Made by a program: the position numbers and the translations under genes. From Lepidodermella squamata (lineage: Eukaryota; Animalia; Gastrotricha), in NCBI GenBank assembly GCA_047495785.1, contig JBLDXI010000055.1, positions 806,001 through 870,000 of the forward strand: DNA of 64,000 nt, read 5' to 3'. Positions 1-64,000 of this stretch are shown piece after piece; position 1 is the first letter of the stretch, and every line of letters begins with the position of its first letter. The notes below the pieces were generated by a model. The model ran no database searches. It saw only the letters and a list, made by a program, of their open reading frames with translations, and was not told the origin of the DNA.

Positions 1-884
1 ACCCGCCTTGTTTTCTGATCGATTTTACCACTATTTTCAGATTTTGGTTATTCAAGGCAATACGATTAAGACGACTCAGAAGTACCAATTCACCACGACA
101 ATGGACGTCGATAACATTCGTGCTGTGAAAAATGGATTTGTCTATACCGTTACTAAACAGGAAAACAACAAATTTCAGCGCGGCATCGGTTACTTTCAGG
201 CGAGCCCTGTTCCGAATGTCCCGCCTACAAATAGCATTACTTGGATGACTGAAAATTCGCACGCTCTCGAACAGCTTATAACATGTGATGACTGGCCGTG
301 GTTCGCATTCTCCTACCACAACCGGAAATTGATGGCGATCGATATGCGAAAAGACCATAAACGAAGTCATTCGTTTACGTTCGACAATTCCCCTCGGCTG
401 ATCGGCGTTTTGGAGTCATCGGCTGACAGGGTGTCGATTCTTTGCTCGTACGAGAAGGGTTATGCGGAATGTGTTTTTACATCTCGAGCTCCGCTCTTTG
501 ATGTAGTTGCATGCAGTTTCAATCACGTTTCTTCAACCAGAATTGATGGAGAAATCGCTACGCTTGAAAAATCCTACGCTTTGGTACTCAACTCCAATCG
601 AATTATCGTTAGTTAATATTATGGTGGTTGTTTTATGTCAGTTTTGGAATGTTTTTTACTTACAGAAAATCGAGAATTTTCCCAAAAAACCGGCTCTAGT
701 TGGAAGCTATGTGCCAAAAACTGTGACTCACGCGACGATTGGTGAAAATTTGCTAATCAGAAGCTTGGCAGTAAAAACGATTGCGGATGCTCAATCACCC
801 CCGAAAGAAGGCGTCGCTATGATCATTCAGAGTAGCGATGGAAAATTGCGTCTTATTGTCGAATCTTTCCCAGAATCTTTGTGA
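1..884 (+). CDS. 3' part of a spliced gene (5' end outside window); probable divergent beta-propeller protein paralogous to the C-terminus of the gene at 2515-8948
   Basis: Two open exons (about 41-607 and 666-884) joined by a short GT-AG intron. The last exon 'KIENFPKKPALVGSYVP' resembles 'RYVNFPENASNVGAFAP' in the last exon of the 2515-8948 gene. Confidence 0.55.
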
Positions 885-1034
885 TATTGGCCATTTATTG
901 CTTTGGTGATATTTGTGAATTGTTTTAAACTGAGTAAAAGGCTTAGCTAGCTACATTTTCATTTAAATTTAAGATTTTCACGGTTTAATAGCTCTACTTT
1001 TACACGCTGTTATTATGTCATACTTCTCTCAATA

Positions 1035-2321
1035 ATGACGTCATATGAAGAGGTTGGTGATAACTTTGTGCTCCAAATTGTTCCATGTTGACCCTTTGCC
1101 GTTTTAGCTTGTAACTTGTTCTGTTTGCCTCGCGATCTATGAAGATCCGAAGATTTTACCGGCCTGTCCTCACACTTACTGTCTGAAATGCCTGGAGGGC
1201 ATGGCCGCCAAGAATGGCTATATAAATTGCCCAGACTGCCGTACACCCAGTCTTATTGGCAAAGACGGTCCTCAAGGTGAGTGAGAAATCAAGTTTTTCA
1301 ATGTCAAGTTACGCTGTTTTTGTAGGGTTCAAGTCGAATATTCTAGCGCAACAAGTGGCTGATAAAGTGCGAAAAGGGGACGATGGTAAAGTGTCAACCA
1401 ATGGAAAAGCGCCGAAAATAGTTGGCATCGCTCAAATTAAACAGCCTCAACGCATTGTTACGTCTGATAATTGTTTCTTGGTAGTTCACAGCGACCTGGA
1501 AATTTCGGTGAGTTGCATTTTAATCACTCGAATAACTCGAAAAAATCGCAATTGACCTTCAGATAACGGACGATAAAGGAATTGTTTCGAGCAACTTTAA
1601 AATTGAAAACCCGGAAGATTTGGAATACTTAATCATCGATGACGTAATTGCAGTTGGCGATCAAATCTTTTTCTCTTGTTCCTGTTCAGCTCCGAACTCG
1701 CCTCGCCGTATTTATCGCTTCTCTCGGTACTGGACAGGCCCTATTCGGCCGATCATGTTCACTTGGACCGAAATTGGGGACGCGTTTAGAGGACTCGCAG
1801 CCTCTCTGCCACTTGATATCTTAATCACGTGTGTAGATACTGAAGTTATCGGGTTCACCTCATTGACTGCATTGTCGAAATATGAGATGGCGTCGATAGC
1901 CTACCGTTGGGAAATCGGCGCAGCTCCTCATCTTCTTGGTTTGATGCCAACCCCAGAATTGAGAATAATCGCGTCTATAAACGGGAAATTAGCTACCGTT
2001 GAACTGATGTTAAGCGGTGTGATAATTTCCAGGTGGCCTGAATGCTCCGGGAAATTTTCTAATGCGTTTTCAAATGGCGAAACTACCTTGACAATCCAAG
2101 GCCCGAACATTGAAGTAATTTTTGCATATTTTAATTGGTTCTTTTTATTTAAATTCAATAAATTTCAGGTATTTTCTGGAGATGGGGTGAGACAAAGATC
2201 ATTCCTATCCAGCCTAAATAGTCCGCATTTAACGGAATGTAAAGGCGTTGCTTGCGTCGGAAATCGGTTTGCTTTCATTTTTCAGGATCTTGAACGAGTT
2301 GTTTATGGTGAGCTGAAGTGA
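1035..2321 (+). CDS. RING-finger protein with C-terminal beta-strand-rich (propeller/NHL-like) domain
   Basis: ATG at 1035 and intron 1053-1107, then CSVC..CPHTYCLKC..CPDC (C3HC4 RING, missed by the ORF track). Further short introns follow; stop at 2321 and AATAAA near 2437. Confidence 0.75.
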
Positions 2322-2514
2322 AGTAGGCATGGTTTTGTTAAGCTTTTGATTTTTCTTCTGTCAACTCTTTTTCGCTATTGTTGTTCTTGTGAGCGCTTTC
2401 CAATGCTAAGAACCTCTTTTGTTAATCTATGTAATCAATAAATTTTCATTTTTCTCTAGCAATTTACTTTGTCCTACTTACCATTTTATCTATCTTATTT
2501 TTCGAAACAACAAA

Positions 2515-5500
2515 ATGCCTGCTGCAGTTATTCCTGTCTCTGGCAATGACGTCATTTCGGTAATGAAAAATTCACTTGTATCCAAACTGTTTTAAATATT
2601 CCGATTATTCCGATAGAACGTGACTTGCTCCGTTTGTTCAAACCTGTTTTCGATGCCGAAAATGATGCCTGGCTGTCTTCACACATTCTGCATGGACTGC
2701 ATTGACAAAATGCCCGTGCAAAAGAAGCCCCTCTACTCGGCTGTAAGCTGCCCGGAATGCGGCACCGAAAGCAAAGTTCACGGCTCTGAAACCGAGCGAA
2801 AAGCTGAACGTAATAACTCCTTCATTTAAGATTAAAAAAAACTATAATTGTTTGCTATTTCCAGACTTCAAGACTAATCTCATCGCTAAAAACTTGGTTT
2901 CGGTGTTGAAGGCTCAAGTCACCGGTTCGGACAACGACGCTTGCCAGCATAAGGGTGAACGCGAACACTGCGTTCATTGTGCCCGGGACTTTTGCCCATC
3001 GTGCAAGGTCAGCCACATGGAAGAACTGAAAACCGAGTCTATCGACATCTGCAAACGCGTTAGTTTCAAATTCAAGTTTCCTACCAAAATTCTAACAATA
3101 ATTTTTTAGGCCGTGGATGTCAAGGTCATTGACGCACCCTACCAAATGCTGAAACAGATTAAAAGCTTTGTCGAAAAGGAAGCCAAGCTCTTCAACGTGC
3201 AAGTCGCCACTGTTGCCGAGAGTGTTAAGGGAGCTTTCGAATCTGCTCTCTATCGCCAAATCGAGGAGATGAAAGCGCGACTTGCTGCCCGCAAAAAGGA
3301 CCAGATTTCGGCGTTGAAGTCCGCTGTTCATCTGCTTGTCGATGAAGAACGGCTGGACGAGCTGCGCAAAACTCGCGAGGCCCTAGACAGCGAGCCGATT
3401 TCATCTCTTCAATTGCCTGATCTGGCGAATTTCTACCTGGATTGCGTCGAGCGGAATCGGGCTATAACTTATTTGGAAGAAGTTCTGAAGCTCGACCCAG
3501 CTTCACTGTTCAAATTCGAGGTCGACAACGAGGTCGAGTCTTTCATCGCCAGTTTCGAGGCCGTAAATTTCGGAGCTTTGGTTGTCAACCCGAAGGCTGA
3601 AGCTGCGAAAACGTTCCTAGAACGCGCGACTATGGGCCTCGAAATCCCGGCCGATGAAATGGAGGAGGACGAGGCGGATGAGGAAGATGTGATCAAGCCG
3701 AAAAAGGCGAAAAAGGGCGGTGATGCGAAATCGCGCCGTCGTCGAATCACGTCTGAATCTGACGAGGACGAACCTGCGAAAGAGGATGATGTGATTATGT
3801 TAAGCGCTGAGGAGTCCGATGGTCTTCACACCGAGGAGGAATGTTCATCCGAGGAGATGAGTGGCGATGAAGATAGCCATGAAACCAGCGATACCAGCAT
3901 AAACTCTGAGGGCGAGGAAGAGGAAGAGGAGGATGACGAAGAGCTGGAGGAGGAGGAAGTCGAAAATTCAGACTACGAACGTTATTCGACGGATAGCAGT
4001 GAGGCGATTGAAGTTGCCGGCGAGCAGGATGAGGTCGTCATCGATAGTGTCCTGAAGGACACGAAGCGTGTTGTGATCAAGGACTCGAATGCGGTTGTTG
4101 CTCTGCCGTCGAAGAACGCATTTGGTGTCATGCACGAAAATACCTTTTTCAGCGTAAGTAAAACCTCAGTTTAACCTCAAAACGGCTTAATTTCTAGCAA
4201 AAATAGGAAAATTTAGTCACATTTTTACGGCTCTACGACAATTTAGCAATAAAAAGATAAAATCCGACATTTTATCTGCGACATTTAATCAAAACAAAAC
4301 AAAAAACGACATTATATAAAACTTAAAACTTGGGCCGACAATTCGGCAATCTTAATTAAGCAAAGACATTTTAAAATAAATATTCATATGAATTTATTTA
4401 TGTAGTAGCACCGACTTCAACAAAGTAAGTCACGTAGGTACAAAATTGCAAATCGGCAGCGACAAAAGTTAGGTTTTTTGGTAACGAGTGAACCGACAAA
4501 TTAGCGATAGGGGTACGGTTAGGTATGGTGAAGGTGGGTATGATAGAGGTACATGGTGCTGCCGTGGGTGCTACCGTAGATCGGTAAGTTTTAGCATTGG
4601 CCACTCCTGATCAAAGTCGACAAATGACTGCCTAAACAGCGTAAACATTCGTTCGATCTCCTAATTTCATCACTTCTGCTCAATTTTTGCACGTAAAGGT
4701 AGAATTGTTTTTTTGCAGAAATGGTGGTGAAATTAGCTACTTTTGAAAAAGTCTGTGTGAGATTTTGTCGTCGCTGGATTGTCGTTCTCATTATTTCGCT
4801 CAAAATATAATGTAATGTAATCAAGGCGATTTTTAACATTTTGTCGGAATTATTTGGGCTTTGCCAAATTGTCGTTTATTAAAATATTTTGCTAGATTGT
4901 CGTAACGCGATTTTTACGATTAAGCTGGATTTTTTCATCTCAATTTTTTATCATTTTTTATTTAGCTTGTTCAACCCGGTACTGGCCGAATTATTCGAAA
5001 ATACACTATTTCCTTCCCGCCCCGTGTTGATACTATTGACATGTTTGAGCTGGCTACGGACGACCGTGATTGCATCATCCTAACAGCCGAGGTCGCTACG
5101 ACCGTCGTTAACAGGACCACCGTCACCGAATCTGAGCCGAAACCCAACCAGTCAACTGAGGTTATTCCTGGTCACAATGAAAGTACTAACGATTCGGCGA
5201 AAGAAAACGCTGATGCCGACGGTATGGAGGTCGAAAAGACGCTGGATGATGTCGTTGAAAAGGTGGCTGAGAAGCAACCAGGTCCTCAGGTTGAAACGGC
5301 TGTGGAGGTTGAAACTGAAGTTGAGCAGTCGGTGACTAGCCGTCGTCTCTACCGTTTCTGGATGAACGATCGAACTGAAGAGGTCAAGATGTACCTGTTT
5401 GCCACTGCTCGTGACGGCGAAGATTTCAACGGCTTGGCTGTTAGCAAGAAATGGGGCTACGTTTTCACGACTGAAGGCGATAGCATTGTTGCCTTCGCCT

Positions 5501-8500
5501 CAATCGGAATCAGCCGCTCGCAGCGTGGCGTGCGAATTTTTCGCTGCAGCGTTGGACCTGAGCCGTTTGTTCATTCGATTTACCAAGAAACCAGCGCGAC
5601 TGCTCATTTGATCTGCTCGTCCGAGTACAAGGTCGTCGATAAGGTGCTGCGCCTCGGTGAAGATGGCCGCTTGCAGTACCAGAAGGACAAACGCTGGCGC
5701 CACAGCGATGTCGAGGATTTGAAGGTCGTCTGGCCTGGCTTGATTGGCGTTTGGGACGACAATGCTGTAGTTTCCAAGGGCTACTTTTTACAGGTATTTT
5801 AATATTTAGTTCGTCGATTTCTTGTATTCGAACAATCACTTCTCGAATTATTTATTCAGCTCACCAGTGCCGATTTCAGATAATATCGCTTTCTGTAATT
5901 TATTTCCGGGCCTCTTCCTTGATTAGTACGATAAGTACGATGTACGATAAGTCATAAAATTCCAGCTATCCCTAAACCAAGCAGCTGCCCAACGCATAAA
6001 AGATCTAGAGGAACAAAAAAGTTACAATCTAAGACTTCACAAAATTCACGACAGATTACCATGAGATCGGTTGAAGCAGTGAAATCCGGAGTGAAACTGA
6101 AGTGCCACACAATAGAAATGGATCCGTTACCAAATAAAAAACTTGTTGAATGAAAAGTGCAGCATTAGTACACAAAGAGCTGATGTTAAAAACTTCCCTG
6201 GCTGCATTGACAAAGCTTGAACTATGCCAGGCTGCATCAATTAAATTTTAAATACTTACTTTCCGAATAAGTAGTCGAAAAACCTAGAAAGAGAAAACAG
6301 CATTAGTTTGGTGCATCATTCCATCTTCTTAAAAATCTTTCATTCTTCAAATCTTCAAATCAATCATCTTCTTCGAATCAAACGTCTTTAGCAATCTTCG
6401 GATCTTGGATCTTTCATCTTCGAATCACTCATCTTCAAATTCGTATTTTCAATTTCTTCAGTGAACAGTTTGCGAAGTGTTCGACTTGAAAATGACATGC
6501 ACATGCAAACATGCGATAAAAACTAGGCAATAAAGCTTACTATTTTCAATTGGAACAATTGTTGGAGATCTGACCGCGCTTGACGCACCCTCGGCATGTC
6601 TTCAGCGGGCAATTGCGGCTGAAGTGCCCCAGCTCCTTACAGAAGTCGCATACGGTGGTCTTGGCGGTGGTTTACTGCCACTTACTATGTAAAATATGTA
6701 AAATGAAATTGAAAATTACTATACATCGTTGTACAATATTTTGCCTCAGCGGGACAAGTTGACAAGGGTTACTAGCCGGGTTACTAGCATTCCTACCACT
6801 TGCCCAGGCATAACAACATCCGACGACAGTACATTCATATAAATCATGTAATAGGGGACGGGACACATAATTACTTTTGGGCGACTGCTTTTCCGGTGCG
6901 AATGCCGCTCAAACTTCCAGCGCTGAAATTCCTGGTGATACTGTAAAATTTGGGCCTGTTTTTCTGTAAATGAAAACAATGGAGGCAAATGTTGCCATAG
7001 TTCTCACTTTTCAAAAGAAACATTAAAACTGCAAATATTTTGGTCTTATTCAGAAAGGGTTGACTTTTTATCATGACAAGAATGATATTATCCAGTTCGC
7101 CCTTATACCTCCGACCAAAGATTGCTTTGCACAGATCTTTAGATGATAGGAATTTCCCACAACGCTTACGCCACATTTGGAAATATTTATTGATGGCGTC
7201 TCCGTCAAATTCTAACGACTCTAATTCTTCGAAGAATGTTCTGAACAAAGGAAACTGGTCGTAAGAATCCGAGACCAGCCTCTGGCTAACGGCTTTTCTT
7301 AGTTTTCCATAGCACTGGTCGTGCTACAGAATGAAAATAAACAACAACATTTACAATTATGAGGCACCCTAGAGTTTGACGAAACGTACATATCCGTTAA
7401 GGTATGCTCTAGCGGTGGCATATGACTCCACGTCAGCTAGGCTCGCATTTTCCAGCAGACAACTGTCATCAATCATGCCGCCGTTGATCTGGCATTCCTT
7501 GTTGCAGCAACGACGAATGCAATCGAGACCTTTAACATTGAAATTTCGCTTGATTGACTGCTCTGAACTTGAAATGAAATCAACACGAACCATAGGTGAA
7601 GAAGAGGTGCATTCTTTCCAGTAGGTTGCAGAGGCTGTTGTGTAGCGACCGCTCATATTTTCCAAGGTTACCTAAATATTGTGACCGCGCTTGCCGCACC
7701 CTCGGCATGTCTTCAGCGGGCAATTGCGGCTGAAGTGCCCCAACTCCTTACAGAAGTCGCATACGGTGGTCTTGGCCGTGCACCCATTTTACTTGATTTA
7801 TTCCTGGATCGACCTCACGCAGATCAGCTGTGTTCAGCAAGATGGCACTTTTCTGCATAAGCTGATGGCAAGGGTTTTTTGCCTTGAAACGAAGCAGCGT
7901 TATGCGCTTTTACCCATCGGATCAATACTTCCATTGTCTCGGAAGACAATCGATGTAGAGGAACGCCAGCTTTGACCGTGAATGGCATGTGCGACTCCAC
8001 CACAGAAATACCATCAATCGGCTTTAAAAAAATCAATATAGTTTGGGAAGATGTCTAAGGTGGCAATATGGAGTAGTCTAGTCACACACAACGCGGAAAA
8101 GGGTACCGAATCGACGAAAATCTTTCACCTGGCTGTCAGTAAGCTGATTTTTTGCTGGTAGGTTGTGGCACAAAGCGAAGAGACGTGCTGCTAGAGGAAA
8201 TATTTCGTCGATGGCAACAAATTTGCGACGCATAAGCTGCTCTGCCTATAAAAAGAAAACACGATTTAATGGTTAGTAAAATTGCCTTGATGGGGACGAA
8301 ACCATGTGTGACAGCAAGTGCAACCACCTGAGACTTTTTGTAGCTGTCGGGGGCGCGGACGGCACGGATTTGTTGTAGCCAAGACAGAAACATAAGTATT
8401 CACGACTTAAACGAGAGATTGCAGGGTGTCCCAGGGTGCGACCACAGCGGTAGCATTTTCGAGCCGCTTCTTTGCCGTCGGCGAAATCCGGTGACTGTAT

Positions 8501-8948
8501 GTTGGCATGAACGACTATTCCAGGTCCAAGCTCGAACGACATGTTGGACGAGAAATCTTGAATTTAGTCGCGATTATCTGAATTCAGCAGCAAAAAAAAC
8601 TAAATCAGATCCTAAGCCGTAAGGCGGTACATCTGGGAATGTTGGGAAATTGTACGGGGAATCTTGGATCTTTAGAGACTGCTTTCAGTTCACTTTGCTC
8701 TAAAATTTGTTTTTTATTCTTTTTAGCGTTACGTCAATTTTCCTGAAAACGCTTCGAACGTTGGAGCTTTTGCCCCGGCATACTCGCCATCCCAGGCTCT
8801 CCAATCAATCAAAGCACTGGCAGTTATGCGAAGTGGAAATGGTTTCGGTTCATCGTCAAAAGACTACATTGCCCTGCTCAACGAGTCCGATACCGTCTCC
8901 GTCGCTGTTCTGCCGAAAGACGGTTGCTGCCTGAGCATCGTCGAATGA
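2515..8948 (+). CDS. TRIM-like protein: RING, degenerate B-box, coiled coil, acidic low-complexity tract, divergent propeller-like C-terminus
   Basis: RING CSVC..CLHTFCMDC..CPEC; B-box-like CQH..CVHCARDFCPSCKVSH; helical region, then a long E/D tract. In-frame splicing across introns 4154-4965 and 5794-8726 leads to a last exon 8727-8948. Confidence 0.75.
4200..4920. mobile_element. Degenerate foldback/MITE-like insertion in intron
   Basis: Imperfect inverted motifs: acgacaatttagcaa near 4236 and ttgctagattgtcgt near 4889. Many cgaca/tgtcg motifs lie in opposite orientation at the two ends of an 812-bp intron. Confidence 0.4.
6571..6665 (-). repeat. About 95-bp direct repeat, copy 1, encoding Gag-like CCHC zinc knuckles
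   Basis: Near-identical to 7682-7776. The minus strand reads CDFCKELGHFSRNCPLKTCRGCVKRG (CX2CX4HX4C). Confidence 0.8.
6746..7665 (-). other. Spliced antisense ORF of unknown function nested in an intron (possibly TE-derived)
   Basis: ORFs 7369-7665, 6871-7248 and 6746-6988 can be joined in frame by two short GT-AG introns (..YLNGY|HDQCYG.. and ..LLK|KQAQ..). Confidence 0.4.
7682..7776 (-). repeat. About 95-bp direct repeat, copy 2, encoding Gag-like CCHC zinc knuckles
   Basis: The minus strand reads CDFCKELGHFSRNCPLKTCRGCGKRGH. Confidence 0.8.
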
Positions 8949-9194
8949 GCTCAAAATGATGAACCACGTTTTATTGTCTTCAATTTTGTGAACTGCTTTC
9001 TTTGAAATAGCCCATAATCAAACAATATAGCTTTTTGCAAACATCGGGCGAATTTCGATTCAAAGATAGATCTTGCTTGGAAAAACTTATCGTGCTCAAT
9101 AGATTTTGTGAAATCACTTTGTGGCTTTTATTTCTGTTTCTTCCGATTATTAAACCGGTGCATTACATTATTTCGTTATATTTTAGGGTTTGAT

Positions 9195-12100
9195 ATGAAT
9201 AACCCTGGTTTGGTGTTGAAGATTTTGCTCAGGACTGCCCCGGATCTGAACCTGTTCCCCTGTCGATCGAGAGATGATGGTCAAAAGTTTCAGAAATTTG
9301 CTGAGAAATATTTGTCGGCCTTCCAAGCCAGCCAAACTGCGAATCCTGAAAGCTTGCTGCGAAAGCTGAATTTCGAGCTGAGCCAGGGCAAATCGTTCGC
9401 GATCAAGCGCGCGGTCCAATACGCGTTCTCAGATGGAAAAAATGCTGTCTCGTCTGAGGAGCAGGATCGAATCTGTGCTATTTGCACAGCTATCGTGCTG
9501 CATTACTACAATTTCACGCAAAAACAGTCGTTTGAACGGCTGCATAAGCTGAAATCGTCGCAGCAAAGTTTGCCGATTTACAACTATCGCGACCAAATTG
9601 TGGAAGCTGTTCAAAAACATCAGGTTTGATTTTATATTATTCTAACAATAGCATTATTCAAAATTGGTAATCATGGTCTGCTGGATTAATAAATTCGTAC
9701 TTTTTCGATGAGAGTGATACTTGAAGGCAAAGAATAACCCATTTTCTACGATCTCTTTATTTTATTACGAACGGAAGGCTCTGAAATTGCATGTAAAACA
9801 GGGAAGCTTATTTATGCGTACCAGGTTCTTTAAGGTAAATGAGCGGTTCAACCGGGTACAGACGGGTTGTAACGATTCAATCCGATAATTTACATGATTG
9901 TAACTAGAGTAAGAAAAAGAGTGATATTGACGGCTTTACCGGTCGCGAAGTCAGTAGCAGGCGGTATTATGGCGGACCGGGGGCGGACGGAAATTGTTGC
10001 GGTGATATAATATGTTCTAATTAACAACTACAGCAATACGATGAAGTTGAAGTTGAGGGCGGGAAAAAGGGATCGGGTAGAGAATAGAGGAGACGTAATT
10101 ACAGATATTACAATGACGGTGGAATTGAGTACCGCCGCGTTCGTAACCGCCGAGATGTTAAGGCGGTTCTGTAGCAGCAGTGGCTCGGCCGATTCATTCA
10201 TTTCAGCGTAACGGGCTACGACCGCTGCAGCCGCCAGATCGGCGGCGGCTTTAGCGCCCGCCCTCATGCCCTCAGTCACCATATCGCGCAGCGCAGCGGC
10301 ATTGCGCTTGCGCACGAAGCACCAACGAATGGTGCGAACCATGAATCCAGCGCAGGTAATGAACGAAAAAAGCATAGAAGCATAGACGGCGCTTCAATGC
10401 CAATGGCATCGCATAAATTGCACGGCCCACGCGCGCCGCGGCAGGCCACCTCTGATTCCGCTGAAAAAAATTTAGAAATCAAAAAGTAACATACAAACAA
10501 ACAAGAGTATTGTCGTTCGTTCGTGCAACACAAGGCTGCCGTCCGGCAACCGGCGCTGCGCCGCAGCCGTGAAAAGTTTGCATAGCAAGTAGGCAATTAG
10601 CAACCAACAAGTCCACGCCAATCAGTGTTTTGCAAACTAGCGCTTTAATAAACGTAAAGTAAATGGAGGCGCTTAAATAAATAAATAAATTAAGGCTCAA
10701 ATAATGGTATCAGACGGGCACGGCCGAGGGCCGCTTGCACTGATTCTTGAACCACCCGAGGGTATGTGCAAAAAAGAGTTTCACGTAGTGGAAACCATGA
10801 TACCGAGAAAACTTGGAAAACCCTTGGGTGAGTTCGTCATACTCGAGCTGTTTGCCTATGGGAAATATATTAGGAAGAACTACATGAACGGTTCCAGGCA
10901 TAACAACTTCGGTGAAATAGTTGTCTGAGCCACCATCTTCATATCGTTTGTGTTCTGCAGTAATGTAGCTTAACCATGCTATTGGCACATGACAAAATAC
11001 ATTTTCTTAATTTGACGAATTTAGCCTCGAAACTGGTATCAAAATGACCGCCTTGATGAGATGAGCAAGAATATGTATAACTCGTGGCATTTTGACAGTT
11101 CAGTGCAAAGAGTTGAAACGAGTTTTTAGCCGAAGTACTCCTATCATTATTAGTAGTATGTAGTATGCGCATATGCAAATAATGGCCGCTTTCGCAAGCG
11201 CCAATTTCGCGCACATTGTTTATTTATTGAGATTTTTGGCGCGAAGTTCAGCGGCCTCGGCATCACAGACACGAGCATGCTTCTTAGGAGTTGGCCCAAT
11301 CGTAGAAGATCCTAGGTAAAACAATGTTAGCCAAATGAAATGTGTGATATCAAATCAAAACCTGGCACTTCAGGATGCTCAGGCTCCTGAAATTCGCACA
11401 TTCCCGCACATTCTGCAAAAATGAATAATCATGGTAATTACAATTTCGGGTTTCAGCTTTTACCAATGTTTCCATCTGGTGTGTCGGCAGCAGCAAAGGA
11501 TTGCCCAGCAACTTTCAAGTGAGCAGACGCGCGCCGGAACGGCGTTGCAACACTTTCAAGCAGCGGTGATACCGCGCCGCGAATCGTTTCTTGAGTTGAA
11601 ACAAATATTACAAGAATCTAGCAACTAAAACAAACAAACCAATGTCGACACTAACGAAGGCTCGCTCTCGGAGGCAGCCAGAAGTAGAAAGCATGAATGA
11701 AAAAATAAGCAAATTAATTACAGCTTATCAACAATTCGAGCACGTAGAGCTCTGGTTTTGGTAATGACGTAGAGACAGCAGCAACAAATTACTATAGCGC
11801 CAGTAACGCAGGTAACAGCGATGATCGCAATATAGAAATACTGATGCTCCTAAAAATACAAATAAACTACAAATAAATACAATACAAATAATGTAAAACC
11901 ATACCGTCAACTGGGGTGACTTTGGGCATCGGGGTCACTTCGACGTACCAAAATGGGGTGACTTTGGCGTACCAAAAATCAAAGATGGTAAGGTAAATAC
12001 CCCGCGAGTGGGGTACCGTTGGATAGCCTGGAGGAAATACAGTCTGAAATTGGCATACGATTTCAATTTTGATCAGACGGCTTAGGTTGGGCAGTCACCA

Positions 12101-15100
12101 AAGTTTTAATAAAAAAATGAATTTTCTAAAAATTTCACCTGCTATTATATGTTCTTAGGTGGGTTGCATTGATATGCATTGTACACACCAATGCTGGCCT
12201 TTCCTTGGGCTATCCAACGGTACCCCACTCGCGGGGTATTTACCTTACCATCTTTGATTTTTGGTACGCCAAAGTCACCCCATTTTGGTACGTCGAAGTG
12301 ACCCCGATGCCCAAAGTCACCCCAGTTGACGGTATGTTCTACGAGGACTTTTTGCGAATGGGTGAAAAAATCGGTAACGCAGAAATTAAATTCGCTAAAC
12401 AAGAAATTCATGGCTTTGCAGTATTATGTAACAGATGAATGGAAAAAGCTTAATTGAAGGAAACAGTATCACAAGTTGTTTAATGCATGATCAAGAGCAT
12501 TCGAAATGGTAACAAAAATAAAAAAATGTAAATAAAACCTACAAGCGTTGTGCTGTTGGAGGCCTCCCTGCTGATGGCCACACCGCTGATGGCCAAATCG
12601 TCTGATGGCTGATGGCCGCTGATGGCCACGCCGTCGTTGGCCACACCATCGTGGCCAAGTGAAGAACAAGCCGAAGTCTCACAACAGATCTTGCAAATTA
12701 AATAAAAAATAAAAGCTTTAATACGATTTCGAGGCAAATCTTCGGCGAAAATGAAAATGAAATTTCCCATGCGTGAATGCAATGAGAGAGACTTTATTTT
12801 GTTTCGTTCGACGACGTTAACTGAGACTTTTTTGTTGAAACTCCTAAAACTTGAAAACCCGCCAAAAGACGTTCTTGGTTTTCAAATGAAATAAAATGAA
12901 CAAGAATTTTAAATTTTCGTTATATTATATTGCTAAAATTTATTGAAGAATCGGTAAAAGAATATCGGTAAAAGAAGGAAAATATAAAATAAAGATAATG
13001 TTATGTTATGTTATGTTATGTTATTTTATGTTATTGAAGAATGAAAAAAGCAAAGCCTAGCACGCTGACGGCCAGCACGACCGAGCACGCCGATCGCCGA
13101 GCAAAAAAAAAAACGTCGATTGTCAACTGCTCCAGGTCCAATGTTGTGTGGCATCTAAATTGAAAAAGTCAGCCAGAGAAATACACTAAGAAATATAATG
13201 TAGGATGAAAGGCGCCGAGGTAGCATCTTTTCCAGCTCGTCGTAGCAGCCGAGGTCGGGCCCCGTGTTCAGGGGAGCCGAGAGAAACCTAAAATTAATGC
13301 CTTTGACAATTTTTTCGCTTCTAATTACTTGGAAATATTGATTATGTAATATTCTTAGGTTGTGATAATTGCCGGCGATACTGGCTGCGGGAAATCGACT
13401 CAGACCCCGCAATATCTGCTCGATGCTGGCTACAAGAGAATCGCCTGTACCCAACCTCGACGTATCGCTGCAATATCTTTGGCAAAGCGAGTGGCTTATG
13501 AATGTCTCAGTCGCCACTCAGATTTAGTCGGCTACCAAATTCGTTTCGAGAAAACCGTCTCCAAAAGGACTCGACTGGTATTTCTCACCGAAGGGCTACT
13601 ACTTCGCCAGTTCCAATCCGACCCTCAACTACCCGGTTATGACTTGATAATTCTCGACGAAGTTCATGAAAGGCATATATTCACGGATTTTATGCTCGGA
13701 ATCTTGTTGTGCCTTTGTCGATTTCGCGAAGATTTGAAAGTGGTCTTAATGTCTGCCACAATCAATATCAATTTATTTTCGAAATACTTCGACGAAGCTC
13801 CGGTGATCAGTGTACCCGGTCGACTTTACCCTATCGAGTTGCACTACACGCCGCCAGAAAATACTGGGAAAACTCCGAAATATGCGAAAAATCGTCAAAG
13901 GGAGGACGATGACCCCGAGGACACCGAATACCAAGGTTAGTGACAACATTTTAATTGAATATTTTTGCTAAAAATCTCAAATTTTAGCGGCTGGTGGCGG
14001 AGGATTTGATGCTCGGCCATACGTTAAAATTCTGCAACTAATCGACAACAAATACCCGTCAAGTGAGAGGGGCGATGCCCTCATTTTCGTCAGTGGCATG
14101 TCTGCAATCGCCGCTTTGGTATGACTTTTTTCGAAAATCCTCAGCTCTTCATAATTTTATCTCTTTAGTGCCGAGCGATTCAGCATTACGCTGACAAAAC
14201 TGGCAAATGGATCGTGCTGCCTTTGCATAGTTGTCTGTCGGCGGACGAGCAAGATCGTGTTTTCGACATGGCTCCTGATGGCGTTCGAAAGGTAACTATT
14301 CCCATAAAATTTACCCCAAATTTAATCGCAAGTTTTTGCAGTGTATAATTGCGACAAATATTGGTGAGTTATTTTAAGTATATTATTTTTAAGGAGGATT
14401 TTTTATTTCAAATTTTTAAAGCGGAAACTTCTGTTACAATCGATGGTGTTCGTTTTGTTATTGATTCCGGGAAAATGAAGGAAATGCTGTACGACCCCAA
14501 GTACAAACTTCAGCGCCTCACCGAATTCTGGATCTCACAAGCTTCGGCCGAGCAGCGGAAGGGCCGAGCTGGTCGAACTGGGCCGGGCGTTTGCTACCGC
14601 ATGTATGCCGAGTCAGATTACGCGTCCTTTGCCGCCTACCCTTTGGCTGAAATTCAACGAGTTTCTCTCGATTCCTTAGTTCTTCAAATGGTTGTTGGAA
14701 ATTTGCGATATGTTAAGAAATTTCCGTTCATCGAGCCACCTCAAGAGGCGGCCCTTGACGCTTCTTTGCTTTATCTGCGCCAAGTCGGTGCGATTGAAAC
14801 CGACCAAACTGGGGCGAGCAGTCCGACCCCATTGGGCGAACTGTTGTCTCAACTCCCGGTTGATATTATCGTCGGCCGAGTTTTGGTGCTTGGATCTCTG
14901 TTCGGGTTGACTGACCCGGTTTTGACTGTTGCCGCTGGCCTTTCAGTTCAGTCCATTTTCGCAAGTGGCCGGCAGTTATTGGGTCTGACTGAGCATGATT
15001 CATCGCAGCAGTCTGATCTCGCCTCTCACGATGCTGATTCGCTGCTAAGCGAAGATGGTGATTTGATTACCCTGCTACAGGTTTACGAGGCGTGGAATGA

Positions 15101-18100
15101 AGTGAAGCGGAAACGCGATAACCAGTCGAAGAAATGGTGTCGGCGTCGCGGGGTCGAGGAACAGCGGTTGTATGATATCAGCAAGTTGCGGTCGCAATTC
15201 TACCAAATTTTGATGGATCAGCAACTGCTGGAGGATGATCGGCAATATCAACCTAGCAGCTCCTCGAAAGACAGAAGTAAAGGTTTGTCACCCTGAACGA
15301 AAATGTCTTGGGATATTTTGACATAATTTCAATTTAATTATCTCGGGCCACTTGTTTGGAATTGGCTAAAAAAACCGGAAATATAGTATAACGCAGGGGC
15401 ATAGGTAATAACCCGAAAATATTGATCGCTTTATATCAGAGTTGCACTTGTATAAACAGTCTGTAAAAACACACGTGTTTAAACACATGATTAAACAGTA
15501 TAACGTTTTGGTGCCATGTCAAAATGTATAAATACAGGTGCAGAAACGTAGCAGGCTTTGAGCACTATAACAAGGAAACTAAGGTGAAACTAAGGTGAAG
15601 TTGAGGGAATTTTGTCATTTTGTAAACTTATCACATATCGAGACTTATACTATATGTCGTAGTTTAAAGAGCAATCAGTCCAATCGACAATTGAACTAGT
15701 TCAATCGACAATCCGAAGATAAACTAAGAATAAACTAAGTTATTGTCGATAAAACTAGTTTAATCGCAATAAACTAGTTTAAGGAGCAATAATATTTTTA
15801 AACTGGTTTAAGCAGCAATCAATAGCATTTTCAAACTAGTTCAATCGGCAATTAGGCAATTAGATCGACCCACTTGCCGAGATCTCCTTCTCGGAACATT
15901 GCAGCACCAAGCTTTGCTTCGAGAGTTCCGTTGCCTCTTTCCACCTTTCCGTTCTATTTAATTGTAAAATTTAAGTTTCGAATAATTTTATTTGAAAACA
16001 ACCTACTTGGTGGGGAGCTCGAGCTCTTGTTTTCACAATCTTACATCCATACGCCAGGAGGACTTCTTCGGTATCAGAACCAACGAATTCTTTTCCCCTG
16101 TCATGAACGACAATCCGCGGCCCACCGTAGGTCTCATTGAGGCACAACAAAATGACGCACAAGAAAGATAGCCCATACGTCAAAAAGTATCACCGGAAAT
16201 GATTGAAAAATCAGTCAAGTGGTCTAGTAATTCGGAGTATAGCAGCTGGCCTGGGTCTGCTTGGAGGAAGGCGCGCGGGACAATCTGGCTTATGAAATGC
16301 GAACATGATTTCTTTGAACAACCGCTTGTCTTCTTTATCGAATCGTACTGTTTGACGAGATCAGCCGATAATTGTAGGTACAAATGAATAGAATAACGTT
16401 ATTAACAACAGCGGCCGCCCTCGCGCCTTTCTCATCGGCCTACACTCCAGATATTCGTTGAGCAGCAACTATTAACAACGAAATGCGATTATAAATGCAA
16501 GTATTAAGTTGATAATATCTTACCTTGGACAGCAACCGGTTGCTTCACGTCCTGCACAGCCACCTTGTCACCTGCACCAGGCACGATGTTCGCAAAGGCC
16601 TGGTATTCGGCGACATTGTTGTTGATGTTTTCCGCCACGTCTTCTCGCAAACTTTGCAACAACGTTTTGTTCGACAATCCATACAGTTGGTCGCACACAG
16701 CTTCGTAAAAACAGTCGCCAGCACTGCTGACGTTCTTCAGCCCGATTTGGACCGGTTCCAATCGTTTTGCGTGGAGCTCGGTGCGCCATGCGCCTTTCAA
16801 AGGGCGGAAATGCGCCACATCCAGCGGTTGACTAAGGTGCGTAGTATTGGGGGGGAGGGGGGGGGGTAACAAGACGAACTCAATGTTGTTCTGAGCGACA
16901 AGATCCAGTGCTTTCGTGTTTATGTGAGAAGCGAGATTATCACTAATGATGACTTTTCGCCCGAATTTGTCAGCAATAAACGGAACAATAATGGGTTTGA
17001 GCCAGTCAAAGAAAACGCCTGCCTCAAACCAGCCGGATTTTGGGCAAGTAAAGCGAGTACCGGGTGGTGATTATCCGAATACAAACAGATAGTCCGGATC
17101 TGACTGGCTCTGGAACGCGATTGTCATTCTGTAATAGTTCAGCTTGCACAGCTACGTCACCGTTATTGGCATCGAACCAGATTTCCGCCATGAAACACGA
17201 TCTAACAGCCCGCAATGCCGGCATAGGCGTGGTCGGCATGCGGCCTGGGGCTAAATTGCGGCGAGCCAAATAGGTTTGATAAGAGAAAGCTCATTTCGCA
17301 AAAATGTCCACACAATTGTTGAAAATAATTTTAGTTGAGGCGATGGACGATAGATGATAGTGAAGTCCAAGCCCGACAGTTTTTCGATATATCCAAAGAG
17401 GCGCTTGGAAGGCATCTTCATCGAATTGAGCCACAGGAGTGCTCGGCAGCCGGTCTCGGTGCCAAAGCAACATCTCCCGGTTCTTCTCACACCCGAATAC
17501 GATCGCAAGACATTCCTTATCGAGCGAGCTGTAGTTACGCTCGGCCAGGGTCAGCAGTGGACTGTGGGCCGTGATGATGCGGGGCTTATACCGCTTGTAG
17601 TAATAGTGTGCGCCATGGCGAGGCACTGGATTAATTGCAGTAATTCCTTGAGAAGTACTTCAGAAGATTCACGGAAAATTGTTATCGATCTCGGAGAACT
17701 AGCGACTCTTCGTTTTCTTTCGAGGACAAGATGCGGTGCTTCGTTTCTGCACACTGGATTGAGCTGGTCTCACTAAATAATCAGGAACGATCAGCAGATA
17801 GTGGCCGTTGACGCACAAGTAGAACAATCCGCCAGTTTGGCGATTTGATTGAATTAAGAATATTAAGAATAATTTAATTTAATTCAAATGAAATTCTCAG
17901 CCGTTGGAATACCAAAAATTCAAAGAAAAACCATTTTCGAGCCACGTTGCATTTTACTTTCTCATGCAGGAAGAAGTCAAATATAAAACTATTATGTCAG
18001 ATACCATGAAGAAGCATCACAGTTTCGAATCGTATGAAATTTGAAAAATCAAATAAAAAAATTCTCGCAATTGCCCCAACTGGCGCAGCTACACTTGCGT

Positions 18101-21100
18101 GTACAGCTTTTCCTTGGCTCTCCTCCTCGGCAGCGGCAAAGACTGCCCGCCTTGCAGCCCTTGATGCAGCGGCATCGCTCATCCGGTGGCTGAGCAGCAT
18201 CGTAAGGCGGCAGCTGAGCATCATTGTTAATAGGCAAGCGGGCTGACAGCAAGGAGAACGGCAAAGCGGGTAGCAAAGCCAAGATGTTGCTTTCAAGCAA
18301 GTGGCGAATTAGGCGTCTTATGATCAGCAAATGTAGCAGCCCCATGCCTATGAAGAAAATGCAAATGAAGCCCTCGACGGTCATGATCGATTGCTCCACA
18401 TTATTCAACGTCGTACAGATTGATAAATTTAGTCGGGTCGCTTATAATGTGACATTTTAACATCTTGCTGTTCTCGTCAAGCTCGAAGGGCGCCTCGCAA
18501 ATACGGTCGTCAATTCTCTTTTCAGCGGTATGCTATCAAAGTCAAGATATGCTCGTCTGCAAGGGGAAAAGAGAAATTCAAGCATACTTCAAGCAACCTA
18601 TTGATAGAATAAACCTACCCCGCCTAGCTTTACACTTGAAACAACTTAGCAACAATGAAAGCTTATTATTCAAGTGATAGTAGGCAAGAATATAATAATT
18701 TATTCAATAATTATAATAGTTAAATGATCAGACCATTATTAATTCCCAAAATCTCTTAGATGACGAAGATTCAACTCAAAAAGATCGCCGAGAACTGGGT
18801 CGCCTGCGAAAACGGACAATGTACGAAGATATGAACAGCTCAAAGGCGAAACGTCGAATTCTGAGAATGGACGGCGGCATGGGGGCTATGATGGATCTCG
18901 AAAATGAAGGTCAAGGCAATGACGAGGAGGAAATTCATTCGAAAATTCGCGATCTTGAATTTCGACTGGCCCAAGAGCGTCAGTCTGGAAATCGCCAATC
19001 GACCCTAGATATTATTCGCCGCAAAACTCAGGAACTGAAACTCATCCTAGCGACTGGTTTGTACCCTCAAATCGCGGTCCCTGATGAGGCGAATAGCTTC
19101 AAGTCAAGTGAAACCAGCTCGAATTCTTCTGAACTAGTTTTTCATACGAGAAACAAAAATTTCCTGCTAATTCATCCGTCGTCAATTTTTTACCGAAAAC
19201 CTGGATTTCTGAACCCAACTGGTCGAAAGGTGGCATCCAAAGGCCGGCATCAAATGAGTTCCTCCCACCAAATGATTGCCTTCACAACTCTATTAGAGAC
19301 TAATAAGCCTTATCTTTTGAATTGCATGCAAGTTCCCGCTGTTCAAGTTTTGCTATTATGCGCTTCTTCGATTGATACCACCCACGATTGTTCGAAACTT
19401 TTGTTCGATAGCTGGCTGGAGGTGAATTTCTCGAAAGCGGCCGATGGTGATGCTTTAGTTCGAATGGCTGTTCATTTGCGGTCGAGCTGGGACCTGTTGC
19501 TTCAACACAAGTTGAAACATTTGAAAAAAGCTGAGGAGGAAGACGAAGATGATAAAGCTGAAGAATCTAGCTCGTCGAGTCGTAGAGAATCCAAGCTGAA
19601 TGAGGATGAAATATATCGCTTGGAACGGGAACTGCCAACTTATTTGACCGAGTTTTTAGATCTCAAGCCCGTCTACGCGTTTCGGCGTGTTTTCGCCGCT
19701 GAACTGTCCCATCTTTACATTTCGGGTCTAGTTTCGGCGGACACTGATCCCGACGATGAGGTTAAGAGTGAAGCTTCGAAGTTGGACCAAATCGAATCTT
19801 TCAAAGAGGCATTTACGGTGACTGGCGAGGCGAAGAAAACCGCGGAGCTTGGGCCACATCCGACGAAGGGCGGCCAAATGGTCACGCCGTATCTCGTCTA
19901 CAACTGGTACGTATTTTTGATCGATAAATTTTTTACCTGATAAAAATTCGAAATTTAAATTACACTCGACACTCTTAAAGTACTCTCTGTTGATCGTAGT
20001 AAAATTCATTTGGTGATACATCAATGTAGGCAAACTCAAAGGCAAAGTTTACAATATCTACAAAAGCCGCAAACTACAGTACAAAAGCCGCGGCGATTAA
20101 TTTTCCAAGTCGAGCAACGGCGGCTTCAAGTTGCCCGATTTTTGTACGCGTTAACTCATTTCATCATCATATAAACCACCGATGATGTGTTATCTGAGTG
20201 GATTATCATGACAAATGCATTATAATCCATTCCCCGTTAATTACTAAGATGCGACTTTAAATGCGAGATTTCACGTAGTCGTTTTACCGGCACCGAACCA
20301 GCAGTCGAGGAAACGGCGATTATCCGATTGGACGCCAGAATCAAAACTCGTGAAGCGGAGGTCGCGATGTTCTTTGCAGCCGCGTAATGCAAAATGCAGG
20401 CCATTTTTATACACCAACGTGTAAATGAGTTGCTTCGGATTGTCGCGACCCAGCAAACCTCGTGCGTTATCTGCCATCTCTCTTCTTCTTCTGCTTCTTT
20501 GAAGGGCTTATTCCAAACTAAGTCGGCGGGTTGAGTGTAATTTGTGCATCCTGCGGGAACGATAGCGCTGTCGATATTAGCCGCGAGCGGCATTTCATTT
20601 ACGGCATCGGTCAAATGACAACGAAAAGCATCCCAGGCGAAAAGTTTCGAGCCAGATTTGACGTTATCTCCATGGTCGAGGCCAGTCCGGTGTACTCCCG
20701 TACAAATTTCGCAAGGATTCTATAACCAAAATACGTATAAAATGAAATTAACCCGAGATCATGACGACAAAACAACACCCAATTGACGATTTTCTCGATG
20801 CAATCAGCCGAGATTGACCACCGGGATTCACGCCAAACGATTCTTCGCCATCTCGGCGCCAAAGGCGGTAGCTTGCCCGATGGAGATTGATTGTTCGAAT
20901 TTTTACCGATTTACCTTTGAATTCGAGAGCACCCCGAGAGGGATGAAGAGCCGCAGTTACTTGAACCTGGAAATGGCATGCTGTTTTCATTTTAGTCACA
21001 TTACGGCGATACGACCAGAAAAGAAAGACCTGAACTAGAAACCTTTCCAATACTTTTAGCTGCTGCCTAATAAAGTCTATAGTTTACCAAGTCGTTGAGT

Positions 21101-23414
21101 CTTGCTCGAACTGTTTTTTTTTATTAGATCCTTGATCTTCGTGGGAGCGGCCAGCGTCGATGCTCGGGAGGTGACGGTGGTAGCGCTCGTCGCCGTACCG
21201 TAAATATGTAGAAATATAATGTAAAATGAGACACAGTAAGAAACACAGTAAGAAGTTTTTTATTCTGCTTCGGACAGCAAGTGGGAACCGCCATATTTGT
21301 CCCGAAAATGTCGCACCGTACGGCGAGGAAGAAACGATATTTCCACACAGTGAATATCACATAGATATTGAGTTGAAAATTTCATTGCTAGCAGATTCAT
21401 AGCAATTATTCGAAAACGAATCAAAACAGCACCAAACTGTCAGTGGGCTTAATAATTGCTCACTAAATCGAAGAATCGACCGAACAATTTCAGCATTATT
21501 TTTCTTGCAAGTCACAAAAAATAAGTCGCGTAAAACAGAACATGGAATCTTGAAATTTAAATACCTGGTATTTCTTCAATAATCGACGACTCACTTTGCA
21601 TGTGGCTAGAAGACCAAGCACTGTCTCTACTGGCAACAACAACACGAAATATCAGCAATCTCTAGTTTATTTCTCAAAACTCTTCCCTCATACAATTATT
21701 TACGAGCCATATTTATACGGTGTTCAGCCAATCAAAATCCGCCATTTGGCGTTACAATGACCTTCCAAGTAGTTTATCCGGTTCGGTCAAGGTCGACCGC
21801 TAATTTCAAACCATTTCATCAACAGGTGGCTTCGCCACATTGCATAACAGCAAAAACGAGACACCCTTCGTCTGTGATGTTATAAATTCCACCGCAGAAT
21901 GGACGCAAGAGATTAGCCCGACGATCAAAATACACATCTGGATTATTTACAATCAATGAGCCCGCTGTAGGGCAGGGTAATAGTCTGAACTCAATGTTCA
22001 AATGCTCAGCTCACGATATTGATATAAAGTTTGAAGATAGTGGAATTCACATCAACTAGAACAGATTTGGAAAGGCAGGTCTCAAGGTGGAGCGCGTCGG
22101 GAACAATGATGAAGCAATGTGAGGGTAGGCGAATTAACGGGGAATCATGCAGAAGCCAGCCAAGCGTTCCATCGTACTGCTCATCAGTGAGATCAAATTG
22201 TCGAGGAAGGCCAGCACCTTCAACGTCGTCCACGCAACGCCAAGGATTTTGGATGCTATGATGCCCACAAGCCATTCTTTTGTGGAGCATGACGTAATCG
22301 CAAACAAGAAGCAAATAAAAGCCGTATAGGATCGGCGTTTCGTCTTCGGCTTCAAACATGTTGATAACCAGTTCCTGAATTTCTTGAAGGTTTTCGGAAA
22401 AATAACGCCACAGTATCTGCTTTTCCTCGCCTCCCTTGTAAAGCGCTCAGGTATAGTCGTGTTCCAGACCAGCCTTCTCTTTTCTGTTAACGAGACCAAC
22501 GATCAATTGGGTGGTACCTTGACCAGCACGAGTACGATCAGGTGTATAGTCGATCGAATTTCGAATGTTAGTTTGCGAGTAGAAGGGAGCGTCTTTTACG
22601 GTTGCAGTCGTTTTCTTGGATGTAGTCAAGGTAGGTTCAAAGGTATGAGACCTGGTTCAAGGGCTGAAAATGCTGCGGCAAACTCAACTTCTCAAACTCG
22701 ATGGAATCTCCGAAAACAAGCTAAATAAACGCTAATAAACAGAATAAAACGACGGTTTAAGCGATATTCGTTCCATTTATTAAAGCTTTCCTTCTCAGTT
22801 TAACTAAGACGGGAGCCCGCTAAGCACTAAAGTATCGCACGCCGTCAAGGTGACGCAGTGAGGCTGCGGGAGCAGACCCTCATAAAAAGCTCAGGAGCCA
22901 TTAGTCACGATTTGTAGAGTTGGGTTGGCATGAAGGTAACAGCTCCCTTCGAATGAGCGTGGGGGCGTAAATACAACTTGGAAACCGCGTGGCTTAGAAT
23001 ATTTTCACGAGTGACGTCCATGGTTTTCACTAGACATTTGTAATTAATTGGCATTTATCGACTCTTTTGTCGATCAAATTTTTTAGTTCTTATTCATATT
23101 TCTTTATCTTTTTTAGTTTGAAAATGGACGACGAAGATTCAGCAGAATCGTGGACTGAAGCTCTCAGCCGAGTGTGGACCTGTCCGAGATGCGAACAGAC
23201 GATGGTCGTCTCAACAGGCGAGCGACTACGACACGAGGCGTCGTGCGTGGCCGGCCTGAAGGATACTGAGTCCTCGACCGCGAAAAAAGAAGCCGAAACC
23301 AGCGCGCCACCCAAGCCCGGCGCGAAACCGTTGTTTTGCGATGTTTGCAACAAAACGCTAGTCATGACAGCTAGCGAATTTCTACGCCACAAGTTGTCCC
23401 ATTCGTCAAGCTAA
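9195..23414 (+). CDS. DHX34: DEAH-box RNA helicase DHX34 (NMD factor)
   Basis: Motifs [47 protein letters not shown]; HA2/OB regions; DHX34-typical PHPTKGG..YNCL and terminal WTCPxC..H..C / CxxC..LRH motifs. Large introns at 9624-13358, about 15277-18759 and 19907-23116; micro-exon 14342-14363. The start codon is uncertain. Confidence 0.93.
11904..12332. mobile_element. MITE (Tc1/mariner-pogo type) with 125-bp perfect TIRs and TA TSD
   Basis: 11904-12028 is the reverse complement of 12208-12332. Flanked by TA on both sides; subterminal GGGGTGACTTTGG repeats. Confidence 0.92.
12570..12660. repeat. Degenerate tandem (ct)gatggcca motif array
   Basis: About six gatggcc/tggcca units in a row, typical of TE subterminal repeats. 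Confidence 0.6.
12998..13036. repeat. (ATGTT)n microsatellite
   Basis: atgttatgttatgttatgttatgttattttatgttattg. Confidence 0.85.
15655..16383 (-). mobile_element. Ginger-like (Gypsy-integrase-related DNA transposon) relic with intron-containing integrase
   Basis: The minus strand gives [20 protein letters not shown] and RARAPHQ|[16 protein letters not shown] (rve integrase core), split by a 53-bp GT-AG intron at 15954-16006. Terminus TGTCGTAGT at 15655 with aaactagtt subterminal repeats; frameshifted. Confidence 0.7.
16504..17070 (-). mobile_element. pogo-family DDE_1 transposase fragment running in frame into an OTU-like protease fragment
   Basis: One 189-codon open frame: [47 protein letters not shown], then [24 protein letters not shown]. 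Confidence 0.8.
17335..17570 (-). mobile_element. Ty3/Gypsy RNase H fragment (degraded)
   Basis: [24 protein letters not shown] and, after a frameshift, [23 protein letters not shown]. Confidence 0.8.
18049..18200 (-). mobile_element. Cys-rich CXC/tesmin-like finger, probably a transposase C-terminal relic
   Basis: [38 protein letters not shown]. Confidence 0.5.
20290..20490 (-). mobile_element. Crypton/DUF3504 (tyrosine-recombinase-derived, ZMYM/KCTD1-like) fragment
   Basis: EEEERW (frameshift) [36 protein letters not shown]. Confidence 0.75.
20490..20950 (-). mobile_element. pogo (POGK-like) DDE transposase fragment
   Basis: [42 protein letters not shown], with upstream [12 protein letters not shown]. 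Confidence 0.8.
22006..22629 (-). mobile_element. Transib/RAG1-like DDE transposase relic (in-frame stop)
   Basis: One frame with a single stop: [41 protein letters not shown]. Motif order and spacing resemble the RAG1/Transib core. Confidence 0.5.
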
Positions 23415-23549
23415 ACGTTATTTCTTTTATTGCTTTTGTTGTTGCTGATGAATAAAATGTTTGATTTATTGCCAAAACCTTCATTTTAAACGAAAATTTG
23501 GATAAATTTGAAATGGATTCTATGTAGATTTTAGTCCAATTCGCAATTG

Positions 23550-25644
23550 ATGGCTCTGCCTGAATCTAGTACTTTGTCGAAGAGCTTTCTTGTGAGTTTT
23601 GAAATAAGAGGAAACAATTTAAAAAATGTGTACATTTTTGCTTTTCAGGGTTTGATTTGTGCCATTTGCCAGGAGCAATACGTCCGTCCTGTCATCCTCC
23701 GATGTGGTCACACTTTTTGCGACCGATGCGTTCGCCAAATCGCAAAACGTATCCCAACACCTCGAAAGCCGACGGTCCCAATCAACGAACGTATCGCAGT
23801 GATGTGCCCAGAATGCCACGAGGAAGTTTTCTACCCCAAGGATGAAGATTTCAGACCAAATGCTGCTATTCAGCGGATTCTAGATCAAATGCAGGAACCG
23901 AAAACAGCTGGTGAAAAGCGGCTTGGAATGACGTGTGATCATATAGTGACAATTGACAGGAAATCGAAGTGCAACCATTGTGGCCAATCATTCTGCGAGG
24001 CCTGCTTACTTTGCCATAAAGAACGGCTCCGAATGGACATTGAATGGCTCGCAGGTGATGTAAGTCTTCGAGTTAACTGAACCTTCGATCCACCTTAATA
24101 TTGTTTCCTTATAGTACGTTGATCGCTTGAGGACGAGCATAGCATTTATGGAAAGTCATTCGGAATCAATCCAGGAAACTCTCGATAAAAAGGTTGCCGA
24201 TACTGTGGGCGAACTAAATGATTTCACTAATAATTTGGTGGCGAGATTCAGCGATTTTATCAAATCAAGACGAGAAGATTTAGAGGGGAAAGCTCAAATC
24301 GCAGCTGCATCTATTGCTTCTCAACGCGATTTTATACTGGAAGAGGCGAAGAAGCACCTCGAATCGATGGAAAATGATGTTTTGAAGCCGGTCGACTTTG
24401 TGCGGAACCAATCGTCGTTCAGCTTACAAATTGACGAGCTCGCAAATTTGAGGGAATTATTGGTTTCCAGGGATCATGAGGTTGAATCGTGGCGATGCAA
24501 GCTTAATTTGTTAAGTATTTTTTCTTAGATTTCCAAGGTCAGGAATTTCGCCTCCCGAGTTTCTTCCTTCGATCTTCACTACGCACACGCTGCATGGATG
24601 GAAACCTTTCCTGAACCGGAAATTTCAATTGGGGATGTTATTTTCTCCAAAATCGAAGACAATCACGAATTCTCTGATGCTATTGAGCTTCGAAGTGCAG
24701 TTGAAGCTCGGGATTTCGACAAAATTACTCATATTTTCAAACGCCCGAAGCTTTCAGAGGAAATCATGTTCGATCTGATGAAACCTCACTTGATCGGTTC
24801 TGTTAAATCGGACGATTTGGAATTATTCCAGTTATTGCTCAAAATTGCTAACGAGCCTAAGAAATCGAATACATCGAAAGTCTGCTCGGATTTTGAACTT
24901 GCCCATGTGGCTGCAAGCTCTGGTAGCCCGAAAGTTCTGGATTTTATTTTGACCGAATTTCCTGATTTAATCGACTCAAAAAGTGGAGATGGAAAAACAT
25001 TACTTATTTCGGCTTTAATGTCCGGAAAATTTGACTTGATTCATTACCTCGTCGAGGAGAAGTCATTTGACGTTAATTCAACTGAATCAAAGGAATCGCC
25101 GTTGATTTTCGCTATCAAAGAAAAGTATTACGACGCTGCTCAGTATCTCGTGATAAAGGGAGCTGATGTTACTGTAACTGACGAGGCTGGAAATTTACCG
25201 ATTCATTTAGCATGCCGAAATGAATCATTGGACGTAGTCAAGTCGATCTTAGCTATCGACCCATCGCAAATTGAGTCTCGCAATAGACCACCCTTCAACC
25301 GAACCCCCTTAATGGTCGCGTGTGCGACGGGTTGCTACGACATTGTGTGCTATTTGCTGGAGCAAGGCGCTGACGTAGATGCCGAAGACGGAAATTCATT
25401 CCTAGCGATTCATTACGCGGTTTCAAAGGGCGATTTAGTGATTTTGGAGAAGCTCTTTTCATCCTATCCGTATTTGTTGAATGTCACTCGCATGGGCAAA
25501 TCGATCGAACAGTCTGCGAATAAGCAATCTGGCATTATTTCGATGATTGACGGTCTACGGAAACGGCATGGCATGGAACGACCCGTTCAACCTGCTGTCA
25601 ATGCTGACGAACAAAAATTACCAAAACGACGCAGGACCAGCTAA
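23550..25644 (+). CDS. RING-Bbox-like-coiled coil-ankyrin protein, copy 1
   Basis: Four exons (introns about 23592-23648, 24060-24114, 24481-24528). RING CAIC..CGHTFCDRC..CPEC; CDH..CNHCGQSFCEACLLCH; ankyrin repeats (TPLMVACATG, AIHYAVSKG); ends KRRRTS. Confidence 0.9.
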
Positions 25645-25793
25645 ATGTTACTTTCAAGAGACTGTTTTCTCATTTATTTTTACCCTAATTTGTACATCAT
25701 TTTTACTAAAGATGTAAAATTTTTACTTGTGCAAAATAAATTAATTTGTTTCGATAAATAAATTGTTGACTGAGTTTTTTAGAAAATTTTTGA

Positions 25794-27892
25794 ATGGCAA
25801 CTAATATTAGCAGTAACAGCGATTCGAAGGCTAATTCCAATTTCACGGTAATATTTTTTCATGGTGATTCAATTGAAATTGACACGATTCCACCAGGGCT
25901 TGACTTGCTTGATTTGTAAAGAGCGATTTAACAAACCGGTACTGCTTCCGCAATGTGGCCATACGTTTTGCGAGAAATGCATCATGCCACTAGCGAGGCA
26001 GCCGCCGAATGGCAATGCGAACGCTAAGCGAGAGGCGATATGCCCAGATTGTAGTGTCACGAGTTGTATGCCAAAAGCTGGTTTTCGGATCAATTCGACC
26101 TTGCAAAACCTGCTCGAGCAAATATCGAAGTCAACATCGGATGATTCGCCTCTCGGCATGGCCTGTGACCATTTCATAGCGAACCAAAATAGGACGGAGT
26201 GCGGTCACTGTAAGAAGTCGTTTTGTGACGCTTGCCTCCTCTGCCATAAAGAAAGGCTGAGATTAGACATTGAATGGCTAGCAGGTGGGGTAAGCAAGTT
26301 CAATCTTCAAGTTACCTATGCCCAATATTTTACTAAATCGATATTTTAGTACGAAGACCGGCTGAAACAAAGTATTATGGCTCTTGAATCCGATAAAAAC
26401 GCTATTCAGGCTTCCATCGACCAAAAGTTGGCGACAGCTGAAGCTGGGATCGAGAAATTTGCGGCGGATCTGACAAATCAGTTCACAAATCTAGTAAATG
26501 CTGAGAAGGTGAAAATGATCGAGGCAATTCGACATGTTGCGCAGATGATGGATAAAAATCGCGAAGACCTTTTAGCTGAAATTAAGCAGAATCTGGAAAC
26601 GGTGATGAAAGACATTACGATGCCGGCTGAACGAATAATGAGACAATCGTCCTTTCGACTAAAAATCGACGAAATTGTTTCGATGCGAGAAACACTCGTC
26701 AAACGGGATAACCAAGTTTGATTGATACAATTTTCTTATTTTTTTATTCATATTTTTTTTGCTTTTCCAGGTTTTTCGCGCTAAGAATTTTGCCTCCGAT
26801 GTTTCAGTTACTAAATTGCGTTTTGTTCCAAACTTTCAAGTGACCGTCGATCCGGGAACCGGTAGTATAACAGCTCTCACCCTGGGGAAGGCTAACTATG
26901 TGATAGCCTTGCCATGCGGTAACTTTTCAGACATCGTTGAGCTTCAAAAAGCGATTGCTGCTCGCGATTTCGCTAAAGCTGGGTCTATTTTTCGGCGCCC
27001 AAATCTACCCGAGGAAATAATGCTCGACATGGTGAAGCCGCATTTACTTAGAGCAACTCAATCGGATGATGTTGAAGTTGTGGAAAATTTACTGGAATTT
27101 GTCGGTCATGTTAACTGTGAGACACCCAAACAAGCCGTCGCCGACTTCGAACTAGCCCATTTAGCTGCTAATCGGGGCAGCCTTAGAGTTTTAAAATCAA
27201 TACTAGCCAAATTTCCGGATTTTGTCTCTTCAAAACAAAGGACTGGGTCGACTTTACTGCAATGCGCTATTTCATCCGGCACTCTGGCGGTTGTTCAGTA
27301 TTTGGTATCGGAGAAATCGATGGATGTTAATCCGACTGATTGTAAAGACTCACCCCTCATTCAAGCGTGCAGAGCTTCGAAGTTCTGCATTGCTAAATTT
27401 TTGATTGATAAGGGAGCCGAAGTGTCGACTTTTGATGAGAGCAGTGGATTAGCCCCTATCCACTACGCTTGTCGAAATAAGAACTTGGATCTTGTCAAGC
27501 TGATTGCGTCTCGAGACATTGCCTCTATCAATTTCCGTGCCAAAAATAACACTCAATCTACGCCCCTGATGCTAACCAGATGTCCTGGTATAGTTTCTTA
27601 CTTACTGGAAAATGGTGCGAGCGCTCTAACTGCGAATAACAACGGCTACTCGGCCATTCATTACGCAATCGTGAGAGGTGATGCGGACGTTATCAAGAGA
27701 CTGGTTGCGCTGCGCCCTCTCGTTCTTAATGAAAATCCTAATGCTCAGTCCGTGGAAGAGTACGCAAGTATTAAAAAGCCCGAATTGGTTCAACTTCTGA
27801 AGACTCTTCGTGAACACCACTCCGTTGCATTGCCAGCGCCTACTGTCGCCAGTCCATGTGAAGATATTCCAATAAAACGCCGCAAAAACTAA
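25794..27892 (+). CDS. RING-Bbox-like-coiled coil-ankyrin protein, copy 2
   Basis: Same four-exon structure and motifs; ends KRRKN. Confidence 0.9.
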
Positions 27893-28248
27893 ATAGACTC
27901 GTAGACAGCGCACGAGAAACAGTTCCAGTCTACCTTTGGATAATATTTATCCTAAGAAGTTTTCTTTGCAATTTTAACTGATTCTGAATTGATGTTTTCT
28001 TGATGTTGAAATGAAGTAAAAAACTAAGCGAATTCGGCGATTAATTTTCATTGAAAATAAAGACGTCCTGATTTCTGACTATGCCACCGAAACGGAATAT
28101 GTTACCGAAAATACAGTTTTTTGTTTAAATACATTTTTACCGACTTCATCCGTTAGCAGGTGGCTTTTTTATTGAATTGTTCGTTTTTTTTCGCCGTAGT
28201 TCGCGATATTTAGCGTGATTTACCTGGAATCGCACTGGCCTTGTAAGC

Positions 28249-30353
28249 ATGACCTCGAACCAGTCGGAAACCATTACAGAAACAATTAGCAATTCATCCG
28301 TAAATTTAATTTTATTCCAACTCAAATTTTTACAAAGATTTTGTTCACAGGGCGTCAAGTGTTCATTTTGCGAACAGCCTTGCGAGCGCCCGATTTTTCT
28401 GCACCAATGCGGCCATCCTGCTTGCGAGAAATGTATGCGTCCCTTTGTTGACGATTTGATTGGGAAGCTGAATTCATCCTCTGCGGTTGGCCAAGTCGTT
28501 GTAAACTGCCCGAAGTGCTCCGCTCCTAATACCTGGGCGGATGCTAACACGGCAGTTCAAATTTTGCTTGCACAAATGTCGAAAACTGTTGAGAACAGTC
28601 AACTCGGAGTAGAGTGTGATCATTTTGTATCTAACGAACTTCGAATATGTTGTGAACATTGCAAAAAGTTGTTTTGTGATGCCTGTCTTCTGTGCCACAT
28701 GGAAATACTCAGAATTGAAATTACATGGCTGGCAAGCGGGGTAAAACAAATTCATTTTTTGCTAGTCAATATTCAAAATTGTCGCCTTATAGTATGAAGA
28801 CCGACTGAAAGCTAGCATCGCATCGCTTGAAGCTCAGAATAACTCAATTCATGCTACGATCAATGAAAAAGTGACTGCTACGGTTGCGGAGATCAAAAAG
28901 TGTGCCGAAGATACGATTCTAAAATTTACGAACCACGTCAACCAAAAAGCTGCTGAATTGATTGATTTCACAATGAAGATACCTGACGCGATCAACCTCG
29001 AGCGGAATGAATTGCTTGCTCAAGCAAAGGATCATATCGAAAACGCAACTAAGGACGTAGTACAGCCTGTTCAAAAGCTGTTGAAGCTCAATTCGTATCG
29101 CTGGAAGTTGAATGAGGTGATGAGCGTGCGTGAGATGTTAATAGACAGAGACAAGGAGGTAAAAACCCAAGTTCACATTTTTGCGTTCGGCATTTTTTTA
29201 AGCTGGATTTTTTCAGATTTGTCGCGCTGATAACTTTGCCGCGGATGTATCGGCGTCGACCTTGAAATTTTCGCCTGCTGAAATGTTGTCTTATAACGAC
29301 GAAAATTTCTTTGGAAAAGTTATTCACGAGAAAGTTACATTATCAGACCAAGGTTTTACTTCTGACTGGGTCGAGCTGGATAAAGTTGTTAAAACCCGTG
29401 ACTTTCATGCGGTTTCACGAACTTTAAGACGCCCAGATATTCCTGACGAGGCGGTAGTCGATTTGCTTGAAATACATGCAAGAAAATCAGTTGAATCGGA
29501 TGATGTGGAAGCGCTTGAAAAATTTATCGATTTGATGGATAAACTTGATGAGGAGATATCTCGACGTGCATGGGCCCGATATGAAGTAGCGAATTTAGCT
29601 GCAACGCTGGGCAGCCGCAAAATCTTGGAAAAATTTCTAGAAAAATTCCCGTGTTATGTAAACTTGCGAAACTCTTCAAACGAAAACCCGCTGATTTGTG
29701 CTATCAAGGCCGGGAATTTAGATATTGTGAAATTTTTGGTTGAAGATAAATCTGCTGATGTATCCATTCCTGGTACCAACATTTCACCGTTGAATGAAGC
29801 CATGAAATTGGGAAAATTTGAAATCGCCAAGTTTTTGATGGATTATGGGGCTGATGCTAACGTTTTCGATGATCAAGGATTTGCTCCTATCCACTATGCA
29901 TGCAAGTTCAAGTCTTTGGAAATGGTTAAAACGATTATAGCTAAATACCCAGATCACGTTAACTTGAAAATGAAAGAGGAACGCGAAAGAGTCCCGCTGA
30001 TGCATGGTTTTAACCCTGAAATATTGCAATTCTTTTTGGAACACGGTGCTGATGTTAATATTGCTGATGCCCAAGGATTCCTAGTTGTCCATTACGCTAT
30101 TATTTGGGAGGATGCTGTTGTTCTTGAGAAATTAATCAAAGAGAGGCCTCGTCTCTTGAGCGCGAAAGTCAAAGACCTAGCCTTGGAAAACAGTGTGAAA
30201 TGCAAACCCGCCATGCTCGAGCTGATCAAATCGCTGCGGACGCGCTTTGGAGGCATTTTCCTGATCAGACCAACGGTGGTAGCACCAAAGGTGGTTGCAC
30301 CAACGGTGGTAGCACCAAAGGTGGTAGCCATTGCAAAGCGCCGAAAACTGTGA
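28249..30353 (+). CDS. RING-Bbox-like-coiled coil-ankyrin protein, copy 3
   Basis: Same structure, with a PTVVAPKVVA duplication near the C-terminus; ends KRRKL. Confidence 0.9.
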
Positions 30354-30512
30354 TGAAACAATCTGGTTTCCACCTGCAAACAACAGGAACGAGATGCTTG
30401 ACTTTCGAAAATCGTGATTAAATGTTAACGCAACCTTGCTGGATCTGTGCAAATCTATGCAACTAAATGTGAAAATATCTGTGCAAATATAATAATCTTG
30501 GAGCTGTGCAAA

Positions 30513-31364
30513 TGTCGTAGTCTAATAAGCAATTTAGTTGGATTGGGAATCTAACTAACTAGTTTTTTGCCAATTTGCTTAACCCTTAGCCGCCGAAGAC
30601 GTGTACACGCGTTAATTCCGGAGAAAATTCACCGTGGTCGGAGCATTTGGGCTATCGAACCCATTGTTGCGTCATAAATTATGATAAATCAATAGCAAGA
30701 AACAAGCACTCCCCGAAAATCCAAATTTTCAAAGCCATTCCGACCAGGTCGAAAATAGTGAGAAAAATTTCAAGTGACTTGTTAACACCTCATGAAAACG
30801 CGTTAACACGTCATAGCAACGGCAACCCAGGTAAATTTCTTCTGAAAAAGAGGTTCGGCTGTCAATCTAAGGCTAAATGTAAGACTTTCTGCCGACTCAG
30901 AATTTGATTTTAGCCTCTTCTTGATTTTCTGGGATTTTCTGAAAGGTGCTCTGAAAGGGTTAAAAACCTAGTTTAGTATTCCGTAATAGTTGATCCCATC
31001 CCAAAATTTTTTATTAAGTGGCAAAATATTACGGAATTTCCAGGAAATGTTGAGAACCCAGACCTGAAGAATGTCGGGAGTGGTTTACTTGTCCTTCTGC
31101 CTCGATAAACGGGAATGGCTCAACCATAAAGAAATTTGATTTCACCGAGTTGAAATATGGCGCAAAAATAGCCTAAAATGCATTTTTAACCGTGTTTGAC
31201 GCTATAAATTAATTCTGGTTGTTCAAAACCTAAGCCTCTCTCCAGGCAGGTAATAATTTGCGCAATAATTGTGTTTGATTGCCTCATAAACTAGTTTTTA
31301 AAAAAGTTGCTCATTAAACTAGTTGGATTCTTAATCCAACTAAATTGCTTATTTGACTACGACA
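30513..31364. mobile_element. Non-autonomous Ginger-like element (TGT..ACA termini, 4-bp TSD)
   Basis: About 50-bp imperfect TIRs (tgtcgtagtctaataagcaatttagttggatt / aatccaactaaattgcttatttgactacgaca) with CAAA on both flanks. Same terminus as the relic at 15655. Confidence 0.8.
30583..30959. mobile_element. piggyBac-like MITE nested in the Ginger-like element
   Basis: TTAA|CCCTT ... AAGGG|TTAA; the TIR match is short. Confidence 0.5.
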
Positions 31365-31549
31365 CAAATATGTGTAATATTTGCGATAGTGTATTATTTT
31401 TTACTCTGCTGAGTGCTATTGACTCAAGAATAAATTGGAACGTTGGATTGTCATTACCAATTGAATTATTTTTTATAACAATTTCTTCCCAGAATTCAGC
31501 GCTAATTTTGACAAACTGACATTGACTATTTCTCAATTCGTCTGGAATC

Positions 31550-33611
31550 ATGGCTTTAAGCCATTCAGATATCTTCCCTGCCGTAGACAGCAATATCTCA
31601 GCCGACGTAAGTCACTCGAAATTTCAGATTTAAATGTATTTTAAACTTCAAATAGCTGCTGAGTTGCTCAGTGTGCCGAAAGCTTTACGAGCGGCCGATT
31701 GTTCTGCCCCAGTGTGGTCATACCTTCTGTGAGAAATGTGTTCAATTAGCTGAAAGTACAGAGGAAAGTATCGAATCTGTTCAGGCTGAACAAACCGTTG
31801 TTATCTGCCCTGATTGCCGTACTTCCAGCATTTTCCCGCATGAATCAGGATTCAAGCTGAACACTGTGGTACAAAGGATCCTTGACCGATTGCGAAAACC
31901 AGTGGCTGACAACAGGCAACTTGGAATGATGTGTGAGCATATAGTATCATCTAAAAACCGAACTTGCTGCCGGCATTGCCAAAAATCGTTTTGCGACGCT
32001 TGCCTTTTGTGCCACAAGGAAAAACTGAAAATTGACGTTGCTTGGTTGGCCAGCGGGGTAAGAGTCCATTCGAAAAATTTCGTAAATTTGAAGGAATTCT
32101 CGAATATTTTTAGTATGACGATCGATTGAAAGCCAGTATAGCTCTGCTTGAGGGCCACAGCGATTTTATCCATGCTACTATTGCAGATAAAGTGGTTGAT
32201 ACTGTCGCTGAAATTAAAACATGCGCTGCAGATGTGATTCGAAAATTCACAAATTCCATCAATTCGAAAATGATTGAAATGATCGAATCTACGCAGAAGA
32301 TAGCTGACGATGTCATTGTTGAGCGCAACGAGCTACTACTACAGGCCAAGCATCACCTCGAAACAGCTACCAAAGACATTTCCTGTTCAGACGCTTCTGC
32401 AACAGAATTCGTTTCGCTCGAAATTAGATGAAATAATCAGCATGCGAGAACTTTTGACGGACCGTGACGCGGAGGTAACACTCGAAATTTTAAATTTTCT
32501 GTAGGTTCCGATTCCATTAGAGAATTTTATTTTTCAGATTTGTCGGGCCAGCAATCTTGCTGCTGACGTGTCTTCATCGAAGCTTCAATTTTTGCCCGCC
32601 GATATTACTGCCGGTGCTGAGCTACGATTCGGCGAAGTTATCTACGAAAAATTCAGAATTTCTGACCGTTACACGTCTGACTTTGTTGAGTTGGGAAAAG
32701 CTATTACAACCCGGGACTTCGAAAGGGTCTCTCAAATTCTGAGGCGTCCTAATATCCCCGATGAGTCGGTAGTCGATTTGCTTGAGCCACATGCAAGAAA
32801 AGCGGTTGAATCTGACTATGTCGAGGCCCTTGAAAAATTCATTGAGTTGACGGATAACTTTGAATTCGAAATATCTCTGAGAGCATGGGGTCGCTACGAA
32901 ATTGCAACAACGGCCGCGAAATTGGGCAGCCGCAAAACTTTGGAGAAGTTTCTAGAGACTTTCCCGCGTTATGTAAACTCGAGAAATTCGTCAAACGAAA
33001 ACCCGCTGATTTGTGCCATTAAAGCTGGGAATTTGGAAGTTGTGAAATATTTGGTTGAAGATAAATACGCAAATGTTTCCCTTCCTGTAGCAATCAAATT
33101 AGGCAATTACGAAATTGCCAAGTTTTTGATGGATTATGGGGCTGATGCTAACGTTTTCGATGAGAAAGGTCTCGCCCCTATTCATTACGCATGCAAGGCC
33201 AAATTGTTGCCGATTGTCGAAATGATAATCGCTAAATATCCAGATCATGTTAACCTGAAGACAAAGTCGCGGCATGTAATGGTTCCGCTCATGCTTGGCT
33301 GTGACGTTGACATCATTCGCTTTTTATTGGAACATGGCGCTGACGTTGATATTGCTGATAGCCTTGGGTACCTAGCTGTCCACCATGCTATTATAATTCA
33401 CGGCAATTCTACTGCTTTGGAGAAATTAATCGTAACAAGGCCTCATTTGTTGAATGCAACTCTGGCTGGTCGTAATCTGGAGTCTTTTGCTAAAACCAAA
33501 CCTGTTATATTAAAACTCATCGCTTCTCTACGCGAGCGCTTCGCTATTCCTGCTCAGCTTTCATCATCGTCTGCTGGTATCGATAACGCTGCGAAGCGTC
33601 GAAAGATCTGA
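31550..33611 (+). pseudogene. RING-Bbox-like-coiled coil-ankyrin copy 4, frameshifted in exon 3
   Basis: Near 32380, 'gac att t cct gtt cag' versus copy 5 'gac gtt tcg ctt cct gtt cag' (5 nt missing) gives a stop at 32431. The ankyrin exon is still open but has an 8-aa deletion. Confidence 0.75.
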
Positions 33612-34372
33612 AAAGGTTCAATCTTGATCGTAACTCGAACTAAGATTCATGATTGTTTTGTTTTGTTGTTGTTTTTTGTAATTATCTATGTATGTACCCC
33701 TTTCTCTAACAATTCGGCGAGTCGCAGTGACGAACACGGCGACAATCAGCTTGAAGCATCTCTCGAAACTATCTCATGATATAATCGAATTTTTTGATGC
33801 AAGCATCATTTTAATCGGAAATAAATTGCTTTTTTAGAATTTGATTACTATATTGACAAGTTCTTAAATAAACGGTCTCTAGCGTTACCTGACCATGGAG
33901 TGCCCAACTGCGGTGGTTTTCTGTATTTTCTCTGCCGGTGCTCAGGTCTTTCATCTGCTCTGCCTGTCTTTTTCTCCCGTATTTTCTTTGACTGTGTTAC
34001 TCGTTACTTTGGCCCAGGAGAAAGACAAGAACTGAATGACCGATGATTTTTTTTAATTTAATTTATTTTCAGATATCCGATATTAGTGATTTTAAGTTTA
34101 ACTTAGTGGAGCCTCATTGGTTGGCTCAAAAAGCGCGCGACACGTGCCGCTTTATTTATTTCTTCACGATCACTTATCGCGCGTTTTCTAAAACTAAAAA
34201 CTATCAACCTATTAAAAATTGTGGATTCACTAGTTCGACTAAGCAACCACAAGCTGTTAAACTTCTCAAAAGATTACGCTGCCCGTTGCTCACTCAATTT
34301 CACAATATTGTTTTTCGCCTCAGATTTCAGCAATAAGCTAGGAAATCTTGGCTAGGAAAATTAAGCTTATTT

Positions 34373-36441
34373 ATGGCTTCGAGTCAGTCTGTAGACAGCA
34401 GCATTTCGGCTACTGTGAGTTTAATCAAATTTGAATTAGTCTTGAATAATTTTCAAGGGTATTCATTCAGCTGTTGAACTGCTCCGTATGCAAAAAGTTT
34501 TACGACCGGCCTGTTGTTCTGCCTCAGTGCGGTCACACCTTCTGTGAGAAATGTGTTCAATCGATCGCAAAGAAGCAATTCTCATCAGGCAGAGGTGCTG
34601 TTAAGGGTGACAACTCTTTTGTGATTTGCCCTGATTGCAACATTGTCAATATTACTCCGGCCGGAACTGGGTTCACGCGGAACACAGCGATACAAGGCAT
34701 CTTGCAGCAGTTGCATAAAACGGCCTCAGATGGAACGGAATTAGGAATGGCGTGTGAACATGTCGTGCCAACTGAGCATCGAACTGAGTGCGGCCACTGT
34801 AATAGGTCGTTTTGCGACGCCTGCCTTCTTTGTCACAAGGAAATGTTCAAAATCGATATTGCGTGGTTGGCCAGCGATGTAAGATTTCCGGAATGACTTG
34901 GTTTACTCATTTCATTTTGACTATATTTAGTACGAAAACCGATTGAAAGACAGTATAGCATCGCTAGAAAGCCAGGGTGACTTAATTAAGGCTACTATCG
35001 ACGAGAAGAAGACCACAACTCTTGCTGAGATCAAAAGATGTGCAGAAGATGCGATTCGAAGAGTCACAGACCACATCAACTCCAAAGCGGCTGAAATGAT
35101 CGATTTTACCCTAAAGAAAGCAGAAGAACTTCGCGCTGAGCGCAATGAGCTGCTAAAACAGGCCAGGGAACACCTCAAAACTGCTAGCAAGGACGTTTCG
35201 CTTCCTGTTCAGACGCTCTTGAAGCTGAATTCTTTTCGTCTAAAATTGAGTGACGTAATCAATATGCGAGAGTGTCTGATCAATCGAGACGAGGAGGTTA
35301 ATTTCTTCAAATTCAAGAATCATATTAACAAAGCTAGATTTTCCAGATTTGTCGTGCCAACAATTTTGCATTTGATGTTTCCTCTTCAGAGCTTCGCTTT
35401 TTGCCTGCTGAGGCGAATACTTGCGGTGATGAAAGCTTGAAATTTGGTGAAGTTGTTTTCGTAAATGTAAGGGTAGCTGACCACTATTACTCGGATTGTG
35501 TTGAGCTGGAGAAAGCTGTGAAAGTGCGAAACTTTGACCGCTTCTCGAAAATTCTGCGGCGCCCTGACATTCCCGATGAGTCGGTTGTTGACTTGTTGAG
35601 TCCATACGCAGTTGCAGCAGCTGAATCTGATGACTTGGAAGCGCTTGAAAAGTTCATTCATCTTTCGTCTGCGCTTGATAAAGAAATATACCTGAAAGCA
35701 TGGGCCGATTATGAGATCGCTATAATAGCCGCAACGCGGGGAAGCCGAAAGGTATTGGAGAAATTTCTCGAAACTTTTCCGTGTCACATCAACACGAGGA
35801 ACTCTTTCGATGAAAATCTGTTGATGTGTGCTATCAAGGCTGGAAACTTGGAGATTGTGAAGTTTCTCGTTGAGGATAGGTCTGCGGAGGTTTCCATTCC
35901 GGGTACCAACATACCGCTGAATGAAGCCATCAAATTGGAAAGATTCGAAATTGCCAAGTTTTTGTTGGATTATGGGGCTGACGCTAACGTTTTCGATGAT
36001 AAAGGTCTTGCTCCTATTCATTATGCTTGCCGATCTAATAATCTTGGAATTGTCGAAGCGATTATAGCGAAATACCCTGATCACATTAACTTGAAAACAA
36101 AAGAAGGTGGGACTGTCCCGCTGATGCATGGATTGCACGTAGACATCATCTCGTTTCTTTTGGAGCATGGTGCAGACGTTGATATCGCTAATTTCAAAGG
36201 GCACCTCACCGTTCACTATGCCATAACCTTTAGCAAGCCTGATGCTTTGGAGAAATTAGTTGAAGAAAGGCCTCACCTATTGAATGCAACTCATGGTGGT
36301 CTAACTCTTGAAGCATATGCTCAATCAAATCCTGACATGCTGAAGTTAATCAAATCTCTCCGCGAGCGTTTTCCCGTTGCCGGTCAGGTACCCCAATCTG
36401 ATGTGAGCATAAACGGCGCAGCAAAATGTCGGAAAATCTAA
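34373..36441 (+). CDS. RING-Bbox-like-coiled coil-ankyrin protein, copy 5
   Basis: Same four-exon structure, intact; ends KCRKI. Confidence 0.9.
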
Positions 36442-36729
36442 CCATGAATCTTCATTTTATTGCAAATTTTTTTAACGCGATTGTCTGTACTCATCTAACT
36501 TTGCTATCTCGAGCGCCCGTATCATGTGTCTATCTTATCTATCTGTTTAATATTTGTCGGGAGGCGTCTTCTGGAATCAGGGTCGTTGGCCACTGCTGTA
36601 TTATATTGTGGGTCACATGAAGTTTGATCACATTTTTGAACACAATAATTCTTTTAATCAAGAGTTTGGTGGTTATTTTCGTAGGTTGGTCTTCCTATAC
36701 CTTGATTAATACCTTGAAGTTCGCGAACC

Positions 36730-38547
36730 ATGGCCTCCAATCAGACAAATTCCGCAGACGCCGCAGTCACCTTACGCAGTAATAGCTCGGTAAATTGTTT
36801 TACTTGAGAGGCAATCAACCGACGTTTTCCAATTTTGAAGTGCTGCCGTTGCAAACAGCTTTACGAGCACCCTATCGTTTTGCCTCGGTGTGGCCATGCC
36901 TACTGTGAGAAATGTGTTGCCTGTGTTGCAAAAAAGGTCGTTCGTAGATCAAGCAACCCTGATCTGATCGATCTTATCGGCGTGTATTGCATTTCTTGCC
37001 AACATGACAAGATTTTACCTGAGGCACTTGTTCAAACTGTCCTGCATAAGCGGCCTATATCGGCGGCGGAGGACAGCCAACTTGGATTCTCGTGTAAGCA
37101 TACGGAATCAACCGAGCACAGAAATTACTGTAGCCATTGCGGCCGATGGTTTTGCGACTCATGTGTTGTGGCTCACAAGGAGAAACTCAAAATCGACATT
37201 GCATGGATTCACGGAGCGAGTGAACGCGAAAGCTGCTGAATGCATCGCTGGCGTCGAAAGTGGGGTCGAAGAAGCCATTGTTGAACGCAATCAGTTGCTT
37301 AGCCGGGCTAAGGACCATCTTGAAGATGCCAACAACGACGTTGCACTGCCTGTTCAGAAGTTGTTGACGACAAACTCGTTCCGATTGAAATTAGCTGATA
37401 TCATCCGAATGCGACAGGACTTGATCGATAGAGACTCTGAGGTGATTATTTCATGATTTTTTCGCCGTAATTCAGGCGGATTTTACAGATTAGTCGAGCC
37501 AATGTCACCGATTTGACTACATCGAAGTTTAATTTTCATTTTTGGAGCGCAGAGAATATGGAACTCTATGACGGCTTCTCTCCTGAGATGGATTTTTCCT
37601 ATGAAAATTCTGATTCATCCGATGAAGATTTCTCTGATAAAATTATGCTTGATAAAGCTGTCAAAAGCCGCAATTTTGACAATTTTTCCCGCATTTTGAA
37701 GCGTCCTGGTATGCCTGATGAGGCGGTTGTCGATTTGTTGCAATTTGTTGCTGAGTCGGACGATGTTGAAGCGTTTGAAAAAATCGCTGATCTTATCAAT
37801 AATGATCTGGATAACGATATTTCACTGCAAGCTTGGATCGATTTTGAGGTAGCCACGGCAGCGGTAAAATGTGGCAGCCGAGGAGTCTTGCAACAATTTC
37901 TAGCGAATTTTCCGTGTTTCGTAGACTCAAGGAATTCGTTGAATGAAAATCCTTTGATTTGCGCTGTCCGTACTGGAAGCCTTGAAATGGTGAAATTTTT
38001 GGTTGAAGAAAAGTCTGCCAATGCCTCTGCTCCTGGTACCAACATCTCGCCGCTAAATGAAGCCATGAAATCGGTGAAATTCAAAATTGCCAAGTTTTTG
38101 TTGGATTATGGAGCCGATGCTAACGTTTTCGATGACAAAGGTCTCGCCCCTATTCATTATGCCTGCAAATTCGAGTCGTTGGACATGGTGAGAGCGATAG
38201 CAGCGAAATTCCCTGGCCATGTGAACCTGAAAACAAAATAATCACCCGATGAATTGGTCCCGCTGATGCTTAGGCCTCAGCTCGAAATTGCCCGTTTTCT
38301 GCTGGACCACGGGGCAGACGTGAATATGACTGATGCTAAAGGGTTCCCGATCATCCATCATGCTGTTTCATCTGGCTATTCTGCGGTTGTCGAAGTCATC
38401 ATTGAAAAAAGGCCTCACATTTTGAATTTGGTTCTCGAATACGCCGCAAAGTCGAAACTAGAAGTGATGAAATCGCTTTGCGAGCGGTATTTGAGCAGAG
38501 GAAACGCTCAAGTTGGGAAGCGTCGAAGATTACTCGCTGATTGTTAA
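36730..38547 (+). pseudogene. RING-Bbox-like-coiled coil-ankyrin copy 6, disrupted
   Basis: A deletion near 37207 removes intron 2 and the first part of exon 3 with a frameshift. Premature TAA at 38239-38241 in the ankyrin exon. Confidence 0.85.
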
Positions 38548-38958
38548 TTTTTGTTGCGTTTTCATCTGATTTTTCTGAGTGATTTTTCATCTACAGGGTG
38601 TTTCATAAGATGGGGAATCTACCAGAAACATTTGTACGATTTTGCCGAAGAAAACCCGAAAAAAACGGTGGTTATTAATGATTTTCAGTTTTTTACGTGT
38701 CTTAACTTGATTGTTTTACGAGTTTCATAGCGTATCAGCATTTCAAAAACAGTCAGATCGACCAAGAAATACCCTATCATACGGGCGCCGTCGTTTACAA
38801 ATTATTTTTACAAAATTTCGGTCATTTGAGACAATGGTCGCCGTCCTAAAAAATCATTCTAGAACGCTGAAAACAGGTCTACTTAAGGCCTTCCCACAAA
38901 CTCGTTTCTTTTTTTTTCTCATGCGTATGCGAGTAAACACATACACATACAGCAAAAA

Positions 38959-39769
38959 GCATACAGCCCCCGTTCACAAACTGATTTCTTTTCTCCTTGT
39001 ATGTGATTTTTTTCTGGCCGAAGAGGCCACTGAAAAAAATGACCAACTTCGATGGGGCTCGAACCCAGTCCGCCTGTTAAACAGGCCGGTCAATAGCAAC
39101 GGCACTATGTTGCCATCGTATTTATCCGTCGCTATAAAGTCGAAGATTAATGATTCATGCCCGCACTTGACCCATAAAACGCGGATAACTTTTATATAGA
39201 TATTAGCAACCAATAATTACACTGTAAAAAAAAGTTCGCTATTTAGCACTTGGCATTTAGCACGGCCGGTTATTTAGAATAAAAAATAAAACAATTTCGA
39301 ATCGCTAAATACCAGAAAACTATTTAGAATAATCGGGGGTTATTTATCCTGAGTAAAATAGGGCAAAATGGGGTTTAGAGTGCTTAAAAATAGGTGACTA
39401 AGAAAACAGGCCTTTTTATACTTTTTACCCAAAATTTGGTATTTATCACCGATAATTTCATTTTTCGGTAATTAGAAGCTTCAATTTAAATTTTTAGGCT
39501 AAATAGGAGGCTCCCAGGGTCCTAATTGCCCGAGTAAAAGTCGGTTATTTAGCGGCTAAATTGCGAACTTTTTTTTATAGTGTAGGCTTTTTATAGCGAC
39601 GGATAAATACGATGGCAACATAGTGCCGTTGCTATTGACCGGCCTGTTTAACAGGCGGACTGGGTTCGAGCCCCATCGAAGTTGGTCATTTTTTTCAGCG
39701 GCCTCTTGGGCCAGAAAAAAAATCACATACAGGGAGAAAAGAAATCAGTTTGTGAACGGGTCTGTATGC
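38959..39769. repeat. About 180-bp inverted repeat pair (38959-39138 / 39590-39769) containing a tRNA-like segment
   Basis: The arms are near-perfect reverse complements. They contain a gcctg-tttaa-caggc hairpin and GGGTTCGAGCCC (T-loop/B-box-like) followed by a T-run. Confidence 0.85.
39220..39582. mobile_element. CACTA/EnSpm-like MITE
   Basis: TA|CACTGTAAAAAAAAGTTCGC ... GCGAACTTTTTTTTATAGTG|TA, with internal tatttag subterminal repeats. Confidence 0.8.
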
Positions 39770-40273
39770 GATTTTTTTTCGCCAACACATACGACCCCGG
39801 CAAAAAACTTATTACAAATCACATACACATTTTTTCATACGAGTATGTGCGCAGACCTTTAGTAACTTTTTGAGCCGCATATTTTGGGGCCTAAATGACA
39901 TTAAAAAATTTAAATTGCCGAATTTTTAGTTAAAAATGTGATTTTCGGAATCTGCGATTTTTTAACCCTAGAAATGAGTTGATAAACACTTCGATTCAAA
40001 AAAAATTATTTTTCGCTAATTGCCGGTTACGGTTAGCTAATTGAGAGAAAAACCGGTAACCAGTGTGCAGAGCGTCATTGATTACCTACTGGGTTGTGTT
40101 TTTATTGCGAAATCGAAATTTTCAAGGGGGCAACCATTGTGTTGAGAATTTCTCAGTTTGTCAGTTCGAATTTGTGAACGACGGCGGCCGTATGATTCTT
40201 GTTACCTCAATTATAGGAGGAATGAATACCCGTTACGATCTTGGCTATTTTTTGTTTAGATTTTACTAAATAA

Positions 40274-42361
40274 ATGAAGTCAGCTGCCTCGAATGGTGCT
40301 GTTAATTCATCATTAACTGATGCACTGGTTAGTACTTGGTGACTAAATATTCAAACGTAGTATACTTGATAGTATGATTTCAGGGTTTGATTTGTTTAGT
40401 CTGCAAGAAGCGTTACGAGCGGCCAGTTTTACTCCCGCGATGTGGCCATACATTTTGCGAAAACTGCGTCAAACGCACTGCGAAGCCGACAATTGTCAGA
40501 AAAGCCGACCCAACCTACGGCCATTTAGAGGTCTACTGCCAGAAATGCGAAACTCCAAGCTTCTTCAAAAAAGACGAGCCTTTCAAAATCAACGCAGCAG
40601 TCCAGGACATTTTAAGCCGATTACCGGAGAAAACTGGCGCTGAGGATTCGCCACCGGGTACGGTTTGCGATCATATCGTTACGGGCAAAACTGAATGTGG
40701 CCACTGTAACTTGTCGTTTTGCGAGCCGTGCCTAGTTTGCCATAAAGAAATGCTGAAAATCGATATCGAATTTTTATCGCTCGACGTGAGTTTATTCCAT
40801 TTTAATCGCCGAATTTCGTTAAAAATTAAAAAAAAATTTAGTACGAGGATCGCTTGAAATCAAGCATTGAACGACTTGAAAGTGGTCGTGACAAATTGAG
40901 AGCGTCTATCGAGAATAAACTCGCCAATTTAGCTGCTGATATCAGACAAGTTGGCGATGATTTAATCGCCAAAATAACGGAATCAATCAAAAACGAAGTT
41001 GGCCGAATGATCGACGATCTCGGGCATGTGATGGAAGACTCGCTGAAAGAGCAAGACAGCCTAATACAATCGGGCAAATTGCACCTGGAAACGGCGACGA
41101 AAGATGTCAGAAAGCCTTCTCAGGCGTTGCTGCGGAAGAATTCGTTCCGTCTCGAACTCGATGAAATGGTCAATTTACGGCGCTTACTTGTCGAAAGAGA
41201 CAAAGAGGTTGACAATTTCTGTCTCATAATTTAATTTTTTTTTTTAATTTTGAATTTCAGATCTGCGACGCTAATAATTGTATAAGCCGTTGGGAAGCCG
41301 CCAAACTCAAATTTTCTCCCGCCTGTGACCTAATATTTAGCTCTGAAGATCCTGAAAACATCGAAATCGGCAGGGTTGTTACGGAAATGCCTGATAAAGA
41401 GGAGAAATTTGCTGAATTAGTCGAATTTGATAAGGCCGTGGCTGGCCGTAATTTCTGCGAGGTTTTCAGGGTCCTGAAACGGCCCGGAATCCCGGAAGAA
41501 ATATTGATAAACGTTATGCTGAAGCCTCAAATGATAGAAGCAGCCGAATCTGATGATGTTGAGCTGCTGGGCCAGCTGTTCGAAATCGCCGATCAGTTGG
41601 AAATCCCAGAGAAAACGTGGCTAGAATTCGACCTGGCCCATCGCTCGGCTGGTCTGGGCTCTAACGCAGTTCTTGATTTGATTTTAACAAAATTCCCGAA
41701 TTTTTTGAATGCCGAAAGCAAAGCTGACCTTACGCCATTGCATTGCGCTGTTAAGACGGGGAACATTGAGACAGTGAAATATCTGTTGCAGGAAAAATCA
41801 GCCGAACCGAATCCACAGGGTCGGAATAAAGTTTCTCCCTTGTGTTTAGCCATGAATTTGACCTACTTCGACATCGCGAAAATTCTGATTGAGAAAGGCG
41901 GTGATTTGTCGGCCGTTGATAACATCGGTTACGCGCCGATTCACTGGGCGTGTCGTCATAATTCGCTGGAAATGGTTAAACTTATTCTTGGTAAGCAGCC
42001 CGGCCACCTTGATTTGAAGGCTGACGGCGGAAATGGTGTCACTCCGCTGATGATCGCGACTGGGGTTGACGTGATGACTCATCTGCTTGACATTGGCGCT
42101 AATTTCGATTTGACCGACAAGCTTGGATATCGGGCGATTCACTACGCCATTTCGAGAGGTGACGCTGATTCAGTTGAAAAATTGCTCACCGAAGCGCCGA
42201 ATCTGCTCAATGTGGTTCATAACGGGAAGAGCCTGGAAGCGTGTGCCTCGAGTAAACCGGCTGTTTTGGGAGTTATCGCATCTTGCCGCAAACGGCTTCA
42301 TACTCTTCGCTCGCCTCTTGCGGAAAATGATGATGGGAATCGAAAGCGTCGCCGAATTTGA
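40274..42361 (+). CDS. RING-Bbox-like-coiled coil-ankyrin protein, copy 7
   Basis: Same four-exon structure, intact; ends RKRRRI. Confidence 0.9.
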
Positions 42362-43317
42362 CCAAAACCCTCAAGTTTTATAAACCTTTTTTGTTACAAC
42401 ATTTTCTTTTTATCCACATCTCATCATCGGCGTGTTTTACAATCAATTCAACTAATCATGAGCTGTTAAAATAAAATGAGAGAATGCAGAAAAATGACTT
42501 CTTTTGCCAAACTTCAGCTGTTATAGTTCGAATCCAGATCCAGATCCACATGTGCTGAACACTAATAGTCAGTTCGGAGATCTTTTGATTATTCTCGAAT
42601 TTGGCTTGCAATAGGTAAGTACAATATGGATTACTCCGCTCTCTACGAAAAGCAATGTTATTTCAAATTTGGCGCGATGATTCATCGCCATCAGTGATTA
42701 CGCAACACTATAATTCCACATTTTTCAAAGTTTTTTGTATGCGGGTAGAGTATATTCGGGGCAGAATGAGCGTTGGAGGAATGACTCGCTCTATCGATAG
42801 GTGCTGATTCTGCATAAATCGAAGGTGCCATACCAGGTGAATTTCGCCTGTGTCCAAAATTAGGTCAAAGCCACCTACCTGATACAGGTAGGAATTTACA
42901 TTTTCAGAAAAAATCTGATGATTGCGAGCCCAATTGTTCTTCTGTATTTCACAGTTCTAGGGCAAAAGATCGATTTTTGGTTAATTCAAATACAATTTGT
43001 TTAAAATGAGGGCAGCGCAGACTAAACTTTCGTTTTTGCCAGGTGAGCGACCAGCGACCACTTAGCGGTTCAAAAATGGCAGAGACGAGGCTCTCCTAAT
43101 TTTGTACGCTGAAAGTGATGGATGCGGGAGTAACGTTTTTGATTACGTCATTGATGATTCATCAGACGATTTGAGAAATAATTACCAAGTTTCAAGTTTA
43201 GCGCAACAGAAATGCCAACTTGAAATCGGAAACATTTTTGTTGCGCAATCTGTTATGCCGCCTAAATAAAACGGAAGCATAGTGCTTTGCAACTGAATCA
43301 TTCATTTTTGTTCGGAA

Positions 43318-44352
43318 ATGCCCACACACAGTTTCAGTGAGAAAATCATTGCCGTTATTGTCGGCAACAACGTAGATTCGCAGGGCGGAACACTGGTTCG
43401 GGCATTGGCTGCCGATCACGACATTTTCACCACTAGAGCTATCGTTTCGCCGAAGCTCTCAGCTGAGGACCAGCAGACTCTCGAAAAATTAGGAGCTCAA
43501 GTCGTTGCAGTTGACCTCGAAGATGAAGCGGGCCTGGCAAAAGCTGTCGATCAGTGCTACGGCATGTTCTGCTTCACATTCTACTGGGACCTTATGGACC
43601 CTGAATTGGAGAAACGCCAAGCCGCTAACATGGCTCATGCTGCTAGGTACTTGATTCTGCTGGAGAAAAACTGATGATTTCGTGTCATTTTTTTCGCTAA
43701 CAACAGAATCGGAGCAGTGAAGCATGTCATCTGGTCGACGCTCGAGGATACGCGGCAACAACTTCACAACGCTGAGAATATGCCCACGCTGTTCGAAAAG
43801 TACAAAGTACCACAACACGACGCAAAAGCCGAAAGCGACGCGTTTTTCTCCGATTTGCCGACAACGTACCTCTTGACGCCCTATTGTTGGGAATGTTTCA
43901 TGAAGTCAGAATGGAGGTTGATGAAGCCATCACAAGATAACCACATCACTCTTGCTGTGCCAATGGGCAAGGCCAATCGATTGGCTGGGATGGCGAACGA
44001 AGATATCGGAAAATGCGCTCTTGGAATTTTCAAGCGACCTGATGAATACATAGGCAAAAGAGTCGGAATTGTTGGCGAATCACTGACTCTTCGCGAAATC
44101 GCTGACAAAATGACGGCGGCTTTTGGGCGGGATGTTTTCTACCGCAGCGTGCCATTTGATGAATACCGTCAGCAAACGGATGTCAAAGGTATTGTGGAAC
44201 GTGGCAATATGTTTCAGTACTACTGCGAGTGTGAGCAAGATTTCCACGCGGCACGGAGTGTCGACGAGTCCTGGAAGTTGAACCCTGATATGATGAGCTT
44301 CGATGAGTGGCTTCAGAAGAATAAGCAGCAATTCAACCTTGATGCCAAGTGA
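43318..44352 (+). CDS. NMRAL1: NmrA-like / HSCARG family NAD(P)-binding protein
   Basis: SQGGTLVRAL, DLEDEAGLAKAVDQCYGMFCFTFYWD, KHVIWSTLEDTR, YKVPQHDAK, EDIGKCALGIF; one intron at about 43648-43707. Confidence 0.85.
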
Positions 44353-44864
44353 CATCTTTTTACCTCTACTGATTTTTCTAATTCAATCTTTTCGTATCCG
44401 AAGTCGAGTTAAATAAATAACGATTAATTGCACGATCGCTATTTCATTTTTCTATTCGAGATCTGACGGATTCTCATTTAGCTTCTCATTAGGCGTAGCG
44501 CGCAAAGCAAAAAGGTGTGCGTAAATTGAACAAAGCGCGACACGTAATACGCACTTGCGCGACACTTGAAATTACGCGACGTTTTGGGTTTCTCATTTTT
44601 AGGTGCTGCTTCAAAAATTCATATTTTCGGCCGGCTGTGTACTGGCTCATGAAAAATTATTAACTACCTATTTCACAAACTGGCTCACAATTTAGGCGGC
44701 CAAAACCAAAATGAGCCTGCTCTTTTCCAATTTCACACATTTCGGGCGCACGCTCGCGGCTCAACGAACATGATTGGTCGGCGAACATGGCAACGCGCGT
44801 CTGTTGCAACCGTGCAGCCAATTATTTTCTGATGTTCCCATATATATGCGGTTTTATCGCGCAA

Positions 44865-45840
44865 ATAGTGCACGATGACAAGAGAGATGAAGAATGAGGA
44901 GAGAAATGAATCGAAGGGTCGCAGGGGCTCGCTTTCAATATCACAAGGTCACAACAGCATCGCGTGACCCCGCGCACCCGACGCTGTCTATAAACGCTTA
45001 ATAAATTATTAGGTGCGTTTACACGAGCACTAGGAGCGGGAGCGAACGGGAACGAAAATTGCAAGCGCGCACCACCTTGAAGGAATGATTCCTCCAAGCG
45101 CACCACGCATTTACACAGCAGGGCGCGAAAGAGAGTGAGTGCGCACGACAAAGGTTGCCGCGCGCGACCCTTGCAAACTGCGCCACCTCCTATCGCTAAT
45201 TATTGGTGTTATTTGGTACTGAAACCAGTCATTTGAATCAATCGAAGTGTGAAAACCGCGCCAAATTACAATTTGAAATAAAATTACTAACACACCAGCT
45301 TTATACTCTCGTATTCGCTATAACTTCGCTATGATTTTTCGCGAAAAATGCCTCTTACAAGCACCGCTCATTTTGATGTCGTCACTGCGTCGCCGTCAAA
45401 TGGCGCGCATCCGGAATAGTATTATCATGCTAGCCGTCGTCAGCAGCATGGTTAACCGATGCCGCTGGTTGGCACCGAGGTCTACCCATTGGTCGTCGTT
45501 CCACAGTTCAACGATCGCGAGTTCCTTGATGGCTTTCGATTAACTCGCGAAGCCTTCGCGATTTTATGCAATATTTTGCGCCCGCATATATCACGATTAG
45601 TGCACGATGACAAGAGATAAATGAAGAATGGGGAGATCGACGCGTTGAAGGGACTCGTTTTCCATATCAAATTGCGGCCATCTACAGGTTGTTTTGTGTC
45701 ACCTCTCAAAATAGTTAAGCGCGCAGGTGTGTACCGCCGCACTTTGTGCACCGCACCGCGCCACCTGGATCATCACGCGACGCGCCGAGGTCACCACAAC
45801 ATCGCGTGACCCCGCGCACTCAACGCTGTCTATTACTCGC
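44865..45840. repeat. Diverged direct repeats (about 44865-45000 and 45597-45840)
   Basis: Shared blocks tagtgcacgatgacaagaga and catcgcgtgaccccgcgcac..acgctgtctat. Confidence 0.7.
45400..45596 (+). mobile_element. PIF/Harbinger transposase N-terminal fragment (frameshifted)
   Basis: RWLAPRSTHW / VVPQFNDREFLDGFRLTREAFAILCNILRPHISR. Confidence 0.7.
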
Positions 45841-46058
45841 CGTCGATCAAAGTTAGCTCCGCCCTATGCAACTTAAAAAGACACAGTTTAGCGAACGCTT
45901 CACCCTGTTGGCATCAAATGAAATTTCCTTTCAATTTTCAATTCGTTGTGATTTTTCCTTGAGCGCTTCAATTTTCTCTTCGAATTTTCAACTACAATAA
46001 AAATGTTCTTCATTTATTTATTCTAATTTATTTTAATTTTAATTTATTCATTGTTTAG

Positions 46059-46655
46059 ATGGGTTTTACGAAAACTCTGATTCTACTCGCTCTTTATTAT
46101 CGATTAACTCAACGCCGACTTGGTCGAGCTAAGCGGCGTTGCGGAATTCGAAAAATTTGGCGCGATCGGCCCAATCATGGCGAATATGAAACTTTGGTGC
46201 TGAAATTGAAGAGAGAAGACCCTCAACAGTTCTTCATGATGTTTCGAATGTCTCCTGAGCGTTTCGACGAATTACTCGATATAATCTCGCCTCATCTACC
46301 TCCTGTCCAGCATTGCGGTCGTCGTCGAATTAGCAATGGTGAACGTCTCGCCATCACGCTCAGGTTTCTTCTCACCGGCGATGAGCAAAAAACGATTGCT
46401 CTTAGCTATCGAGTTGGCATCAGCACTGTTAGTAAGATCCTCCGCGAAACTCTGCAGGCCATCTGGGACGGTTTACAGCCACTCTACCTACCCGAACCGA
46501 CTCCTGAAGTGGCTATTGGCTCTAACAAGTGTTTGAATTTTCCAAGCTGCGTCGGCGGCGATCACGTTCGAGTGCCGTCTCCGAAATTTTCAGGCTCGAA
46601 AAATTACAACTGCTATAAATTTGTTCTAATGGCCTTTATGCAAGAAGCAAAATGA
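46059..46655 (+). CDS. PIF/Harbinger transposase-derived ORF lacking the catalytic DDE core
   Basis: FRMSPERFDELL..ISNGERLAITLRFLLTGD..SYRVGISTVSKILRETLQAIWDGL..NFPSCVG; the AIDG motif is deleted and the ORF is truncated at 198 aa. Confidence 0.8.
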   Translation: MGFTKTLILLALYYRLTQRRLGRAKRRCGIRKIWRDRPNHGEYETLVLKLKREDPQQFFMMFRMSPERFDELLDIISPHLPPVQHCGRRRISNGERLAITLRFLLTGDEQKTIALSYRVGISTVSKILRETLQAIWDGLQPLYLPEPTPEVAIGSNKCLNFPSCVGGDHVRVPSPKFSGSKNYNCYKFVLMAFMQEAK

Positions 46656-47245
46656 GACTTCTTGGTATGCTTTTCATGCTGTCGAAAACGCAAAAGAATG
46701 TCTTGAAAAATAGTGAGAAATTGATGTCGCAATCTGCTTGACCTCTTGATTGGAAATAATCATTTTTCTCTGGTCATAAATTACTCATCTCGCATCTGTC
46801 ATTGTTTCTGTGAAATCAATAAATAAAAATCAACTTTCCGGTCAACTTTGTTTTTTGTGCTCGACTTTTTTCTTCAACTTGGAAATTGTAGTCGGTCGCG
46901 TTTACTTGTTCACATTTTTTTATACGGTCACAATTTTCCGATTTCAAAAATTGGCTGCGCTATGTTCTTGGGTCGCCACTTGTGGAATTAGTCACAAGTC
47001 GTTACCGGGTCGAAAAATGCAACGGCGTAACTGTTGCTCAACTTTGCTGTTGCTAAAGAAAATCGCCGAGGTGCGCGCGGTTGAAATCGCCGAGACGCCG
47101 CGACGCCGGTGCGCGGGCTTAATTACTAGACACACACCGTAAATCACGCAACGGCCGCGATAACTCGAGTAGCGTCCTACATTTTCAAATTTCATAATTC
47201 TCGTTATTATCTCAATTTAAACTTGATTTCTCGGTCATCGTCGTC

Positions 47246-47883
47246 ATGGGAAACGCTCTGAGTCAGGCGGCAGGAAAAATTCAAAATCACCTCGAACTAG
47301 CGTTTTACGCTCTATGCGATTATCAAAGTGACTACTTCAACCCAGCCAAACGCGTTGAGGCGCATCGGCGCATGGCCCTGTTCTACAACTCACTACGCGA
47401 GTTTATCTCACTAGACGGCCTCACCATTGAAAACAGGCGCAAACTCGAGAAGACTGTTCGCCACGTATCGACAATCGTTTGTTTTCTCAGTCACGAGCGA
47501 AACATCGCGTGAGTTTTTCATCACCTGATTTTCGTTCAAGTATCAACATTTCCTGCTATTTCAGCAACGCGTCAGTTGTCGAGGCTGTGGAGGAATTCAA
47601 GCGTGGATACGAAGACGCGTGGCAATTCTTTCAGGATCGTAAAGATAACAAACCGCAAACAGCGATCGGTAGTTTCTTCAAGTCAGCCGCCAGAGTCTTC
47701 GCTCACCTCCTCGTTGGTGCTGGGGTCGGCGCAGCTATCGGCGCTGCCGTGGGGCCTGTCGGCATAGTGACCGGTGCCCTGGCTGGTGGCGCTCTATCGG
47801 GCTCTGTTGGCCTTATTCGCGAGGCTTTGCCGCCGCCGAAACTCGAACCGCCGCGCCGCAAGCCGATAAATGGCAACCAATAA
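47246..47883 (+). CDS. Small unknown protein with MGxxxS start, helical body and C-terminal glycine zipper, copy A
   Basis: Exons 47246-47508 and about 47565-47883 (phase-2 intron); GAGVGAAIGAAVGPVGIVTGALAGGALSG; paralogous to the next gene. Confidence 0.8.
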
Positions 47884-48036
47884 TTTTTGCATTTGCGAGC
47901 TTTTTGAGGTCATCGCATTTTATTAGTACTTTCGCGTCGCGGTTTTATTTGCCAATGACCTTATTACGTTCAGAATAACAAGCTTTCATTAAATTCATTC
48001 AATTTTTTTTAGAATTGTTGTTGTCATATTGATAAA

Positions 48037-48669
48037 ATGGGAAATGCATTGGCGCAACAAGCCGAGCGCACCCAGCGCTGTTTGGAGTACGCTTTCTACG
48101 GTCTTTGCGATTTCCAGTCGGACTTGAACAGCGAGGCCAAACGCGTCGAAGCTCATCGCCGCATGCAGCTGTTTTACAACTCTCTTCGCGACTTCATGCA
48201 ATGCGACGACTTGATTGTCGAAAATCGCCGCCATCTCGAGCAAACCTTACGCAACGTTGCGACCATCGTCGGTTTTCTCAGCCAACCGCGTCAAGTTCCG
48301 TGAGTTTATTTCAACCGATAGATCACTAGATTTTTTACGACAAACTTTTTCAGAACACCGCGTGTTACGGAAGCGATCGAGGCGTTCAAAAGTTCGTACG
48401 AGATCGAGGTCTGGCAATTTTTCGAGGACCGAATCAACGGCAAACCGCAAACGCGTATTGGTGCGTTTTTCAAGTCGGCTGGTATCATTTTCGCGAGCCT
48501 CCTCACTGGCGTCGGTGTCGGCGGTGTTGTCGGCGCTCTTTTCCTAGGGCCCGCCGGGTTTATCGCCGGGGCCCTTGTCGGCGGCTCCGTCACCGCCTCG
48601 ATGGCTTTCGCTGACCAGGTCATTCCTAAGGCCCGCCTTGAGCCGCCTCGTCGTGCTCCGCTGATGTGA
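48037..48669 (+). CDS. Small unknown glycine-zipper protein, copy B
   Basis: Exons 48037-48299 and about 48354-48669. The second exon reads ..WQFFEDRINGKPQTRIGAFFKSAG..GVGVGGVVGALFLGPAGFIAGALVGG..LEPPRRAPLM*. Confidence 0.8.
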
Positions 48670-48890
48670 AAATCTCGTGCAATCGACCTGAACTCTAAAT
48701 CTCATCTGAACTGTTTTTCCTCAATTTTGATAAAAAAGCTCACTCGCTTTGATTTTATATTCTCTCGAATTGATGACTACGAAATTTGACCATGTACTTA
48801 TCTGCTCTCCAACTTTCGTCGCATTTGAATTTTAATAAAATACTACAGCTAATACTGTTTTTTCTAGTGATATTTGCTAATTTTCTGAAA

Positions 48891-49538
48891 ATGGTTATAT
48901 CTCGAATCCTGAAATGGTTTGCGGTGCCGAGCTCGCACCGTAACGCGGCGGCTGTGCAGCAACTGCGCGAGCTGTCTTTGCAGCTTCACGGATTCATCGG
49001 CGACCCGCTGTCTGCTGTTACTATTTGTCGCGTGAAGCGTATGGTGCGGGAGCTCGAGAAGTCTTCCAAGAAGCGACTTGTTCGAACCGGCGGCAGCTGC
49101 CTCGCACTGTATCAGCGTTTAGTTGGCATCGAACATGCTGCTGTCCAAGCCATTCAGTGAGTCATTTTGTTCTAAAATTCAGTTGATAGGTACTATTTAA
49201 AATTTTTAAACCGTAAATTTCTTTTCTTATTTTCTTGTTTCAAATATTTCAGACATGATGAAAATGTCACGACTGCCGAGGCGATTTCTACATGGGCGCA
49301 TGACGCAGTGCGTCTACTTGACAAATGCCACGACGCCATCGCCTACGGGCGTTTCAACGGCGACATCAATCTGTTTATCAACGCCTGCCTTCTTAGTATG
49401 GCGCGAATTGATTGCGCTGTCATCCTGGATCAAGAGCTGCAGGCGCGCCTGAATGGTGCCGCTGGTCGTCGTGCTATTGTGCCGGCCGCGCTGTTTCAGC
49501 AAAGCGAGACGCTGATGATGCGCAATTTTTCGATTTAA
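48891..49538 (+). CDS. Small unknown helical protein
   Basis: Exons 48891-49156 and about 49253-49538 join in frame (phase 2); AATAAA near 49616. Confidence 0.65.
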
Positions 49539-49866
49539 CTGATATTATGTGCTATAAACCTTACTGCAACTTCAACATTGCAATTTCATTGTAAATTGTT
49601 GACAATTTTCATAATAATAAATTGAGATGGCGCTGCCTGTTTTGATGCTTTTATTTTTTTCTCAGTCAATGCCTGCCGAATACAAAAATAAGGTCCGGCA
49701 GTATGTGGGCTTGTTGCGGCAAAATACCGACTTCAATTCATGATTCGTCGAGCCGGTATTTTGTTGCCTAACTTTAAATTAGCGCTTTATTTCGGGGTTG
49801 TTGAAGCTCGTCACATGGTGAGACTATTATTTATTGCGAATCTTGGCCCGAAAATTTATAATAAGG

Positions 49867-51130
49867 TCACCAGGATACTTTGTAGCCAAATAATTTATAA
49901 TCCAAGTCATAATGTCTATCAATTATCTGCCGAATAAAAGACAAGCTAGCTTCAGAAACATTTCTTCGATTTTTAAGATTCTGATGAGGTGAAGGCATTT
50001 TCGGGACTTCTTTCCTGCCCGTTAGCTGCCGAGCTATATATTCCATCTCACAGCCGAGATCTTCAAAGTGTCCGATGAAGTCGTAATCAATAGCGCAAAA
50101 GTTGCAGACGTGTAGTTGGGGTCGCCAATGTCTCTCCATCAAGATGGAAACTTTTGCGTCGGCGACACGCTGTAGGAACCCGTCGAGTTCTAACGGCAGG
50201 GGATGCTTCGGTTCAGCGATGTTCAGGTGTCGCCTGATATTTCTTGCATGGCCCTAAAACAATTCAAATTTAGAGGTCATTAGCGACTAAGCGGGGAATT
50301 TACCTCCCAATATCCTTGGGCCACACCGTCACTCGTGTTTTTCGAGAACTTTTCCCGCCAAGTCGATAAAATCCGATCAACAGGCTCTCGTACGAAAGCA
50401 AAAGTTCGGTATTTTTTGACCAGCTCCATCCTTTCGATGAGGCTATACCGAGTAAGTGGCCGAACGTGTTTTTCGAACTTCGCTGGGTTGACGCAATCTT
50501 TCAGCTGCTGTTGGCGATCGTATCCGTAGCTCATCATCCCTGGATTTTCGCTTAGATGCCAGAGGTAATGCATTACGTTACGAGTTCCGACCTTGGGTGT
50601 TCTTTTTTTGGTAAAAATATTGTGATGTTTGAAACTAAAATTGATAAAGATATTACCCGCAATAGACAGCCGTGTATTTTTCATTGACAAACATATCACT
50701 CGACCAATTTATTTTTGACCTAGAGGAACAGTTACAATTTATAGTAAAAGTAAAAGTAAAATAAATTATTTTTACATGGCGTTGCTGGTTGAAACATTCA
50801 AAGCGAAGCGTGGTCGTCTTGAGGGCGGCAAATCTTTGAACTGTTTACAGGCTTCACGAATTCGATTTCGACGCTGATTCATGCGTTCGGCGATAACATT
50901 GTCTGGCTTATAAAAACAGAAGTGACTTATAACAAAATTAAGCAATTCTCTCGACCAAATCTTACCGGACAAGAGGCTTGTTGCAGTTTTTGAAAAAATT
51001 TGACATCATCTTTACGTTCATCATCGCTGATGATAGCTGTCCAAAGTAGAACCAAAGCCAACGTAGCCGCTACGGTAGAAATAACAGGCAATGATTGAAT
51101 GCAGAAAATCCTGCTCAACGCCTGTTTCAT
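49867..51130 (-). CDS. Carbohydrate sulfotransferase (Sulfotransfer_2, CHST11/HNK-1ST family), copy 1
   Basis: N-terminal TM; TPKVGTRN; FVREPVDRILSTWREKF; HWRPQ..CNFCAIDYDFIG; DYKLFGY. Confidence 0.9.
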
Positions 51131-51256
51131 TATCGCCGTTTTGTTTCAGATAAGATCAATAATCTTCCAGGCCAAAAAATTTGAATGAGAGGCGTAAAAT
51201 TAAACACGTGTTCGAAAAATCGTGAAAAAAATGCTGTCACAATTTTTATTCGCAAC

Positions 51257-52592
51257 TCAGAAAGGATATTTGTAACCGAATAGCTTGTAGTCATCGTCAT
51301 AATGCTTATCAGCTATCTTTTTAAGATTATGAGCTAGCCCCAAGTCAAAAAAACTATCCTTCCATCTCGGATTCCGGTTTGGGGATGGGAAGTTTGGTAC
51401 CTTATCCCTTCCTGTCAGCTGCCGAGCGATGTATTGCAACTCACAGGCGAAGTCTTCGAATAGTCCAATAAAGTCGTAATTTATCGCGCAAAATTTACCC
51501 AAGTCTAGTTGGGGTCGCCAATGTCTTTCAAGGGTATGCGACGCATCAGTGCTCGCGACATTTTCGAGGAATAATTCCAAGTCCAGGGGTAGCGACTCAT
51601 TCGTTGCGATGCCAAATTTCGAGCGTCTTACGTCAGCGGCGTAGCTCTGAAATTGAATATAAATGAGCAAAGGGTTAGTTGAGAGTTTGTTTTAACAAAC
51701 GAGCCAGCGATCACGGTCAATGCCATCACTAGCATTTGTAGAAAACTTGTCTCGCCACGCCGATAACATGCGATCGATCGGTTCTCGGACAAAAACGAAT
51801 TTTCGATATTCTTTCAATAATTCTTTGCTTTTATAACGTGAATACTTAGCGAGAGGGCGAATATGTTTCACGAATTTGTCTGATGTTTTGCAGTCCTCCA
51901 TTTGCTGTTGGCGATTGTAGTCGTAGCTCATCATCTCTGGATTTTCACTCAAATGCCACAAATAATGAATTACATTTCGAGTGCCAACCTTGGGCAACCT
52001 AGAGTAAAATGTCTTTTTATAGTGAAAGCATAACAGTTTGGAAGACAAACCCGCAATAAATTGCTTTATATTTTTCATTGACGTAAAGCTCTGTCCGCCA
52101 CGCTACTTTAGACCTGGACAAATTTGGTAGGCTTCGCTTAAAAATCTTAGCGTTTACCTAATTTTGTCATCAGGTTGCCCTCGAAGACTTTTCAAGTCAA
52201 ATCGTGGTCGAAATACCGGCGATAAGGACTTGAATTTCTCACATTCCTCGCGAATCCGTTGGCGACGTTGAGCCATTCGACCAGCGATGACATCGTCGGA
52301 CTAAACAAACCAGTTGTCGTAATTCCCAAATTCCCAAATACAAGCCCAGGCGGCACTACAAAGAAGATCAAAGTGCCGACAAAGAGGTGCCGCCTGGGCT
52401 TTTATTAAGGAATTTACGTATTATAATCGAAGCGAAACGAACCGAACACGACAATTGGGCGGATGTCGGAATTTTAACCCAGTCGTATTTTGTTGTTGCT
52501 ATGGTTAGGAGAATGTAACCGAGTAGAGAAGCAGAAACTGAGATCACAGGTAAAACTTGCATCCAACTTGCAAGGCGGAATCGCTCAATCAT
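51257..52592 (-). CDS. Carbohydrate sulfotransferase, copy 2
   Basis: Same motifs and exon layout. Confidence 0.9.
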
Positions 52593-52921
52593 TTTCTCCC
52601 CGGTTAGTTTCGATTAATGTAGGAAAAGAGGAAATAACGAAGATGCTATGCTGATATGCTATGCTAGTTTCGAAAACAAACAATGAATTATGACAAAAAC
52701 ATGAACGACTGATTCACATCTGAACACGTGCCGATCAAAAATATGAAGAACTCAATTTCCTCGTTTTATTGTCCGTCGTCTCTTCTCTCCAACTAGGGTG
52801 GGAAAACTGATAAAAATCCCTGCTTTCGCGGTTTAAAGGCGGAAAACGGAAATAACTTCACTATATTGTAGCTTAGGCTATCAACGAATCCGTATCCAGG
52901 TATGACTCTCAAATGAAAATT

Positions 52922-54191
52922 CTAGGATTCCACAATTTTTATTTCATAACCGAGTAGTTGGTAATCAGCCACATAATGCTTCGATATAATTTGACTTAAA
53001 AAAGAAAGTCCGACGCCCGAAATTTCGTTTAAATCATTCGATGTCCTACTTGGACTGGGAAGTTTCGGAACTTGACTATTTGAAGTCAGTTGCCTCGTGA
53101 CGTATTCGAGCTCGCATCCGAAATCTTCGAAATGACCAATGAAATCGTAATCGATTGCGCAAAAGTGACATAAATAAAGCTGCGGTCGCCAATGCACCTC
53201 CATATTAAGAGAAGTTTTAGTCGCAGCTACATGCTCGAGGAACAAATCCAGACTGAGCGGAAGGAAATCTTGGCCAGCTTGAACGTTCTTGCCAAGAAGT
53301 CGATTGACCTTCTTTGCATAGCGCTAAAATTAGATAGCCTGTAGAATTTCAAATTTTTTAAAGCTTTTAGACATACGAGCCAATATTTCCGCAATACGCC
53401 ATCACTGCTGTTCGTGGAAAACTTGTCTCGCCAAGCTGAAAGAAGGCGATCGATCGGGTCTCGGACGAAAACAAGTTTCCGATAGTTCCGCATAATATCC
53501 ATAGCTTCATCATGCGAATAGCGAACAAGAGGTCTGACGTGCTTTTCGAACTTATCTGGCGTTTTGCAGTCCTCCATTTGTTGTTGCCGGTTGTAACTGT
53601 ACGCCATTGATTGCGGATTTTCACTCAAATGCCACAAGTAATGCATGACATTGCGAGTGCCAACTTTGGGCGTCCTAAAAATTAAATGTTTTTTTCGATA
53701 TTTTCATCAGTTCGTCGTGCCAATTATCTCACCCACAGTAGACAATTTTGTATTGCTCATTCACGTATAAGTCGTTCCACCAAGCGCCCCAATCTCTGGA
53801 AACATGAAGTTAGGGTCTCGAAAATCAAAATAAAAACTTGGGCATACTGTGGTCGGTAATTGGTTTTATTCCAAAGAGGACCACTCAAATCGAATCTAGG
53901 TCTGATGGATTGGGATGAACCTTTCAATTGTTGACAAGCATCTCGAATTCGCATTCTTCTCTGGTTCATTCGAGCAGCAATTACCCAATCTGGCTGAAAT
54001 TATGTTATCAATCATCACGCAGTTAAGTACATTTTTTAATTATATACCGGGCATGTAGATTGGAGAAGTAACAGGGGAAATTTGTTCTCATCACTGATTA
54101 GCCATGAACATATTGTGAACGTGAGGAAGATTGCCAAGCTGGCAATCAGCGGTAGACCTCGATTGCTACATCTATATCGCTTCAAAATCAT
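52922..54191 (-). CDS. Carbohydrate sulfotransferase, copy 3
   Basis: Start MILKRYRC..TM..STCP| at 54191; same motifs. Confidence 0.88.
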
Positions 54192-54245
54192 CTATACCAT
54201 GAAAATAAAAAAGTTCACAACAATTAATCAATATCTCAATTTTAT

Positions 54246-55513
54246 TCACACTTCGTATCGGGTCAAATTAAGATTCGGATAATTGTAACTGAACATGGCG
54301 TAGTCGTCAGCAAATGATTGCTTGACTATTTCTTTGACAATAGTTCTAAGCGGCTCAGACATCAACTGCTTTTGCCTCTGCGTTTGCGGCGGACTTGGCA
54401 GTTGCGGGGCATTTTTCAATCCAGTAACTTCACTTATGATGTGTTGAAGCTCGCAATCGAGATTTTCAAACGTCCCAACATAGTCGTAATCTATCGCGCA
54501 AAAGTGGCAAACATTGATTTGAGGTCTCCAATGCTTGTCCCATTGTCGAGAATCCGTTGTCGTTGATATGAACCGCAAAAATTCGTCGAAAGAGACCGGC
54601 AATCCAGCTTCAAGATCGGCCTTAGTCGCATTGGGCCGGGCTAATTCCATAATTTTTCTACCGACTGCCTGTTCAGAAAAGTGCAATTTTCGGAATAATT
54701 AATGGCGAAAATATTTACTCTCCAATGAGGTTTGAATACGCCGTCCGATTTCAATGTCGAAAACTTGTCTTTCCAAGCTGATATGAGTCTTCCAAGTGGC
54801 TCACGGACAAACGTGAATTTTTTAAATTCGGCCATGAATTTTTTAGCTTCCGCGGTTGTGTACTCGCGAATAGGCTTGACGTAATGCCGATCGCCGGTTC
54901 GCTTTTTGTACAGGCGCATCATTTCCCAGCGATTGTAGGAATAGCTCGAGTTGAATCGATTTTTACTCAGATTGATCAGGTAATGACGAATATTGGTATT
55001 TCCGACTTTTGGCATGCTATAAAATGCTGAAAAATTAGTTAGGTCCTCTCAACTTGAGTCAAACTCACGCGCAGAAAAGCAATCGATTCTTCTCATTCAC
55101 AATCAAATCCATCCACCAAAATGTATGGTCCCTGAAGAAAAAGGTACAACTTATGATAAAGCATCCTAAAAATCTTACTCAGCATTGTAGATGTGACGGT
55201 TTTTCTCGAATAAGTCCCAGTCGATGGATTCCAGTGGTGGCTTATCACTCGTTTTTAACCTGTCGCAGATTGCTTTCATTTGGCTGCGTCTCTGAGCAAT
55301 CGTCCTAGCGATCTCATTGGAGGGCTAACTTCGATTAATTCACCTTTACTTGCATAGTCAAACTAGTGTCGAAAAGCTCACCGGGCATTGTCTGTTTTCT
55401 TGGAAACTCAACCATCTTTTCGGTTCGAGTTGAATGATTAGTAGGCAGACGCATGAAAACAATAGAAGTTTCAGCCAAATTTTCGATAACGCGTTCAGTG
55501 GAACGACAGCCAT
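54246..55513 (-). CDS. Carbohydrate sulfotransferase, copy 4
   Basis: Start MAVVPLNALSKIWLKLLLFSCVCLLII..QCP| at 55513; MPKVGNTN; FVREPLGRLISAWKDKF; HWRPQ. Confidence 0.88.
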
Positions 55514-55695
55514 TCATAAACAGCTATTCATCAATACTTTTTCGTGATCTCTGATTTTTCTAGCCGCCACCTCAAATTAACACGCGATCGACGTATTCAT
55601 TCGCGTGATCGCCCGATAAACACACTCGACTTCAATGAGTAAACAAGTTAATTTTTTCATCCCAGGCATGACGCTACGATGACATCATTTCAGCT

Positions 55696-55830
55696 GGCTG
55701 ATTATGATCCATTCTTACCTGGCATTGAAGGCATCAGTACAACAGCAGTTGAGTTTCACCATTTAAAGCCTGTCGAAATATTGATGCAACTTCACTTGTG
55801 AGATGAATTTTGAGAATTTCGAAGATAAAC
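55696..55830 (+). pseudogene. Duplicated 3' fragment of the core-1 galactosyltransferase gene
   Basis: Reads ADYDPFLPGIEGISTTAVEFHHLKPVEILM, an inverted copy of about 60745-60872. Confidence 0.8.
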
Positions 55831-55941
55831 TTAAGAAATATAGAATTGTCCCCAGAAATATAGGTCGAGTAGCTTTGACAATTCGATATTTTACGGTATA
55901 ACATTCGTAAATCGTTCATATCTGAACTCGCCGCACTCGAA

Positions 55942-55980
55942 AATAAATTGAATAAATTGAATAAATTGAATAAATTGAAA
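55942..55980. repeat. (AATAAATTG)x4 tandem repeat
   Basis: Read directly from the sequence. Confidence 0.85.
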
Positions 55981-56228
55981 AAATGAAAATTCGTTGGTTT
56001 TTTAGACTTGCTTTGCACAGCCGAAACCTTCGACCTGCATTCAGCTCTCATACACTTGATTAAAGGCAGTCAGAACTAATTTGCGAGCAAATACCCAACG
56101 CATTGAGGGATTAGCAGTGACTCGTCAATTAATAAAAAAATGCTTGGTTTTTTTGCATGTTGGCGATGATCTTAGATTGCATCATTTCAGCTGTTTATAC
56201 TCTATTTCTTCATTATTATTTTCAGACA

Positions 56229-56300
56229 AGCAGAGTGGCGCAGTGGAAGCGCGCTGGGCCCATAACCCAGAGGTCTGTAGATCGAAACTACGCTCTGCTA
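56229..56300 (+). tRNA. trnM: Initiator tRNA-Met (CAT)
   Basis: AGCAGAGTGGCGCAGTGGAAGCGCGCTGGGCCCATAACCCAG..GATCGAAAC..CTCTGCTA; A1 and the GATCG T-loop are diagnostic of eukaryotic tRNAi. Confidence 0.97.
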
Positions 56301-56370
56301 ACTGTCCAACTTTTTCTGTTATTTGTATTCGAAAATTATTTTGCAAAATTAAAAAATTATCGGAGACATT

Positions 56371-56442
56371 AGGCCCAGGCGGGAATTGAACCCGCGATCT
56401 TCTGTTTACGAGACAGACGCTCTACCACTAAGCTACTGAGCC
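56371..56442 (-). tRNA. trnT: tRNA-Thr (CGT)
   Basis: GGCTCAGTAGCTTAGTGGTAGAGCGTCTGT-CTCGTAA-ACAGAAGATCGCGGGTTCAATTCCCGCCTGGGCCT cloverleaf. Confidence 0.95.
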
Positions 56443-56497
56443 TGAGATACTGATAACAATTTAATTAAGTCCATGACGTGGAATCATTCAAGCAAAT

Positions 56498-57322
56498 TTA
56501 TTGAACAACTTGGCAAGCTCGGGGAAGCTGTTGAATCTCATCAGCAACCAAAGTTGTGTTATAAAGTACCCAACAAGCTATAGCGTCACTGGTTGACATG
56601 TAATAACTATCAGTTTGTTGTGCAGAGGAACCTCGAGTATGAATTCCTACATCGAAACGGAAACCACCTGCAGGCCAATCATCAGCTGGGGGTCGTTGAA
56701 AAGTGATGTTCGCAATCCCAGCTACCTTGCCACTTGAGTTGTAGTACGTCAGTTTGCTTGTTTTATTATTGTAAACCAGTGCGAAATTGTTCCATTGGTG
56801 AGGCTGGAGTGTGTTCGGGAATTCCTGAATCGTTACCGGAACAAAAGGCACTTTGGGATCGTCGGTCGTGTTGAATGAGATAACTTCCAATCCATTTGAA
56901 CCTGAATTACCAACGCTAAAATAGGGCGCGGCTGGCTCGTCGGCGCACGTTATTATCCCCCTGCGGTCGTCCGAAACGGGCTGTGGCACGTAAAAATAGT
57001 ACATGAAAAGGGTGAATGACGACGCGTTAAAGAAGCCGCGTTCGTAGGAGGCTATGTAACAACCAGTTTTTCGGTCACATGAGACGCCGTACGAAGATGA
57101 CTTCGAACCGAAAGGTCCTACCAAATCATCTCTCAGCTGTGGGTTGCTGAAGACTTTGACAGGGCTTATTGACTTATTGCCTCGAATGTCGTCTAATTTC
57201 GTCTTGGCATTGAATGGGACGAAAGCGACCAACGATTCAGGCCGAGGCCATGGCGGTGACTCCAAGCCTATAACCACGGCTATGGTTACTAGTTGGCTTA
57301 ATATGAAACTTGCTTTAATCAT
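56498..57322 (-). CDS. Secreted protein, probable ConA-like lectin/LamG (pentraxin-like) fold
   Basis: Intronless ORF; signal-peptide-like MIKASFILSQLVTIAVVIG; SSFTLFMY, LQPHQWNNFALVYNNKTSKLTYY, LYNTTLVADEIQQL. Confidence 0.7.
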   Translation of the reverse strand: MIKASFILSQLVTIAVVIGLESPPWPRPESLVAFVPFNAKTKLDDIRGNKSISPVKVFSNPQLRDDLVGPFGSKSSSYGVSCDRKTGCYIASYERGFFNASSFTLFMYYFYVPQPVSDDRRGIITCADEPAAPYFSVGNSGSNGLEVISFNTTDDPKVPFVPVTIQEFPNTLQPHQWNNFALVYNNKTSKLTYYNSSGKVAGIANITFQRPPADDWPAGGFRFDVGIHTRGSSAQQTDSYYMSTSDAIACWVLYNTTLVADEIQQLPRACQVVQ

Positions 57323-57541
57323 GTTGTTTTGTGTTATTGCTGCTATCCGAAAACCAGAGTTATACAAGTTTAATCAGCATCACTCGGACAACGAAAATGC
57401 GTAATCTTTTTGAACTAGTTCGCGGCTAATAATATTTATTGACAAAGACAATTACCATCACATTTTTTGCATGCCAGATCACTAATATAATCCCACTAAA
57501 AAGTTATTCAAAAGTCAATAAGTTGCTTTGGATCGCGCAGT

Positions 57542-58365
57542 TTAGATGGTCTTGGTGGCGACCTTGTAGACGGCCGGTTCGAAGGTGGACATGGTCTTGC
57601 CGGCGGCCGAGGCAGTGCGGGCCTCCTCGAGGCTGAGCTTGGGCAGCGGGGCCTCGACGCAGAGCAGGCCCTCGTTGGTGAGGAACGACTTGAGCTCGAG
57701 CTTGGTCAGGTCAGCCTTGACCTCCTCCGGGATGTACACCTTGCGCGAGTAGTGGCGCTTGATGTAGTGTTCCTACATAATGCGAATTTAAATAATCAGG
57801 TGAAAGAGTAGCTATTGAATCGTACCTTGTCCTTGACCTCGTGGACGGCCTCGACGCACAGGCAGCGCTCCTTCGAGTTCAGGGTGACGTTGACCTCCTC
57901 TGGCTTGAACGAGCGCAGGTCGAAGTAGCAGTTGAGGGCGCGGTTGCCGTCGGCGTCGTAGCGGATCGGGTTCGCCAGCGAGTAGTGCTCGAGCATCGAG
58001 GCCGGGCGCGACGGCTGCAGGTTCAGCTCCGACGAGAAGGTCTTCTCGAGGTTCTTGAACACGTTGTTGAAGTTGCCGAGCGAGCGGTTGAAGAAGCTGT
58101 CGAAGGTGTTGCCGCCGAACGGAGCCATGGCGCCGGTGTTGCCGAAGCCGCCGAAGTTGCCGCCGAACGGGGTCATCGAGTTGTCGAAGCCACCGAAGCC
58201 GCCGAAGCCGCCGAAGTTGCCACCGAAGCTACCGCCGAAGGGGCCGTTGTAGTTGTTGAAGCCTCCCCAGGGAGCCATGGTGCCGAAGTTCGAGTAGCCG
58301 CACGACGGGGTGGTGCAGGCGGTACCGGTGGTGTTGGTGCCAGTGGTGGTGTTGGAGGCGGCCAT
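57542..58365 (-). CDS. Small heat-shock protein (alpha-crystallin/HSP20) with Gly/Phe/Asn-rich N-terminus
   Basis: FDLRSFKPEEVNVTL..CVEAVHEVKDK|EHYIKRHYSRKVYIPEEV..LKSFLTNEGLLCVEAPLP; intron 57773-57825. Confidence 0.92.
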
Positions 58366-59200
58366 TTTATTCAACGAAATGAGCAAGAATTAGAACTGAT
58401 AAATTATTAATTGAAGAAAGCGAATGATGACTGCGCTGAATTCCTCAGGCGCTTAAAAAAGACCCGCTCCTGGTGTTGCGTAACTCGCCCAAGCATCCAA
58501 TATTTTTTGCTATCGCACGCCGCGCAGCGCGCATGACATGCCGCCCTTTCAGATCCACGCGACTTGAAAAAATAGTTGGGCGAAGTCCATCTGACGAAAA
58601 AAGCTCATTTTGGATGATAAAAATTGAAATGTAAGTTGGATCGAAATAAGCTTGTTGTGAGTTAAGGTGCGATATTCAATAAGGGTCGAAGAGCCGCATC
58701 TCCTGCTGTATCCCTCCTAAAGTCTCGACATTTCATCGCCATCTTCGATCGCAGTGACGCAAAGACGCCATTTTTCAGAGTAAATAAAAAACAATCATTT
58801 TTTTCTCTTTTTGTACTGATTTCTCTTCATGTTACCCATTCTCGCGAATCTCTTAAGTAGAGGGGCTGCCATCAATTTTCGAATGAGCCTGGAAAAACGT
58901 TGCCAACCGCTTCATTTTCATTTGAATTTAAGCGGTCTGGAGAAAAAGTTGGGCAGCAGGTAATGTCCAGGTCCAAAAATATAGCTATGTCACGTGTAGA
59001 TTTGCAATTTTGACCCTCATAGTCCAAAGTCCAGATAATAGAGTCGTGATACGAAACGTTGCCAATATCGCATGGGTTCTTATCATAAAATAATTTAGCC
59101 TATTTTATAGAGGAAATTACCTACGGAGCTAATAAAAAGACAGTACCTTATTTTGTTAGAAATTTTACTTTGACATCGAAAACCCATCACTTAATCCAAA

Positions 59201-60170
59201 ATGTCGTCTGGTCCTTTCCGCGAAACTATTTCGGATGATCACCCTACTTACAAGCCTGAAGCCAACCGATACATCCTCTACGTAGCTGTCATGTGCCCAT
59301 TCGTAATCTTTAACTCACGCAAAGAAACGCAAAATTACACTTTGAAAATTACAGGCACATCGGACGCTGTTGGCAAGGGCTGTGAAAAAGTTGGAAAACA
59401 TCGTTCAACTAGTGGTACTTAATTCGGTGAACGATCCAACGACCGGCTGGCAGTTCCACAGCGACTATGGCGTAGACCCTGTACTCAACGCCAAGTATAT
59501 GAAAGAGCTGTATTTGCTAAGTAAGCCGGATTACGACGGTCGAATCACTGTTCCGGTGCTGTTCGACTCTAAGACTCGAACAATTGTCAACAACGAATCG
59601 GCCGATATTGTGCGAATCTTCAACACGGCGTTCAATGGCCTTCTGGGCGGGAAGACAGTCGACCTGTACCCAGCTCATCTTGCCGACGAAATCGACAAAA
59701 ATTTCATGTCATGGGTTATGGATGACCTGGTTTTCCCGATTTACAAAGCTGGAAGGGCTGAGACCCAGGAAGACTACGACACCAACGCTACGAAGCTATT
59801 CAAGTCGCTAGACCGATTGGAAACCCTGTTGTCCGAACGCCCATTTGTCGCTGGTGACGTATTGACTGAGGGAGATCTCAAAGTCTACCCTTGGATCGTT
59901 CGTCTGCCGATTGCTTATGAGTACCTTTACAAGGTCAACCTCAAGTCGCTGCGTACAAATGAAGATTACCCACACATTTCGAAGTGGGTGAGGAAAATTT
60001 ATCAAATCCCGGGCGTAGCAGCAACGGTGGACGTGAAACACATTCAGGATGGCAATTTCATCGGACAGCCCAGTGCCAACCCATCCAAAATCGTGCCTCT
60101 TTACAAAGGCCCAGACTTCAACAAACCAGCTCTACCACTCTCCGATAAGGACTTTGTTTGGTTCAAATAA
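59201..60170 (+). CDS. Glutathionyl-hydroquinone reductase-like GST (YqjG/ECM4, Xi class)
   Basis: YKPEANRYILYVAVMCPF|AHR, DPVLNAKYMKELY, YDGRITVPVLFD, IVNNESADIVRIFN, NPSKIVP; intron 59303-59354. Confidence 0.9.
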
Positions 60171-60300
60171 TCGATTATTAATGGTGCTGCAAAAAAGGCG
60201 ACTTGAATCAAGCACGGAATGAATATTGAACTGCCTCGGCACAATTGATGCAAATTTGATTAAATAATTTTTGAAAATAAAAAAAAATATTTGACATTTA

Positions 60301-60372
60301 TAGCAGAGCGTAGTTTCGATCTACAGACCTCTGGGTTATGGGCCCAGCGCGCTTCCACTGCGCCACTCTGCT
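60301..60372 (-). tRNA. trnM: Initiator tRNA-Met (CAT), second identical copy
   Basis: Reverse complement of 56229-56300. Confidence 0.97.
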
Positions 60373-60574
60373 TGTCTGAAAATAATAATGAAGAAATAGA
60401 GTATAAACAGCTGAAATGATGCAATCTAAGATCATCGCCAACATGCAAAAAAACCACGCATTATTTATTAATTGATGAGTCATCGCTAATTCCTCAATGC
60501 GTTGGGTGTTTGCGCGCAAACAAGTTTTCGGCTGTCCAAAGCAATTCTAAAAACCATAGTATCTTTAATTCTTT

Positions 60575-61703
60575 TCAATTTATTGGCGATTCGCGAGATA
60601 TCCTTGGCAGACTAGGGTCCAGTTTAACTGGTACTTGTTTATTTTTCATGTTTGAATGGTAGAAATTTAGATTGTAATCGTGCTCCCGACCCGAAACTTG
60701 AAGTTGGTAAACGAAATCTGAAATAAAAAATAGAATTATAGAATTTCTTCAAAATTCTCAAAATTCATCTCACATTCTAGCATTAGTATTTCGACAGGTT
60801 TTAAATGATGGAACACAACTGCAGTTGTACTGATGCCTTCAATACCAGGTAGGAATGGATCGTAATCAGCCGCCATTTTCTTTTGACCTTCCTCGGTGAG
60901 ATTGAAAGCAACAGATAGTCGGTAGGGTATAAATCTCTGCCGATGAAATGCATCTCTCGAGTCGCCAACCTTCACGCCTAATTTATCTAGACAGTGACTG
61001 AAGGTTCGATCCTCACAGCCTGAATCTCCTTCAACACACGCTTTGTATTTGGCTCGTTCTTTTTCAGTGCCGAATAGCCGAAGAGCCTGCCGTGATATTG
61101 CGTAACCAGCGCCGGCGACGTAGTGAGACCGATGCCTGCCAACTATTAACGGGTCTTCAGGTGAAAACTGACTCAGCACCAAGCGTAGATTTTCCATAAT
61201 CACAAAGCTGTCATCATCAGCTTTTAAGAACCAGTCGAATTCCTCAAGGTGCTTATCATGTGCCAGCCTATGAATAGAATTTGTAGGATGATAAGCATGG
61301 AAGACAATTTAATCTAACAGAAATGTCGCTTTCGTTTTACTCCAAAGAGCGTCGTAGGACGAATCGTTAGTGACCTTGGTGATTCCGAGCCTCGGTTCTT
61401 CTTCATCACTGGCGATAATGGCCCGATCACAACGCCGGGCCCATGTCTCGAGGACCGTTGGAACCCGAATTTCGTGGTAATTTTTCGTTGTCAGAATCAG
61501 ACATAAAATGTTGAGGGGACGAGTCGCAGGAGACGCTTCATACCTGAAATTTTGTTGGTATGAGAAATTCATTAAATAAAAATGCGATACTTTGCTAAGG
61601 ATGGGGAATACTCTTGGAACTTCGAAATAAGCAAGTATGCCGTTACAATAATACAGTACAGGTACAAAAATCTGTTTATCCGATAAGAATAAGGCAGAAG
61701 CAT
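60575..61703 (-). CDS. C1GALT1: Core-1 beta-1,3-galactosyltransferase-like (GT31/Fringe-like)
   Basis: TM exon from 61703; ILCLILTT, ETWARRCD, LWSKTK, WFLKADDDSFVIMENLR, GAGYAISRQAL, ED..CL..LGVKVGDSRD..RF. Confidence 0.85.
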
Positions 61704-61844
61704 TGTTGATTCGAATAATATAAATTCCCGTATTTTGCGATAAATCAGACGGCCACAATCAGACGGACACGCGATTGCTTTTCATTCATCATTTCAGTTC
61801 GTTTCAGCTTCGTTCATTCATTAAAATCGAAAGTAGAGCTAGAA

Positions 61845-62905
61845 ATGCGATACAAGGTAAAATCCTTGTCGATCTTCGCGGCTTTTAGCTTTCTCTGTTT
61901 TATGCTGATTTTCGATCGCATGCTAAATAATGCCAGTGAATTTGAGAAAATCGACCAATTTTTACTTGCCAAATCAAGGAAAGTTCAGTCTGGAAAGGTC
62001 CCAAAGATTCTACATCAAACATGGAAAATCCGCGACGAATTACCGCCAAAATACGATAGATATCGTGCCATTTGGCTCGAATTTCATCCTGAAGGCGAAT
62101 GGACCCATCATTTATGGACTGATGAGGAAAATCGCGAGTTGATAAAAAGGTATTGGAGTTTAATTCAATTAATAGTTTTTTGATGATATTTTTTATTTAG
62201 ACATTACTCATGGATCCTCGGGGTCTACGATGCCATGCCTGTAGGGGTGATGCGTTCAGATATCATTCGATACGCATTGATGCATCGCTACGGTGGTGTT
62301 TACGCTGACCTTGACATGGAACCCTTACGTCCTATCGACAGCTTGATCGAAAACGCAGTCACGCCAGTCACACTAGCTTACATGGCGAAGGCTTCAGAAT
62401 TGATGGAACAAGAACTAGAGCACAATCTTCCGGCTTGTTTCCTGATTTCAGCTCCTGGTCACACTCTATGGATATCGACGCTTGTCCTTAGCATGCAAGC
62501 ATTCAAGGTGCTTCCGATAAAATCGAGACCTGAATACGTCACAGGTGCTTTGAATGTTTTTCCCATCATTTTTTACGTGAATTTTTCTTAGGGCCTGCTG
62601 TGTTTCACCAAGCAATAACGCATTATTTAAAGCAAATTTCGGAGTTGAGGAAAACAGAGCCAGATGGCGATTTAGCAAATAATTCACCGCGCATCTTCGA
62701 TATTTCTTTCATTGAAGCTGGGCTGATATATCCATACCATTGGCGGTACTTCGATCAAGAAATTGGCCAACTTTGCGGCGGAACTTCGCCACGTCAGAAT
62801 GAAACAGCCTGCAAGGCTCATTTTCCGGACGCTTTGACTATTCAATATTCAGGTTACTCGTGGAAAAATGAATGGGAAACATTTATGAAAAGCGAAATAA
62901 ACTGA
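61845..62905 (+). CDS. GT32 glycosyltransferase (SUR1/OCH1-like, DXD motif)
   Basis: TM; VPKILHQTWK; LWTDEEN; RSDIIRYALMHRYGGVYADLDMEPLRP; TG|P; two short introns. Confidence 0.88.
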
Positions 62906-63189
62906 GGTGTGGTCCTTATATATCGGTCATTTTTTACTCAGGTATTGATGAAGACATGTGAAAGGATTCCATCGGTAACTCGGCAGTTGAAAATCCCGTT
63001 TCATCTCGGTATGAATTTCCAGAAACGCAGCCAAATTAGGAATACTTTTTTCTCTCGGCACGAGATAAATTCATCAATCGATTTTTATAGAGCACGCGTT
63101 TATCTATTTTAATTGACCGGCTCACGTTGCTCTTAAAATGATTCTTGAAAACCTGAATTTCGTGAAACCAACAGTTTTCGACTTTGAAA

Positions 63190-64000
63190 ATGGTAGCTAA
63201 CGCCATCAAACTGATGCTCACCCTTCGGAAGCCACGTTTTTCTGGCTTCAATTTCAACGCTTTTTACCTTATTGCTCTGCTATGCTGTGCCGTGTTGCTG
63301 ATTCTGAATTCGATTCCGATCCTAGGGCCGAACACCAAACGGTGCCTGGTATATTTCCCCCTTATTTTAGAGTAATATTTTAGAGGTATTTTCCTTTTTG
63401 TAGATTGATGATAAAACAGCACAGCAAATTCAGTTGAGAAAAACGCTGGTTCGGGAATTTTGCAATCGGTCAATTGACAGCTTTGGAGACCATCCGCCGC
63501 ACAAATCCGTCGATTGGACGCATTTCGAAAAATTCCGCCACCTCGGATTCAAAGCCTAGTAATTTATTTGTCCATTTCTCTCGATTTTTGTATTCAATTT
63601 ATTTATTCCAGTGACCATTTGATTTGGTGGAACGATCTCTACGTCAATGAGCAGTACAAAATGATATTTTGCGCGTAAGCTAGATTTCAAAATGCAATTT
63701 TGGGAAAATTATCCAACATTTTAGGGCGCCGAAAAATGGCAATACCAACGTTCGCCACTACATCATGCACATGAGCCAGCATCCGGACATCGACACTTAC
63801 GAGTATAACCGGACTGAAATGATGAAGGTTCACGTCAAAGGTTACAAATCGCCCTATTTACGCCGACTTTCCGAGTATAACACCGAGGAGGCTCAGGCTA
63901 TTTTTGCTAATTATTCGAAATTTGCCTTCGTTCGCGAACCAGTCGATCGAATGCTGTCAGCTTGGCATGAAAAGTTTTCGACAGTCGAGTCAGATGGCAT
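63190..64000 (+). CDS. Carbohydrate sulfotransferase, copy 5 (truncated by window end)
   Basis: TM exon; APKNGNTNVRHY; FAFVREPVDRMLSAWHEKF. Confidence 0.85.

Follow-up and report, generated by a model that had tools for sequence, protein, structure and literature searches.

Seven paralogous genes lie in tandem at 23550-42361 of the window (the whole stretch of DNA that was analysed, 64,000 nucleotides), all on the + strand. They are best interpreted as a birth-and-death array of RING-type E3 ubiquitin ligases of ~640 aa, with an N-terminal half homologous to TRIM/RBCC proteins and a C-terminal half formed by an ankyrin solenoid. The products would be long-maintained, sub-functionalised and probably nuclear regulatory ligases rather than a fast-evolving pathogen sensor, a reading to which we assign a probability of about 60%. 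The novelty of the domain architecture, known here from sequence and transcripts, is solid. Judged from sequence, the family appears to be a real, lineage-restricted variant of the TRIM-like E3 ligases, and ligase activity is predicted for it.

Organization and expression of the array

The seven co-oriented paralogs of the original prediction are recovered both by gene models and by a DNA repeat search independent of those models, in which the zinc-motif segment (repeat family D3) was found seven times at a spacing of 2.1-3.6 kb. Triplets of RING, helical and ankyrin ORFs are also visible in the ORF list of the window. The intact copies (1, 2, 3, 5 and 7) are four-exon genes encoding 636-647 aa, with a tiny Ser/Asn-rich exon 1, an exon encoding the RING and a second zinc motif, a 366-nt helical exon, and a final exon encoding the linker and the ankyrin repeats. 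The introns of the gene models are 48-63 nt long, GT-AG and in phase 0, and in all five intact copies the ORF is continuous and preserves the RING-to-ankyrin order. Pairwise amino acid identity among the seven copies is 30-64%, in keeping with their earlier description as highly diverged. The copies are as follows.

Copy 1: 23550..25644, + strand; intact, 644 aa; exons 23550-23591, 23649-24059 (RING and zinc motif), 24115-24480 (helical) and 24529-25644 (caps, six ankyrin repeats and KRRR tail); gene model, with Pfam RING and Ank matches.
Copy 2: 25794..27892, + strand; intact, 644 aa; exons 25794-25847, 25897-26289, 26350-26715 and 26771-27892; gene model, transcript-verified.
Copy 3: 28249..30353, + strand; intact ORF, 647 aa; exons 28249-28299, 28351-28740, 28793-29158 and 29217-30353; gene model.
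Copy 4: 31550..33611, + strand; probable pseudogene; exons 31550-31606, 31656-32057, 32114-32474 and 32538-33611; gene model, DNA and protein alignments.
Copy 5: 34373..36441, + strand; intact, 636 aa; exons 34373-34414, 34471-34878, 34931-35296 and 35347-36441; gene model.
Copy 6: 36730..38547, + strand; pseudogene; exon 1 36730-36789, RING exon from 36841; overlapping ORF frames, DNA alignment and translation.
Copy 7: 40274..42361, + strand; intact, 640 aa; exons 40274-40327, 40384-40785, 40842-41207 and 41261-42361; gene model, with Pfam RING and Ank_2 (E 4e-39) matches.

The four-exon plan had been ascribed to every copy; it holds for the five intact ones, but the lesions that break copies 4 and 6 had been overlooked. 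Aligning copy 4 with copies 3 and 5 at the DNA level shows a frameshifting 5-nt deletion in its exon 3, between 32379 and 32380, which leaves 361 nt where every intact copy has 366, and a protein alignment indicates that ~9 aa are missing in ankyrin repeats 2/3; on this sequence evidence, copy 4 is probably a pseudogene. Alignment of copy 6 with copies 4 and 5 reveals a 199-nt loss that runs from late exon 2 through intron 2 into early exon 3, so that at the junction (37206/37207) exon 2 continues out of frame into the middle of exon 3. This copy also has an in-frame stop at 38239-38241 and a shortened C-terminus.

Reads of one public RNA run and one DNA run were examined over 23401-29400. In RNA contigs, all three introns of copy 2 are spliced exactly as modelled: the contigs skip 49, 60 and 55 nt at the GT..AG introns, the exon joints 1-2, 2-3 and 3-4 are all present, and a single 434-nt contig covers exons 2, 3 and 4. 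Because every intron is removed, the RING, helical and ankyrin exons of copy 2 form one mRNA, and the question raised at the outset, whether RING and ankyrin exons are joined, is answered affirmatively for this copy. Splicing and expression are documented for copy 2 only, in this one run; in the same run, RNA depth is low over copy 1, and copy 3 has no RNA coverage over 28201-29400. Over copies 2-3 the DNA run contains one haplotype at roughly half the depth, a hint that the haplotypes are strongly diverged there.

Domain architecture of the encoded proteins

The predicted C3HC4 RING is detected by Pfam, with zf-C3HC4 and zf-RING_UBOX above cut-off, and its eight ligands are invariant in 7/7 copies. 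The residues of the second zinc motif, C-x-H-x(7-9)-C-x-H-C-x3-F-C-x2-C-x3-H, are likewise invariant in 7/7 copies; the atypical motif originally described is therefore present throughout, but with a spacing of x(7-9) rather than x6-8. The zinc ligands are also invariant across 20-21 family members. An AF2 model of copy 2 exon 2 (pLDDT 88.6) has the TRIM2, TRIM21, TRIM25 and TRIM69 RINGs as its top PDB matches (Foldseek, E 1e-5) and its alignment to 5olm, a TRIM21 RING-B-box structure, extends over 122 columns. Active TRIM RINGs whose structures were determined with E2~Ub can be superposed on the RING model. The closest sequence relatives of the RING/zinc exon are TRIM-PRY/SPRY, TRIM-NHL and TRIM-FN3 proteins. 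The assignment of the N-terminal module as TRIM-like is supported.

The second zinc motif probably represents a B-box2 of divergent sequence. In a profile search it aligns with the segment that Pfam annotates as B-box in canonical TRIMs, its hhalign alignment to B-box2 has a probability of 70% (E 4e-5) with matching ligand columns, and the AF2 model presents it as a small beta-hairpin and a helix running into a long helix. The motif is so divergent that Pfam does not assign it, zf-B_box having no match in it at E<=0.1, and when the motif alone was compared with PDB sequence profiles the B-box was absent from the matches, which were limited to spurious zinc fingers. Compared with TRIM B-boxes, it has C-x-H where they have C-x2-H, contains an invariant C-x-H-C and lacks the final His pair.

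In the AF2 model the long helix begins immediately behind the zinc motif. Exon 3 is poor in Pro and Gly and 31-39% charged, with a local heptad contrast of z 1.5-2.5 in all five intact copies, and a coiled coil within this ~120-aa helical region is plausible. No global 3.5-residue periodicity is present in the exon, and it differs from the TRIM coiled coil in showing no homology to it (TRIM_CC, hhalign 1%).

The C-terminus matches Pfam Ank_2/Ank with E values of 1e-21 to 1e-40. About five to six repeats had been expected, and the AF2 model and repeat register give six, together with helical caps. The structural matches of the copy 2 exon-4 model (pLDDT 83.5) are headed by DARPins and include espin, FEM1B, ankyrin-1 and the MIB1 ankyrin domain. 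The segment previously called a helical linker is predicted to belong to one continuous helical-repeat solenoid with the ankyrins. As a whole, the C-terminal half is modelled as a single solenoid comprising two degenerate hairpins at its N-terminus, six ankyrin repeats and a cap. At the extreme C-terminus all copies carry a short basic K-R-R-K/R tail, which the metagenomic relatives lack. A role as a secreted effector was rejected on the grounds that the N-terminus is not hydrophobic.

In the proposed mechanism, the RING would recruit a charged E2, the helical region may mediate dimerization as in TRIMs, and the concave ankyrin face would bind a protein substrate that differs for each paralog. 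The basic tail may target the proteins to the nucleus, although its role as an NLS is a guess.

Relatives and comparable systems

No annotated protein with the RING-zinc motif-helical-ankyrin architecture was found in an exhaustive search of 1.84 billion proteins, and 0/150 of the best RING/zinc-motif relatives among these representative proteins contain ankyrins. The family is accordingly lineage-restricted, as had been proposed, but not confined to this genome: the metagenome contigs L004, L008 and L009 encode the same architecture in tandem arrays of their own. The seven window copies form one clade (support 96/95), and the expansion within the source lineage is separate from those of the relatives. 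When the copy 1 ankyrin exon was used in a word-based protein search, only generic ankyrin proteins were returned, at most 36-38% identical and none with a RING; the same type of search with a 463-aa member from L009 returned only a self-match. A metagenome DNA-pattern scan with the seven-copy alignment detected one RING-only locus, and fold searches with the ankyrin model (AFDB, ESM-Atlas), which are blind to RING+ANK architectures, recovered generic ankyrin proteins. The combination of a RING, a divergent B-box-like motif, a helical region and ankyrins appears to be rare.

The array proteins resemble TRIM/RBCC proteins (TRIM2/3 with NHL, TRIM21/25 with PRY-SPRY) in their C3HC4 RING, two-zinc motif, long helical region and C-terminal binding domain, as well as in their tandem multigene arrangement, which is typical of some TRIM groups. 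They differ in ending in an ankyrin solenoid, which is outside the recognized classes (PRY/SPRY, NHL, COS-FN3, PHD-bromo, MATH, ARF, filamin, TM or none). That ankyrins are not among the C-terminal classes of vertebrate TRIMs had been stated from the start, and the word "ankyrin" is absent from Marin 2012 (PMC3503706). A literature search found no paper describing a natural TRIM-ankyrin class.

Other ubiquitin ligases share individual elements of this design. As in ASB proteins and FEM1B (the latter among the best matches of the ankyrin model), the ankyrins are probably the substrate-recognition module of a ubiquitin ligase. However, ASB proteins and FEM1B lack a RING and bind cullin complexes via SOCS or VHL boxes, whereas the array proteins carry a RING in the same polypeptide, and neither a SOCS box nor a VHL box is matched by Pfam in any exon. 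MIB1/2, the plant XB3/XBAT proteins and BARD1 also combine a RING and ankyrins in one protein, and the MIB1 ankyrin domain is a structural match to the array model. In MIB and XBAT, however, the ankyrins precede a C-terminal RING, the reverse of the order in the array, where the RING is first and the ankyrins last; BARD1 has BRCT domains as well, and none of MIB, XBAT and BARD1 has a B-box or coiled coil between ankyrins and RING. Against the Pfam family RING_XB3-XBAT31, the array RINGs score 16-29 bits, compared to a family cut-off of 50.

The same logic of design underlies some engineered fusions. In bioPROTACs based on TRIM21, a synthetic binder takes the place of the PRYSPRY domain, so that the RBCC effector half of a TRIM is likewise joined to a swappable binding scaffold; such replacement of a TRIM PRYSPRY domain by an unrelated binding scaffold preserves ligase function and retargets degradation (PMC10694607). 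DARPin binders are in turn the top structural matches of the array ankyrin half. These E3-binder fusions are artificial, whereas the array represents an old, naturally occurring fusion that has multiplied to form a gene family. A gene at ~2620-5800 of the window and its metagenomic homologue P0184 share the RING and the atypical zinc motif of the array proteins, and a helical region comes next in both, but they end in a long acidic region and an unrecognized C-terminus in place of the ankyrins. Within this lineage, the N-terminal module has therefore been joined to no fewer than two types of C-terminus. For an NmrA-like gene that is also a neighbour, bacterial sequences are the closest among named relatives.

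Age, selection and alternative readings

Synonymous divergence (dS) is saturated between all copies; the copies are therefore ancient, with no young duplicates among them, and for most pairs dN/dS is not computable for the same reason. In the closest trio of copies omega is 0.11-0.37, and between the two DNA haplotypes of copy 1 there are 22 synonymous and 4 nonsynonymous differences, with 0/4 of the latter within ankyrin repeats. The duplicates are old and under purifying selection. These results do not support the antiviral arms race that had been put forward, and the array shows no sign of young duplicates under positive selection, of the TRIM5/22 or finTRIM type. Positive selection on the concave ankyrin face had also been anticipated. 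Pairwise identity is 0.23 at predicted binding-face positions compared to 0.51 elsewhere; however, excess variability at the binding face is expected of any ankyrin family and is not specific to such selection.

It is nevertheless possible, although unlikely, that these are diversified intracellular immune or anti-transposon receptors, in which each ankyrin domain would recognize a protein from a pathogen or transposon, and the TRIM-like half would ubiquitinate it or signal, as in TRIM5/TRIM21 with SPRY. Birth-and-death turnover in a tandem array with 2/7 copies wrecked, the separate expansions in the source genome and the metagenomic relatives, the concentration of divergence at canonical binding-face positions, and the possible haplotype divergence at copies 2-3 would all be consistent with this. 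The age of the duplicates, the low omega values and the synonymous excess between the copy 1 alleles argue against it, as does the generic nature of the surface variability, and the array has no linked immune-signalling domains. A bolder version appears distinctly improbable: an ankyrin-based intracellular recognition repertoire, effectively a natural "DARPin library" attached to a TRIM-like ubiquitin-ligase effector, that would sense viruses, transposons or symbionts, would have evolved independently of vertebrate TRIM-SPRY and would have undergone separate expansions in uncultured relatives, eukaryotes that may be protists rather than animals.

It is also quite doubtful that the proteins are catalytically weak or non-ubiquitin scaffolds, either SUMO-ligase-like or structural nuclear-body proteins such as PML and TRIM28, in which the ankyrins would act in recruitment and the RING mainly in assembly. 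The "linchpin" position of RING E3s, directly behind the last RING cysteine, is occupied by Arg in most of the outside relatives, and among the seven window copies Arg is retained only in pseudogene copy 4, having been lost from all intact copies. This loss, the NLS-like tail and the long branch of the RING/zinc exon of intact copy 3 (length 1.9-2.0 in exon-2 trees) would fit a scaffold. However, an Arg linchpin is absent from many active RINGs, the intact copies keep all eight zinc ligands and the hydrophobic residue of the first C-x-[IVF]-C pair, and the RING model matches active E2~Ub-bound TRIM RINGs. Finally, a decaying relic array whose intact ORFs no longer function, as the two broken copies and the lack of RNA from copy 3 (28201-29400, one run) might suggest, is very hard to reconcile with five intact ~640-codon ORFs despite saturated synonymous divergence, with omega well below 1, with the strong synonymous excess between copy 1 alleles and with the splicing and expression of copy 2.

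With this array the TRIM-like ligases gain a natural ankyrin-ended class, and the RING-B-box-helix effector half is seen to be combined with other recognition domains beyond the well-studied animals. The array also supplies a probable B-box variant too divergent for current domain models. Were the paralogs to bind distinct targets, nature would have in them its own equivalent of engineered E3-DARPin degraders, and they may be a source of compact modular degrader scaffolds. Were their diversification instead pathogen-driven, the family would represent an independent invention of TRIM-type intracellular immunity.

Organization and expression of the array

The region 23550-42361 (+ strand) contains seven paralogous units, in which the ORF list repeats the same order, RING-containing then helical then ankyrin repeats, seven times. 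An independent DNA repeat search (family D3) recovered the segment around the zinc motif, a second Cys/His motif that follows the RING, in seven copies spaced 2.1-3.6 kb apart. Gene models, obtained by enumerating GT-AG introns that fit the reading frames and by comparing paralogs, have four exons, with phase-0 introns of 48-63 nt. The seven co-oriented paralogs of the original prediction stand, as does its four-exon plan in the five intact copies. Upstream, the final exon of DHX34 (Pfam zf-C2H2_DHX34) ends 136 nt before the array start.

Exons of the gene models
Exon 1: 14-19 codons, Ser/Asn-rich
Exon 2: 390-411 nt, RING and zinc motif
Exon 3: exactly 366 nt, helical
Exon 4: 1.1 kb, remainder of the protein (linker and ankyrin repeats)

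Copies in the array (all + strand) and neighboring features
Start 23550: copy 1, uninterrupted, 644 aa
Start 25794: copy 2, uninterrupted, 644 aa
Start 28249: copy 3, uninterrupted, 647 aa
Start 31550: copy 4, broken
Start 34373: copy 5, uninterrupted, 636 aa
Start 36730: copy 6, broken
Start 40274: copy 7, uninterrupted, 640 aa
38969-39760: foldback (or MITE-like) element in the interval from pseudogene copy 6 to copy 7, with inverted, 98% complementary arms (38969-39138 and 39590-39760) and a spacer of ~450 nt
43318-44352: NmrA/HSCARG-like gene, possibly of bacterial origin; every named relative is bacterial (45-50% identity), and the top match of any kind, at 60%, comes from a short JGI metagenome contig
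50280-55015, - strand: a tandem group of three to four genes resembling carbohydrate sulfotransferases (Pfam Sulfotransfer_2, PF03567), two ORFs each
56229-56443 and 60301-60372: two tRNA-Met (CAT) and one tRNA-Thr (CGT), the first tRNA-Met and the tRNA-Thr lying head to head with 70 nt between them
59370-60170: one long ORF encoding both GST domains, N- and C-terminal, possibly of the Xi/glutathionyl-hydroquinone-reductase type

Copies 4 and 6 are broken genes in the assembled sequence. In copy 4, exon 3 measures 361 nt; alignment with copies 3 and 5 places the 5 missing nucleotides between 32379 and 32380, and the frame is therefore shifted in this exon. Copy 6, measured against copies 4 and 5, has lost 199 nt (junction 37206/37207, out of frame): the 3' part of exon 2, all of intron 2 and ~45 codons of exon 3. 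Its tail is shortened, and an in-frame stop lies at 38239-38241.

Reads from two public runs, an older one (2015, flagged 'RNA?') and a DNA run from 2024, were placed on 23401-29400. Contigs from the 2015 run skip all three GT..AG introns of copy 2 exactly as modeled (25846>25896, 26288>26349 and 26715>26771), and a single 434-nt contig matches part of exon 2, all of exon 3 and part of exon 4 with zero mismatches. The RING and ankyrin exons of copy 2 are thus joined in one spliced mRNA, which for this copy removes the objection, raised with the original prediction, that the two might be unjoined. In the same run, copy 1 is thinly covered and copy 3 not at all. The DNA run resolves copy 1 (23400-25800) into two haplotypes of roughly equal depth that differ at many sites; over copies 2-3 (25800-29400) there is one haplotype, at about half the depth of copy 1, and the second may be absent, >10% diverged or structurally different.

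Domains of the encoded proteins

The content and order of the domains can be read directly from the genes, beginning with a RING that scores above threshold with zf-C3HC4, zf-RING_UBOX and related Pfam models. Its ligands, in the pattern C-x2-C-x11-C-x-H-x2-C-x2-C-x(19-25)-C-x2-C, are all invariant. Exon 2 of copy 2, modeled with AlphaFold (21-sequence alignment; mean pLDDT 88.6), is closest among solved structures to the TRIM2, TRIM21, TRIM25 and TRIM69 RINGs, several of which were solved bound to E2~Ub, and aligns with the TRIM21 RING-B-box structure 5olm across 122 columns.

The zinc motif is invariant as C-x-H-x(7-12)-C-x-H-C-x3-F-C-x2-C-x3-H across 20 family members. No Pfam B-box match was obtained in the exons, and a search of PDB sequences with the motif alone found no B-box. 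When its profile was compared with that of 14 canonical B-box2 segments, the probability was 70% (E 4e-5) and the Cys/His columns lined up; in an exhaustive profile search, TRIM-NHL, TRIM-FN3 and other TRIMs align their Pfam B-box with the motif. On these profile alignments it is read as a probable divergent B-box2.

Exon 3 is poor in Pro and Gly and 31-39% charged, and in the AlphaFold model a helix begins immediately after the zinc motif, ahead of this exon. The local heptad a/d contrast exceeds that of shuffled sequences in all five intact copies (z 1.5-2.5). Exon 3 shows neither a global 3.5-residue periodicity nor homology to TRIM coiled coils, so the coiled coil originally proposed here is no more than plausible, with helicity, charge and local heptad contrast in its favor.

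The ankyrin repeats match Pfam Ank_2/Ank with E values down to 1e-40. In the exon 4 model (pLDDT 83.5), residues 52-350 form an unbroken series of helix pairs, arranged as two degenerate hairpins, six ankyrin repeats and a cap; the best matches are DARPins, espin, FEM1B, ankyrin-1, MIB1 and gankyrin. The stretch formerly described as a helical linker (RRPxIPxE, SDDxE) is modeled as the two degenerate hairpins, continuous with the ankyrins. At the C-terminus all copies have K-R/C-R-K/R followed by one or two residues, a basic tail that appears NLS-like.

Relatives and divergence of the copies

A HMMER search with a profile built from the RING/zinc exons of all seven copies covered 1.84 billion representative proteins; no match fell below 1e-30 and 23 fell below 1e-10. 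The best full-length matches are TRIM-PRY/SPRY concatenates, TRIM-NHL and TRIM-FN3 proteins, and the linker-ankyrin exon profile matched none of the best 150 RING/zinc hits. The strict zinc motif occurs in seventeen hits, nearly all of them ORFs the size of an exon, found in Logan runs SRR23086389 and ERR10802333 and in metagenomes ERZ23486787, ERZ27332993 and ERZ27333047. The contigs of these relatives show the same architecture and tandem arrangement.

Contigs carrying relatives
L004: RING/zinc 1521-2015, helical 2045-2359, ankyrin 2465-3400
L008: RING/zinc 1445-1957, helical 1996-2370, ankyrin 2351-3301, followed by another ankyrin gene
L009: four or more tandem copies, which keep the linker motif ..D..F..L..P.LP......L
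L002: partial

Phylogenetic analysis of the RING/zinc exons places all seven window copies in one clade (96/95; 95% of bootstrap trees) and six metagenomic members in another (92/90). Given these separate clades the expansions look lineage-specific, in a tree that is unrooted and built from a short alignment with long branches.

An upstream gene at about 2620-5800 encodes a RING (2620-2829) and the same zinc motif (ORF 2852-3109: CQHKGEREHCVHCARDFCPSCKVSH); a helical part and a long acidic part come next, with no ankyrins, and the N-terminal module is therefore common to at least two C-terminal types. P0184 from metagenome ERZ23486787, a homologue of this gene at 40% identity, lies on contig L005 (1-4461, scaffold_6110) next to an outer-arm dynein heavy chain gene. 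The best solved relatives of this heavy chain are the Chlamydomonas, Tetrahymena and other 'putative' protist chains, with scores above that of human DNAH5, which hints at a flagellated protist, not an animal, as host of the metagenomic relatives.

The copies are old, arose by local duplication and are under purifying selection. Amino acid identity among them is 30-64%. The exon-4 tree unites neighboring copies 3, 4, 5 and 6 (100/99) and pairs copies 1 and 2 (95/94), with terminal branches of 0.24-1.2 changes per site. In the RING-exon trees, long branches lead to copy 3, which is intact but has no RNA in the 2015 run, and to pseudogene copy 6. dS is saturated in nearly all pairs; for the three closest copies (dS 1.1-2.3), omega comes to 0.11 for the helical exon, 0.16-0.18 for the ankyrin exon and 0.29-0.37 for the RING exon. 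The allelic differences listed for copy 1, in a stretch with 15 further variant sites, comprise 22 synonymous and 4 nonsynonymous changes, none of the latter in the ankyrin repeats. Neither the saturated dS, nor these omega values, nor the 22:4 allelic ratio supports the arms race that had been proposed for the array.

At positions equivalent to the DARPin binding face (2, 3, 5, 13, 14 and 33), mean pairwise identity over six repeats is 0.23 versus 0.51 elsewhere, a value as low being reached in 0/5000 permutations; the close trio gives 0.52 versus 0.73. This divergence would fit different targets for each paralog, and structural constraint alone also yields such face variability in ankyrin repeats.

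Proposed mechanism and classification

Conserved ligands and similarity to active TRIM RINGs suggest that the RING would bind E2~Ub. One weak point of this mechanism is the residue after the last RING Cys, which is Arg in most outside relatives, whereas pseudogene copy 4 is the one window copy that has it. The helical region may dimerize as it does in TRIMs, and the basic tail could direct nuclear import. The concave ankyrin face would bind a paralog-specific protein substrate, as the general role of ankyrins, the divergence pattern and the precedents of ASB and FEM1 as ankyrin substrate receptors suggest. Such a modular design is workable, since engineered TRIM21 in which PRYSPRY is swapped for a foreign binder still ubiquitinates and degrades its new targets (PMC10694607).

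The family is not of the ASB/FEM1, MIB/XBAT or BARD1 type. It would work like the TRIM/RBCC ligases, with which it is partly homologous, and differs in an ankyrin C-terminus that lies outside the recognized C-terminal classes; it is classified as a variant of these ligases, with a probable B-box and a plausible coiled coil. No description of a natural RING-B-box-coiled-coil-ankyrin class was found in about 8.4 million open-access full texts, and the interest of the family lies in the novelty of its domain architecture and in its putative divergent B-box.
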